Part shown: piece after piece, positions 1 through 13,715 of the stretch
Numbering within the stretch: the first letter of the stretch is position 1
Layout of the letters: each line of letters begins with the position of its first letter
DNA from: a virus
Lineage: Duplodnaviria; Heunggongvirae; Uroviricota; Caudoviricetes
IMG/VR virus record: IMGVR_UViG_3300029094_000007
Direction: 5' to 3' (one strand)
DNA length: 13,715 bases
Translations under genes and position numbers: made by a program
Notes under the pieces: generated by a model
What the model was told of the DNA's origin: nothing
Database searches by the model: none
What the model saw: only the letters and a program-made list of their open reading frames with translations

Positions 1-638
1 GGCGAGCCAGTCCCTATACAACGCTGTGTCTGGAGTTTGTTATCGAACTGAATATCAAAACTGTCGATACAAAAACCGTTACCTCCGGCAACACCATTCA
101 GGCTTACTGCTGAAACCTCCTTAAACGAATAACGTAGCTTTCCTGCACTATCCACAGGTTCGCCTTTGATAAAATTCGTATCATCGGCCTTTGATTCCCA
201 GTCCAGTCCGGCAAAGGTTACGGTCGCTGTAATATCGCCGTCGTTAGGGATCTGCATTTTCCATGAGCCAACCTGCGCTCCTCTGACGACAGAGGCAATT
301 CCGACATCGGACGCATAGGTCGCCAGAGAAAATGTTATTCGCTCATTCCCCATTGTCAGAGAATCGCCTGACCATTCCGCGCCGAAACAGGATGCAAGAA
401 AATCATCATGTTGACCCCAGCGAAATTTGGTACCAACATCACCGCCGACATCCACAGTGCCAGGCGTCGCCCCCTGAGCCATCCGGGAGCCACCAATCTC
501 ATTATTTTCGCCTTTATTCTGGGTGGGTTTTACTCCCCAGCTTGTGCGTTTTAATAAACTCCAGTCACCACTTGCTGGCGTAGTGCCTGCAACCGTCTCC
601 CGGATAAATGCCGAGATAACCTTTGCACCTGAACTCAC
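1..638 (-). CDS. Phage major tail (tube) protein, 5' portion; C-terminus lies beyond the window start
   Basis: Hand translation of the minus strand from GTG at 638 is open for 212 codons to position 1 with no stop. AGGAGG sits 5 nt upstream of the GTG. It immediately follows the head-tail joining genes in the same orientation. Not in the ORF track, presumably because it is incomplete and GTG-initiated. Functional call is by position and Gly/Thr-rich composition only. Confidence 0.5.
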   Translation of the reverse strand, partial: MSSGAKVISAFIRETVAGTTPASGDWSLLKRTSWGVKPTQNKGENNEIGGSRMAQGATPGTVDVGGDVGTKFRWGQHDDFLASCFGAEWSGDSLTMGNERITFSLATYASDVGIASVVRGAQVGSWKMQIPNDGDITATVTFAGLDWESKADDTNFIKGEPVDSAGKLRYSFKEVSAVSLNGVAGGNGFCIDSFDIQFDNKLQTQRCIGTGS

Positions 639-664
639 AGGAGCCTCCTATGTCATTAATTGCG

Positions 665-1057
665 CTAGAGCGCGCGATATGGAATTTGAAGATTAAGCTG
701 GAACCAGCCATTCTTTTCGCCAACGGCTATTGAGGAAACAGCCTGGTAACTGAGACGATCGTCATCCTGAAACTCAAACAGTTCCCGCAATTTATCGGCT
801 GTCTCAGTAATGAGTTTTGAACCAGAACCTGCGGGGACAAATAACTGAATAATGATTATCCCCGTGCGATAAACAATCGGCCCCGCGCCAATTTCATTAA
901 CTCCAGCCTGCCCGGGAATATTACTTAACCGCGCCCAGATTAACTTACCGGAAGGATCGAACGTTGGCGCGTTCGGATACAATACGTCTTTTCCATCAAT
1001 AATCGTCTGTGCCGTCATTCTGGAAATAACCGTATTTCTGATTTCAGTAAACGTCAT
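665..1057 (-). CDS. Phage tail completion / tail terminator-like protein (130 aa)
   Basis: Track ORF. ATGA start/stop overlap with the upstream gp10-like gene. Canonical position between the head-tail joining genes and the tail tube gene. Function inferred from synteny. Confidence 0.45.
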   Translation of the reverse strand: MTFTEIRNTVISRMTAQTIIDGKDVLYPNAPTFDPSGKLIWARLSNIPGQAGVNEIGAGPIVYRTGIIIIQLFVPAGSGSKLITETADKLRELFEFQDDDRLSYQAVSSIAVGEKNGWFQLNLQIPYRAL

Positions 1058-1434
1058 TTGTAAGCCTGTAAAACACCATGAAAAGCGTTGGCATACACGC
1101 CAGTTGGCGCTTGTTGTGAATGACCGTTTTCAAGAGCCTCTGCATAAGGAAGGTTATTCTGGATATAAATAACTCCGTAATTTGCAGCTTTCGAAATAAC
1201 CCCGATCCCACGCTGAACCGCAATCGTACCGTTCGGATCCACGTTATCAGATATACCAAAATCGGGATGCTGTAACGACACCAGGTTGTTATTTCTGAAA
1301 CGTCCGGTATCAACCGGAGCAGCAATATCAATAGCAGTAAGAATCTGCATAGCGATGTAGCGAATTTTCAGCCCCACATCTTCCTCAATCATCCCGGCAA
1401 ATATTGACGGTTCTATATCCCATGCCTTTGCCAT
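1054..1434 (-). CDS. HK97 gp10-family head-tail joining protein (126 aa)
   Basis: Track ORF. Contains DTGRFRNN, matching the DTGR(L/F)R signature I recall for the HK97 gp10 family. Directly abuts neighbouring genes in an operon. Confidence 0.55.
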   Translation of the reverse strand: MAKAWDIEPSIFAGMIEEDVGLKIRYIAMQILTAIDIAAPVDTGRFRNNNLVSLQHPDFGISDNVDPNGTIAVQRGIGVISKAANYGVIYIQNNLPYAEALENGHSQQAPTGVYANAFHGVLQAYK

Positions 1435-1818
1435 TTACGCTCTCCTTAACTGGATAGAGTAAACTGATGCGGAAGGATCTACACTCGCTGTAATTACCTC
1501 GTATCGTTGTAACTGCCTTAATACAGGATCATAAATCTCAATAATATGGTCGACAGCGGGTTTATCCGTAACCTCGCATACCAGAGCGGTTAATTTAAGG
1601 TCACCATGCAAAATATTAATCCCATCAATTCTGCCCAGCTTATAACGTGTCAACACGCCTCGCCCGGTATAGATTGCGGTGGATTCGCCGCCAGTTTCCG
1701 TCACAGGATCCCAGTGCCGGTGCGTAACGTAAGAACCAGAAAAATCACTCACGGCGTCCGCTAAATCCTCATCAAAAGCAGCGGCAACCTCTGACTGAAT
1801 CTCTTCACGAAGCCCCAT
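1435..1818 (-). CDS. Phage head closure / head-tail adaptor protein (127 aa)
   Basis: Track ORF. Its start shares one base with the upstream stop (TAATG). Size and position are typical for this role; no diagnostic motif verified. Confidence 0.45.
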   Translation of the reverse strand: MGLREEIQSEVAAAFDEDLADAVSDFSGSYVTHRHWDPVTETGGESTAIYTGRGVLTRYKLGRIDGINILHGDLKLTALVCEVTDKPAVDHIIEIYDPVLRQLQRYEVITASVDPSASVYSIQLRRA

Positions 1819-2213
1819 TATCCCCCCCTCACAACTCTGACTTGTGAGCGACTAAGTCCGTACGGTTTCAGCAGTGCTATCGCAAGCTGTAAATCGGGTT
1901 CAAGCAATACAGTGCTGTTTGCTGGCAACTCAGCAAATGATTTCGATACACTGACCCCGTCAGCCGACACGGCTTTACTGATAACAACGCCAGAATCATT
2001 TTTCTGCTGAAACAACTTACCGAATGAGGCAATTCTGGCTGCATATGCTCCCGCAAGTTTTACCTCTTCCGGAATACGGGATGGGTTAATTTTCAGGTTG
2101 AAGCCATTAAGCCAGGCATTAGCCATCAAAACAGCTTTATTTTTAGCGTTCTCACTCGTCCAGGCGTTCCCAAACGCATTATCAACGTCATCACAGGTCA
2201 CGTAAGTGATCAT
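1818..2213 (-). CDS. Phage gp6-like head-tail connector protein (131 aa)
   Basis: Track ORF. N-terminus MITYVTCDDVDNAFG resembles the MIT..D.. start of gp6-like connector proteins. Lies downstream of the capsid gene. Confidence 0.45.
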   Translation of the reverse strand: MITYVTCDDVDNAFGNAWTSENAKNKAVLMANAWLNGFNLKINPSRIPEEVKLAGAYAARIASFGKLFQQKNDSGVVISKAVSADGVSVSKSFAELPANSTVLLEPDLQLAIALLKPYGLSRSQVRVVRGG

Positions 2214-2216
2214 GTG

Positions 2217-2393
2217 TTACTCCTGAGTTTTCCAGCCCATAGCCTTCCAGTTGTCAACTTCATCAGGATGAACATTAGCGATAGTTGGTGCGCCGGGAAA
2301 CATCTGATAATCGGTCACCATAACCACTAACTCAATTTGCGTTTTTTGTGCGGCTTCACGCTGTGCTCTTTGCTCTTTAGTTAATCCGGCCAT
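2217..2393 (-). CDS. Small hypothetical protein (58 aa), missing from the supplied track
   Basis: Hand translation gives MAGLTKEQRAQREAAQKTQIELVVMVTDYQMFPGAPTIANVHPDEVDNWKAMGWKTQE then TAA. GGAGGG lies just upstream of the ATG. It exactly fills the gap between the post-capsid hairpin and the connector gene, ending 3 nt before the connector start. Confidence 0.4.
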   Translation of the reverse strand: MAGLTKEQRAQREAAQKTQIELVVMVTDYQMFPGAPTIANVHPDEVDNWKAMGWKTQE

Positions 2394-2404
2394 ATGCCCT
2401 CCAT

Positions 2405-2426
2405 TAAAAATGGGGCCGAAGCCCCG
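2405..2426 (-). terminator. Intrinsic-terminator-like hairpin downstream of the major capsid gene
   Basis: Minus-strand RNA: GGGGC-UUCG-GCCCC followed by AUUUUUA, about 10 nt after the capsid stop codon. Short stem, so possibly only a partial terminator. Confidence 0.4.
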
Positions 2427-2435
2427 TTTGAATGT

Positions 2436-3575
2436 TTAACCAAGAATCAGACAACCATGTGCCGGCTTCACTGATGAAACACCCCATGCCAGTCCAACTT
2501 CATAGCGCACCTGGCGATACTGACGATACAGTGCAATCTGGAACGTAATCCCTGAAATCGGGTCCGTAACATTCATTACATCATCAGCATTATCGCCACC
2601 TTCCGGCATTGCCGGAGTACGGGATGCCAGCAGAAACGCGTTGCGATCAAACGCCATATTTGCAGTAAAGGAGCCAAGAACTGTGATTGCAGTATCATCG
2701 GCCAGATCCTGACGCAGTCCGGGCGCTGCAAGAGTAATCAGATTGCTGGTCGCTGCTGCCACAACATACTGATTCGGATCGCCAGCGAACGTAACAATCT
2801 GACCTGCAGAAATACTCCCCGAACCAGTATCAATGGAAATAAGAACATCGCCTTCTTTTTTCTCGCCATTCACGAGATAACCAGTTGCAGCAACCTTTGG
2901 CGCTCGTTTTACACCTGCCGAACTGTGAATATTGAATCCCTCCAGACGCCCCAACACGCCCTCACGCAGTAGCTGTTCAGTGCCGGATTCATTCACTTTA
3001 AACAGTACAGACTGTTTTCCGCGCAAATTAGCAATGGCAGTGGAGCCAAGCACCATCTGCAGATCGGTTGTCGGTGCGCCGTTATCCTCCAGAACCTGAC
3101 GAGCCAGAGCAGCATCAGAAAGATCATCTTTAACACCAAACGGCGTTGTCCCTGCGGTTCCCACGGCGCGGGAAGCACCGAAATACAACGCACCAAGATC
3201 AGCCTCAACCTCGTTTGCAAGGGCGCGAAAAGCCTGCTTGAACTGATCAGCCAGAATGGTGTTGTAAGTCCCTGAAGGGCCAAGAGCCAGTTGTTCTTCA
3301 CCATTCCATTTAACCGGTGCCATTTTGGATTTAGTAATTTTCACATCAACAGTGCCAATATTTTGATCACCGGTATTCGGAGCTGACGGCCCCGGTACGA
3401 TATCTTCGGTTTTCGCCTCAGGCGCAACTGGCGCGGTTACCGTCTGATCTTTTGCTGCGGCGTCAGCTTTTGCGTTTTTTGCTACCGCAGGGATAAAACC
3501 TACCTGCTCACGGGATACAATATCCAGGGCGGTATAAATAGTCGGGATCAACCCGGTCAGGGTATTTCCAGCCAT
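2436..3575 (-). CDS. Phage major capsid protein (380 aa from ATG at 3575; track ORF extends to 3668)
   Basis: Largest structural ORF after scaffold. The ATG at 3575 (MAGNTLTGLIPTIY...) is preceded by AAGGAA; the upstream extension to 3668 would overlap the scaffold gene end. Gly/Thr/Ala-rich composition typical of coat proteins. Family not determined. Confidence 0.65.
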   Translation of the reverse strand: MAGNTLTGLIPTIYTALDIVSREQVGFIPAVAKNAKADAAAKDQTVTAPVAPEAKTEDIVPGPSAPNTGDQNIGTVDVKITKSKMAPVKWNGEEQLALGPSGTYNTILADQFKQAFRALANEVEADLGALYFGASRAVGTAGTTPFGVKDDLSDAALARQVLEDNGAPTTDLQMVLGSTAIANLRGKQSVLFKVNESGTEQLLREGVLGRLEGFNIHSSAGVKRAPKVAATGYLVNGEKKEGDVLISIDTGSGSISAGQIVTFAGDPNQYVVAAATSNLITLAAPGLRQDLADDTAITVLGSFTANMAFDRNAFLLASRTPAMPEGGDNADDVMNVTDPISGITFQIALYRQYRQVRYEVGLAWGVSSVKPAHGCLILG

Positions 3576-3673
3576 AATTAAATATTCCTTAAAAATTTGC
3601 GTAATTGTGAATAGATGGAGTAATGAGCTATCCAGCCCTGACACCAGCACCCATCCGGAAGCTGACAAATGTG

Positions 3674-4438
3674 TTAATCAACAATTGTGATACCGTCTTT
3701 CAATGCGTTTTGCTTACCTGCAACATCCAGTGCATCAAAAGCAGAGCGTTTCATCGTTTTCTGACCAATATCATGCTGTGTCGGACGGGAGCCGCCGCCA
3801 TTGTTGCCACTGGCTTTCAGGATGTAGTCTTTCTGAGGGTAATTTTCGACGAGGAACTCCAGCGCCTCATCAAACTGCGCCAGTTCGCCAGGCTTCGCGC
3901 GGGAATAAATTTTGTTGCCGGAAGCGTCATAAGCAACGATCTTCCCTTCTTCCACTTTGAATGCCTGCCCGAAGCGGGCTTGTAATAAATCTGCCGGGAT
4001 CGCAATTTTATCGGCAATATATTTTGAACCCGCAAAACTACCGCCAATCATAGAATCGTAAAGCTGCGTCTCCAGCATCTGAGAGCGTTGCTTTTCTTCA
4101 TCTAATTGCTGCTGAAAATTTTTCGTAATTTCTGCCTTAACCTGGTCAACCTGTCCCGCATCGATCAGCTTTTTCTGGTCGATTTTTGACAGCATTTCCA
4201 GTGCCTCGATCGCCTTCTTCGGGTCTTCGATAGCGGCAAACTTAGCCAGTTTTTCCTCTGCAGCTTCTTTAGCCAGGCGATGATTTTTTGCCTCGCCATT
4301 AAGCTCTGTAATTTTTTTTATCGCCAGCGGTGCATCGAAGCCGATTTCTTTACCATCGTCGTGCACATAAACTGGCAGGCCAGCAGTATCAATTTCTGCG
4401 TATTGTTTTCCGTTAATCTCGACCGTTTTCAGTTTCAT
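3674..4438 (-). CDS. Phage capsid scaffolding protein (254 aa from ATG at 4438)
   Basis: Track ORF 3674..4510; internal start MKLKTVEINGKQY at 4438 chosen because the upstream extension runs through the terminator hairpin. Highly charged, helix-prone sequence (AKEAAEEKLAKFAAIEDPKKAIEALEMLSKIDQKKL). Sits between head morphogenesis and capsid genes. Confidence 0.5.
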   Translation of the reverse strand: MKLKTVEINGKQYAEIDTAGLPVYVHDDGKEIGFDAPLAIKKITELNGEAKNHRLAKEAAEEKLAKFAAIEDPKKAIEALEMLSKIDQKKLIDAGQVDQVKAEITKNFQQQLDEEKQRSQMLETQLYDSMIGGSFAGSKYIADKIAIPADLLQARFGQAFKVEEGKIVAYDASGNKIYSRAKPGELAQFDEALEFLVENYPQKDYILKASGNNGGGSRPTQHDIGQKTMKRSAFDALDVAGKQNALKDGITIVD

Positions 4439-4495
4439 ATTAGTACCTGGTTTAAGTCTTCCGACAGTTACGCTGCTCACCATCCGGATCGCAGC

Positions 4496-4522
4496 AATAA
4501 AAAAGGCCACCCGAAGGTAGCC
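4496..4522 (-). terminator. Intrinsic-terminator-like hairpin between head morphogenesis and scaffold genes
   Basis: Minus-strand RNA: GGCUACC-UUCG-GGUGGCC (7 bp stem with one G-U pair, UUCG tetraloop) followed by UUUUUUAUU. The plus-strand reading is also followed by a T-run, so it could act in both directions. Confidence 0.5.
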
Positions 4523-4542
4523 TTTTGTAATAAATGATTTAT

Positions 4543-5658
4543 TTAAATCCCTGCTTTTCTGAATACCTGTGCATCACGCTCACGGAGTTGCTTCAGCGTC
4601 AGCCATTCGCCTTTATCGGTGTAAAATTCATCTGGCGACATACCACCATCCCGAATCAGCTTTGCCCGGGTTTCCCCCACAATCTGTTTTTGTCTGGTGT
4701 AAGGCTGGCGCAAAAACCATTCCCTGTAGGTTGTATCTCCGGCCACCACGCCATCCATGCTGGCCCGCTCAGCCGGGGAAATATCACGAACATCAATACC
4801 CAGTTCCTTCGCTGATTTCAGAATGAACGTTTCCGTTGAGCGGCAGCAGAAATGAATTTTTCCCGGCCCCTGCAAATAAGGCACGCTGTGACCTACAGGT
4901 TTATTATCCAGCGTATATTTGAGGCGATCCCTGATTCGACATTGTGGCGTAGTACGATTATCAAGCGTTGATAACCATTGCTTACCCTTAATCAAATCAT
5001 TATTCGCGCTGGCAAAACTCTCACGGGCAGTAGCAGCAAGATGTCCAACCGCTGTTTTTGCAATGCTGGCCGCATTAGCCCGGCTCATCTGCAATGCACC
5101 ATCCTGAAATCCCTTACTGACATGTCCCCGAATTTTTCTTGCGATCTGCTCATTGGTATCCCCCAGCAAAAAACCCTGACGCACCGTATTTGTTATGCGT
5201 CTGAGCCGATCCGCCTCAAGATCCGAGGCCCACTCACTGAGCAGTCGTCCCTGGAATGGTCGCGCCATTGCAGCGGCGTAAAGTGCATCAGAAGAGATAC
5301 CAACCAGAGGGTGAACATCAGCAACAAAATCAGGTAGCAGAGAATCAAACAGACTTAACTGATAACCAGCCTCATAAATTGCCAGCTCGTTCAGCTCTCC
5401 GGAGAGACTGGTAAACATGCTGTTAATAGCAGCGCGGTTAACCTCTCTGACACTCGCCAGAAGTGACTCCAGGCGCGTAACGGTAAAACTACCAGGATCG
5501 AGGCTGTCCAGTGCTACCAGCAGGCGAGCTGTAAGCTCCGCATCGCTGTCATTCAGTATTTTCACCATTCTGGCAGCCACACCAGTGCTATAGCGGGATA
5601 TCCAGACTGCATGAGCAATTGATTCATCACGCAGCCGTTCATTCACGGTTTGCATCAT
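4543..5658 (-). CDS. Phage head morphogenesis protein, Mu gpF / SPP1 gp7-like (371 aa)
   Basis: Track ORF overlapping the portal gene 3' end. Position after portal and conserved-looking segments (TTPQCR...HFCCRST) match my recollection of the Mu-F-like minor head protein family. Confidence 0.6.
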   Translation of the reverse strand: MMQTVNERLRDESIAHAVWISRYSTGVAARMVKILNDSDAELTARLLVALDSLDPGSFTVTRLESLLASVREVNRAAINSMFTSLSGELNELAIYEAGYQLSLFDSLLPDFVADVHPLVGISSDALYAAAMARPFQGRLLSEWASDLEADRLRRITNTVRQGFLLGDTNEQIARKIRGHVSKGFQDGALQMSRANAASIAKTAVGHLAATARESFASANNDLIKGKQWLSTLDNRTTPQCRIRDRLKYTLDNKPVGHSVPYLQGPGKIHFCCRSTETFILKSAKELGIDVRDISPAERASMDGVVAGDTTYREWFLRQPYTRQKQIVGETRAKLIRDGGMSPDEFYTDKGEWLTLKQLRERDAQVFRKAGI

Positions 5659-7045
5659 TGATTTCCATCAGCATTACACTCTGATTTTTTAATTCATCGA
5701 TCACTTCCTCTGGACGGGAATCCTGATCGATAAATTTCAACGCCTGCAACACCCGAACCGCATCAATCTGACGTATATCACCGCCCTGACGCAATGACTG
5801 AACAGCCAGCGCGGAGGATGAGTCAAACACCTGGGCAGATACATCCAGTTCAGTGCGCACATCCACATTGCCACCGCAACTCTCTCCGCTCCATTCCGCC
5901 ATTATCTGGAGAATATTATCGAGGGCATCTTCGAGGGAGTTCGCCATTGTATAAAGCGGCGAGTGTTCCTGCATCCGCTCTTCATTAGTCTGATCAACAG
6001 ATTTGGTGGATGTATTTTCAGCCCGCAGAAGTTTAGCGCCGGCATGACGCATCTGATTTTCCAGCTTCTCAAGTGATGTTTCGCCAGATTCTATCGCTGC
6101 GCCACTATGTTCAACATATTCGAGGCCATTTTTTGTTCTGTCCTCAAAAATCGTAGCGGTGGATGCACCAACCGTCAGTTCTTCATTCCTGTCCAGCCCG
6201 TAGGCCACCAGCAATGGAACGCGGGCAACATGAAGAATATTGTCCTGCTCGCTCTGGCTTTGCCAGTGCTTGATATTCAGCAAGCCAAGATTAAGCAATG
6301 GCGGTGTACCACGCATAAACCCTGTTTTCTTCGTATACAGTGTTACCAGAGGAATATCATCACGGCTGGTATTCCATGACTCATGAAGCGTCCAGACAGA
6401 TTCGCCATTAGTACCTTCGCTGTGTCGATAAATTTCAACTCGACGGGGCATAATATGGCGGATCTGCTCCACCTTCTTCTGCCCGAAATCATCACCATCA
6501 ATAATGATGACCTCTTTTATACGCAAATCAGTGAGAACAACTTTCCCTTTTTCAACTTTCGATTTCCATCCAATAACCTGGCGTGGATTCAGCATCGTAA
6601 CGTACGGGCGACCACCGGCCGCGTTTTCATCGGCTTTTGTCCGAATCTCGTTCATATCCGTTCGTGGATAGTCCACCAGCGCATGTGCCACACCATATTG
6701 AAATGCGAGACTGAAAAATTGCTGCGCCCACACATCCAGTCGGCTCCCCTCCATGTCGATATTTTCTGCATATTCCCTGATTTTTTCCGGCGTTTCCTCA
6801 CTCAATACTGTCGGCTCTGCAAATATGCGCCCAATATTTTGTTTGATGCTTTCTTCATACACAGGAAGTAGCGTAGCCACAGACAGGCGTTTTTTATAAG
6901 CGTCTTCATCTTCATTAGGCCATTTGGGGAGATAATTTTCCCCCTGCCTGCGCATTTCAAGCGTACCGCCCATCAATGCGTCGTTAATATCCCACGCTTC
7001 CAGCATATCGTTATAGTCGAGGTTGGGTGTTGATATATCAGCCAT
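5639..7045 (-). CDS. Phage portal protein (468 aa)
   Basis: Track ORF starting 3 nt after the large terminase stop. Size and position are canonical for a portal; acidic C-terminal region. Confidence 0.7.
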   Translation of the reverse strand: MADISTPNLDYNDMLEAWDINDALMGGTLEMRRQGENYLPKWPNEDEDAYKKRLSVATLLPVYEESIKQNIGRIFAEPTVLSEETPEKIREYAENIDMEGSRLDVWAQQFFSLAFQYGVAHALVDYPRTDMNEIRTKADENAAGGRPYVTMLNPRQVIGWKSKVEKGKVVLTDLRIKEVIIIDGDDFGQKKVEQIRHIMPRRVEIYRHSEGTNGESVWTLHESWNTSRDDIPLVTLYTKKTGFMRGTPPLLNLGLLNIKHWQSQSEQDNILHVARVPLLVAYGLDRNEELTVGASTATIFEDRTKNGLEYVEHSGAAIESGETSLEKLENQMRHAGAKLLRAENTSTKSVDQTNEERMQEHSPLYTMANSLEDALDNILQIMAEWSGESCGGNVDVRTELDVSAQVFDSSSALAVQSLRQGGDIRQIDAVRVLQALKFIDQDSRPEEVIDELKNQSVMLMEINDANRE

Positions 7046-7047
7046 AA

Positions 7048-8358
7048 TTAAATCCGAAGTGATGTGACTCTTCCGGTCGGTTTGACAATAGGGAATTGCT
7101 TAACGATGAAATAACCTCCGGCATCATTCGGGTGATCATTGCCAGATTTTTTATCAGGCTCCCCCTTATCATCCCAGACCTGTTGCTCCAGAGATTCGGC
7201 ATATACCGGACAACGCTTCACATTAACTTTATAGCGACGCTCACCATTGGCATTGCAGAACATTGCATTCATTGAGTTAACGCGATCTTTTACTGGCGGG
7301 TTCGAGCTGTTCACCACAACGTTAAAACCTGCCTGCTTAAGCTGGGCTATATCCGTCGTACTTGCGTTACTTGATTTTCTGGAATCTCCGGAAGCATCTG
7401 GATAAATATAAATCTCCCTCACTTTCCGGTAATCATTCCCGTCATACAGCCAGAAGCGTTCTTTAATGATGCGGATCATATCCGGCGTATCGTAAGCATT
7501 GATGATTTCAGTTACCGCACATGGAAGCCCCAAACGCAGCACATGGATGATTCCCGCCATCTTTCCAACGTTAAAATCCATCCCAATATAAATCGGCTCC
7601 CCTGGCTGCTCCACTTCTTCGCAATTATTCAGTTTCCGGTCAAACTGATGGTAAACAGTACCACTTGTCAGGTTAGTAAATTGCCCTCGAAGATAGGCTT
7701 TAATCAGCTCTGGAGGGTATGATTCAAGAAGCGAAGGAATGTAATCTGCTGGCAGGTTCTTTTCATTATCGAAAGTAGATGCCTGCACCAGACCATACAG
7801 TGAGGCCAGCTCTGTTTTTTCACGCACGGCTTTAACAAACTGCTCGTAGACAAATTTGAATCCTTCCGGCGTGGTTGTAACGTCAATACCGTTGCGAAGT
7901 CCATCAATCTTATAACGCATACGCGCAATTATCTTGCGCCACGCCGTTCTGGCTTTTTCCTTCGGCAAAATGTCCAGTTCATCCACCAGCGCATTACCAA
8001 TTTTGAAACCGACGATCGTTTGTGGCTTCTCCATCGATCTGCAGATAGTGGTTCCCCGATACTGGCGTCCGTAATAAAAGTGAACCTCTTTATTTCCCTC
8101 ATTAATTTTTACGTTCAATCCCCAGTCAGCAGCAACTTCTTCCACTGTAGGGTAAAAAATATCGCGAATTTGGGGATACGTTGGCGCAAAATATCCCTGA
8201 TTTATACCTGGATGCTCCCAAATCCCCTTGCATATGCCGCCACACCCAACCCATGTTTTGCCCGAGCCAAAACCAGCAATATAGGCTTTAAATTTATGGG
8301 GCATTGAAAGAAATCGCGCCTGAGGCACATTAAGCGTCGGAGAGATCATCTTCATCAC
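7048..8358 (-). CDS. Phage terminase large subunit (436 aa; start may be one of the nearby in-frame ATGs)
   Basis: Walker A-like motif GFGSGKT near the N-terminus and acidic nuclease-type segments (YIYPDASGDS, GMDFNVG) in the C-terminal half. Overlaps the 3' end of the small terminase candidate. Confidence 0.85.
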   Translation of the reverse strand: MMKMISPTLNVPQARFLSMPHKFKAYIAGFGSGKTWVGCGGICKGIWEHPGINQGYFAPTYPQIRDIFYPTVEEVAADWGLNVKINEGNKEVHFYYGRQYRGTTICRSMEKPQTIVGFKIGNALVDELDILPKEKARTAWRKIIARMRYKIDGLRNGIDVTTTPEGFKFVYEQFVKAVREKTELASLYGLVQASTFDNEKNLPADYIPSLLESYPPELIKAYLRGQFTNLTSGTVYHQFDRKLNNCEEVEQPGEPIYIGMDFNVGKMAGIIHVLRLGLPCAVTEIINAYDTPDMIRIIKERFWLYDGNDYRKVREIYIYPDASGDSRKSSNASTTDIAQLKQAGFNVVVNSSNPPVKDRVNSMNAMFCNANGERRYKVNVKRCPVYAESLEQQVWDDKGEPDKKSGNDHPNDAGGYFIVKQFPIVKPTGRVTSLRI

Positions 8359-9424
8359 TCCTTAATCTGGCATCAACCACATTAATATTGATCGCCACAG
8401 GCTGGGGATGTTCATTATCCTCCACCGTTTCGATCTCTTTGCGCAGCTTCTGGTTTTCTATTCTGCGCCGTTCAATTTCCAGTTCCTGTAGCCGCTTATC
8501 TGCACATAATGCCCCGCCAGCAGAAAGCAAACGCAACAATTCACGCCGGGCGGCAGCCTTATCCTCCAGCAGGATCTCAACACCGTATTTTCCGAGCTTT
8601 GACCCTGCATATAATTGCCGCGCATCCCCATCAAGCAGTGTGGTATCAGCCATATAAAGCTGTCCCGTTCCCTCACCGCAGCACTTCGGGCAATCCGGAT
8701 TGGGTATGGCGTTATCAACAAAGCCGAGGCCTCCATATTCCGGCTCGGGTTTACCATCTCTGGAGGCCTGTGCCGCAGCCTTATCGAATTCTGCAATATC
8801 ACGCCACTGGTAGAGATGATTCTCGCCCCAGCAATAACGGCAGTTAACACGGCGAAATTGTGCCAACTGATTGGGGTCGGCCTGGACAATGGCCATCAAC
8901 TGGCTCACCAGTAAATCCAGGTCTGCGGTATAGCGTTTCTGGTACTGATTGCGGAAGTAGCTGATAGCACGATAAACCCTGGCATTTCTAAGCATACGAC
9001 TGGCGTTGCTGTTAGCTGTCGCACCTTGCCCCTCATAACCGGCTAGTCGGTACGCCTCTGTCGGCTTTTTACCCTGAGCAACAAGCATCGCAAACTTAGC
9101 CTGCTGGTCAGAAATGCCGAATTCATCGGGACAGAACGAAAATTCCTCCGCGTCGCCCTCATTCAGGCCCGCATCGAATACTGGCTTTTTTTCCTGAGAT
9201 TTTTCGTTCCGCTTTTGTGCAGTCTGCGCAGATTTTTTCTGCGCACTTTTTTGCGCAGTTTTGCGCATTTCTGTCTGCGCATTTTTCGGAGTTTTTTTGA
9301 TGTAACGACGGGCTGTTGCGTAATTCAGTCCCCTTGCTTCACACCATGCCACCGGAGATATACCGGAGCGGGTGTATTCAGCAATATACTCCTGCTGCAA
9401 CGCCCCCCAGTCCGGTCTGCTCAT
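8330..9424 (-). CDS. Candidate terminase small subunit / DNA-recognition protein, unusually long (364 aa)
   Basis: N-terminal helix-turn-helix-like segment (ISPVAWCEARGLNYATARRYI) as in many small terminases. Followed by a low-complexity AQK-rich linker, a Cys cluster (CRYC ... CPKCC) and a C-terminal charged coiled-coil-like segment. Immediately upstream of, and overlapping, the large terminase gene. Confidence 0.55.
   Translation of the reverse strand: MSRPDWGALQQEYIAEYTRSGISPVAWCEARGLNYATARRYIKKTPKNAQTEMRKTAQKSAQKKSAQTAQKRNEKSQEKKPVFDAGLNEGDAEEFSFCPDEFGISDQQAKFAMLVAQGKKPTEAYRLAGYEGQGATANSNASRMLRNARVYRAISYFRNQYQKRYTADLDLLVSQLMAIVQADPNQLAQFRRVNCRYCWGENHLYQWRDIAEFDKAAAQASRDGKPEPEYGGLGFVDNAIPNPDCPKCCGEGTGQLYMADTTLLDGDARQLYAGSKLGKYGVEILLEDKAAARRELLRLLSAGGALCADKRLQELEIERRRIENQKLRKEIETVEDNEHPQPVAININVVDARLRSDEDDLSDA
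9225..9281. repeat. Five copies of palindromic hexamer TGCGCA, each followed by a T-run, inside the small terminase gene
   Basis: TGCGCA at 9225, 9240, 9252, 9262 and 9276 on the plus strand, each followed by a run of T. On the coding strand this encodes the reiterated AQK peptide. Confidence 0.6.
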
Positions 9425-9427
9425 CAG

Positions 9428-9679
9428 TTAGTCCTGATTTTTATCCACCCTGAGTAGTTCGCGCAGAGCAAAGGCATCCCCTTTTCTGGCAAGCTTAAAC
9501 AATGCCGCTCGTAACTCGGCTTCACCTTTCGCTCTGCCCTTACGGATGGCCGCATAAAAATCTGTCATTGCTTCCCGATTTTCTTTCAGTCGGTTCAGAT
9601 CAACATCCAGAACGTCAGCGATTTGTTGTGCAGTCATCCGGCACGCTGCCAGAGACTCGACTTTCGAATACGGAATCAT
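9428..9679 (-). CDS. Small DNA-binding-like protein (83 aa), possibly terminase-associated
   Basis: Track ORF packed 3 nt from both neighbours. Helix-rich basic sequence (MTAQQIADVLDVDLNRLKE...RKGRAKGEAELRAALFKLARKGD). Function inferred only from position and composition. Confidence 0.4.
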   Translation of the reverse strand: MIPYSKVESLAACRMTAQQIADVLDVDLNRLKENREAMTDFYAAIRKGRAKGEAELRAALFKLARKGDAFALRELLRVDKNQD

Positions 9680-9682
9680 TTG

Positions 9683-10564
9683 TCACCCCATTGATATGCA
9701 GGGTGTCTTCTTCCTGTATTTTTCGTGAAGGATTTTTACTGCAGCGTTGTTCCAGGTGACCTGATGGTGAATGCGTTTATGGCTGGCACCCATCAGTGAG
9801 ATTTTTACGCACGACGGCGCATACATGACGGAGTAAAAACTTTTAACGTAGGTTCCGGAATCCAGATACAGCTCGGTCATTCCGCCGCTGTTTTTCTGCG
9901 TCTGTTTCTGCCCTAACTGGACAGCACCGATCGTCATAAACAATTCACCACAGCGACCGAGATTCGTGTACGTATTCACATCCTCGTTAATGCGCCCCAT
10001 GAATGAGAACGGTCGATCAACCGAACAGATAAAGCTGTTCATTGCCTTGCGTTTCACCCACGAAGCATGGCCGCCATTGTCACCAAGAAAATCCCCGCCC
10101 TGCGACATAGCGATGGAAAGCGCGGGTATTGATTCGTAATACGCCAGCATTTCAGAAAGGATCGCATCCAGTTTCCTTATCGGGAAATAGGCCTGGTCAT
10201 AGTTGCGATCCACCCGAAACTGGAACTCGTGATAATCATCATCGAGCTGAATGAAGTATTTACACCCGACCAGTTTTGCCAGGTCGAAACAGGCATTACG
10301 GGCGTAAAAAATTGAGCGGCGGTCACCAAAATTATCGGCTTCGTCAAAACGACTGGCGATATCGGCTTTGGAAAATACCAGCACCTGTTCACCAAATTCA
10401 GCCATGTACTGATGCCGTGTCTTATCTTCATCATCAACAACGATAAAAATTTTCCCGGTATAGCCAGCACGACGCAACGTCCGGTAAGTCAGAACTTTTT
10501 CCGGTCGTCCGTGAGTCAGAATAAAGGCGCAAAAATCATCACGCATATTCCTCCTCCCCGCCAT
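9683..10564 (-). CDS. Hypothetical protein, possibly GT-A-fold glycosyltransferase-like (293 aa; alternative start at 10546)
   Basis: Track ORF. The second in-frame ATG at 10546 is preceded by GGGAGGAGG and overlaps the ParB-like gene stop (ATGCGTGA). Pattern FCAFILTHGRPE ... IFIVVDDED ... FIQLDDDYHEF resembles the beta1-TxNR, DD and DxD elements of GT2-type enzymes. This is motif-level inference only. Confidence 0.55.
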   Translation of the reverse strand: MAGRRNMRDDFCAFILTHGRPEKVLTYRTLRRAGYTGKIFIVVDDEDKTRHQYMAEFGEQVLVFSKADIASRFDEADNFGDRRSIFYARNACFDLAKLVGCKYFIQLDDDYHEFQFRVDRNYDQAYFPIRKLDAILSEMLAYYESIPALSIAMSQGGDFLGDNGGHASWVKRKAMNSFICSVDRPFSFMGRINEDVNTYTNLGRCGELFMTIGAVQLGQKQTQKNSGGMTELYLDSGTYVKSFYSVMYAPSCVKISLMGASHKRIHHQVTWNNAAVKILHEKYRKKTPCISMG

Positions 10565-11327
10565 GCATGATCTCCACCATGCGCTGCGTCATTCGGACAA
10601 ATCCATTTTCAATAGCCTGCTGATAATCAATGATCACCAGCGCCGACTCCTCGAAAAGGCACTGAATTTCAGCGGGGGCATGAGCGTAATAGTCCGCAAT
10701 TCTGCTGAAATTAAACACCGTGTGACGTTCTGCCGCACACAGGAGGAATTTCTCAATATCAGGATCAAGGGACGCCGAACGTATCCGGCTGATCAGCTCC
10801 TGAGTTTTCGTATCGTCGTACAGTTCACTGATATCCGGTTTACCGCCCGACGGCTCATAAACAGGCGTATCAATTTTCGTCGTATACGGCTCCTCCTTAT
10901 TTCCTATACCGGGCAAAACATCCGTCAACAGTTCATCAATTTCTGTCGGGCCGAAGCCTGTCAGGGAGACATCAAAATCAGCATTGATTAGGACCGACAG
11001 CTCCATCCGCAACAGATCTTCATCCCAGCCAGCATTCATCGGTAGGCGATTATCTGCCAAGCGGTACGCCTTTTTCTGCTCATCCGTCAGGCCAGACAGA
11101 ACAATGACCGGAACAGAATCCATTTTGAGCATTTCAGCCGCCATAACACGACCGTGACCCGCAATAATTTCGCCCTTTTCGTCAATCAGCACCGGATTAG
11201 TCCAGCCGAATTGCTTAATACTTTCTACCAGTTGTGCCACCTGCTCAGTACTGTGCGTCCTGGCGTTGTGCGCATACGGTGACAATTCTTGTAATGGGCG
11301 ATAGACTATCTTTAATTTCTCGCTCAT
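10539..11327 (-). CDS. ParB-like nuclease domain (ParB/Srx N-terminal fold) protein (262 aa)
   Basis: N-terminal region PLQELSPYAHNARTHSTEQVAQLVESIKQFGWTNPVLID...IIAGHGRVMAA matches the ParB/sulfiredoxin-type signature (the G-H-R segment). C-terminal half is acidic. AAGG precedes the ATG. Confidence 0.7.
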   Translation of the reverse strand: MSEKLKIVYRPLQELSPYAHNARTHSTEQVAQLVESIKQFGWTNPVLIDEKGEIIAGHGRVMAAEMLKMDSVPVIVLSGLTDEQKKAYRLADNRLPMNAGWDEDLLRMELSVLINADFDVSLTGFGPTEIDELLTDVLPGIGNKEEPYTTKIDTPVYEPSGGKPDISELYDDTKTQELISRIRSASLDPDIEKFLLCAAERHTVFNFSRIADYYAHAPAEIQCLFEESALVIIDYQQAIENGFVRMTQRMVEIMHGGEEEYA

Positions 11328-11343
11328 ACAGCCTTGCTTTATG

Positions 11344-11379
11344 AATAAAACGCACCCCAGCAGCCAGTGCTACTGGGGG
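11344..11379 (-). terminator. Terminator-like hairpin downstream of trkG
   Basis: Minus-strand RNA: CCCCAGUAGC-ACUG-GCUGCUGGGG (about 10 bp including one G-U pair), then UGCGUUUUAUU. The U-run is 4 nt from the stem, so strength is uncertain. Confidence 0.4.
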
Positions 11380-11464
11380 CGGAGGTGTTGCTGGTAAAGT
11401 TAGGTATTGGATCAATGAGTGAGTCAATATAATATTAAACTCACAATTATAAATCAGCCATATA

Positions 11465-12922
11465 TTAGGAGCGCCAAAAAAAAACTGAAAACAATATAAT
11501 AACAGGATAAATTTCAAGGCGACCAAGAATCATAGCTATGCACATTAAATATTTTGCAATGTCATTAAGCACTCCGAATGACGATGCAGTAGCCCCAAAA
11601 CCTAATCCCATATTATTAATACATGCAGCCACTGTTGCAAATGATGTAAGAAAATCATATCCCATACCATTTAACACCAGTATAAAAAACACCGTGAAGA
11701 GAGTATAAAGAAAAAAGAAACTCCATACAGACCTCATTACACGATCTGTAACTATCTTCCCTCCTACATTTACACTCAACAACGCTCTGGGATGAGAAAG
11801 CTGATTTATCTCGTGTTTGCTTTGTTTGAAAAGTATAAGAAATCGAAGTGACTTAATTCCACCACAAGTTGAACCTATACATCCCCCAAAGAAACTTGAC
11901 AACAGCAAAAACACTATCGTGTGCGTGGGCCAGTTTGCATAATCTTGCGTAGCTAAACCATTATCAGTGAGCATGGAGCTGGCAAGAAAAAACGAATGAA
12001 TAAAACTTCCATGCAAGTCATACATACCTATATGCCAGACCTGGAAAGAGGTAACAATGACCACCACTAAGGCTATTAACAGAAAGAAACGAAGTTCAAT
12101 ATCTCTGATTAAAGGTTTTATCGTTTTTCTGCTAATAACAATATACCAAAGAGTAAAGTTGAAAGCCGATAGCAGGGAAAAAGCACCAGCCACCAGCTCA
12201 ACCAAATAGTTATTAAAATATCCGATACTCTCGCTATGAGTTGAGAAACCACCAAGCGAAACTGTGGAAATCCCGTGACAAATAGCATCAAACAAAGGCA
12301 TTCCTGCAAGTCTATAACAGACAATACAAGCAATACCTAATAAAGAATAAGTTATCCACAGTGTCCGTGACGTATCGGCCAGGCGGGGAGTGAGTTTGTC
12401 ATCCTTAAATGGCCCCGGCATTTCTGACTGATAAAGCTTTGCACCACCAATACCCAATAATGGCAATACTGCAACCGCCAGAACAATAACTCCTAAACCA
12501 CCTATAAAATTTAACTGTGACCGATAGTACAAATATGCCCGAGGTAATGAACTAACATCATCAATTACAGTTGCTCCTGTTGTTGTTATTCCAGAAACCC
12601 CTTCAAACAGAGCATCAATGAACGTTAAATTAAGTTCTGAGTCAATCCATAAAGGGAATGCACTAATAACAGAAAACAAAATCCAAAACATTACAATTAT
12701 AATAAACCCATCACGGGTACGTAATTGAATGCCAGATTTCTTAGTTGTATACCACGCTCCGCCACCAATGCAAAAAAATATAACGAAAGTTATAAAGAAA
12801 ACGAACAGGCTTTTTTCTTTATAAAACAATGCTACAACCATTGGTGGCAACATTGAAAGACTATAGAGCCAAACCAGGAACCCACACATATGAGTAACAA
12901 CTCTTACATGAGATGTATTCAT
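11465..12922 (-). CDS. trkG: Trk-system potassium uptake protein TrkG (485 aa)
   Basis: The translation (MNTSHVRVVTHMCGFLVWLYS ... ILFSVFFWRS) matches my recollection of E. coli TrkG essentially throughout. Multi-pass membrane protein. The track ORF begins at a TTG six codons upstream; the ATG at 12922 gives the expected length. The gene is visibly more AT-rich than its neighbours. Confidence 0.9.
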   Translation of the reverse strand: MNTSHVRVVTHMCGFLVWLYSLSMLPPMVVALFYKEKSLFVFFITFVIFFCIGGGAWYTTKKSGIQLRTRDGFIIIVMFWILFSVISAFPLWIDSELNLTFIDALFEGVSGITTTGATVIDDVSSLPRAYLYYRSQLNFIGGLGVIVLAVAVLPLLGIGGAKLYQSEMPGPFKDDKLTPRLADTSRTLWITYSLLGIACIVCYRLAGMPLFDAICHGISTVSLGGFSTHSESIGYFNNYLVELVAGAFSLLSAFNFTLWYIVISRKTIKPLIRDIELRFFLLIALVVVIVTSFQVWHIGMYDLHGSFIHSFFLASSMLTDNGLATQDYANWPTHTIVFLLLSSFFGGCIGSTCGGIKSLRFLILFKQSKHEINQLSHPRALLSVNVGGKIVTDRVMRSVWSFFFLYTLFTVFFILVLNGMGYDFLTSFATVAACINNMGLGFGATASSFGVLNDIAKYLMCIAMILGRLEIYPVIILFSVFFWRS

Positions 12923-12939
12923 ATCTAAATATTCTTTCA

Positions 12940-12973
12940 ATTATAACCACCTTGCTGCAATATTATGATTATA
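12940..12973 (-). promoter_or_regulatory. AT-rich putative trkG promoter region with two TATAAT hexamers
   Basis: On the minus strand, exact TATAAT hexamers lie at 12940-12945 and 12968-12973, just upstream of the trkG ATG. No convincing -35 element found, so this is tentative. Confidence 0.3.
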
Positions 12974-13059
12974 CTGTATAAAATTTAACTCCTCTTAGAT
13001 CTTACTTCACTGTTCCTTATGAAACAATCATCAAAATGAATCATATTGTAGTTAAGATT

Positions 13060-13521
13060 TTACTTTAAACACTGTTCGGTTATGTATTGCTGAGCACCTT
13101 CAAGTTGGGCCTGCATCATTACCAGTCGTTCCCGGAGGGTGAAATAATCCCGTTCAGCGGTGTCTGCCAGTCTGGGGGAGACTGCATTATCCACGCTGGA
13201 GGTGGCGGTGGCTTCACGCACTGACTGACAGACTGCTTTGATGCGCAACCGACGACGACCAGCGGCAACATCATCACGCAGAGCATCATTTTCAGCTTTC
13301 GCATCAGCTAACTCCTTCAGGTATTTTGCATCGAGTGCAGCAACATCACGCTGGCGTATCTGCATGTCAGTAATGATTGCGGTCGCCTGGTTGAGTTTTT
13401 CCGTCACATTATCGCGTTGCGCTTTGTAGGTAATGGCATTATCACGGTAATGATTAACAGCCCATGACAGGCAGACGATGATGCAGATAACCAGAGCATA
13501 AATAATCACGGCAACTCTGCT

Positions 13522-13524
<3 letters not shown>
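13060..13524 (-). CDS. Rz: Spanin inner-membrane subunit Rz (i-spanin), 154 aa from GTG at 13524
   Basis: Translation is near-identical to lambda-family Rz as I recall it (...[27 protein letters not shown]...[31 protein letters not shown]...[19 protein letters not shown]...). The track starts at a TTG at 13539; the GTG at 13524 corresponds to the lambda MSRV start and follows GGGGGA. Confidence 0.9.
13119..13304 (-). CDS. Rz1: Spanin outer-membrane lipoprotein subunit Rz1 (o-spanin), 61 aa, embedded in Rz in another frame
   Basis: [20 protein letters not shown]... carries a lipobox (VVGC) and a proline-rich segment (PPPPPAW), matching lambda Rz1 closely. Lies entirely inside Rz in a different frame. 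Confidence 0.9.

Positions 13525-13715
<191 letters not shown>

What the first reader, a model, noticed from the sequence alone, without database searches (positions are those of the whole stretch)
1..11327. Rac-like late region that retains an apparently complete packaging and head module
The K-12 Rac prophage is defective and, as I recall, lacks intact head genes downstream of trkG. Here the equivalent position carries uninterrupted terminase, portal, morphogenesis, scaffold, capsid and joining genes with tight start/stop coupling (ATGA and TAATG overlaps). That suggests a less decayed, possibly inducible relative.
Basis: inference. Interest (0 to 1): 0.4.

Follow-up and report, generated by a model that had tools for sequence, protein, structure and literature searches.

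The report
Undeleted Rac prophage head genes
This is the ordinary, undeleted form of the E. coli Rac prophage late region, with intact DNA-packaging, head and neck genes that strain K-12 lost in one 11.6-kb deletion; it is common and already described, and this copy has an insertion sequence in its lysis enzyme gene.

Summary
Window 1-11327 carries 15 uninterrupted, tightly coupled minus-strand genes: ParB-like, glycosyltransferase, g83, TerS, TerL, portal, MuF, scaffold, capsid, g58, four neck genes and the start of the tail tube.

K-12 Rac matches only 11074-13497. K-12 has an 11,556-bp deletion that joins ynaK codon ~85 to ydaY, so window 1-11073 lies wholly inside that deletion.

The head genes have the same lengths as those of the viable phage HK639. 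TerL aligns end to end with terminases of isolated phages. pN/pS against diverged copies is 0.11-0.16.

The finding is not new:
- 712 of 5,426 complete E. coli genomes hold at least 80% of the K-12-missing segment.
- A copy differing by 4 SNPs sits at ttcA with intR/xisR, recET, replication, lysis and tail genes.
- Full-sized and active Rac-like prophages (KingRac) are published.

"Possibly inducible" is weakened. Window 13641-13715 is the end of an IS3-family element that splits the endolysin gene at about codon 138 of 177.

One side observation: the ParB-like/TAGT glycosyltransferase pair (K-12 ynaK is its stump) is a conserved cassette next to terminase genes, with no dioxygenase partner and no known function.

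The parts
1..638 (-). Tail tube protein gene, N-terminal 212 codons (the gene runs off the window start)
   Evidence: phrog_290. The full 320-aa homologue in L001 matches PF18906 Phage_tube_2.
665..1057 (-). Tail terminator (130 aa)
   Evidence: phrog_179, E 2.8e-41. PF13554.
1054..1434 (-). Tail completion / Neck1 protein (126 aa); ATGA overlap with the next gene
   Evidence: phrog_169, E 2.8e-55. Junction.
1435..1818 (-). Head closure protein Hc1 (127 aa)
   Evidence: phrog_161, covering 1-120 of 120 profile positions.
1818..2213 (-). Head-tail adaptor Ad1 (131 aa); TAATG overlap with Hc1
   Evidence: phrog_493, covering 1-127 of 128 profile positions. Junction.
2217..2393 (-). Small conserved head-module protein g58 (58 aa), function unknown
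   Evidence: phrog_1514, full length. 62% identical to HK639 gp07.
2412..2425 (-). Terminator-like hairpin GGGGCTTCGGCCCC followed by a T-run, just after the capsid gene
   Evidence: Consensus scan only.
2436..3575 (-). Major capsid protein (379 aa), P22-coat-like
   Evidence: PF11651 and phrog_283, E 5e-136. 74.7% identical to the HK639 major head protein, 379 vs 378 aa.
3674..4438 (-). Scaffolding protein (254 aa), DUF6651
   Evidence: PF20356, phrog_784 and phrog_206 'head scaffolding'. 66.5% identical to HK639 gp05, 254 vs 250 aa.
4501..4526 (-). Terminator-like hairpin between the MuF and scaffold genes
   Evidence: HK639 has an annotated terminator at the same position.
4543..5655 (-). 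Minor head / head-morphogenesis protein, MuF/SPP1 gp7 family (370 aa), without a C-terminal toxin extension
   Evidence: PF04233, phrog_241 E 7.5e-182, TIGR01641. 50% identical to HK639 gp04, 370 vs 368 aa.
5639..7045 (-). Portal protein (468 aa), DUF4055 type
   Evidence: PF13264 and phrog_145, E 5e-165. 68.8% identical to the HK639 portal, 468 vs 466 aa.
7048..8349 (-). Terminase large subunit (433 aa)
   Evidence: Terminase_6N covers profile positions 3-213 of 215 and Terminase_6C covers 1-154 of 155. It aligns over 97-98% of its length to TerL of isolated siphophages at 43-56% identity.
8330..9424 (-). Terminase small subunit (364 aa), with an N-terminal HTH-like part and a CxxC...CxxCC insertion
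   Evidence: PF03592 and phrog_51, covering 1-261 of 261 profile positions. Sequence.
9428..9679 (-). g83, a small protein (83 aa) matching the middle of some small-terminase profiles
   Evidence: phrog_309, E 8e-23. Conserved directly after TAGT in 27 of the 28 divergent IMG/VR loci that still carry a full-length TAGT.
9683..10546 (-). TAGT/GREB1-like GT-A glycosyltransferase (287 aa); invariant DDD motif
   Evidence: PF20691, E 3.7e-35, and phrog_842. Family alignment A2 and homologue lengths of 284-290 aa.
9686..9689 (-). G4 run just before the TAGT stop codon. Most E. coli copies have G5, which extends TAGT to 310 aa and shortens g83 to 69 aa.
10539..11327 (-). Full-length ParB-like protein (262 aa). 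K-12 ynaK is its first ~85 codons.
   Evidence: PF02195 and phrog_620, E 2.6e-88. K-12 homology stops at 11074.
11074..13497 (.). The only part of the window with a counterpart in K-12 Rac (97.9% identity). Position 11073/11074 is the K-12 deletion junction, with 2-nt microhomology.
11355..11378 (-). Terminator-like hairpin after trkG
   Evidence: Consensus scan only.
11465..12922 (-). trkG potassium transporter (485 aa). A low-GC (0.378) cargo gene with 137-nt spacers on both sides.
   Evidence: PF02386. GC content and spacers. Annotated trkG.
13060..13524 (-). Rz spanin (154 aa), with embedded Rz1 lipoprotein at 13119-13304
   Evidence: PF03245, phrog_13 and phrog_3198.
13521..13640 (-). 3' remnant (last ~39 codons) of the SAR-type endolysin gene
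   Evidence: Identical to L001 up to 13640, then diverges. The intact protein is 177 aa, with PF00959 spanning residues 33-167.
13641..13715 (-). Terminal inverted-repeat end of an ISEc31-like IS3-family insertion sequence (TGTAGTGGTCAAGTAATACTGGCCAC...)
   Evidence: Matches IS copies in 1,786 genomes. Ends defined on an ISEc31 copy that splits a vgrG gene.

Best explanation
The window is a stretch of the late operon of a full-size Rac-family lambdoid prophage of E. coli.

In the direction of transcription (minus strand) it runs:
- the end of the lysis cassette (endolysin 3' end, Rz/Rz1);
- the cargo gene trkG;
- a ParB-like/TAGT glycosyltransferase pair;
- g83, TerS and TerL;
- portal, MuF minor head protein, scaffold, P22-coat-like capsid and g58;
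- the four neck proteins and the tail tube.

Shown by the data:
- All of these genes are intact and full-length against homologues.
- The head block is the HK639 type.
- K-12 Rac is the same element after one 11,556-bp deletion, from ynaK codon ~85 to the start of ydaY. That deletion removed everything from the ParB C-terminus to the tail tube.

Inferred:
- The module builds proheads by a scaffold-dependent pathway without a protease. No protease gene lies between portal and capsid.
- DNA is packaged by a Terminase_6-type enzyme, probably headful. This rests on the TerL family only.

This particular copy carries an IS3-family element inside the endolysin gene. Even if its structural genes can still make particles, it is probably defective for lysis and release. 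It is better described as an early-stage decaying Rac prophage than as an active one.
For: - Gene identities and full profile coverage.
- End-to-end collinearity and equal lengths with the viable phage HK639: portal 468/466 aa, MuF 370/368, scaffold 254/250, capsid 379/378, g58 58/61.
- TerL aligns over 97-98% of its length to terminases of isolated phages.
- K-12 junction mapped by alignment and BLAST.
- The CH4796 copy (4 SNPs from the window) lies at ttcA with intR/xisR and has complete early, lysis and tail modules.
- 709-712 of 5,426 complete genomes carry at least 80% of the region. Other genomes show nested deletions anchored at the ynaK/trkG side.
- pN/pS is 0.11-0.16 over the packaging, head and neck genes against three diverged copies.
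- In 80 IMG/VR copies, counting only those where the gene is matched and not cut by a contig end, MuF was intact in 41 of 42, portal in 43 of 49 and TerL in 47 of 52.
- IS junction. The endolysin domain spans residues 33-167, and the break is at about residue 138.
- Literature: full-sized Rac-like prophages (PMC5917428), Sp10/CP-933R at ttcA (PMC4632033), and the active KingRac that replaces K-12 Rac and yields particles after mitomycin C (PMC6731689).
Against: - The integration site and the early, tail-tip and holin regions of this genome are outside the window. They are inferred only from near-identical copies.
- Only 75 bases of the IS are visible. A simple insertion cannot be told apart from an IS-mediated rearrangement.
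- The exact junction was found in none of 5,426 complete genomes, nor in the GTDB representative genomes.
- Loss of the endolysin C-terminus is assumed, not shown, to abolish activity. Another resident lambdoid prophage could supply endolysin in trans.
- Headful packaging is inferred from TerL family membership only.
- It is not shown that KingRac has this same head module.
Confidence: 0.85

Rival explanations
1. The prophage in this genome is fully functional and inducible. On this view the IS insertion is harmless, or it is complemented by the lysis genes of another resident lambdoid prophage.
For: - All packaging, head and neck genes are intact and under purifying selection.
- Rz/lysozyme-like sequences occur a median of 2 times per E. 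coli genome, so trans-complementation is plausible.
- Q-modified transcription could read through the IS, which lies in the same orientation as the late genes.
- An active Rac-like phage exists.
Against: - The endolysin reading frame is cut at about codon 138 of 177, inside the PF00959 domain.
- Sibling copies carry further lesions: tape-measure stop codons, IS1 in the tape measure, and a portal frameshift. Decay is therefore frequent in this lineage.
- The rest of the prophage in this genome is unseen.
Confidence: 0.12
2. The structural module is kept because the host benefits from it. Examples would be a domesticated transducing particle or a capsid donor for satellites. On this view it is not there because the element is, or recently was, a phage.
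For: - The head genes were intact in 6 of 7 annotated copies, while tape-measure, lysis or ParB genes were damaged in several.
- pN/pS is about 0.11-0.16.
Against: - The same pN/pS is expected for genes that diverged while circulating as an active phage.
- The nested deletion series removes head genes freely and keeps only the trkG side.
- 348 genomes carry the K-12-type deletion.
- There is no evidence of any satellite or gene-transfer-agent-like regulation.
Confidence: 0.03

Closest known systems
Cryptic prophage Rac of E. coli K-12 (NC_000913.3 1411899-1434958)
   Same: The trkG, Rz/Rz1 remnant and ynaK 5' part are 97.9% identical to the window. In the near-identical CH4796 copy, the same ttcA site, intR/xisR, recET, kilR, sieB, ydaY and tape-measure start are present.
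   Different: K-12 lacks 11,556 bp, from the ParB C-terminus to the tail tube. That covers all packaging, head and neck genes. K-12 also lacks Q, holin and endolysin, and has IS5 in lomR.
Escherichia phage HK639 (NC_016158), an isolated lambdoid phage
   Same: The head block is collinear: portal, MuF, a terminator, scaffold, capsid and a small ORF. Identities are 50-75% and protein lengths are equal.
   Different: HK639 has unrelated TerS and TerL, and mostly different neck proteins. It has no trkG and no ParB/TAGT pair, and its early region and integrase differ.
KingRac, an active Rac-like prophage of a mouse commensal E. coli (Frazao et al. 2019, PMC6731689)
   Same: A full-size (46.8 kb) Rac-related prophage at ttcA. 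It replaces defective K-12 Rac and yields tailed particles after mitomycin C.
   Different: KingRac is weakly inducible but functional, whereas this copy has an IS in its endolysin gene.
Rac-like prophages Sp10/CP-933R (O157:H7) and Rac-SA53 (LT-II toxin phage)
   Same: Full-sized prophages of the Rac lineage at ttcA.
   Different: Rac-SA53 shares only about 5% of the window, part of TerS at 90% identity. These elements therefore carry other late regions.
Phage 5mYOX (TET/JBP)-ParB-glycosyltransferase DNA hypermodification clusters (O'Toole et al. 2026, PMC13229309)
   Same: A ParB-like protein with an N-terminal nucleotide-binding domain and a conserved C-terminal domain, next to a glycosyltransferase and next to terminase genes.
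   Different: No dioxygenase gene is present in the window, in the CH4796 prophage, or beside the cassette in the neighbourhoods with Pfam gene annotation, loci L094-L100. Presence of the cassette itself, not absence of a dioxygenase, was what one search tested across 37 loci.

Membership tests
Rac-family prophage of E. coli | trkG cargo gene between the lysis cassette and ynaK, with high identity to K-12 Rac | tested here: met
   Window 11074-13497 is 97.9% identical to K-12 Rac rzpR/rzoR-trkG-ynaK.
Rac-family prophage of E. coli | Collinear with both flanks of the K-12 Rac internal deletion | tested here: met
   K-12 L003 17631 corresponds to window 11074. K-12 L003 17630 corresponds to L001 17517, which is 483 bp beyond the window start. 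The second flank is therefore seen in the CH4796 copy, which differs from the window by 4 SNPs.
Rac-family prophage of E. coli | Integration in ttcA with IntR/XisR, and a recET/kilR/sieB early region | not testable with these tools
   These regions lie outside the window, and the source genome was not found. The feature is met in the CH4796 copy.
HK639-type head module | Order portal (DUF4055) - MuF - scaffold (DUF6651) - P22-coat-like capsid - small ORF, with end-to-end homology | tested here: met
   Identities of 50-75% and equal protein lengths. Pfam and PHROG assignments.
Functional (inducible, releasable) temperate phage | Uninterrupted packaging, head and neck genes | tested here: met
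Functional (inducible, releasable) temperate phage | Intact lysis cassette (holin, endolysin, spanins) | tested here: not met
   The endolysin gene is split by an IS3-family element at window 13640/13641. Rz/Rz1 are intact. The holin is outside the window.
Functional (inducible, releasable) temperate phage | Tail, replication, immunity and integration modules present and intact; particles produced on induction | not testable with these tools
   These parts lie outside the window. Sibling copies range from complete (CH4796, A11) to damaged.
5mYOX(TET/JBP)-ParB-GT DNA hypermodification pathway | TAGT-family glycosyltransferase with a DXD motif | tested here: met
   PF20691, E 3.7e-35. D102-D104 are invariant in alignment A2.
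5mYOX(TET/JBP)-ParB-GT DNA hypermodification pathway | Adjacent ParB-like partner | tested here: met
   8-nt overlap with TAGT. A ParB homologue lies immediately upstream of TAGT in 37 of 37 divergent loci.
5mYOX(TET/JBP)-ParB-GT DNA hypermodification pathway | Fe(II)/2-oxoglutarate 5-methylpyrimidine dioxygenase gene | tested here: not met
   No PF12851 hit on any window protein, on unknown ORFs of the CH4796 prophage, or among precomputed Pfam hits of neighbours in loci L094-L100. A very divergent dioxygenase elsewhere in the genome is not excluded.

The most novel reading that the evidence does not exclude
The ParB-like/TAGT gene pair (window 9683-11327; K-12 ynaK is its broken stump) may be a self-contained late-expressed modification system that works without a TET/JBP dioxygenase.

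One possibility is that the ParB-like protein loads or activates the GT-A glycosyltransferase on phage DNA around the time of packaging, which would give a DNA glycosylation chemistry not yet described. Another is that the enzyme glycosylates a protein, as eukaryotic GREB1 does.

The cassette moves as a unit between phages with unrelated terminases, portals and capsids, and it always sits directly upstream of the terminase genes.
Probability: 0.2. Interest if true: 0.6.

Novelty: already known. Interest (0 to 1): 0.15.

Why it matters
As stated, the finding matters little. It re-derives a known fact: K-12 Rac is a deletion derivative of a common full-size prophage whose complete relatives, some of them active, circulate in natural E. 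coli.

It has three modest uses:
- It gives base-level coordinates for the K-12 deletion. It also shows that K-12 ynaK is a gene fragment, and that the 5' end of K-12 ydaY lies at the deletion junction.
- It documents a decay series. Deletions are nested and anchored next to the host-useful trkG gene, and IS elements and stop codons recur in lysis and tail genes.
- It flags an uncharacterised ParB/glycosyltransferase cassette that is conserved next to terminase genes. That cassette would be worth a nucleoside-level analysis of virion DNA.

Tried and rejected
- **Phage GenBank records as proof of virions.** The 98%-identical records ON470614 and relatives are PHASTER-predicted prophage regions from clinical isolates. 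"Salmonella phage SPF_0923" (ON032529) includes the chromosomal genes sitABCD, uspF, ompN and ydbK. Neither is evidence of particles.
- **Search for the source genome.** I wanted to see past the IS. An exact look-up of the TrkG protein gave only a 2.9-kb Logan contig. The exact IS junction string gave nothing in the GTDB representative genomes. No complete E. coli genome spans the junction.
- **PGAP pseudogene flags.** PGAP marks ynaK "incomplete" in CH4796 and TAGT "frameshifted" in T28R. The ynaK sequence is identical to the window's intact 262-aa ORF, and the flag reflects use of the K-12 fragment as reference. The window's 287-aa TAGT has the family-typical length; the commoner 310-aa E. 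coli allele is the odd one.
- **Hidden dioxygenase.** I looked for a partner for TAGT among unknown ORFs of the CH4796 prophage and found none.
- **Non-coding RNAs.** Rfam and tRNA scans of the window found nothing.
- **Papers not held.** Jobling 2016 (PMC4957749) and Iyer et al. 2013 (PMC3763556) are not in the library.

Full report
**What is in the window.** All substantial ORFs lie on the minus strand. In the direction of transcription the window holds:
- the last ~39 codons of an endolysin gene (13521-13640);
- Rz with embedded Rz1 (13060-13524);
- trkG (11465-12922);
- a ParB-like gene (10539-11327);
- a TAGT/GREB1-like glycosyltransferase (9683-10546);
- a small gene, g83 (9428-9679);
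- TerS (8330-9424) and TerL (7048-8349);
- portal (5639-7045), MuF-type minor head protein (4543-5655), scaffold (3674-4438), capsid (2436-3575) and g58 (2217-2393);
- adaptor Ad1, head closure Hc1, Neck1 and tail terminator (665-2213);
- the first 212 codons of the tail tube gene (1-638).

Pfam, PHROG and NCBIfam assignments are strong and mostly cover the profiles end to end. Most other junctions are overlaps or gaps of 2-3 nt. Terminator-like hairpins follow trkG, MuF and the capsid gene. HK639 has an annotated terminator in the same place after its MuF gene. trkG has a GC content of 0.378, against 0.45-0.51 for its neighbours. No Rfam family or tRNA is present.

**Relation to K-12 Rac.** The annotated K-12 prophage goes trkG, ynaK (87 aa), ydaY, ynaA (tape-measure fragment), lomR::IS5, stfR, tfaR, pinR. 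BLAST of the window against it finds one match, window 11074-13497 at 97.9%. I compared K-12 with a full-length copy in strain CH4796 (locus L001), which differs from the window by 4 SNPs over 13,640 bases.
- K-12 position 17631 of L003 joins L001 29074, which equals window 11074.
- K-12 position 17630 joins L001 17517.
- K-12 therefore lacks 11,556 bp, with a 2-nt microhomology at the junction.
- Window 1-11073 lies entirely inside that deletion.
- K-12 ynaK is the first ~85 codons of the 262-aa ParB-like gene, and the 5' end of K-12 ydaY sits at the junction.

The contiguous K-12 junction occurs in 348 of 5,426 complete genomes, including K-12 derivatives such as BW25113 and DSM 498. Elsewhere its two halves lie apart.

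**Integrity test.**
- The head block is collinear with the isolated lambdoid phage HK639, and protein lengths match: portal 468 vs 466 aa (69% identity), MuF 370 vs 368 (50%), scaffold 254 vs 250 (67%), capsid 379 vs 378 (75%), g58 58 vs 61 (62%).
- TerL aligns over 97-98% of its length with terminases of isolated siphophages at 43-56% identity.
- Against three diverged E. coli copies, the packaging, head and neck genes together give pN/pS of 0.16, 0.12 and 0.11.
- In 80 IMG/VR copies, counting only those where the gene is matched and not cut by a contig end, the reading frame had the window's length in 41 of 42 (MuF), 43 of 49 (portal) and 47 of 52 (TerL).

One length difference needed checking. 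The window has G4 before the TAGT stop codon, while 74 of 80 IMG/VR copies have G5 and the other six did not match the search pattern used to count the run. G5 gives a 310-aa TAGT and a 69-aa downstream ORF. Homologues from Salmonella, Klebsiella, Serratia, Pantoea, Yersinia and metagenomes are 284-290 aa and end where the window's allele ends. The window's allele is therefore the family-typical one. No frameshift or truncation was found in 1-11327.

**How common and how known.**
- 709 of 5,426 complete E. coli genomes hold at least 80% of the whole window in one place.
- 712 hold at least 80% of the K-12-missing part, and 1,234 hold some of it.
- The partial copies form a nested series that always keeps the ynaK/trkG side. 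Examples are 5439-11073, 7167-11073, 8540-11073, 10010-11073 and 10832-11073. This is what independent deletions beside a host-useful gene would produce.
- The CH4796 copy lies between ttcA-intR-xisR and sitABCD. It carries ralR, recT, recE, racC, kilR, sieB, repressor/cro-like genes, ydaT, replication genes, rusA, an antiterminator, holin, endolysin, Rz, then the window's genes, then ydaY, tape measure, M, L, K, I, J and tail fibres.
- The literature already describes full-sized Rac-like prophages (PMC5917428) and Sp10/CP-933R at ttcA (PMC4632033).
- It also describes KingRac, a 46.8-kb Rac-like prophage. KingRac replaces defective K-12 Rac in the mouse gut and gives tailed particles after mitomycin C (PMC6731689; PMC12251178).
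- I could not test whether KingRac carries this head module.

**Is this copy "possibly inducible"?** The whole-window search stopped at 13640 in every genome. The last 75 bases match the end of an IS3-family element annotated ISEc31, present in 1,786 genomes.
- On an ISEc31 copy that splits a vgrG gene, the element's ends are TGTAGTGGTCAAGTAATACTGGCCAC... and its imperfect inverted repeat. The window switches from endolysin to exactly this end at 13640/13641.
- The intact endolysin of CH4796 is a 177-aa SAR-type lysozyme whose PF00959 domain spans residues 33-167. It sits beside a P21-type holin.
- The window keeps only residues ~139-177, and the frame coming out of the IS has a stop nine codons upstream of the junction.
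- The endolysin gene of this genome is therefore interrupted inside its catalytic domain.

I infer that release of progeny is impaired. Assembly inside the cell, or rescue by another prophage's endolysin, remains possible. Only 75 bases of the IS are visible, and the source genome could not be found. A rearrangement rather than a simple insertion therefore cannot be excluded.

Sibling copies show that such lesions are frequent:
- TUM9803 has an IS3-family element at g58, a portal frameshift and a tape-measure stop.
- Strain 266917_2 has a tape-measure stop.
- T28R has IS1 in the tape measure and an IS3 next to the lysozyme gene.
- MEI1A-0323 has a split ParB gene.
- MB07081 has lost the trkG/lysis side.

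**Mechanism.** Shown: gene content, order and integrity. Inferred from the named families:
- Late transcription from the Q-dependent promoter reads through the lysis genes and trkG into the packaging genes.
- TerS, possibly with g83, recognises phage DNA. TerL (Terminase_6N/6C) cuts and translocates it through the DUF4055 portal.
- Proheads assemble from the P22-coat-like capsid protein on a DUF6651 scaffold together with the MuF minor head protein. No protease gene is present between portal and capsid.
- Ad1, Hc1, Neck1 and the terminator join the filled head to a lambda-like non-contractile tail.
- Headful packaging is suggested only by the TerL family.

**Side observation inside the finding's coordinates.** The ParB-like gene and the TAGT gene overlap by 8 nt and sit directly upstream of g83 and TerS.
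- The TAGT family (PF20691) includes the T2/T6 beta-glucosyl-HMC-alpha-glucosyltransferase. "Solitary" TAGTs were reported in 288 of 753 glycosyltransferase-encoding phage genomes and are unexplained (PMC13216743).
- Phage thymine dioxygenases co-occur with glycosyltransferases, ParBs and terminases, and one such dioxygenase needs a ParB to act on double-stranded DNA (PMC13229309).
- Here no dioxygenase is detectable.
- The ParB/TAGT pair is nevertheless conserved as a unit. A ParB homologue (45-80% identical in copies from other genera and metagenomes, aligned over nearly its whole length) lies immediately upstream of TAGT in 37 of 37 divergent loci. The pair precedes unrelated terminase, portal and capsid types: Terminase_2, Terminase_4/TerL_ATPase and lambda GpA terminases; Phage_portal, portal_2 and portal_3; HK97-type capsid with ClpP or S78 protease.

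Its function is unknown. A modification role linked to packaging is a hypothesis, not a result.

**Verdict.** However, the arrangement is the common, published, undeleted state of the element, so it is not a discovery. The suggestion of inducibility is weakened for this copy by an IS element in the endolysin gene, and otherwise cannot be judged from the window.

Noticed in passing
window 13641-13715 (and 13521-13640): The window ends 75 bases into an ISEc31-like IS3-family element. The element interrupts the prophage endolysin gene at about codon 138 of 177. The exact junction is absent from 5,426 complete E. coli genomes and from the GTDB representative genomes.
   Followed up: yes
window 9683-11327; loci L094-L100, L149-L178: The ParB-like gene (full-length YnaK) and the TAGT/GREB1-like glycosyltransferase form a conserved overlapping two-gene cassette. 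It lies immediately upstream of terminase genes in phages with unrelated packaging and head modules (37 of 37 divergent loci). No TET/JBP dioxygenase was found nearby. Function is unknown.
   Followed up: partly
window 9686-9689: Homopolymer polymorphism. The window, CH4796, TUM9803 and T28R have G4, giving TAGT of 287 aa and g83 of 83 aa. At least 74 of 80 IMG/VR copies have G5, giving TAGT of 310 aa and a 69-aa ORF. Homologues in other genera have the G4-type length. PGAP annotates the two states inconsistently.
   Followed up: yes
L001 29070-29327 (= window 11070-11327); also L008, L010, L011: RefSeq/PGAP labels the 5' part of the intact 262-aa ParB-like gene as "ynaK, incomplete, missing C-terminus". 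The apparent cause is that the truncated K-12 YnaK serves as the reference. The same sequence is annotated as a complete protein in TUM9803 and A11.
   Followed up: partly
one search hit table (window 1-11073 against complete E. coli genomes): Partial copies form a nested deletion series. It always retains the ynaK/trkG end and loses progressively more of the packaging and head genes. This is consistent with repeated independent deletions beside a retained cargo gene.
   Followed up: partly
L001 1-3211; L179 (ON032529) 28143-31592: The sitABCD iron/manganese transporter operon lies directly beyond the tail-fibre end of the full-size prophage. It sits between the prophage and uspF-ompN, a position where K-12 has no sit genes.
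   Followed up: no
phage-collection records ON470614 and relatives, ON032529: Records deposited as complete phage genomes are predicted prophage regions. ON032529, named a Salmonella phage, contains E. coli-type chromosomal genes (sitABCD, uspF, ompN, ydbK). They should not be read as evidence of virions or of host range.
   Followed up: partly
L001 17166-17525 (483-842 bp beyond the window start): ydaY lies between the tail tube and tape-measure genes, the usual place of the tail assembly chaperone. K-12 ydaY has lost its native 5' end to the deletion junction. The PHROG check failed on a coordinate error and was not repeated.
   Followed up: no
window 8330-9424: TerS is unusually long (364 aa). 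The Terminase_2 match spans 195 residues for 111 profile positions, because of an insertion carrying CxxC...CxxCC motifs. The preceding g83 also matches a small-terminase PHROG. In 21 of 80 IMG/VR copies the alignment to the window's TerS gene stops at nucleotide 885 of 1095.
   Followed up: no
window 11328-13059: trkG (GC 0.378) is flanked by 137-nt spacers on both sides. A promoter-like site lies at 13069-13040 and a terminator-like hairpin at 11378-11355. This fits an independently expressed cargo gene set into the late operon.
   Followed up: no

What the first reader, a model, noticed from the sequence alone, without database searches (positions are those of the whole stretch)
8330..9679. 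Unusual packaging-recognition pair: an 83-aa helical protein plus a long HTH/Cys-cluster/coiled-coil protein
Small terminases are usually well under 250 aa. The 364-aa candidate combines an N-terminal HTH-like segment, a Lys/Gln/Ala-rich linker, a CxxC...CxxCC cluster (possible zinc ribbon) and a C-terminal coiled-coil-like segment, and is preceded by a separate small DNA-binding-like ORF. Either could be the true small terminase, and the larger could be a fusion with an extra DNA-binding or nuclease-adaptor domain.
Basis: partly seen in the sequence, partly recalled or inferred. Interest (0 to 1): 0.4.

Follow-up and report, generated by a model that had tools for sequence, protein, structure and literature searches.

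The report
Modular small terminase with embedded pac repeats
The large gene is this prophage's small terminase, carrying a P1 PacA-like DNA-reading head next to its probable target repeats inside its own gene, while the small gene is a shortened copy of a different small-terminase family that travels with a neighbouring DNA-modification module.

Summary
Both ORFs are real: 83 aa at 9428-9679 and 364 aa at 8330-9424, minus strand, in a Rac-like E. coli prophage.

The 364-aa protein is the small terminase (TerS), and RefSeq already names it so. It passes Pfam Terminase_2 and matches the solved SF6 G1P structure. It belongs to a very large subfamily with four invariant cysteines.

What is new is its modularity:
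- Residues 1-45 are an HTH homologous to the N-terminus of P1/D6 PacA.
- The DNA encoding the Lys/Gln/Ala linker holds five TGCGCA hexamers (9225-9281).
- Across about 85 distinct relatives, the HTH recognition helix and the hexamer change together in eight classes. This holds on unrelated TerS bodies, as in the P1 pac site.
- The C-terminal tail tracks the large-terminase type.

I infer that the array is the pac recognition site read by the N-terminal HTH.

The 83-aa protein is a C-terminally truncated homologue of a second TerS family (phrog_309). It was absent upstream of 68 of 80 relatives of the large TerS. It occurred only where a ParB-like gene lay upstream, so it is probably not an obligate packaging partner.

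Nothing was tested experimentally.

The parts
9428..9679 (-). 83-aa gene ('p83'). It is a C-terminally truncated homologue of phrog_309-type small terminases: an HTH plus two helices.
   Evidence: ORF. phrog_309 E 8.3e-23, profile positions 145-218 of 319. hhalign against full-length phrog_309 TerS gives Prob 98.7, E 4.7e-16, with p83 residues 4-77 matching residues 13-86 of 129. AF2 pLDDT 92.6. No Pfam or NCBIfam hit.
8330..9424 (-). 364-aa small terminase (TerS), Terminase_2 family, Zn-ribbon subfamily with an N-terminal extension.
   Evidence: Pfam PF03592, 35.8 bits against a cutoff of 26.1. phrog_51 E 2e-76. The profile hits SF6 G1P 3zqp at E 1e-16. RefSeq product 'terminase small subunit', WP_079403893.1.
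9290..9424 (-). Codons 1-45: the PacA-type N-terminal HTH. The recognition helix is NYATARRYIKK, residues 34-44.
   Evidence: AF2 helices 24-31 and 35-41. hhalign against D6 PacA gives Prob 98.1, E 9e-14, and against P1 PacA Prob 91.8, E 7.5e-7. The same domain is found in Stx-phage TerS.
9216..9281 (.). Array of five palindromic TGCGCA hexamers (9225, 9240, 9252, 9262, 9276) plus a degenerate TGCACA (9216), alternating with A-tracts. This is the predicted pac recognition site. It lies in the DNA that encodes the Lys/Gln/Ala linker.
   Evidence: It is the only hexamer cluster of at least 4 copies per 100 nt in the whole window. The count exceeds a synonymous-codon null, P=0.018. Hexamer positions are conserved while spacers vary among 20 alleles: 2/18 against 36/56 variable sites, P=9e-5. 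Hexamer identity co-varies with the recognition helix. The position is equivalent to the P1 pac hexamers.
8930..9124 (-). Codons about 101-165: the Terminase_2 (SF6 G1P-like) HTH DNA-binding domain.
   Evidence: Motif FGISDQQAKFAMLVAQGKKPTEAYRLAGY. Alignment to 3zqp residues 20-101 and to Pam5 TerS. AF2 pLDDT 94-97.
8645..8857 (-). Codons about 190-260: an insertion carrying the C4 cluster (C195, C198, C245, C248), a predicted zinc ribbon.
   Evidence: The four Cys are invariant in 63 diverse homologues, within conserved CRxCxG...YQW and GGxGF...PNPDCPxCxGEG motifs. Relative to SF6 G1P the region is an insertion between residues about 101 and 117. AF2 pLDDT 97-98 with beta strands.
8333..8560 (-). 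Codons 289-364: a long C-terminal helix (289-335) and a TerL-specific tail (PQPVAININVVDARLRSDEDDLSDA).
   Evidence: AF2. The tail is shared by TerS proteins paired with the same TerL type, including a phrog_370 TerS. It is replaced in L082, which has another TerL.
7048..8349 (-). Large terminase (context). Its start overlaps the end of the TerS gene.
   Evidence: Pfam Terminase_6N E 3.7e-33 and Terminase_6C E 3e-11. Annotation.
9683..11327 (-). ParB/Srx-domain gene (10539-11327) and TAGT/GREB1-like glycosyltransferase gene (9683-10546). This is the module with which p83 co-occurs.
   Evidence: Pfam ParB_N E 8.8e-7 and TAGT E 4e-35. Co-occurrence.

Best explanation
This is the DNA-recognition end of a headful (pac-type) packaging module of a Rac-like lambdoid prophage.

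(1) The 364-aa protein is the working small terminase (about 0.9). It is a mosaic of five parts:
- a PacA-type N-terminal HTH (residues 1-45);
- a basic linker;
- an SF6 G1P-like Terminase_2 HTH and oligomerisation core;
- an inserted four-cysteine, probably zinc-binding, module;
- a C-terminal helix and tail that docks its particular large terminase.

(2) The N-terminal HTH supplies sequence specificity by reading the five TGCGCA hexamers at window 9225-9281. These lie about 10-70 bp downstream of the HTH's own coding sequence, in the DNA that encodes the linker (about 0.75).

(3) By homology and position relative to P1 PacA and pac, this array is the pac site where packaging series start. 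The HTH and its array are inherited and exchanged as one specificity cassette (about 0.6). The Terminase_2 ring would then provide the generic DNA wrapping and TerL activation.

(4) The 83-aa protein is not the small terminase and is not an obligate partner. It is a stable truncated derivative of a second TerS family (phrog_309). It kept the DNA-binding HTH and first helices but lost the C-terminal part. It travels with the upstream ParB-like and DNA-modification genes. I think it most likely acts as a DNA-binding accessory of that module on DNA about to be packaged (about 0.4).

Shown here: homologies, architecture, repeats, co-variation and co-occurrence. Inferred: DNA binding, pac function, zinc binding and the role of the 83-aa protein.
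For: TerS identity:
- Pfam Terminase_2 above the gathering score.
- Profile match to SF6 G1P, Pam5, PaP3 and NV1 small terminases.
- Gene overlap with TerL.
- Family members, including F116 and Bcep22, sit at the TerS position.
- The C-terminal tail follows the TerL type.

Cys cluster: four Cys invariant in 63 sequences.

N-HTH homology: PacA of D6 and P1.

Array in this window:
- It is unique in the window.
- It exceeds a synonymous-codon null in 17 of 20 lineages.
- Copies occur in different reading frames.
- Hexamers are conserved while spacers vary.

Co-variation:
- The table of recognition-helix class against hexamer is essentially diagonal: xARRYIK with TGCGCA; xAKRYIK with TGCGAA; VSDTA[IV]RK with GCGAAC; ISE[GA]AIRK with GCGTAC; IT[ILV]KALRYMA with GGGCAA; IAK[TS]TLID with CGACC; ISHTAINQ with TGGAAA. 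933W INYNTARTRIK with YGATCAT is an eighth class.
- The same helix/hexamer pairs occur on unrelated TerS bodies: L007 phrog_370, RothD and PSTCR3.
- L103 and L105 have 93% identical bodies but only 31% identical HTHs, and different hexamers.
- In P1, TGATCA hexamers start at pacA nt 194 and flank the annotated cleavage sites at nt 276-285.

p83:
- hhalign Prob 98.7 to full-length phrog_309 TerS, which sit directly before Terminase_6 TerL.
- Present in only 12 of 80 relatives of the N-extended TerS, and exactly where ParB is upstream.
- Among 80 ParB-like loci, 47 have a p83-HMM hit downstream.
- Its sequence does not follow the hexamer class.
Against: - There is no experimental or read-based evidence for packaging initiation at the array.
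- The window has one hexamer cluster, not two clusters flanking a cleavage site as in P1. No IHF site was looked for.
- Two N-extended relatives (L101, L102) show no obvious array. L017 only reaches P=0.07.
- Many of the ~85 sequences are related, so the co-variation rests on a limited number of independent swaps.
- The array could be an operator for autoregulation rather than pac.
- p83 is translationally coupled to the TerS gene in most lineages, with a 3-nt gap or an ATGA overlap. That argues for some packaging-linked role.
- In L012 p83 occurs without a ParB gene within 6 kb.
- Structure searches for both models gave no significant PDB match.
Confidence: 0.6

Rival explanations
1. The 83-aa and 364-aa proteins form an obligate two-component pac-recognition complex. 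This is the first reader's 'pair', in which the small protein contributes specificity or bending.
For: - The genes are adjacent and translationally coupled.
- Both carry terminase-type HTHs.
- p83 abuts a TerS gene in most of the Enterobacterales loci that carry it. In a few (L016, L150-type, L188) other DNA intervenes.
Against: - 68 of 80 relatives of the N-extended TerS have no p83 within 1.5 kb upstream.
- p83's variable helix does not follow the hexamer class, whereas the TerS N-HTH does.
- p83 co-occurs strictly with ParB-like genes.
- p83 also precedes a different TerS family (phrog_370, L007).
Confidence: 0.15
2. The TGCGCA array is not a pac site. Either it is a by-product of a repetitive low-complexity peptide (xAQK repeats), or it is an operator through which TerS regulates its own or late-gene expression.
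For: - Four of the five copies are in one frame and encode Ala-Gln.
- In 933W the repeats have an exact 12-bp, four-codon period.
- No cleavage data exist.
Against: - A synonymous-codon null is exceeded in 17 of 20 lineages.
- Copies fall in two or three frames and both orientations in many lineages.
- Hexamers are conserved while spacers and encoded residues vary.
- Homology and positional equivalence to the experimentally defined P1 pac hexamers in pacA.
- The pure by-product reading does not explain co-variation with a recognition helix 30 codons upstream.
Confidence: 0.2
3. The 83-aa protein is the real small terminase. The 364-aa protein is then an accessory DNA-binding protein or a non-packaging protein.
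For: - p83 matches a PHROG annotated as small terminase.
- Its 129-aa homologue in Pasteurella phage Pmp13 is the only TerS candidate before TerL there.
Against: - p83 lacks the C-terminal ~40 residues of its family.
- p83 is separated from TerL by the 364-aa gene.
- The 364-aa protein passes Terminase_2, matches solved TerS structures, and its tail tracks the TerL type.
Confidence: 0.03
4. The 83-aa ORF is a functionless relic left by a recombination that replaced a phrog_309 terminase module with the Terminase_2 module.
For: It is a truncated form of a family that is otherwise full length and adjacent to TerL.
Against: - It keeps a stable length of 81-93 aa in Escherichia, Citrobacter, Serratia, Yersinia, Pantoea, Erwinia and Klebsiella down to about 45% identity, with 18 invariant residues.
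- It keeps an intact start and is coupled to the downstream gene.
Confidence: 0.1

Closest known systems
Bacteriophage P1 pacase subunit PacA and the P1 pac site
   Same: - The N-terminal HTH is homologous: hhalign Prob 91.8 for P1 and 98.1 for D6. The recognition helix is nearly identical, NTARRYL against ATARRYI.
- Hexamer repeats lie inside the terminase gene just downstream of the HTH-coding part. P1 has TGATCA at pacA nt 194-233, and this window has TGCGCA at nt 144-200.
- In P1 the hexamers flank the annotated cleavage sites.
   Different: - Only the first ~45 residues are related. The rest of PacA shows no similarity.
- The hexamer here is TGCGCA, with no GATC. Dam-methylation control as described for P1 (from my own knowledge) cannot apply in the same form.
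- There is one cluster here rather than two flanking clusters.
- The partner large terminase is Terminase_6 type, not PacB.
Terminase_2 small terminases: Bacillus phages SF6/SPP1 G1P (PDB 3zqp, 3zqq, 2cmp)
   Same: - Pfam membership.
- An HTH DNA-binding domain plus the first oligomerisation helix, and a later segment, align at E 1e-16.
- The gene lies directly before TerL.
- The phage type is pac/headful.
   Different: - It carries an extra ~100-residue N-terminal module (PacA-type HTH plus linker).
- It carries a ~95-residue insertion with four invariant Cys between the two aligned segments.
- At 364 aa it is more than twice the length of the 164-residue solved SF6 chain 3zqp.
phrog_309 small terminases, e.g. 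Pasteurella phage Pmp13 gp50 and many uncultivated phages
   Same: The 83-aa protein aligns over residues 4-77 at about 35% identity, Prob 98.7. It shares the upstream ParB-like plus DNA-modification gene context.
   Different: The 83-aa protein lacks the C-terminal ~40 residues. It is not adjacent to TerL, and a Terminase_2 TerS intervenes.
Herpesvirus small terminase (pUL28/pUL56) zinc fingers
   Same: It is a terminase DNA-recognition subunit with Cys-based metal sites. A 2022 review mentions zinc only for herpesviral TerS (PMC9611059).
   Different: No sequence relationship was tested or claimed. This is an analogy only.

Membership tests
Terminase_2 small terminase (PF03592; SF6/SPP1 G1P type), for the 364-aa protein | Scores above the curated Pfam gathering threshold | tested here: met
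   35.8 bits against 26.1, residues 122-316 on profile positions 19-129. phrog_51 E 2.3e-76 over the full length.
Terminase_2 small terminase (PF03592; SF6/SPP1 G1P type), for the 364-aa protein | N-terminal-type HTH DNA-binding domain homologous to solved members | tested here: met
   The family profile hits 3zqp (E 1e-16), Pam5 TerS (4e-13), 4zc3, 2cmp, NV1 and PaP3.
Terminase_2 small terminase (PF03592; SF6/SPP1 G1P type), for the 364-aa protein | Gene immediately upstream of, or overlapping, the large terminase gene | tested here: met
   20-nt overlap with the Terminase_6N/6C gene. The same position holds in relatives.
Terminase_2 small terminase (PF03592; SF6/SPP1 G1P type), for the 364-aa protein | Ring oligomer; stimulates TerL; needed for pac cleavage | not testable with these tools
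   Only a monomer model was made. No multimer prediction or experiment was possible.
P1 PacA-type pac recognition, for the N-terminal module and hexamer array | N-terminal HTH homologous to PacA | tested here: met
   hhalign Prob 98.1 (D6) and 91.8 (P1). tblastn alone was weak, E 0.1.
P1 PacA-type pac recognition, for the N-terminal module and hexamer array | Multiple hexamer repeats inside the terminase gene, downstream of the HTH-coding part | tested here: met
   Five TGCGCA at gene nt 144-200. P1 has TGATCA at nt 194-233 and TGATCR at nt 324-380.
P1 PacA-type pac recognition, for the N-terminal module and hexamer array | Two hexamer clusters flanking the cleavage site, with an IHF site between | tested here: inconclusive
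   There is only one cluster in this window. Some relatives have two sub-clusters. No cleavage data exist, and IHF sites were not searched.
P1 PacA-type pac recognition, for the N-terminal module and hexamer array | GATC (Dam) sites within the hexamers | tested here: not met
   TGCGCA contains no GATC. The 933W relative does have YGATCAT.
P1 PacA-type pac recognition, for the N-terminal module and hexamer array | Homology to PacA beyond the HTH | tested here: not met
   BLASTP of the full proteins finds only the recognition-helix segment, E 0.08.
phrog_309 small terminase, for the 83-aa protein | Significant profile match | tested here: met
   E 8.3e-23. hhalign Prob 98.7, E 4.7e-16.
phrog_309 small terminase, for the 83-aa protein | Full-length architecture including the C-terminal segment | tested here: not met
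   It covers profile positions 145-218, whereas full-length members reach about 265-284. It lacks the residues after position 86 of the 129-aa Pmp13 protein.
phrog_309 small terminase, for the 83-aa protein | Gene directly upstream of the large terminase | tested here: not met
   The 364-aa gene lies between. Full-length members abut Terminase_6 TerL.
Zinc ribbon / C4 metal site, for residues 195-248 | Four conserved Cys in two CxxC pairs | tested here: met
   C195, C198, C245 and C248 are invariant in 63 sequences and in a second set of 18.
Zinc ribbon / C4 metal site, for residues 195-248 | Actual metal binding and ribbon geometry | not testable with these tools
   AF2 gives high confidence for the region. 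Model coordinates were not inspected and no metal is modelled.

The most novel reading that the evidence does not exclude
The conserved block 'ParB-like protein + DNA-modifying enzyme (TAGT glycosyltransferase, Mom-like enzyme or N6/N4 methylase) + phrog_309-type TerS or its truncated 83-aa form' may be a packaging-coupled DNA-modification system. In this reading the terminase-derived HTH protein brings the ParB-like protein and the modifying enzyme onto pac-proximal or concatemeric phage DNA. Modification state and packaging initiation would then be linked, in the way Dam methylation of the hexamers gates pac cleavage in P1.
Probability: 0.12. Interest if true: 0.8.

Novelty: new variant of a known kind. 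Interest (0 to 1): 0.55.

Why it matters
How small terminases recognise pac sites is a long-standing open problem. A 2022 review notes that specific TerS-pac binding has been weak or undetectable in vitro for P22, Sf6, SF6 and SPP1 (PMC9611059).

This TerS class has a separate, simple HTH whose recognition helix changes in step with a short repeated DNA word next to it. That gives explicit, testable protein-DNA pairs. One pair may turn on a single residue: helices with ARRY go with TGCGCA and helices with AKRY go with TGCGAA.

It also predicts pac sites for a prophage family present in roughly 15-30% of complete E. coli genomes, and for Stx phages such as 933W. That bears on lateral and generalised transduction.

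The invariant four-cysteine module in over a thousand TerS clusters is not mentioned in the review I read.

The linkage of a terminase-derived HTH protein to ParB-like and DNA-modification genes was not found described in my two literature searches that bear on it.

Tried and rejected
- **Sequence searches for the 83-aa protein.** Single-sequence PDB searches were uninformative. Pfam and NCBIfam gave nothing.
- **Genome-collection scan.** The first viral scan returned only near-identical E. coli loci, so I re-queried with distant first sequences.
- **Alternative readers of the hexamers.** I tested whether p83 or the Terminase_2 HTH co-varies with the hexamers. Neither does.
- **A second repeat array.** I looked for one in the window that could be a p83 or ParB site. 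None exists.
- **Promoter and terminator scan.** Promoter-like sites were no more frequent than in shuffled sequence. Terminator-like sites were more frequent (10 against a mean of 3.4), but four of them are plus-strand matches inside the array, which I take to be by-products of palindromic hexamers next to T-runs.
- **RppC.** A weak hit of the phrog_309 profile to RppC (6hlk, E 0.31) is not significant and was not pursued.
- **Literature.** Searches found no paper describing a zinc-ribbon phage TerS or this cassette. The library is incomplete.
Full report
**Setting.** The window is the late region of a Rac-like lambdoid prophage of E. coli. All genes are on the minus strand. The order is Rz/Rz1, trkG, a ParB/Srx-domain gene (10539-11327), a TAGT/GREB1-like glycosyltransferase (9683-10546), the 83-aa ORF (9428-9679), the 364-aa ORF (8330-9424), a Terminase_6N/6C large terminase (7048-8349), a DUF4055 portal, a Mu-F-like head protein, a scaffold and the major capsid protein. 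The 3.4-kb stretch around the finding matches 1611 of 5426 complete E. coli genomes, 831 of them over at least 80% of its length. It also matches ten induced E. coli phage records.

**Observation.** Both ORFs exist exactly as described. The genes are tightly packed. There are 3-nt gaps before and after the 83-aa gene, and the 364-aa gene overlaps the large-terminase gene by 20 nt.

**The 364-aa protein is the small terminase.**
- It passes the Pfam Terminase_2 gathering score and matches phrog_51 end to end. RefSeq already calls it 'terminase small subunit'.
- A profile of 63 diverse homologues hits the solved SF6 G1P small terminase at E 1e-16. It also hits Pam5, NV1 and PaP3 small terminases.
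- An exhaustive search found at least 1258 50%-identity clusters at E<=1e-10. Most are 235-260 aa and align to residues ~104-300.
- Named members include the transducing phage F116, Bcep22, BcepB1A and PEp14, all annotated TerS. Short members sit directly before TerL.
- So the protein is long only because it has an extra ~100 N-terminal residues. The Cys cluster is a family trait, not a peculiarity of this protein.
- C195, C198, C245 and C248 are invariant; C249 is not. Relative to SF6 G1P the Cys-bearing region is a ~95-residue insertion between the two aligned segments.
- The TerS review I read mentions zinc only for herpesviral TerS (PMC9611059). Zinc binding here is inferred, not shown.

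**The C-terminal tail.** The last ~25 residues (PQPVAININVVDAR...) are shared by TerS proteins paired with the same TerL type. One of these belongs to a different TerS family (L007, phrog_370, TerL 90% identical). The tail is replaced in L082. That TerS is otherwise 85-86% identical overall (near-identical up to residue ~296), but its TerL is unrelated. This fits the established rule that TerS C-termini bind TerL, as stated for lambda and P22 in PMC9611059.

**The N-terminal module and the repeats.** Reading the DNA, I saw that the Lys/Gln/Ala linker is encoded by five copies of the palindrome TGCGCA, at window 9225, 9240, 9252, 9262 and 9276. A degenerate TGCACA lies at 9216. The copies are 10-15 bp apart and alternate with A-tracts, and one copy is in a different reading frame.
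- It is the only hexamer cluster of at least 4 copies per 100 nt in the 13.7-kb window.
- The same gene position (nt ~130-250) in orthologues carries 4-9 copies of a lineage-specific hexamer, often as direct copies followed by inverted ones, and in two or three frames.
- A null that keeps the protein sequence and resamples synonymous codons is exceeded at P<=0.018 in 17 of 20 lineages. L017 reaches 0.07, and L101 and L102 have no array.
- Among 20 distinct alleles in the same register, 2 of 18 hexamer positions vary against 36 of 56 spacer positions (P=9e-5). This count excludes the two hexamers used to fix the register.

**Co-variation.** The hexamer follows the recognition helix of the N-terminal HTH (residues 34-44; AF2 helix 35-41):

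| Recognition helix | Hexamer |
|---|---|
| [NK]Y[AST][ST]ARRYIK | TGCGCA |
| S[ST]AKRYIK | TGCGAA(T) |
| VSDTA[IV]RK | (T)GCGAAC |
| ISE[GA]AIRK | GCGTAC |
| IT[ILV]KALRYMA | GGGCAA |
| IAK[TS]TLID | CGACC |
| ISHTAINQ | TGGAAA |
| 933W INYNTARTRIK | YGATCAT |

- The table over 85 distinct segments is essentially diagonal.
- The pairing is independent of the rest of the protein. L103 and L105 have bodies 93% identical but HTHs 31% identical and different hexamers. The window and L105 have bodies 40% identical but HTHs 69% identical and the same hexamer.
- The AKRY/TGCGAA pair occurs on three different bodies: a Zn-TerS, RothD, and a Terminase_2 without Zn in PSTCR3. The CGACC pair occurs on both phrog_51 and phrog_370 bodies.
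- Neither the Terminase_2 HTH nor the 83-aa protein follows the hexamer.
- I conclude that the N-terminal HTH reads the repeats. I also conclude that the HTH and its array form a cassette exchanged as a unit. This is inference from co-variation, and many of the sequences are related.

**Link to P1.**
- The N-terminal HTH is homologous to the N-terminus of PacA: hhalign Prob 98.1 for D6 and 91.8 for P1. The rest of PacA is unrelated.
- In the annotated P1 genome, TGATCA hexamers lie at pacA nt 194, 201, 213 and 228, and TGATCR at nt 324-380. They flank the annotated pac cleavage sites at nt 276-285 and an IHF site.
- The window's array is therefore the positional equivalent of an experimentally defined pac element. 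From my own knowledge, Sternberg and Coulby, and Skorupski and colleagues, showed that the P1 hexamers are required for pac cleavage and are controlled by Dam methylation.
- Differences here: one cluster rather than two, no GATC, and a different terminase body and TerL. I rate 'this array is the pac site' at about 0.6.

**The 83-aa protein.**
- It has no Pfam or NCBIfam match, but it matches phrog_309 'terminase small subunit'.
- Full-length phrog_309 proteins of 107-150 aa sit directly before Terminase_6 large terminases in Pasteurella phage Pmp13 and in many uncultivated phages.
- A profile comparison gives Prob 98.7, with p83 residues 4-77 matching residues 13-86 of 129. p83 therefore lacks the C-terminal ~40 residues.
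- The family is conserved across Enterobacterales at a stable 81-93 aa, with 18 invariant residues. It is therefore probably functional.
- It is not tied to the large TerS. Only 12 of 80 relatives of the N-extended TerS have it within 1.5 kb upstream. Those 12 are the only loci with any upstream ParB-like gene: it is visible in the 7 where p83 abuts the TerS gene, and would lie beyond the 1.5-kb flank in the other 5.
- Starting instead from 80 diverse ParB-like genes, 47 have a p83-HMM hit downstream. Twenty are short p83 followed by a Zn-TerS; L188 and L199-L201 are among them. In the other 27 no Zn-TerS was detected. All but one of those 27 are 107-211 aa; the exception is an 84-aa p83 in L220. 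The 14 I inspected are 107-150 aa, each followed wherever the fetched DNA extends far enough by a 400-510-aa ORF. The six scanned against PHROGs matched phrog_309. Three of four downstream ORFs tested were Terminase_6; the fourth (L257) was not.
- Between ParB and the TerS-like gene lies a Mom-like enzyme, an N6/N4 methylase (sometimes fused to ParB) or, here, the TAGT glycosyltransferase.
- Against a pure ParB association: p83 is translationally coupled to the TerS gene in most lineages. In Serratia it is separated from ParB-MTase by an opposite-strand gene. In L012 there is no ParB within 6 kb.
- My best reading, at about 0.4, is a DNA-binding accessory linked to the ParB/modification module acting on DNA to be packaged. 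An obligate TerS partner is less likely (0.15), a relic less so (0.1), and 'the true TerS' is essentially excluded.

**Verdict.** The large protein is an already-annotated small terminase, so the basic call is ordinary.

The anatomy behind it is more interesting than the finding suggested. It comprises a PacA-type specificity cassette with its own target repeats, a family-wide four-cysteine module, a TerL-matching tail, and a truncated second-family TerS tied to ParB-like DNA-modification genes. Taken together this is a new variant of known kinds. It offers a directly testable handle on pac recognition. All functional statements remain computational inferences.

Noticed in passing
window 9683-11327 (minus strand): A ParB/Srx-domain protein plus a TET-associated-type glycosyltransferase (TAGT, 'GREB1-related') lie just upstream, with no TET/JBP gene in the window. 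In related phages the same slot holds a Mom-like enzyme or an N6/N4 methylase, sometimes fused to ParB. This looks like an exchangeable late-expressed DNA-modification module next to the terminase genes.
   Followed up: partly
L268:3141-3183 (phage 933W, TerS gene nt 141-183): The Stx phage 933W small terminase has the same PacA-type N-terminal HTH. It is followed by four YGATCAT repeats at an exact 12-bp period, encoding IDHE/IDHK/TDHE/IDHD. These contain Dam sites like the P1 pac hexamers and are a candidate packaging site for Stx phages.
   Followed up: partly
window 9216-9281, compared with loci L019-L098: E. coli alleles differ in the number of intact hexamers, from 4 to 6. Some have TGTGCA or TGCGCG in place of one copy. 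Others have TGCGCA where this window has TGCACA.
   Followed up: partly
window 11465-12940: The trkG potassium-transporter gene is inserted between the lysis genes and the ParB-like gene. Its GC content is clearly lower (0.33-0.41) than the surrounding ~0.47-0.50. It is absent from several otherwise similar loci (L082-L097).
   Followed up: no
window 11355-11378 and 11426-11453 (minus strand): A GC-rich hairpin followed by a T-run (terminator-like) lies between trkG and the ParB-like gene. A weak promoter-like site lies at the 3' end of the trkG ORF. Both are consensus matches only.
   Followed up: no
L009:5250-6098: In one Yersinia contig the 82-aa homologue is followed by a ~390-nt gap. After the gap is a 153-aa ORF matching only the C-terminal half of phrog_370 TerS, with a different TerL and portal. 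This is a mosaic junction or a damaged TerS gene.
   Followed up: no
L001:1933-3161 and 6641-8046 (E. coli TUM9803): In the genome whose 3.4-kb region is 100% identical to the window, the prophage has an IS3 insertion among the head-tail genes and a portal gene annotated as frameshifted. The window's portal ORF is intact (468 aa).
   Followed up: no
window 13060-13539 and 13119-13304: An Rz-like spanin ORF has a Cys- and Pro-rich ORF (61 aa) embedded in another frame, the usual Rz/Rz1 arrangement.
   Followed up: no
alignment A5 (phrog_309 TerS) against PDB 6hlk: There is a weak, non-significant hit (E 0.31) of the phrog_309 TerS profile to RppC. RppC is the satellite protein that binds a helper phage's TerS to redirect packaging. 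This is a lead only.
   Followed up: no

What the first reader, a model, noticed from the sequence alone, without database searches (positions are those of the whole stretch)
9225..9281. Array of palindromic TGCGCA hexamers with T-runs inside the small terminase gene: candidate pac site
Five TGCGCA copies, each followed by a T-run, lie within about 60 bp of the small terminase coding sequence. Hexamer arrays inside the small terminase gene are how pac sites are organised in some headful-packaging phages (phage P1 pac is the classic case), and repeated T-runs can bend DNA. The same bases encode an AQK-rich linker, so the signal is dual-use and could be purely protein-driven.
Basis: partly seen in the sequence, partly recalled or inferred. 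Interest (0 to 1): 0.5.

Follow-up and report, generated by a model that had tools for sequence, protein, structure and literature searches.

The report
Terminase recognition hexamers inside its own gene
Five copies of TGCGCA inside a prophage's small terminase gene are kept by selection on the DNA, not on the protein. They are most likely the sites that the enzyme's own N-terminal DNA-binding domain reads to choose phage DNA for packaging. This gives a testable case of sequence-specific DNA recognition by a small terminase.

Summary
Five exact TGCGCA lie at 9225-9281, with a sixth, degenerate copy at 9216-9221. They fall in the linker-coding part of a minus-strand small terminase gene (TerS, 8330-9424) of a Rac-like E. 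coli prophage.

- **Selection acts on the DNA.** Keeping the peptide and resampling synonymous codons gives 0.2-0.7 hexamers; 4-6 are observed (0 of 20,000 in 7 of 8 lineages).
- **The hexamers outlast the peptide.** Relatives of 40-55% identity keep 3-9 hexamers with different spacers, different peptides and all three reading frames.
- **The repeated word follows the N-terminal helix-turn-helix (HTH), not the TerS body.** ARRY/ARRH helices go with TGCGCA (107 of 108 distinct sequences). AKRY helices go with TGCGAA (6 of 6), read as Cys-Glu in a Pasteurella phage. Two other HTH types on the same body carry GGGGCA or GGTTCGC repeats. The same HTH on unrelated TerS bodies keeps its word.

Best reading: a portable cassette of HTH plus its own site array that sets packaging specificity. 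It would be a pac site, or a cosB-like site if the phage makes cohesive ends.

Binding, cleavage position and packaging mode are not shown. No paper describing this was found. I rate it a new variant of a known kind.

The parts
9216..9281 (-). Hexamer array: five exact TGCGCA (9225-9230, 9240-9245, 9252-9257, 9262-9267, 9276-9281) and one degenerate copy (9216-9221). Starts are 9-15 bp apart. On the coding strand each is flanked by A-runs (consensus about AAAC-TGCGCA-AA).
   Evidence: Synonymous-codon null.
8330..9424 (-). Small terminase gene (TerS, 364 aa).
   Evidence: PF03592, aa 122-316; phrog_51; annotated terminase small subunit in phage records.
9290..9424 (-). N-terminal three-helix HTH domain (aa 1-45). 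This is the proposed reader of the hexamers.
   Evidence: AlphaFold model with a 121-sequence alignment: pLDDT 77-91 over aa 1-40, helices 6-20, 24-31 and 35-38. A profile of the domain matches the HTH of the IS21 transposase IstA at E=0.0015. Related HTH classes hit Pfam HTH_psq. The top Foldseek matches are HTH domains but none is significant.
9293..9322 (-). Predicted recognition helix Y35-A-T-A-R39-R-Y-I-K-K44. R39 is the residue that is Lys in the TGCGAA-type relatives.
9131..9289 (-). Basic linker, predicted disordered (aa 46-98). Its coding DNA carries the array.
   Evidence: pLDDT below 50 for aa 46-94. Peptide.
8477..9061 (-). Terminase_2 body (Pfam match aa 122-316) with a CxxC...CxxC insertion (C195, C198, C245, C248; 8681-8842).
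7048..8358 (-). Large terminase (TerL, Terminase_6N + 6C). It overlaps the end of terS. This is the enzyme the recognition complex would recruit.

Best explanation
The array is the DNA site that this phage's small terminase recognises, and it lies inside the small terminase gene.

**Architecture.** TerS has an extra N-terminal three-helix HTH (aa 1-45) tethered by a roughly 50-residue basic, disordered linker to a Terminase_2 body. The DNA that encodes the linker carries 4-9 copies of the HTH's cognate 6-7 bp word (here TGCGCA, often TGCGCAA), 7-16 bp apart.

**Proposed mechanism.** Several HTHs of one TerS oligomer bind several words at once. This gives specific, multivalent capture of phage DNA and recruits TerL to start packaging. 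The site would be a pac site, or a cosB-like site if the phage makes cohesive ends.

**Mobility.** The HTH and its sites lie within about 200 bp, so they move together as a specificity cassette between unrelated TerS bodies.

**Shown.**
- The array exists.
- It is under DNA-level constraint that is independent of reading frame.
- Its word tracks the HTH type.

**Inferred.**
- Binding by the HTH.
- Multivalency on an oligomeric ring.
- The role in packaging initiation.
For: 1. **Codon-level constraint.** With the peptide fixed, synonymous resampling gives a mean of 0.2-0.7 TGCGCA against 4-6 observed. That is 0 of 20,000 resamplings in the window and six other lineages, and P=7e-4 in L006. An unbiased 'any 6-mer' statistic gives P=0.0003-0.03 in most lineages.
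2. **Frame independence.** Serratia, Superficieibacter, Buttiauxella, Klebsiella and Aeromonas relatives keep 4-7 hexamers with different spacers and peptides. Of 63 hexamers in 12 lineages, 49 are read xxT GCG CAx, 12 xTG CGC Axx and 2 TGC GCA.
3. **Covariation with the recognition helix.** ARRY/ARRH goes with TGCGCA in 107 of 108 distinct sequences. The exception is a truncated 83-aa remnant beside an intact copy. AKRY goes with TGCGAA in 6 of 6, including Pasteurella phage Pmp11, where the word is read Cys-Glu. In a sample chosen only by HTH profile, ARRY/ARRH tails are Ala-Gln/His-rich in 85 sequences and Ala-Asn-rich in none, and AKRY tails are Ala-Asn-rich in 16 and Ala-Gln-rich in none; 9 ties and 5 short tails are left out.
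4. **Module swap.** The same body (about 54% identity) with a different HTH carries different words: GGGGCA and its inverse in L007 and L099, GGTTCGC and its inverse in L181. The same HTH on unrelated bodies (RothC, Pmp11, phiARM81mr, PSTCR3) carries the same word family.
5. **Relatives without the module.** Relatives that lack the extra HTH and linker (Acinetobacter, Collimonas) have no array.
6. **Reverse search.** Of 120 viral-contig stretches with three TGCGCA 9-16 bp apart, at least 79 lie just after this HTH in an intact ORF.
7. **Uniqueness.** It is the only cluster in the window and in a 38.7-kb related prophage.
8. **Domain structure.** HTH fold and disordered linker.
9. **Precedent.** pac sites lie in or beside terS in P22 and SPP1 (PMC9611059, PMC4737164).
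Against: - No experimental datum links the array to DNA ends, cleavage or binding.
- The HTH and the array are adjacent, so part of the covariation could be co-inheritance. The R-to-K/TGCGCA-to-TGCGAA switch may rest on only one or two evolutionary events.
- Single hexamers are often broken in E. coli variants (tgtgca, tgcgcg, tgcgta, tacgca), so no single copy is essential.
- The one class C locus (L101) is not significant on its own (P=0.33).
- The HTH assignment for class A rests on weak sequence and fold scores (E=0.0015; Foldseek E of about 1 or more).
- In the best-studied Terminase_2 TerS (SF6/SPP1) DNA binding is weak and non-specific (PMC4737164).
- The packaging class of the TerL clade is disputed: a tree-based call of 3' cos against a PhageTerm call of headful.
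Confidence: 0.7

Rival explanations
1. Protein-driven signal. The linker needs an Ala-Gln-Lys-rich basic peptide, and the hexamers are a by-product of that peptide plus codon usage.
For: Four of five hexamers encode x-Ala-Gln, and the A-runs encode Lys. The linker is basic in all relatives.
Against: Synonymous resampling of the same peptide gives 0.2-0.7 hexamers against 4-6 observed. The word is read in all three frames, including Met/Leu/Val-Arg, Cys-Ala and, for TGCGAA, Cys-Glu. The linker peptides of relatives are not conserved, but the word is.
Confidence: 0.03
2. Neutral concerted evolution. The array is a slippage-prone microsatellite-like repeat, homogenised by duplication and gene conversion, with no function.
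For: Copy number varies from 4 to 6 in E. coli, and a 9-bp unit GACTGCGCA is tandemly triplicated in L078. Many database ORFs are frameshifted in the A-runs.
Against: Spacers differ in length and sequence while the hexamer stays exact. Arrays persist across 40-55% protein identity and across unrelated TerS bodies. The word changes together with the recognition helix. The array is absent where the HTH is absent.
Confidence: 0.07
3. The HTH does bind the array, but it does so to regulate: autoregulation of terS or late-operon transcription or translation, or a switch between expression and packaging. It would not be the packaging recognition site.
For: The sites lie inside the protein's own gene. 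A transcription/packaging switch has been proposed for SPP1-like TerS (PMC4737164).
Against: The HTH is always fused to a terminase body directly upstream of TerL. A phage needs a TerS recognition site, and no other candidate cluster exists in the window or the 38.7-kb relative. The two roles are not mutually exclusive.
Confidence: 0.1
4. The array is read by something else: the conserved 83-aa protein encoded just upstream (9428-9679), a host protein, or a restriction-modification enzyme (TGCGCA contains GCGC).
For: The 83-aa ORF matches part of a PHROG 'terminase small subunit' family (phrog_309). A ParB-like protein and a glycosyltransferase are encoded nearby.
Against: The 83-aa ORF is nearly the same in loci with different words. 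It is absent from L005, L006, L103 and L007, which do have arrays. A host or restriction-modification explanation does not predict the switch of word with the HTH helix, nor the fixed position right after the HTH.
Confidence: 0.05

Closest known systems
Phage P1 pac site in pacA (recalled from memory: Sternberg and Coulby; Skorupski et al.)
   Same: An array of short hexamers lies inside the coding sequence of the small packaging subunit, and the terminase reads several copies.
   Different: P1 hexamers are TGATCA/G with Dam GATC sites that gate cleavage. They form two clusters (4 + 3) flanking the cut, with an IHF site. Here the word has no GATC and there is a single cluster. The array lies in the linker behind a dedicated HTH, and it co-varies with that HTH.
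SPP1/SF6 pac (pacL, pacC, pacR with box A/B/C direct repeats) and their Terminase_2 TerS
   Same: The TerS body family is the same (PF03592). Direct repeats at the 5' region of terS are proposed as TerS sites, and a multivalent ring-of-HTH model exists (PMC4737164).
   Different: In SPP1/SF6 the repeats span the promoters and the gene start, they are poorly conserved between SPP1 and SF6, and the DNA-binding domain binds them weakly and non-specifically. Here an additional N-terminal HTH is present, and the repeats are exact, sit inside the linker-coding DNA, and co-vary with the helix.
Lambda cosB R-sites read by the gpNu1 N-terminal winged HTH
   Same: The N-terminal HTH of the small terminase reads several repeated sites next to the terminase genes, and specificity changes with the recognition helix in lambda-like phages (PMC4669245, listed but not read).
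   Different: R-sites are about 16 bp, there are three of them, they lie upstream of Nu1 rather than inside it, and they need IHF. Lambda is a cos phage with a different TerS and TerL family.
P22 pac (22-bp asymmetric site inside gene 3)
   Same: The recognition site lies inside terS (PMC9611059).
   Different: It is a single 22-bp site rather than an array, the TerS fold is different, and no N-terminal reader domain co-varying with repeats is known.
Lambda O protein and ori iterons (recalled from memory)
   Same: The binding sites of a protein's N-terminal DNA-binding domain are embedded in the DNA that encodes its own inter-domain linker, so domain and sites travel together.
   Different: That is replication initiation, not packaging, and the iterons are 19-bp inverted-repeat sites.

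Membership tests
pac site (initiation site of headful packaging) | Lies in the phage genome in or beside the small terminase gene. | tested here: met
   Array at aa 48-67 of TerS.
pac site (initiation site of headful packaging) | Sequence-specific recognition by the small terminase. | not testable with these tools
   Only indirect evidence: codon-independent conservation and covariation with the TerS HTH.
pac site (initiation site of headful packaging) | The first terminase cut and the start of the packaging series map at or near the site. | not testable with these tools
   No virion-end data were found. The phage records are in prophage order or opened arbitrarily, and the papers found do not report ends.
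pac site (initiation site of headful packaging) | The phage packages by the headful mechanism. | tested here: inconclusive
   TerL is Terminase_6N/6C. Its nearest characterised relatives are Kagunavirus and Jersey-like phages. For those, one paper infers 3' cos from a tree and another reports headful by PhageTerm.
pac site (initiation site of headful packaging) | Unique in the genome. | tested here: met
   It is the only cluster in the window and in the 38.7-kb ON470614 record.
P1-type pac | Hexamers contain Dam GATC sites (TGATCA/G). | tested here: not met
   The word is TGCGCA, and there is no GATC in 9216-9281.
P1-type pac | Two hexamer clusters flank the cleavage region. | tested here: not met
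   There is a single cluster, and no second cluster at up to 1 mismatch.
SPP1-type pac | TerS of the Terminase_2 family. | tested here: met
   PF03592, E=1.5e-8.
SPP1-type pac | Repeats (boxes A, B, C) span the promoters and the start of terS, with separate pacL, pacC and pacR. | tested here: not met
   The array is internal, 143-209 nt into the gene, and is one block.
Lambda cosB | R-sites lie outside and upstream of the small terminase gene, with an IHF site, and the phage has cohesive ends. | tested here: not met
   The sites are inside the gene. IHF and end type were not tested.

The most novel reading that the evidence does not exclude
A self-contained, horizontally mobile packaging-specificity cassette. 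An N-terminal HTH and an array of its own binding words, written into the DNA that encodes the HTH's flexible tether, are exchanged as one unit between unrelated small-terminase bodies.

A simple recognition code applies: Arg39 with TGCGCA and Lys39 with TGCGAA, and other helices with GGGGCA or GGTTCGC.

The linker peptide would be largely a passenger of the DNA signal. Multivalent, sequence-specific capture by a TerS ring could then be tested directly in a family present in about 16% of complete E. coli genomes.
Probability: 0.55. Interest if true: 0.75.

Novelty: new variant of a known kind. Interest (0 to 1): 0.65.

Why it matters
How pac-type small terminases pick viral DNA is still unresolved. 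A 2022 review states that TerS binding to pac is weak, non-specific or unproven in P22, Sf6, SF6, SPP1 and P74-26, and that current models cannot explain sequence specificity (PMC9611059).

This family offers a clear prediction: a defined reader domain, a defined 6-7 bp word in 4-9 copies, and a one-residue/one-base-pair specificity switch. These can be tested by gel shift, footprinting, recoding and plasmid-transduction assays.

It would also let the packaging specificity of a common group of enterobacterial prophages be read from sequence. The module is present in 883 of 5426 complete E. coli genomes. That bears on predicting transduction and on hijacking by satellites.

It is also a clean example of a coding region whose amino-acid sequence is dictated by an overlapping DNA signal.

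Tried and rejected
- **Literature search.** I looked for a described TGCGCA/TGCGAA pac site or for end-mapping of related phages. Nothing was found. One search was wasted because 'RothC' matched a soil-carbon model.
- **Full-length TerS model.** It was of low confidence (mean pLDDT 48, shallow alignment) and was used only for domain boundaries.
- **Fold search with the good N-terminal model.** The hit list was full of HTH domains, but none was significant (E of about 1 or more).
- **Sequence search of TerS and TerL against PDB.** No usable relatives.
- **Inferring the packaging mode from TerL relatives.** The literature is contradictory, so this is left open.
Rejected because it does not co-vary with the word and is absent from some array-bearing loci.
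- **P1-like Dam regulation.** Rejected because the array has no GATC.
- **Class C (L101, CCGTCC/GGACGG words).** Suggestive by eye but not significant (P=0.33), so it is not counted as evidence.
- **Frameshifted linker variants in databases** (for example KKLRKMRRQKCAKLRKK). They keep the hexamers, but they may be homopolymer sequencing errors, so they are not used as evidence.
- **Apparent 'HTH without array' cases** (L327, L387, L388). These are truncated or split genes, not counterexamples.
- **HTH-profile protein search.** It returned only short N-terminal fragments. They served as a peptide-level proxy and as the alignment for the domain model.

Full report
**What is there.**
- The + strand carries exact TGCGCA at 9225, 9240, 9252, 9262 and 9276, each followed by a T-run. 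That is 5 of the 10 copies in the window.
- A sixth copy with one mismatch (TGTGCA) lies at 9216-9221.
- None of 2000 first-order Markov simulations of the window put more than 3 copies in 57 bp.
- The region lies in a minus-strand gene, 8330-9424, of 364 aa. It is a small terminase: Pfam Terminase_2 at aa 122-316, and PHROG 51.
- On the coding strand the array reads AAAAA-TGCGCA-GACAGAAA-TGCGCA-AAAC-TGCGCA-AAAAAG-TGCGCA-GAAAAAATC-TGCGCA-GAC-TGCACA and encodes N-A-Q-T-E-M-R-K-T-A-Q-K-S-A-Q-K-K-S-A-Q-T-A-Q.
- Four hexamers are read xxT GCG CAx. The second is read ATG CGC AAA, a different frame.

**Context.** The window is the late region of a Rac-like E. coli prophage, all on the minus strand:

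| Feature | Coordinates |
|---|---|
| trkG moron | 11465-12940 |
| ParB-like protein | 10539-11327 |
| TAGT-type glycosyltransferase | 9683-10564 |
| 83-aa ORF | 9428-9679 |
| terS | 8330-9424 |
| terL | 7048-8358 |
| portal | 5639-7045 |
| MuF-like protein | 4543-5658 |
| scaffold | 3674-4510 |
| P22-like coat | 2436-3668 |

The 5' part of terS is found in 883 of 5426 complete E. coli genomes.

**Is the signal in the DNA or in the protein?** I kept the linker peptide fixed and resampled synonymous codons using the codon usage of terS, terL and the portal gene.
- The null gives a mean of 0.2-0.7 TGCGCA and never reaches the observed 4-6. That is 0 of 20,000 resamplings in the window and in six other lineages, and P=7e-4 in L006.
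- An unbiased statistic (the commonest 6-mer of any sequence) gives P=0.0003-0.03 in most lineages.
- Relatives found by protein similarity alone keep 4-7 TGCGCA at the same place, just after the N-terminal domain, although the linker peptides and spacers differ. Their identity to the window TerS is 52-55% in Serratia, Superficieibacter and Buttiauxella, 38% in Klebsiella prophages, and 40% over the N-terminus only in Aeromonas phiARM81mr.
- In Buttiauxella the four copies are read S-A-Q, T-A-Q, M-R-N and N-C-A, so all three frames are used.
- Over 12 lineages, 49 hexamers are in frame xxT GCG CAx, 12 in xTG CGC Axx and 2 in TGC GCA. Spacing between starts is mostly 9, 10, 12, 14 or 15 bp.

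**Who reads it?**
- TerS has an N-terminal extension that relatives in Acinetobacter, Collimonas and Moraxellaceae lack, and those relatives have no array.
- The extension models as three helices: pLDDT 77-91 for aa 1-40 with a 121-sequence alignment. It is followed by a low-confidence linker, aa 46-94.
- A profile of this domain finds the N-terminal HTH of the IS21 transposase IstA (8q4d, 8b4h) at E=0.0015. It aligns T-A-R-R-Y-I-K-K with the helix T-V-R-K-Y-I-H-S.
- Homologous N-termini of other classes hit Pfam HTH_psq.
- Foldseek returns mostly HTH domains, but none is significant.

**The repeated word follows this domain.**

| Recognition helix or HTH type | Word | Support |
|---|---|---|
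| ..ARRY.. or ..ARRH.. | TGCGCA | 107 of 108 distinct sequences; the exception is a truncated remnant next to an intact copy |
| ..AKRY.. | TGCGAA(T) | 6 of 6: RothC, PSTCR3, Yersinia vB_YenM_29.18, L103, Pasteurella Pmp11 |
| Other HTH on the same Terminase_2 body (about 54% identity) | GGGGCA(A)n followed by inverted GCCCC: L007, L097, L099 | |
| Other HTH on the same Terminase_2 body | GGTTCGC followed by inverted GCGAACC: L181 | |

- In Pmp11 the nine TGCGAA copies are read mainly as Cys-Glu (N-C-E-T-N-C-E-S-N-C-E-T).
- In a sample chosen only by HTH profile, ARRY/ARRH tails are Ala-Gln/His-rich in 85 sequences and Ala-Asn-rich in none. AKRY tails are Ala-Asn-rich in 16 and Ala-Gln-rich in none.
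- Conversely, the class A HTH occurs on TerS bodies with no detectable similarity to the window's (RothC 246 aa, Pmp11 239 aa, phiARM81mr 290 aa), and the arrays go with it.
- The 83-aa ORF upstream does not co-vary and is missing from several array-bearing loci.
- In a reverse search of viral contigs for three TGCGCA 9-16 bp apart, at least 79 of 120 stretches lie right after this HTH in an intact ORF. A few more follow other TerS-type HTHs.

**Mechanism proposed.**
- Shown: a DNA-level, frame-independent constraint on a multi-copy word, located in the linker-coding DNA, unique in the genome, and matched to the type of N-terminal HTH.
- Inferred:
  - each HTH binds one word;
  - the flexible basic tether allows several HTHs of one TerS oligomer to engage sites at irregular 7-16 bp spacing;
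  - this multivalent complex marks phage DNA and recruits TerL;
  - R39 contacts the C:G pair at position 5.
- Single copies are dispensable. E. coli variants carry 4-6 intact copies, with tgtgca, tgcgcg, tgcgta or tacgca at single slots, as expected for a redundant array.
- New copies seem to arise by short tandem duplication (GACTGCGCA three times in L078).
- The A-runs may be Lys codons, part of an extended site (about AAAC-TGCGCA-AA; position +1 is A in 42 of 63 copies), or bending elements. This was not resolved.

**What is not shown.**
- There is no evidence on binding, on the cut site or on virion ends.
- The packaging class is open. TerL is Terminase_6N/6C, with Kagunavirus (51%) and Jersey-like (43%) relatives. 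For those, a tree-based 3' cos call and a PhageTerm headful call both exist. The array could therefore be a pac site or a cosB-like site.
- Because the HTH and the array are adjacent, co-inheritance contributes to the covariation, and the R/K switch may reflect few events.
- Class C (one locus) is not significant.

**Comparison with known systems.**
- The nearest in form is P1 pac: hexamers inside pacA (recalled from memory). It is Dam-gated, with two clusters, and neither feature is present here.
- SPP1/SF6 share the Terminase_2 body and have repeats near the gene start, but those repeats are poorly conserved and the binding measured was non-specific (PMC4737164).
- Lambda cosB shares the logic of an N-terminal HTH reading repeated sites, but its sites lie outside the gene.
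- P22 has a single 22-bp site inside gene 3 (PMC9611059).
- The arrangement 'sites inside the DNA that encodes the protein's own linker' recalls lambda O and ori (recalled from memory).
- I found no paper that describes this array or this cassette.

**Verdict.** It is a new variant of a known kind of element. Confidence is 0.7 that it is the terminase recognition site.

Noticed in passing
window 9683-11327 (minus strand): A ParB_N-domain protein (10539-11327; phrog_620) overlaps a TET-associated-type glycosyltransferase (9683-10564; PF20691, phrog_842 'beta-glucosyl-HMC-alpha-glucosyltransferase'). The pair lies between the trkG moron and terS. No TET/JBP gene is present in the window. It may be a DNA-modification pair.
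   Followed up: no
window 9428-9679 (minus strand): An 83-aa ORF directly upstream of terS matches the middle of PHROG 309 'terminase small subunit' (E=8e-23). It is conserved next to TerS genes of different HTH/word classes but is absent from some. Its function is unknown, and it does not co-vary with the repeat word.
   Followed up: partly
window 8681-8842 (TerS aa 195-248): A CxxC...CxxC (zinc-ribbon-like) insertion lies inside the Terminase_2 domain (NCRYCWGE ... NPDCPKCCGEG). It is conserved as far as the Acinetobacter, Collimonas and Moraxellaceae homologues that lack the N-terminal HTH.
   Followed up: no
proteins P0014, P0023, P0027, P0030, P0059-P0065, P0121-P0240: Public databases hold very many TerS ORFs that are frameshifted within, or truncated at, the A-runs of the array. 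They may be homopolymer sequencing errors, decay, or slippage on the A-runs; I could not tell which.
   Followed up: partly
L387:2501-2716 and L388:2501-2728: In two unrelated contigs the TerS frame is left right after RRYIKK at a shared word, TATAGGGCAGG, followed by foreign DNA. In L388 a separate 190-aa Terminase_2 ORF and TerL follow. This may be a recurrent insertion or recombination point at the HTH/array boundary.
   Followed up: no
L265 (Rac-SA53, KU052037 24713-25741): terS is annotated as a gpO-terS deletion fusion. It lacks the HTH and keeps only two intact hexamers, and it sits directly downstream of the heat-labile enterotoxin IIa genes.
   Followed up: no
L338, L355, L383, L364: TGCGCA arrays also follow other HTH types. 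L338 and L355 have an AG.LS...IA..Y-type TerS N-terminus and read the word as Leu/Val-Arg. L383 has a different HTH. In L364 an array lies inside the gene of a winged-helix protein that may be a replication organiser.
   Followed up: no
window 11465-12940 and 4543-5658: A trkG potassium-transporter moron lies between the lysis genes and the packaging genes. The MuF-like head protein is annotated as an NAD+-asparagine ADP-ribosyltransferase in ON470614.
   Followed up: no

What the first reader, a model, noticed from the sequence alone, without database searches (positions are those of the whole stretch)
9683..11327. Coupled ParB-like nuclease-domain protein and GT-A-like protein in the moron slot between lysis genes and terminase
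Two overlapping co-oriented genes sit between trkG and the packaging genes. The first has a clear ParB/Srx-type N-terminal domain. The second shows a GT2-like motif succession (strand-TxGRPE, IVVDDED, QLDDDY), suggesting a nucleotide-sugar transferase fold. A DNA-targeting ParB-like module paired with a sugar transferase, next to the packaging machinery, would fit a phage DNA-modification or anti-restriction function, or a packaging accessory nuclease. I do not recognise this pair as a characterised system.
Basis: partly seen in the sequence, partly recalled or inferred. Interest (0 to 1): 0.65.

Follow-up and report, generated by a model that had tools for sequence, protein, structure and literature searches.

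The report
ParB-partnered phage DNA sugar transferase
An E. coli Rac-type prophage carries, just before its DNA-packaging genes, a sugar-transferring enzyme of a DNA-glycosylating family, coupled to a ParB-like partner protein. The pair recurs in phages of bacteria and archaea that have no known way to make the usual sugar-acceptor base, so what it modifies is an open, testable question.

Summary
Two translationally coupled minus-strand genes lie between trkG and the terminase genes. One is a 262-aa ParB/Srx-type protein, the intact form of K-12 ynaK. The other is a 287-aa protein (293 aa by the longest ORF) of Pfam family TAGT, the TET-associated glycosyltransferases, with a GT-A fold.

The pairing is essentially obligate. 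In 45 of 45 taxonomically diverse genomic loci with upstream DNA, and in 6 phage genomes including an archaeal virus, this TAGT clade sits next to the same partner.

The invariant partner is not the ParB N-domain. It is the unannotated, acidic, roughly 120-aa C-terminal domain (CTD) of the 262-aa protein. The CTD also occurs as a stand-alone ~130-aa protein and has no Pfam, PDB or fold relative.

The module usually lies directly upstream of terminase genes of several unrelated families, or among replication genes. No TET/5mYOX or hydroxymethylase was found in Rac, c5 or phi jlb1.

Best reading (about 0.5): a late-expressed, two-subunit DNA glycosyltransferase that marks phage DNA before packaging. 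The acceptor is unknown.

trkG is the moron, not this pair, and a nuclease role is unsupported. No experimental characterisation was found. I rate it a new variant of a known kind, of moderate to high interest.

The parts
10539..11327 (-). 262-aa ParB-like protein, the full-length form of the gene that survives in K-12 as the 87-aa remnant ynaK
   Evidence: ORF. PF02195 ParB_N 8.8e-7 and phrog_620 2.6e-88. RefSeq names it 'ynaK: ParB/Srx family N-terminal domain-containing protein'. K-12 remnant shown.
10908..11327 (-). ParB/Srx N-terminal (NTP-binding-type) domain, aa 1-140. It carries N21-A-R23, G57-H-G-R60 (P-motif) and D92-N93.
   Evidence: Pfam. Motif conservation. The same subtype is fused to DNA methyltransferases: phrog_498 3.6e-50 and PADLOC MTase_II 7.7e-38.
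10542..10907 (-). Unannotated acidic C-terminal domain (CTD), aa 141-262, the invariant partner of this TAGT clade. Motif: Y-[TS]-x-K-I-x-x-P-x-Y-E-P ... FL..AA.RH.VFN[YF]..IA[DE]YYAHA....Q.L.E.SALVIID...AI.NG[YF]V
9683..10546 (-). 287-aa TAGT-family GT-A glycosyltransferase (the longest ORF would start at 10564). In 293-aa numbering: R20, D44-D47, D108-D109-D110-Y111, E194-D195. It has a basic, family-specific C-terminal extension (aa ~222-293).
   Evidence: PF20691 4e-35 and phrog_842 1.7e-102. Alignments. AF2 model. Foldseek PDB hits are mostly GT-A enzymes. Charge.
10539..10559 (-). Gene junction: Shine-Dalgarno-like GGGGAGGAGG (10550-10559), the TAGT ATG at 10546-10544, and the 8-nt overlap ATGCGTGA with the ParB stop. 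This implies translational coupling.
   Evidence: Sequence read.
11355..11378 (-). Terminator-like hairpin between trkG and the ParB-like gene. It marks the end of the trkG insert, upstream of the pair.
   Evidence: GC contrast.

Best explanation
The two genes encode a two-subunit DNA glycosyltransferase module of a Rac-type lambdoid prophage.

Catalytic subunit: the 287-aa protein is a GT-A enzyme of the TAGT / base-J glucosyltransferase / GREB1 family. It uses a nucleotide sugar through its R...DDD...ED site.

Partner subunit: the 262-aa protein is its cognate partner. Its acidic C-terminal domain binds the transferase, probably through the transferase's basic C-terminal extension, with 1:1 stoichiometry enforced by translational coupling. 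Its ParB-type N-domain is an NTP-switch module, the same subtype that phages fuse to DNA methyltransferases. That domain would couple the enzyme to double-stranded DNA or gate its activity, as ParB-like activators do for a subclass of phage thymine dioxygenases.

Timing and role: the pair is transcribed with the late genes just ahead of terminase. It would decorate replicated phage DNA with sugar before packaging, so that the injected genome is protected from host nucleases.

Status of each step:
- Shown: family membership, fold, the obligate pairing with the CTD, the genomic position, and the absence of a recognisable hydroxylase.
- Inferred: DNA as substrate, physical complex formation, the role of the ParB domain, and the protective function.
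- Unknown: the acceptor atom and the sugar.
For: 1. TAGT membership and GT-A fold. Family motifs R...DDD...ED are conserved. The same motifs are described for DNA-acting phage GT-A enzymes and JGT in bioRxiv 10.1101/2023.12.21.572611.

2. Characterised TAGT members glycosylate DNA: the T2/T6 second-glucose transferase (PMC13216743) and 5hmC glycosyltransferases.

3. A CTD homologue lies directly upstream of this TAGT clade in 45 of 45 diverse loci and in 6 phage genomes, including archaeal HHTV-2 and a Porphyromonas phage whose TAGT is 27% identical. It is absent next to the distant T4-like Ah1 TAGT. L044 has two tandem CTD-TAGT modules. Identity matrices of the two proteins correlate (r = 0.64, 0 of 2000 permutations reach it).

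4. Charges are complementary: CTD net -6 to -23, TAGT C-terminal 72 aa mostly +4 to +10. Both regions are conserved yet modelled with low confidence on their own.

5. Context is DNA metabolism or packaging. Downstream genes include TerL of at least 4 families, and some loci carry the Pol III beta clamp, PolA, primase-helicase, SSB or VRR-NUC. Nucleotide-sugar enzymes are adjacent in some loci.

6. The ParB_N subtype equals that of ParB-methyltransferase fusions.

7. There is precedent for ParB-like activators of DNA-modifying enzymes acting on dsDNA (PMC13229309).

8. The pair is intact in at least 867 of 5426 complete E. coli genomes.
Against: - All characterised TAGT/JGT enzymes glycosylate a hydroxyl group (5hmC, 5hmU or a sugar). 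No hydroxymethyl-base pathway was found in Rac, c5 or phi jlb1, so the acceptor in canonical DNA is unexplained.
- The eukaryotic family member GREB1 glycosylates a protein (PMC7968844, abstract).
- No DNA-binding domain is recognisable in either protein, and the CTD is acidic.
- The ParB P-motif arginine is lost in about 15% of partners, and some partners lack ParB_N altogether. The ParB domain is therefore not essential to the core function.
- No experiment on this pair was found in the literature.
Confidence: 0.5

Rival explanations
1. Protein glycosylation. The transferase glycosylates a protein rather than DNA. Candidates are the conserved Tyr/Thr-rich disordered arm of its own partner (Y-[TS]-x-K-I-x-x-P-x-Y-E-P), in a glycogenin-like priming reaction, or a terminase or virion protein.
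For: - GREB1, a family member, O-GlcNAcylates ER-alpha (PMC7968844).
- The top Foldseek hit is glycogenin, and the S-glycosyltransferases ThuS/SunS that act on peptides also rank high.
- The invariant Y8 and Y17 lie in a low-pLDDT arm of the CTD.
- No hydroxylated DNA base is available in these phages.
- The module is adjacent to packaging and structural genes.
Against: - In lytic or large phages the module sits among replication genes (PolA, clamp, primase-helicase, SSB), not structural genes.
- The ParB_N subtype is otherwise fused to DNA methyltransferases.
- Most characterised relatives act on DNA.
- Foldseek similarity to glycogenin only reflects the shared GT-A fold (E about 3e-4).
Confidence: 0.17
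2. Classical O-glycosylation of a hydroxymethyl base that is supplied from elsewhere. The source would be an unrecognised phage hydroxylase, a co-resident element or a host enzyme. In Rac the pair would then be idle or conditional.
For: - This is the family's known chemistry.
- Some TAGT-containing contigs in the literature do carry 5mYOX or ThyS.
- Several Rac, c5 and HHTV-2 proteins remain unannotated.
Against: - No TET_JBP or 2OG-oxygenase hit was found among the unknown Rac and c5 proteins scanned.
- Phi jlb1 has no unassigned ORF large enough in its early region or in the gap before the pair.
- TET_JBP is not among the recurrent neighbour families in 45 loci.
- The pair and all its invariant residues are maintained across very different hosts, from E. 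coli to Haloarcula.
Confidence: 0.12
3. Packaging or partition accessory. The ParB-like protein would act as a nuclease, a pac-site binder or a partition protein, and the transferase would be functionally unrelated.
For: - The position immediately upstream of terminase genes recurs in many phages.
- The Pfam family was historically named 'ParB-like nuclease'.
- Iyer et al. 2013 proposed that ParB directs modification machinery during packaging (cited in PMC8256090).
Against: - The protein does not reach the ParB partition-protein model cutoff (TIGR00180: 38 bits against 58).
- No HTH or ParA partner is present, and no parS-like repeats were found.
- Stand-alone CTD partners without a ParB domain are common.
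- The module also occurs away from terminase, among replication genes.
- The coupling to TAGT is universal, so the two genes are not independent.
Confidence: 0.07
4. Lysogen-expressed defence or exclusion function. The pair would glycosylate or mark incoming foreign DNA, or host targets, to the benefit of the lysogen.
For: It lies next to the moron trkG in a prophage, and ParB_N-like domains occur in defence proteins such as GmrSD and DndB.
Against: - The transferase and the small ORF have no PADLOC match, and the ParB hit is only to a methyltransferase N-domain.
- There is no convincing own promoter, and a terminator-like hairpin lies upstream.
- GC content matches the late genes.
- The same module occurs in strictly lytic large phages.
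Confidence: 0.05

Closest known systems
T2/T6 beta-glucosyl-HMC-alpha-glucosyltransferase (TAGT, PF20691), and the TET/5mYOX-associated GT-A DNA glycosyltransferases of phages
   Same: Same Pfam family, same GT-A fold, and the same R...DDD...ED catalytic motifs. Both are phage-encoded and act after replication.
   Different: Those enzymes act on 5hmC or on glucosyl-5hmC, made by a hydroxymethylase or by a methyltransferase plus TET. Here no such pathway is present. This clade also has a basic C-terminal extension and an obligate CTD partner, which the T4-like Ah1 homologue lacks. PMC13216743 lists 288 of 753 phages with 'solitary' TAGT of undefined function.
ParB-dependent phage thymine dioxygenases (5mYOX176/ParB176; PMC13229309)
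   Same: In both, a ParB-like protein with an N-terminal NTP-binding-type domain and a C-terminal domain, but no recognisable DNA-binding domain, is encoded beside a post-replicative DNA-modifying enzyme. In both, the conserved NTP-motif residues are not strictly required or not strictly conserved.
   Different: There the enzyme is a dioxygenase and here it is a glycosyltransferase. Whether the two C-terminal domains are homologous was not tested. Dependence of this transferase on its partner has not been shown.
ParB_N-DNA methyltransferase fusions of phages and prophages (phrog_498; PADLOC MTase_II; PMC12704722)
   Same: The ParB N-domain is of the same subtype (3.6e-50 and 7.7e-38). They share prophage enrichment and, from my own knowledge, frequent proximity to packaging genes.
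   Different: In the fusions the catalytic module is a fused SAM-dependent methyltransferase. Here it is a separate glycosyltransferase recruited through a dedicated CTD.
Trypanosomatid base-J glucosyltransferase (JGT) and vertebrate GREB1
   Same: They belong to the same superfamily. RefSeq names this protein 'GREB1-related protein', and phage GT-A models match JGT.
   Different: JGT needs JBP-made 5hmU, and GREB1 glycosylates a protein. Neither has a ParB/CTD partner.

Membership tests
TAGT (PF20691, TET-associated glycosyltransferase) | Profile match above the curated cutoff | tested here: met
   122.1 bits against a cutoff of 27.5, E = 4e-35, residues 14-228. phrog_842 gives 1.7e-102.
TAGT (PF20691, TET-associated glycosyltransferase) | GT-A fold with the R...DDD...ED(Y/F) active-site motifs | tested here: met
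   The top Foldseek PDB hits of the AF2 model are mostly GT-A enzymes, with probability 0.97-1.0. R20, D108-D110 and E194-D195 are invariant in homologues. The motif definition comes from bioRxiv 10.1101/2023.12.21.572611.
TAGT (PF20691, TET-associated glycosyltransferase) | Genomic association with a TET/JBP (5mYOX) dioxygenase or a 5hm-pyrimidine pathway | tested here: not met
   None is annotated in the Rac prophage or in the complete phages c5 and phi jlb1. The unknown proteins scanned gave no hit. TET_JBP is not among the recurrent neighbours in 45 loci.
TAGT (PF20691, TET-associated glycosyltransferase) | Transfer of a sugar from a nucleotide sugar to DNA | not testable with these tools
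   This needs biochemistry or nucleoside mass spectrometry.
T-even beta-glucosyl-HMC-alpha-glucosyltransferase (the name PHROG gives to this protein's family) | Co-occurrence with alpha-GT or beta-GT and a dCMP hydroxymethylase, with glucosyl-5hmC as the acceptor | tested here: not met
   No such genes occur in the prophage or in the small phages. The PHROG label is an annotation transfer only.
ParB/Srx superfamily (PF02195 ParB_N) | Profile match above cutoff and a conserved GxxR P-motif | tested here: met
   29.3 bits against a cutoff of 26.3. G57-H-G-R60, N21/R23 and D92-N93 are present.
Canonical partition ParB (TIGR00180 ParB/RepB/Spo0J) | Full-length match including the HTH DNA-binding domain, plus a ParA partner and a parS site | tested here: not met
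   38.2 bits against a cutoff of 58.45, and only the N-domain aligns. No ParA is encoded in the prophage. No parS-like repeats were found.
ParB-activated DNA-modifying enzyme systems (as in PMC13229309) | A ParB-like protein without a DNA-binding domain, encoded beside a post-replicative DNA-modifying enzyme and required for its activity on dsDNA | tested here: inconclusive
   Adjacency and domain layout fit. The enzyme class differs, and the requirement cannot be tested computationally.
   SpsA (GT2) is among the Foldseek hits, at 10-11% identity. No Pfam Glycos_transf_2 hit was found. PMC13216743 places TAGT as a sister group to GT2.

The most novel reading that the evidence does not exclude
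The CTD-TAGT complex glycosylates canonical DNA directly, without any hydroxymethyl-pyrimidine precursor. The acceptor could be an exocyclic amine or another nucleophile of an ordinary base, or a DNA terminus. This would define a new class of DNA modification that is widespread in temperate phages of bacteria and archaea. The previously unannotated ~120-aa CTD would be the specificity or activation subunit, and the ParB N-domain an optional NTP-gated DNA clamp.
Probability: 0.25. Interest if true: 0.85.

Novelty: new variant of a known kind. Interest (0 to 1): 0.6.

Why it matters
Phage DNA glycosylation is known only as a second step, after a hydroxymethyl or hydroxy base has been made. This module is very common: at least 867 complete E. 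coli genomes carry it, more than 7,800 TAGT clusters were found, and about 1,400 CTD clusters at 50% identity. It occurs in small temperate phages that have no such first step.

Either outcome would be informative. If the module modifies DNA, it implies a new acceptor chemistry and a new anti-restriction mark, possibly relevant to type IV restriction, to sequencing artefacts and to phage therapy. If it does not, a DNA-glycosyltransferase family has been recruited for something else.

The work also extends the recent finding that ParB-like proteins serve as partners of DNA-modifying enzymes, and it identifies a conserved partner domain that no database describes.

The system sits in an E. coli prophage. 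K-12 lacks both an intact partner gene and the transferase, so it is an ideal clean background for testing.

Tried and rejected
- The viral-contig scan returned only ~99% identical E. coli prophages, so it was useless for diversity. The genome-contig loci were used instead.
- Iyer et al. 2013 (PMC3763556), the paper that defined TAGT, is not held. Its view is known only through citations.
- Literature searches for TAGT+ParB, PF20691, GREB1+phage and glucosyl-HMC+ParB found no characterisation of the pair.
- PDB sequence searches found nothing for the CTD or for TAGT.
- Pfam at E up to 10 on 25 diverse CTDs gave only a weak recurrent hit to PF23887 (6 of 25, E about 0.03), which I do not regard as meaningful.
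- PADLOC gave no defence-system match for the transferase.
- Repeat and promoter scans showed nothing above chance near the pair.
- I considered whether the CTD could be a cryptic hydroxylase, given its many invariant His, Tyr, Glu and Asp residues. There is no supporting homology or fold evidence, so this is not proposed.
- I rejected the 'moron' reading for the pair on composition and synteny.
Full report
**What is there**

The window is the late region of a Rac-type lambdoid prophage of E. coli. The 2-kb region is 100% identical to strains TUM9803 and CH4796. It is present in 1600 of 5426 complete E. coli genomes and at least 80% covered in 867.

All genes of interest are on the minus strand. 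In order they are:
- Rz lysis protein (13060-13539)
- trkG (11465-12940; TrkH, 1.5e-143)
- a 262-aa ParB-like protein (10539-11327)
- a TAGT-family protein (9683-10546 or 10564)
- an 83-aa ORF (9428-9679)
- TerS (8330-9424)
- TerL (7048-8358)
- portal and head genes

The transferase most likely starts at the ATG at 10546. This start follows GGAGGAGG and overlaps the upstream stop codon by 8 nt (ATGCGTGA). It matches the RefSeq 287-aa model and homologue N-termini. Such an overlap implies translational coupling.

In K-12 the Rac prophage retains only an 87-aa ynaK fragment fused to distal genes. The window therefore shows the intact ancestral arrangement.

**Identity of the parts**

The 262-aa protein has a ParB/Srx N-domain in aa 1-140 (PF02195, above cutoff). 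The P-motif G57-H-G-R60 is present. This N-domain is of the subtype that phages fuse to DNA methyltransferases (phrog_498 3.6e-50; PADLOC MTase_II 7.7e-38). The protein is not a partition ParB. It falls below the TIGR00180 cutoff, has no HTH, has no ParA neighbour, and no parS-like repeats were found.

The second protein belongs to Pfam TAGT, the TET-associated glycosyltransferases (4e-35). RefSeq calls it 'GREB1-related'.
- Its AF2 model has a confident Rossmann-like N-terminal half.
- Its best PDB matches are mostly GT-A enzymes, including glycogenin, SpsA, LARGE1, ColGalT1 and ThuS/SunS, with probability 0.97-1.0.
- The R...DDD...ED motifs described for DNA-acting phage GT-A enzymes and JGT are invariant in it.

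**The key comparative result**

I scanned one genome per species with a TAGT alignment. This returned 47 loci from Enterobacteria, Bacteroidales, Clostridia, Veillonella, Saccharibacteria, Planctomycetota, Acidimicrobiia, Kiritimatiellae and others.

In all 45 loci that include upstream DNA, a homologue of the C-terminal 120 residues (CTD) of the window's ParB-like protein lies upstream of the transferase on the same strand. In 43 of them it abuts or overlaps the transferase directly. In two (L039, L048) a second TAGT paralogue sits in between.

Phage genomes show the same pairing:
- Lactobacillus phages phi jlb1 and c5
- Nocardia phage NTR1
- the archaeal virus HHTV-2
- a 191-kb Vibrio phage
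- a Porphyromonas phage whose TAGT is only 27% identical

The pairing is absent next to the more distant TAGT of the T4-like Aeromonas phage Ah1.

The ParB N-domain is usually present but is dispensable to the pairing.
- Several loci encode a stand-alone ~133-aa CTD protein.
- A profile search found 4767 CTD proteins, and the top hits are mostly stand-alone ~130-aa proteins with no Pfam domain.
- In a 50%-clustered library the family has 1409 clusters. Of the best 150, 112 are ParB_N+CTD and 38 lack a detectable ParB_N. The CTD lies at or near the C-terminus in nearly all.
- The P-motif arginine is kept in 86 of 112 and lost in about 15%.
- L044 carries two tandem CTD-TAGT modules.
- Pairwise identities of CTD and TAGT correlate (r = 0.64, 0 of 2000 permutations reach it). 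This shows the two proteins are inherited together as a module.

**What the CTD is**

AF2 gives a confident four-helix core (pLDDT above 90). The conserved N-terminal arm (Y-[TS]-x-K-I-x-x-P-x-Y-E-P), the conserved SALVIID strand and the terminal helix are all modelled with low confidence.

The CTD is strongly acidic, with net charge -6 to -23 in 23 of 25 members. The transferase's family-specific C-terminal ~70 residues are highly conserved, basic (mostly +4 to +10) and also poorly modelled. I infer, but have not shown, that these regions fold against each other in a complex, and that the CTD is not itself a DNA-binding domain.

**Genomic context**

The genes downstream of the pair are terminase large subunits of at least four unrelated families (Terminase_6N 15, Terminase_3 7, GpA 3-4, TerL_ATPase 2), plus portals and TerS. 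In c5 the pair is the first thing after cos. In phi jlb1, the Porphyromonas phage and NTR1 it directly precedes terminase.

In other loci the pair is embedded among PolA, the Pol III beta clamp, primase-helicase, SSB, 5'-3' exonuclease, VRR-NUC or an SNF2 helicase. Sometimes nucleotide-sugar enzymes are nearby (UDP-glucose dehydrogenase, epimerase, NTP_transferase, RmlD) or a second TAGT, once fused to a methyltransferase-like domain.

This context points to DNA metabolism and a nucleotide-sugar donor. In the window, trkG is the compositional outlier (GC 0.35-0.40) and is followed by a terminator-like hairpin. The pair (GC 0.485) matches the late genes. The 'moron slot' description therefore applies to trkG and not to the pair.

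**The missing acceptor**

Characterised relatives glycosylate hydroxyl groups: the T2/T6 enzyme on glucosyl-5hmC, 5mYOX-associated enzymes on 5hmC, JGT on 5hmU, and GREB1 on Ser/Thr of a protein.

I found no 5mYOX/TET, hydroxymethylase or DNA methyltransferase in:
- the Rac prophage
- its unknown proteins
- phage c5
- phi jlb1, where no unassigned ORF is large enough

TET_JBP is not a recurrent neighbour either. So either the module glycosylates canonical DNA by new chemistry, or the acceptor is not DNA, or a precursor comes from elsewhere.

**Literature**

- PMC13216743 notes 288 of 753 phages with 'solitary' TAGT of undefined function.
- bioRxiv 10.1101/2023.12.21.572611 lists ParB-like proteins among GT-A neighbours.
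- PMC13229309 shows that ParB-like proteins lacking a DNA-binding domain are obligate activators of a thymine-dioxygenase subclass on dsDNA.
- PMC12704722 surveys orphan ParB folds and does not mention glycosyltransferases.
- Iyer et al. 2013 proposed that ParB directs modification machinery during packaging. I could see this only as cited in PMC8256090 and PMC13229309, because the paper itself is not held.
- No paper in the library characterises this pair.

**Verdict**

My best explanation, at about 0.5, is a late-expressed, two-subunit DNA glycosyltransferase. The unannotated CTD is the cognate partner, and the ParB N-domain is an accessory NTP-switch or DNA-coupling module.

The rivals are protein glycosylation (0.17), dependence on an external hydroxymethyl base (0.12), a packaging or partition accessory (0.07) and lysogen defence (0.05).

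It is a new variant of a known kind. The families are known. The precursor-independent context and the obligate partner domain that no searched database describes are not characterised in any paper I could find. It is directly testable in E. coli K-12.

Noticed in passing
window 11465-12940 (-), hairpin 11355-11378 (-): trkG is a low-GC insert (0.35-0.40 against about 0.48 in its neighbours). It lies between the lysis genes and the ParB-like gene and is followed by a 10-bp-stem terminator-like hairpin. This is the classic signature of a moron.
   Followed up: partly
window 9428-9679 (-): An 83-aa ORF lies between the transferase and TerS. It matches the middle of a terminase-small-subunit PHROG (phrog_309, 8.3e-23) but no Pfam family. 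ORFs of 79-85 aa sit at the same position in the Pantoea, Superficieibacter and Serratia loci (L004, L005, L046). It may be a separate DNA-recognition piece of a bipartite TerS, or a third member of the module in enterobacteria.
   Followed up: partly
window 8330-9424 (-): TerS is unusually long at 364 aa. The Terminase_2 match covers only aa 122-316. There is a weak N-terminal hit to an IS66 TnpA-like HTH model (2.3e-4), and the tail is acidic and coiled-coil-like.
   Followed up: no
L136 (E. coli K-12 MG1655, 1425377-1425980): K-12 ynaK is an 87-aa N-terminal remnant of this ParB-like gene, and a deletion removes the transferase through the head genes. A 2026 screen (PMC12924614) reports that overexpressing this remnant raises MICs of six antibiotics. 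No mechanism is known.
   Followed up: partly
L044:2-3267; L021:2970-5117; L039:2614-6161; L048:6451-8891: Some loci carry two TAGT paralogues. L044 has two tandem CTD-TAGT modules. L039 has a 564-aa TAGT fused to a methyltransferase-like domain, lying between the ParB-CTD gene and the second TAGT. This suggests di-glycosyl or methylated-sugar products.
   Followed up: partly
L047:8853-12012 and the upstream neighbours of other loci: Nucleotide-sugar enzymes flank the module in a few loci: UDP-glucose dehydrogenase, NAD-dependent epimerase/dehydratase, sugar-phosphate nucleotidyltransferase and an RmlD-like protein. This hints that the donor sugar differs between phages.
   Followed up: no
window 9683-9880 (-), i.e. 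TAGT aa ~222-287; and window 10542-10907 (-): The transferase's C-terminal ~70 residues are among its most conserved (GGMTELY..GTY.K.FYS, H.R.HH..W) and are basic, yet AF2 models them at pLDDT below 50. The partner CTD is acidic, and its conserved arm and strand are also poorly modelled. This pattern is suggestive of mutual folding.
   Followed up: partly
P0081 (381 aa, single 8.5-kb metagenomic contig): This is one apparent fusion of a partial CTD (aa 2-70) with a full TAGT (aa 80-361). It could be a natural fusion or a frameshift or assembly artefact.
   Followed up: no
L002:7126-8032 (Shigella flexneri): The ParB-like gene is split into two ORFs (129 and 168 aa) while the transferase remains intact. 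The partner is probably pseudogenised in this lineage.
   Followed up: no
CTD residues 61-80 (window 10668-10727, -): There is a weak but recurrent Pfam hit to PF23887 (phage L5 gene 47-like protein), in 6 of 25 diverse CTDs at E about 0.03, over the RH.VFN[YF]..IADYYAH motif. It is below any significance threshold.
   Followed up: no

What the first reader, a model, noticed from the sequence alone, without database searches (positions are those of the whole stretch)
11344..13059. AT-rich trkG cargo gene inserted between the spanin genes and the packaging module
The trkG coding sequence is conspicuously AT-rich relative to the flanking phage genes. It has its own AT-rich upstream region with TATAAT hexamers and a downstream hairpin, so it behaves like a self-contained moron. 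In E. coli K-12, trkG is known to sit in the Rac prophage next to rzpR/rzoR, and this window reproduces that juxtaposition.
Basis: partly seen in the sequence, partly recalled or inferred. Interest (0 to 1): 0.4.

Follow-up and report, generated by a model that had tools for sequence, protein, structure and literature searches.

The report
trkG cargo gene of Rac prophage

Summary
Window 11465-12922 (minus strand) encodes a 485-aa protein that matches K-12 TrkG at 479/485 residues. It is 37.8% GC (GC3 31.9%), against 44.6-51.2% for the 15 other genes in the window. A 137-bp spacer of 25.5% GC lies upstream. The gene sits between Rz/Rz1 and the ParB-like ynaK gene, as in K-12 Rac.

The window is the undeleted form of that prophage. 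K-12 retains only window 11074-13497.

Comparison with relatives bounds the foreign block at about 11398-13069.
- **Terminator:** the strong hairpin at 11378-11355 is real, but relatives without trkG also have a hairpin at that position. It is therefore not trkG's own.
- **Promoter:** sequence evidence is marginal. Published SELEX and lux-reporter data supply it.
- **Empty site:** no exact Rz|ynaK junction exists in 5,426 E. coli genomes.
- **Origin:** TrkG-type genes are ordinary chromosomal genes, compositionally native, in most Enterobacterales. The Rac allele is a low-GC mobile offshoot, at most 79% identical to any relative outside Escherichia.
- **Spread:** it occurs in 29% of complete E. 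coli genomes, is under purifying selection, and is also found on conjugative plasmids.

The foreign origin, low GC, Rac location, own promoter and H-NS repression are all published. Verdict: already known, low interest.

The parts
11398..13069 (-). Foreign AT-rich block (the trkG moron), about 1.67 kb, as bounded by comparison with relatives
   Evidence: Relatives with ynaK but no trkG become homologous to the window at 11397 or 11381. Lambda-type Rz homology ends at about 13070. GC steps occur at both edges.
11465..12922 (-). trkG CDS, 485 aa, K+-translocating subunit of the Trk system
   Evidence: Pfam TrkH 1.4e-143. TIGR00933 scores 415.9 bits against a cutoff of 331. 479/485 identical to K-12 TrkG. 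41% identical to TrkH. PDB TrkH 3PJZ/4J9U at E about 4e-122. GC 37.8%, GC3 31.9%.
12923..13059 (-). Upstream spacer of 137 bp and 25.5% GC; presumed site of the trkG promoter and of H-NS binding
   Evidence: GC. Identical to K-12 across the spacer. It lies inside the 509-bp K-12 fragment that drove lux in Tanudjaja et al. 2022. A genomic-SELEX RpoD promoter peak was reported at trkG.
12968..12973 (-). Distal TATAAT hexamer, ending 45 nt before the ATG
   Evidence: No -35 partner; not flagged by the consensus scan.
12940..12945 (-). Proximal TATAAT hexamer, ending 17 nt before the ATG; the motif GTATAATTGA is shared with the chromosomal trkG-like gene of E. fergusonii
   Evidence: homology to E. 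fergusonii reaches 12946.
11398..11464 (-). AT-rich 3' tail of the block, with a weak hairpin at 11419-11444 and no T-run
   Evidence: Fold is -9.6 kcal/mol, z = -1.06, not distinguishable from shuffles. This stretch has no counterpart in trkG-less relatives or in the E. albertii allele, where homology stops at 11461.
11345..11378 (-). Intrinsic-terminator-like hairpin (10-bp stem, 4-nt loop) plus T-run, just upstream of ynaK; belongs to the phage backbone, not to the trkG block
   Evidence: The homologous position in trkG-less relatives L019, L052, L072 and L080 also folds into a hairpin followed by UUUUUUAUU.
13060..13524 (-). Rz (i-spanin), upstream neighbour; GTG start overlaps the endolysin stop codon
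   Evidence: Pfam Phage_lysis 1.3e-48. Annotated as a 465-nt lysis protein in relatives.
13119..13304 (-). Rz1 (o-spanin lipoprotein), embedded in Rz
   Evidence: Pfam Rz1 1.1e-18. Annotated rzoD in the identical genome.
10539..11327 (-). Full-length ynaK (262 aa, ParB_N/Srx domain), downstream neighbour; K-12 ynaK is its N-terminal stump
   Evidence: Pfam ParB_N. phrog_620 2.6e-88. K-12 homology stops at window 11074.

Best explanation
Window ~11398-13069 is the trkG moron of Rac-family lambdoid prophages. It is a single-gene, AT-rich block lodged in the late operon directly after the spanin genes Rz/Rz1. Downstream lie ParB-like ynaK, a glycosyltransferase gene and the terminase genes.

Shown here: the gene is trkG (99% identical to K-12). 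The block is compositionally foreign. Its edges are at about 13069 and 11398. The window is the undeleted form of the prophage, of which K-12 Rac keeps only a stump. The allele is conserved and under purifying selection.

Taken from published work on K-12: TrkG is the membrane subunit of a Trk K+ uptake system that uses the host's TrkA. It takes up K+ in a Na+-dependent way. It is transcribed in the lysogen from its own sigma-70 promoter and is partly repressed by H-NS/StpA, as expected for AT-rich foreign DNA.

Inferred: trkG lies on the late strand downstream of the Q-type antiterminator and the lysis genes. It must therefore also be read through during lytic growth by antiterminated RNA polymerase, which then passes the backbone hairpin at 11378-11355 to reach ynaK and the terminase genes. 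In the lysogen that same hairpin probably ends the trkG transcript, although it was not imported with trkG.

Inferred origin: capture from a low-GC member of the TrkG paralogue family, which is chromosomal across Enterobacterales, followed by spread with the Rz end among prophages and onto plasmids.
For: Identity.
Composition.
Synteny with K-12 Rac and with the intact prophage (ydaS-T-U-V ... Q-like, holin, lysozyme, Rz/Rz1, trkG, ynaK, TerS, TerL, portal, capsid, tail, ydaY).
Edges of the block.
Hairpin.
Prevalence: trkG in 1,551 of 5,426 complete E. coli genomes, 1,507 records at 99% identity or more. The whole window is at least 80% covered in 709 genomes.
Selection: dN/dS is 0.05 against the E. 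albertii allele and 0.25 against K-12. 70 of 75 IMG/VR copies are intact.
Origin: the closest relatives outside Escherichia are 75-79% identical and lie in non-phage chromosomal contexts. In 68 of 77 other Enterobacterales species the TrkG-type gene is within 0.04 GC of its flanks, and none has a match to the window's Rz, ynaK, glycosyltransferase or terminase proteins within 6 kb.
Literature: foreign origin, 38% GC, rac location, H-NS/StpA repression, Na+-dependent K+ uptake, promoter-lux activity (PMC9898762). [quoted passage not shown]
Against: No exact empty site (Rz directly followed by ynaK) exists in 5,426 E. coli genomes. The four trkG-less relatives have a different lysis cassette (Phage_holin_8 and Peptidase_M15_4). 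Insertion is therefore inferred from composition and mosaic breakpoints, not from a before/after pair.

Promoter motifs are no more frequent than in shuffles, and no transcription start is mapped here. No flanking direct or inverted repeats mark an insertion mechanism.

No donor is identified. The Rac allele (37.8% GC) is more AT-rich than its nearest relatives (42-46% GC).

Late-operon read-through and termination at the hairpin are untested.
Confidence: 0.9

Rival explanations
1. A fully self-contained moron: trkG arrived with both its own promoter and its own terminator, the hairpin at 11378-11355.
For: The hairpin is strong and canonical and lies 87 nt after the trkG stop codon. A published definition of morons includes their own promoter and terminator.
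Against: Relatives lacking trkG are homologous to the window from 11397/11381 through the hairpin region into ynaK. They fold into a terminator-like hairpin with a U-run at the same position. GC has already risen to 0.53 over 11350-11429. The E. albertii allele shares nothing beyond 11461. The only hairpin inside the block (11419-11444) is weak and has no T-run.
Confidence: 0.12
2. trkG chiefly serves the phage rather than the lysogen. As a late-operon gene it would be highly expressed before lysis, to keep up K+ uptake and turgor for late protein synthesis and packaging.
For: It shares strand and position with the late genes, downstream of the Q-like antiterminator and the lysis genes. It shows strong purifying selection and intactness in prophages. 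Linkage to the Rz end is conserved even in E. albertii and on plasmids.
Against: K-12 Rac has lost its lysis, packaging and head genes yet keeps an intact, expressed trkG that contributes to K+ supply. Relatives of the same phage group lack it. Position after Rz is a usual slot for lysogenic-conversion genes such as lambda bor (established knowledge). There are no data on burst size.
Confidence: 0.08
3. This is not an insertion. trkG is an old resident gene of this phage lineage, and its AT-richness reflects the amino-acid composition of a polytopic membrane protein.
For: No exact empty site was found. 75 of 79 informative IMG/VR loci with this ynaK carry trkG.
Against: The deficit is largest at synonymous third positions (GC3 0.319 against 0.467). 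GC2 (0.391) lies within the flank range. trkH, with the same fold, has GC3 0.626. The non-coding spacer is 25.5% GC. The family is chromosomal and compositionally native in most Enterobacterales. Homology breakpoints coincide with the GC steps.
Confidence: 0.03
4. Host DNA was picked up by aberrant prophage excision, in the manner of specialised transduction.
For: The literature speaks loosely of acquisition 'through bacteriophage transduction'.
Against: The gene lies in the middle of the late operon, between the lysis genes and ynaK/terminase. It is not next to the attachment site, which in K-12 Rac lies beside intR and ttcA. It is compositionally unlike E. coli chromosomal genes and is only 41% identical to E. 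coli trkH.
Confidence: 0.02

Closest known systems
trkG (b1363) of the cryptic Rac prophage of E. coli K-12
   Same: Same gene: 479/485 aa and 99.1% nt identity. The upstream spacer is identical. The neighbours are the same, rzpR/rzoR on one side and ynaK on the other. The published properties apply: foreign, about 38% GC, H-NS-repressed, Na+-dependent K+ uptake with TrkA.
   Different: K-12 Rac is deleted on both sides. Homology to the window covers only 11074-13497. K-12 therefore has a truncated Rz pseudogene, an 87-aa ynaK stump and no terminase or head genes. The window carries the intact late region.
Classical lambdoid morons, such as lambda bor downstream of Rz/Rz1 and HK97 gene 15
   Same: Extra DNA with deviant GC between conserved phage genes, expressed from the repressed prophage (definition in PMC3594210). 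trkG occupies the slot just after Rz/Rz1. That bor occupies this slot in lambda is from established knowledge, not tested here.
   Different: trkG is a large 12-helix-type transporter gene on the late strand, not a small gene. The terminator that follows it belongs to the phage backbone. No exact empty site was found.
TrkH, the core Trk K+ transporter subunit (E. coli b3849; V. parahaemolyticus structures 3PJZ and 4J9U)
   Same: Same family and length. Pfam TrkH matches over the full length. 41% identity to E. coli TrkH.
   Different: A paralogue, not an orthologue. It scores 452.7 bits against the 866-bit cutoff of the NCBIfam TrkH equivalog model. GC is 37.8% against 53.1%. Its transport is Na+-dependent according to the literature.
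Chromosomal TrkG-type genes of other Enterobacterales (Enterobacter, Citrobacter, Buttiauxella, Serratia, Pantoea, Morganella, Xenorhabdus and others)
   Same: 61-79% aa identity over the full length; the same paralogue clade.
   Different: In those species the gene has no match to the window's Rz, ynaK, glycosyltransferase or terminase proteins within 6 kb. In 68 of 77 species its GC is within 0.04 of its flanks, so it is native there. Only the Escherichia (Rac-type) copies and one Pectobacterium copy are markedly AT-rich relative to their flanks.

Membership tests
TrkH/TrkG family K+ uptake protein (Pfam PF02386, TIGR00933) | Full-length match above the curated cutoffs | tested here: met
   PF02386 479.4 bits (cutoff 27), residues 40-480. 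TIGR00933 415.9 bits (cutoff 331.15). PDB TrkH 3PJZ/4J9U at E about 4e-122 over residues 7-485.
TrkG orthologue (E. coli K-12 b1363) | Near-identity to K-12 TrkG and the same neighbours (Rz/Rz1 upstream, ynaK downstream) | tested here: met
   479/485 identical. Window 11074-13497 aligns to K-12 Rac at 97.9%. Gene order.
TrkH orthologue (NCBIfam NF008020 equivalog) | Score at or above the equivalog cutoff of 866 bits | tested here: not met
   452.7 bits and 41% identity to K-12 TrkH. It is the TrkG paralogue, not TrkH.
Trk system function | K+ uptake that depends on TrkA (and SapD) and, for TrkG, on Na+ | not testable with these tools
   Reported for the 99%-identical K-12 protein (PMC9898762). 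trkA is not in the window.
Moron (Juhala/Hendrix sense, as summarised in PMC3594210) | [quoted passage not shown] | tested here: met
   37.8% against 47.8 +/- 2.1%, z = -4.8. GC3 31.9% against 46.7%. Spacer 25.5%.
Moron | Extra DNA absent from related phages at the same position | tested here: inconclusive
   Four IMG/VR relatives have the same ynaK-terminase module without trkG, with the breakpoint at 11397/11381. Lambda-type phages have the same Rz without trkG, with the breakpoint at about 13070. No genome joins this Rz directly to this ynaK (0 of 5,426).
Moron | Own promoter | tested here: inconclusive
   Two TATAAT hexamers, P = 0.045, with no -35 elements. The scan found 7 sites against 7.0 expected. 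Published evidence for K-12 with an identical spacer: an RpoD SELEX peak and lux activity from a 509-bp fragment equivalent to window ~13431-12923.
Moron | Own terminator | tested here: not met
   The terminator-like hairpin at 11378-11355 lies in sequence shared with trkG-less relatives. The hairpin inside the block is weak and has no T-run (z = -1.06). trkG is still followed by a terminator, but a borrowed one.
Moron | Expressed from the repressed prophage | not testable with these tools
   Shown for K-12 Rac, where the transcript level is similar to that of trkH.
Rac-family lambdoid prophage | Collinearity with K-12 Rac genes on both sides of the K-12 deletions | tested here: met
   The genome identical to the window has ydaS, ydaT, ydaU and ydaV upstream and ydaY beyond the tail genes, matching the K-12 order ydaS-T-U-V-W, rzpR/rzoR, trkG, ynaK, ydaY.
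H-NS-silenced xenogeneic DNA | AT-rich relative to the host genome, and H-NS bound or repressed | tested here: inconclusive
   AT-richness is met. H-NS binding cannot be tested here. Derepression in delta-hns and delta-hns delta-stpA strains, and ChIP-chip agreement, are reported for K-12.

The most novel reading that the evidence does not exclude
The most novel reading not excluded is that the Rac trkG block is an actively selected, horizontally travelling ion-transport module rather than a passive passenger. It would be a low-GC offshoot of an otherwise chromosomal Enterobacterales paralogue. It moves linked to the 3' end of Rz between prophages (E. coli, E. ruysiae, E. albertii) and onto conjugative plasmids in Klebsiella, Enterobacter and Citrobacter. 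It is also expressed in the late operon, where Na+-coupled K+ uptake could benefit phage production as well as the lysogen.
Probability: 0.1. Interest if true: 0.4.

Novelty: already known. Interest (0 to 1): 0.12.

Why it matters
It matters little as a discovery. The foreign origin of trkG, its low GC, its place in Rac, its own promoter and its H-NS repression are all published (Schlosser et al. 1991 as cited; PMC9898762; PMC5811629).

The modest added value is context.
- The window shows the ancestral, undeleted setting of trkG in an apparently intact Rac-type prophage.
- Comparison sets the block's edges at about 11398 and 13069.
- The terminator after trkG belongs to the phage backbone.
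- TrkG-type genes are native chromosomal genes across Enterobacterales, so the phage most probably captured the gene from a bacterium.
- About 29% of complete E. coli genomes, and a few conjugative plasmids in other genera, carry this allele.

Tried and rejected
- **Empty-site search.** An 800-nt query joining 400 nt of ynaK to 400 nt of Rz was run against 5,426 E. coli genomes. No record covered 80% or more, so there is no before/after pair.
- **Deposited phages as evidence of packaging.** The ten 'Escherichia/Salmonella phage' records with trkG include the nine vB_Eco records, which are PHASTER-predicted prophages from genome assemblies, not sequenced virions. They do not show that trkG is packaged.
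- **Schlosser et al. 1991 (PMC207911).** The paper is not held. Its content is cited only through PMC9898762.
- **Structured RNAs.** Rfam (gathering thresholds) and tRNA scans of the whole window found nothing.
- **Insertion scars.** The search for flanking direct or inverted repeats gave only short AT-rich chance matches. No transposition-type scar or att-like repeat was found.
- **Consensus promoter scan.** Not enriched over shuffles, so promoter calls from sequence were not relied on.
- **Donor search.** The nearest relatives outside Escherichia are 75-79% identical in protein and about 70% in DNA, with similarity confined to the CDS plus at most 24 nt upstream. No donor was identified.
- **ParB plus TET-associated glycosyltransferase.** The literature search returned nothing relevant.
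- **Amino-acid composition and specialised transduction** as explanations were considered and rejected; see the rival explanations.
Full report
**What is there.** All genes in the window lie on the minus strand. Reading in gene order from the high coordinates, they are:
- the 3' end of an endolysin gene (13521-13715);
- Rz (13060-13524), with Rz1 embedded at 13119-13304;
- a 137-bp spacer;
- trkG (11465-12922);
- a 137-bp spacer;
- a 262-aa ParB_N-domain gene (ynaK, 10539-11327);
- a TAGT-family glycosyltransferase gene (9683-10546);
- an 83-aa ORF;
- the small and large terminase subunits (8330-9424 and 7048-8349);
- portal, minor head, scaffold-like, P22-type capsid, head-tail and tail genes.

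The window matches several E. coli chromosomes at 100% over 1-13640. In one of them the region is flanked by ydaS-ydaT-ydaU-ydaV, a Q-like antiterminator gene and holin and lysozyme genes on one side, and by ydaY on the other. This is therefore the late half of an apparently intact Rac-type lambdoid prophage.

**Checking the observation.** GC in 400-nt windows drops to 0.33-0.41 across 11201-13200, against 0.44-0.53 elsewhere.
- trkG is 37.8% GC with GC3 31.9%. The 15 other CDS average 47.8% (sd 2.1) and GC3 46.7%, which puts trkG at z = -4.8 and -3.5.
- The upstream spacer is 25.5% GC.
- The deficit is greatest at third codon positions, and GC2 (0.391) is within the flank range. E. coli trkH, with the same fold, is 53.1% GC and GC3 62.6%. 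The bias is therefore mutational, pointing to foreign origin, and is not a by-product of membrane-protein composition.
- The protein has a full-length Pfam TrkH match (1.4e-143). It passes the TrkH-family subfamily model but not the TrkH equivalog cutoff. It is 479/485 identical to K-12 TrkG and 41% identical to K-12 TrkH.
- Two TATAAT hexamers lie in the spacer at 12973-12968 and 12945-12940. In sequence this AT-rich, two or more occur in 4.5% of shuffles. Neither has a -35 partner, and the consensus scan finds no excess of promoter-like sites (7 against 7.0 +/- 2.9).
- The downstream hairpin is real and strong: 11378-11355, 10 pairs, followed by a T-run, z about -3.

**Relation to K-12 Rac.** Only window 11074-13497 aligns to K-12 Rac, at 97.9%. 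K-12 has lost everything from mid-ynaK to ydaY, which removed the terminase, head and most tail genes. It has also lost everything from ydaW to mid-Rz, which removed the Q-like, holin and lysozyme genes. The rzpR/rzoR-trkG-ynaK juxtaposition is thus reproduced. The window shows what that juxtaposition looked like before the deletions.

**Edges of the foreign block.** Of 80 IMG/VR loci encoding this ynaK at 96% identity or more, 75 carry trkG just upstream, one is too short to judge, and four lack it.
- In three of those four, homology to the window begins at 11397, and in the fourth at 11381. It then runs through ynaK into the terminase genes.
- Upstream of that point they have a different lysis cassette (Phage_holin_8 holin, Peptidase_M15_4 endolysin) and small unrelated ORFs.
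- On the other side, homology to lambda-type Rz genes ends at window ~13070, within 10 nt of the Rz stop codon.
- Both breakpoints coincide with the GC steps, so the block is about 11398-13069.
- The E. albertii allele (92% aa, 84% nt) shares only 13102-11461 with the window. That stretch is the last about 40 nt of Rz, the spacer and trkG up to its stop codon. It sits in a decayed prophage remnant with different downstream DNA.

**The hairpin is not trkG's own.** The hairpin lies in the segment shared with the trkG-less relatives. Those relatives also fold into a long hairpin followed by UUUUUUAUU at the homologous position. The only hairpin inside the block (11419-11444) is weak and has no T-run (z = -1.06). 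trkG is therefore followed by a terminator that belongs to the phage backbone. The 'self-contained' picture holds at most for the promoter side.

**Was it inserted?** No E. coli genome among 5,426 joins this Rz directly to this ynaK, and no flanking repeats mark a mechanism. Insertion is inferred from composition and mosaic breakpoints, which is usual for morons. One of the defining features, absence from related phages at the same position, is met only in mosaic form.

**Origin.** Outside Escherichia the closest proteins are 75-79% identical, from E. fergusonii, Citrobacter sp. and Pectobacterium. They lie in non-phage chromosomal contexts, and DNA similarity is limited to the CDS plus at most 24 nt upstream.

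A scan of one genome per species returned 80 loci. Rac-type alleles at 92% or more occur only in E. coli, E. ruysiae and E. albertii. In the remaining 77 species no locus has a match to the window's Rz, ynaK, glycosyltransferase or terminase proteins within 6 kb. In 68 of the 77 the gene's GC is within 0.04 of its flanks. These species include Enterobacter, Citrobacter, Buttiauxella, Serratia, Pantoea, Morganella and Xenorhabdus.

TrkG is therefore a native chromosomal paralogue across Enterobacterales, and the Rac copy is a low-GC mobile offshoot. No donor was identified. The Rac allele is more AT-rich than its nearest relatives, which are 42-46% GC.

**Distribution and selection.**
- trkG occurs in 1,551 of 5,426 complete E. 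coli genomes, nearly always once and at 99% identity or more.
- The whole 13.7-kb arrangement is present in 709 genomes.
- dN/dS is 0.05 against the E. albertii allele and 0.25 against K-12 (6 non-synonymous and 7 synonymous differences). 70 of 75 IMG/VR copies are intact.
- The block at 99.4% identity also sits on 15 plasmids, 12 of them predicted conjugative, in E. coli, Klebsiella, Enterobacter and Citrobacter. In the one plasmid examined, the IncA plasmid pA18-1, it lies in a scrambled prophage fragment (Rz, trkG, a tail-fibre-assembly gene) bracketed by Tn3-family, IS26 and IS5 elements.
- Among 50,697 phage records only 24 encode any TrkH-family protein. Ten are Rac-type, and the nine vB_Eco records among them come from a study of PHASTER-predicted prophages. 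The rest are bacterial contigs or uncultured sequences at 30-43% identity.

**How it most likely works.**
- Shown in the literature for the 99%-identical K-12 gene, whose upstream spacer is identical: TrkG mediates Na+-dependent K+ uptake with TrkA. Its transcript level is similar to that of trkH. It rises in delta-hns and delta-hns delta-stpA strains. A 509-bp upstream fragment, equivalent to window ~13431-12923, drives a lux reporter.
- Also from the literature: genomic SELEX with RpoD holoenzyme found one of the few constitutive promoters in Rac at trkG. [quoted passage not shown]
- Inferred here: trkG lies on the late strand between the lysis genes and ynaK/terminase. Antiterminated late transcription must cross it and the backbone hairpin during lytic growth. 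In the lysogen the hairpin probably ends the trkG transcript.

**Verdict.** Everything essential is already published, so it is 'already known' and of low interest. This analysis adds four refinements: the block edges, the borrowed terminator, the chromosomal TrkG family as the likely source, and the prevalence and plasmid spread.

Noticed in passing
window 10539-11327 (-) and 9683-10546 (-): ynaK is a full-length 262-aa ParB_N/Srx protein here (phrog_620, 2.6e-88), so K-12 ynaK (87 aa) is only its N-terminal stump. The next gene is a TAGT 'TET-associated glycosyltransferase' (PF20691 3.7e-35; phrog_842 'beta-glucosyl-HMC-alpha-glucosyltransferase' 1.6e-102), and no TET/JBP gene is in the window. 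Lactobacillus phages phiLdb and c5 (near the start of the record) and jlb1 have a 41%-identical ParB-like gene beside a gene with the same glycosyltransferase annotation. This may be a conserved DNA-modification pair just upstream of the small terminase subunit.
   Followed up: partly
L001 12071-12328 (equivalent to window 11070-11327): RefSeq annotates the intact 262-aa ynaK ORF of the identical genome as a 258-nt 'partial, missing C-terminus' pseudogene. This looks like an annotation artefact, presumably from using the truncated K-12 ynaK as the reference.
   Followed up: partly
window 13641-13715: The last 75 nt, inside the endolysin gene, do not align to the genomes that otherwise match the window at 100% over 1-13640. 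This indicates a mosaic recombination joint within the endolysin gene. The source of the divergent segment was not sought.
   Followed up: no
window 9428-9679 (-): The 83-aa ORF between the glycosyltransferase gene and the small terminase subunit matches only the C-terminal part of a small-terminase PHROG (phrog_309, profile positions 145-218 of 319). It may be a split or duplicated small-terminase fragment.
   Followed up: no
L072 2878-4096; L019 3100-3996: Relatives with the same ynaK-terminase module but no trkG carry other cargo upstream of their lysis genes. L072 has a pertussis-toxin-S1-like ADP-ribosyltransferase (241 aa, PF02917 4e-15) plus a 160-aa partner ORF. L019 has an AraC-family regulator.
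   Followed up: partly
L092 (E. albertii NBRC 107761) 5819-9043: A diverged trkG allele (92% aa, 84% nt) lies in a decayed prophage remnant between copC/copD-like genes and an rsmF-like methyltransferase gene. A holin-like pseudogene lies upstream, and an NleF-like effector gene (PF16809 7e-10) and a phosphatase-like gene lie downstream. Only the Rz 3' end, the spacer and trkG are shared with the window.
   Followed up: partly
L170 (C. freundii plasmid pA18-1, IncA) 8022-11181, and 14 other plasmids: The trkG block at 99.4% identity occurs on 15 plasmids (12 predicted conjugative) in E. coli, Klebsiella, Enterobacter and Citrobacter. In the one plasmid examined (pA18-1) it lies in a rearranged prophage fragment (Rz, trkG, a tail-fibre-assembly gene) bracketed by Tn3-family, IS26 and IS5 elements next to ars genes.
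   Followed up: partly
L095 (Pectobacterium brasiliense) 6001-7455; L087: The Pectobacterium trkG-like gene (75-76% aa) is also AT-rich relative to its flanks (41.6% against 50.8% GC). In L087 it sits directly after the core ychF gene. This looks like a second, non-phage horizontal acquisition of the low-GC TrkG sublineage.
   Followed up: no
H26: E. coli TUM9803, NZ_CP135671.1 3080156-3095130: In this genome the otherwise identical 13.6-kb region aligns in two pieces spanning about 15 kb, with an IS3-family transposase annotated under the match. An IS has apparently inserted into the prophage's structural region.
   Followed up: no
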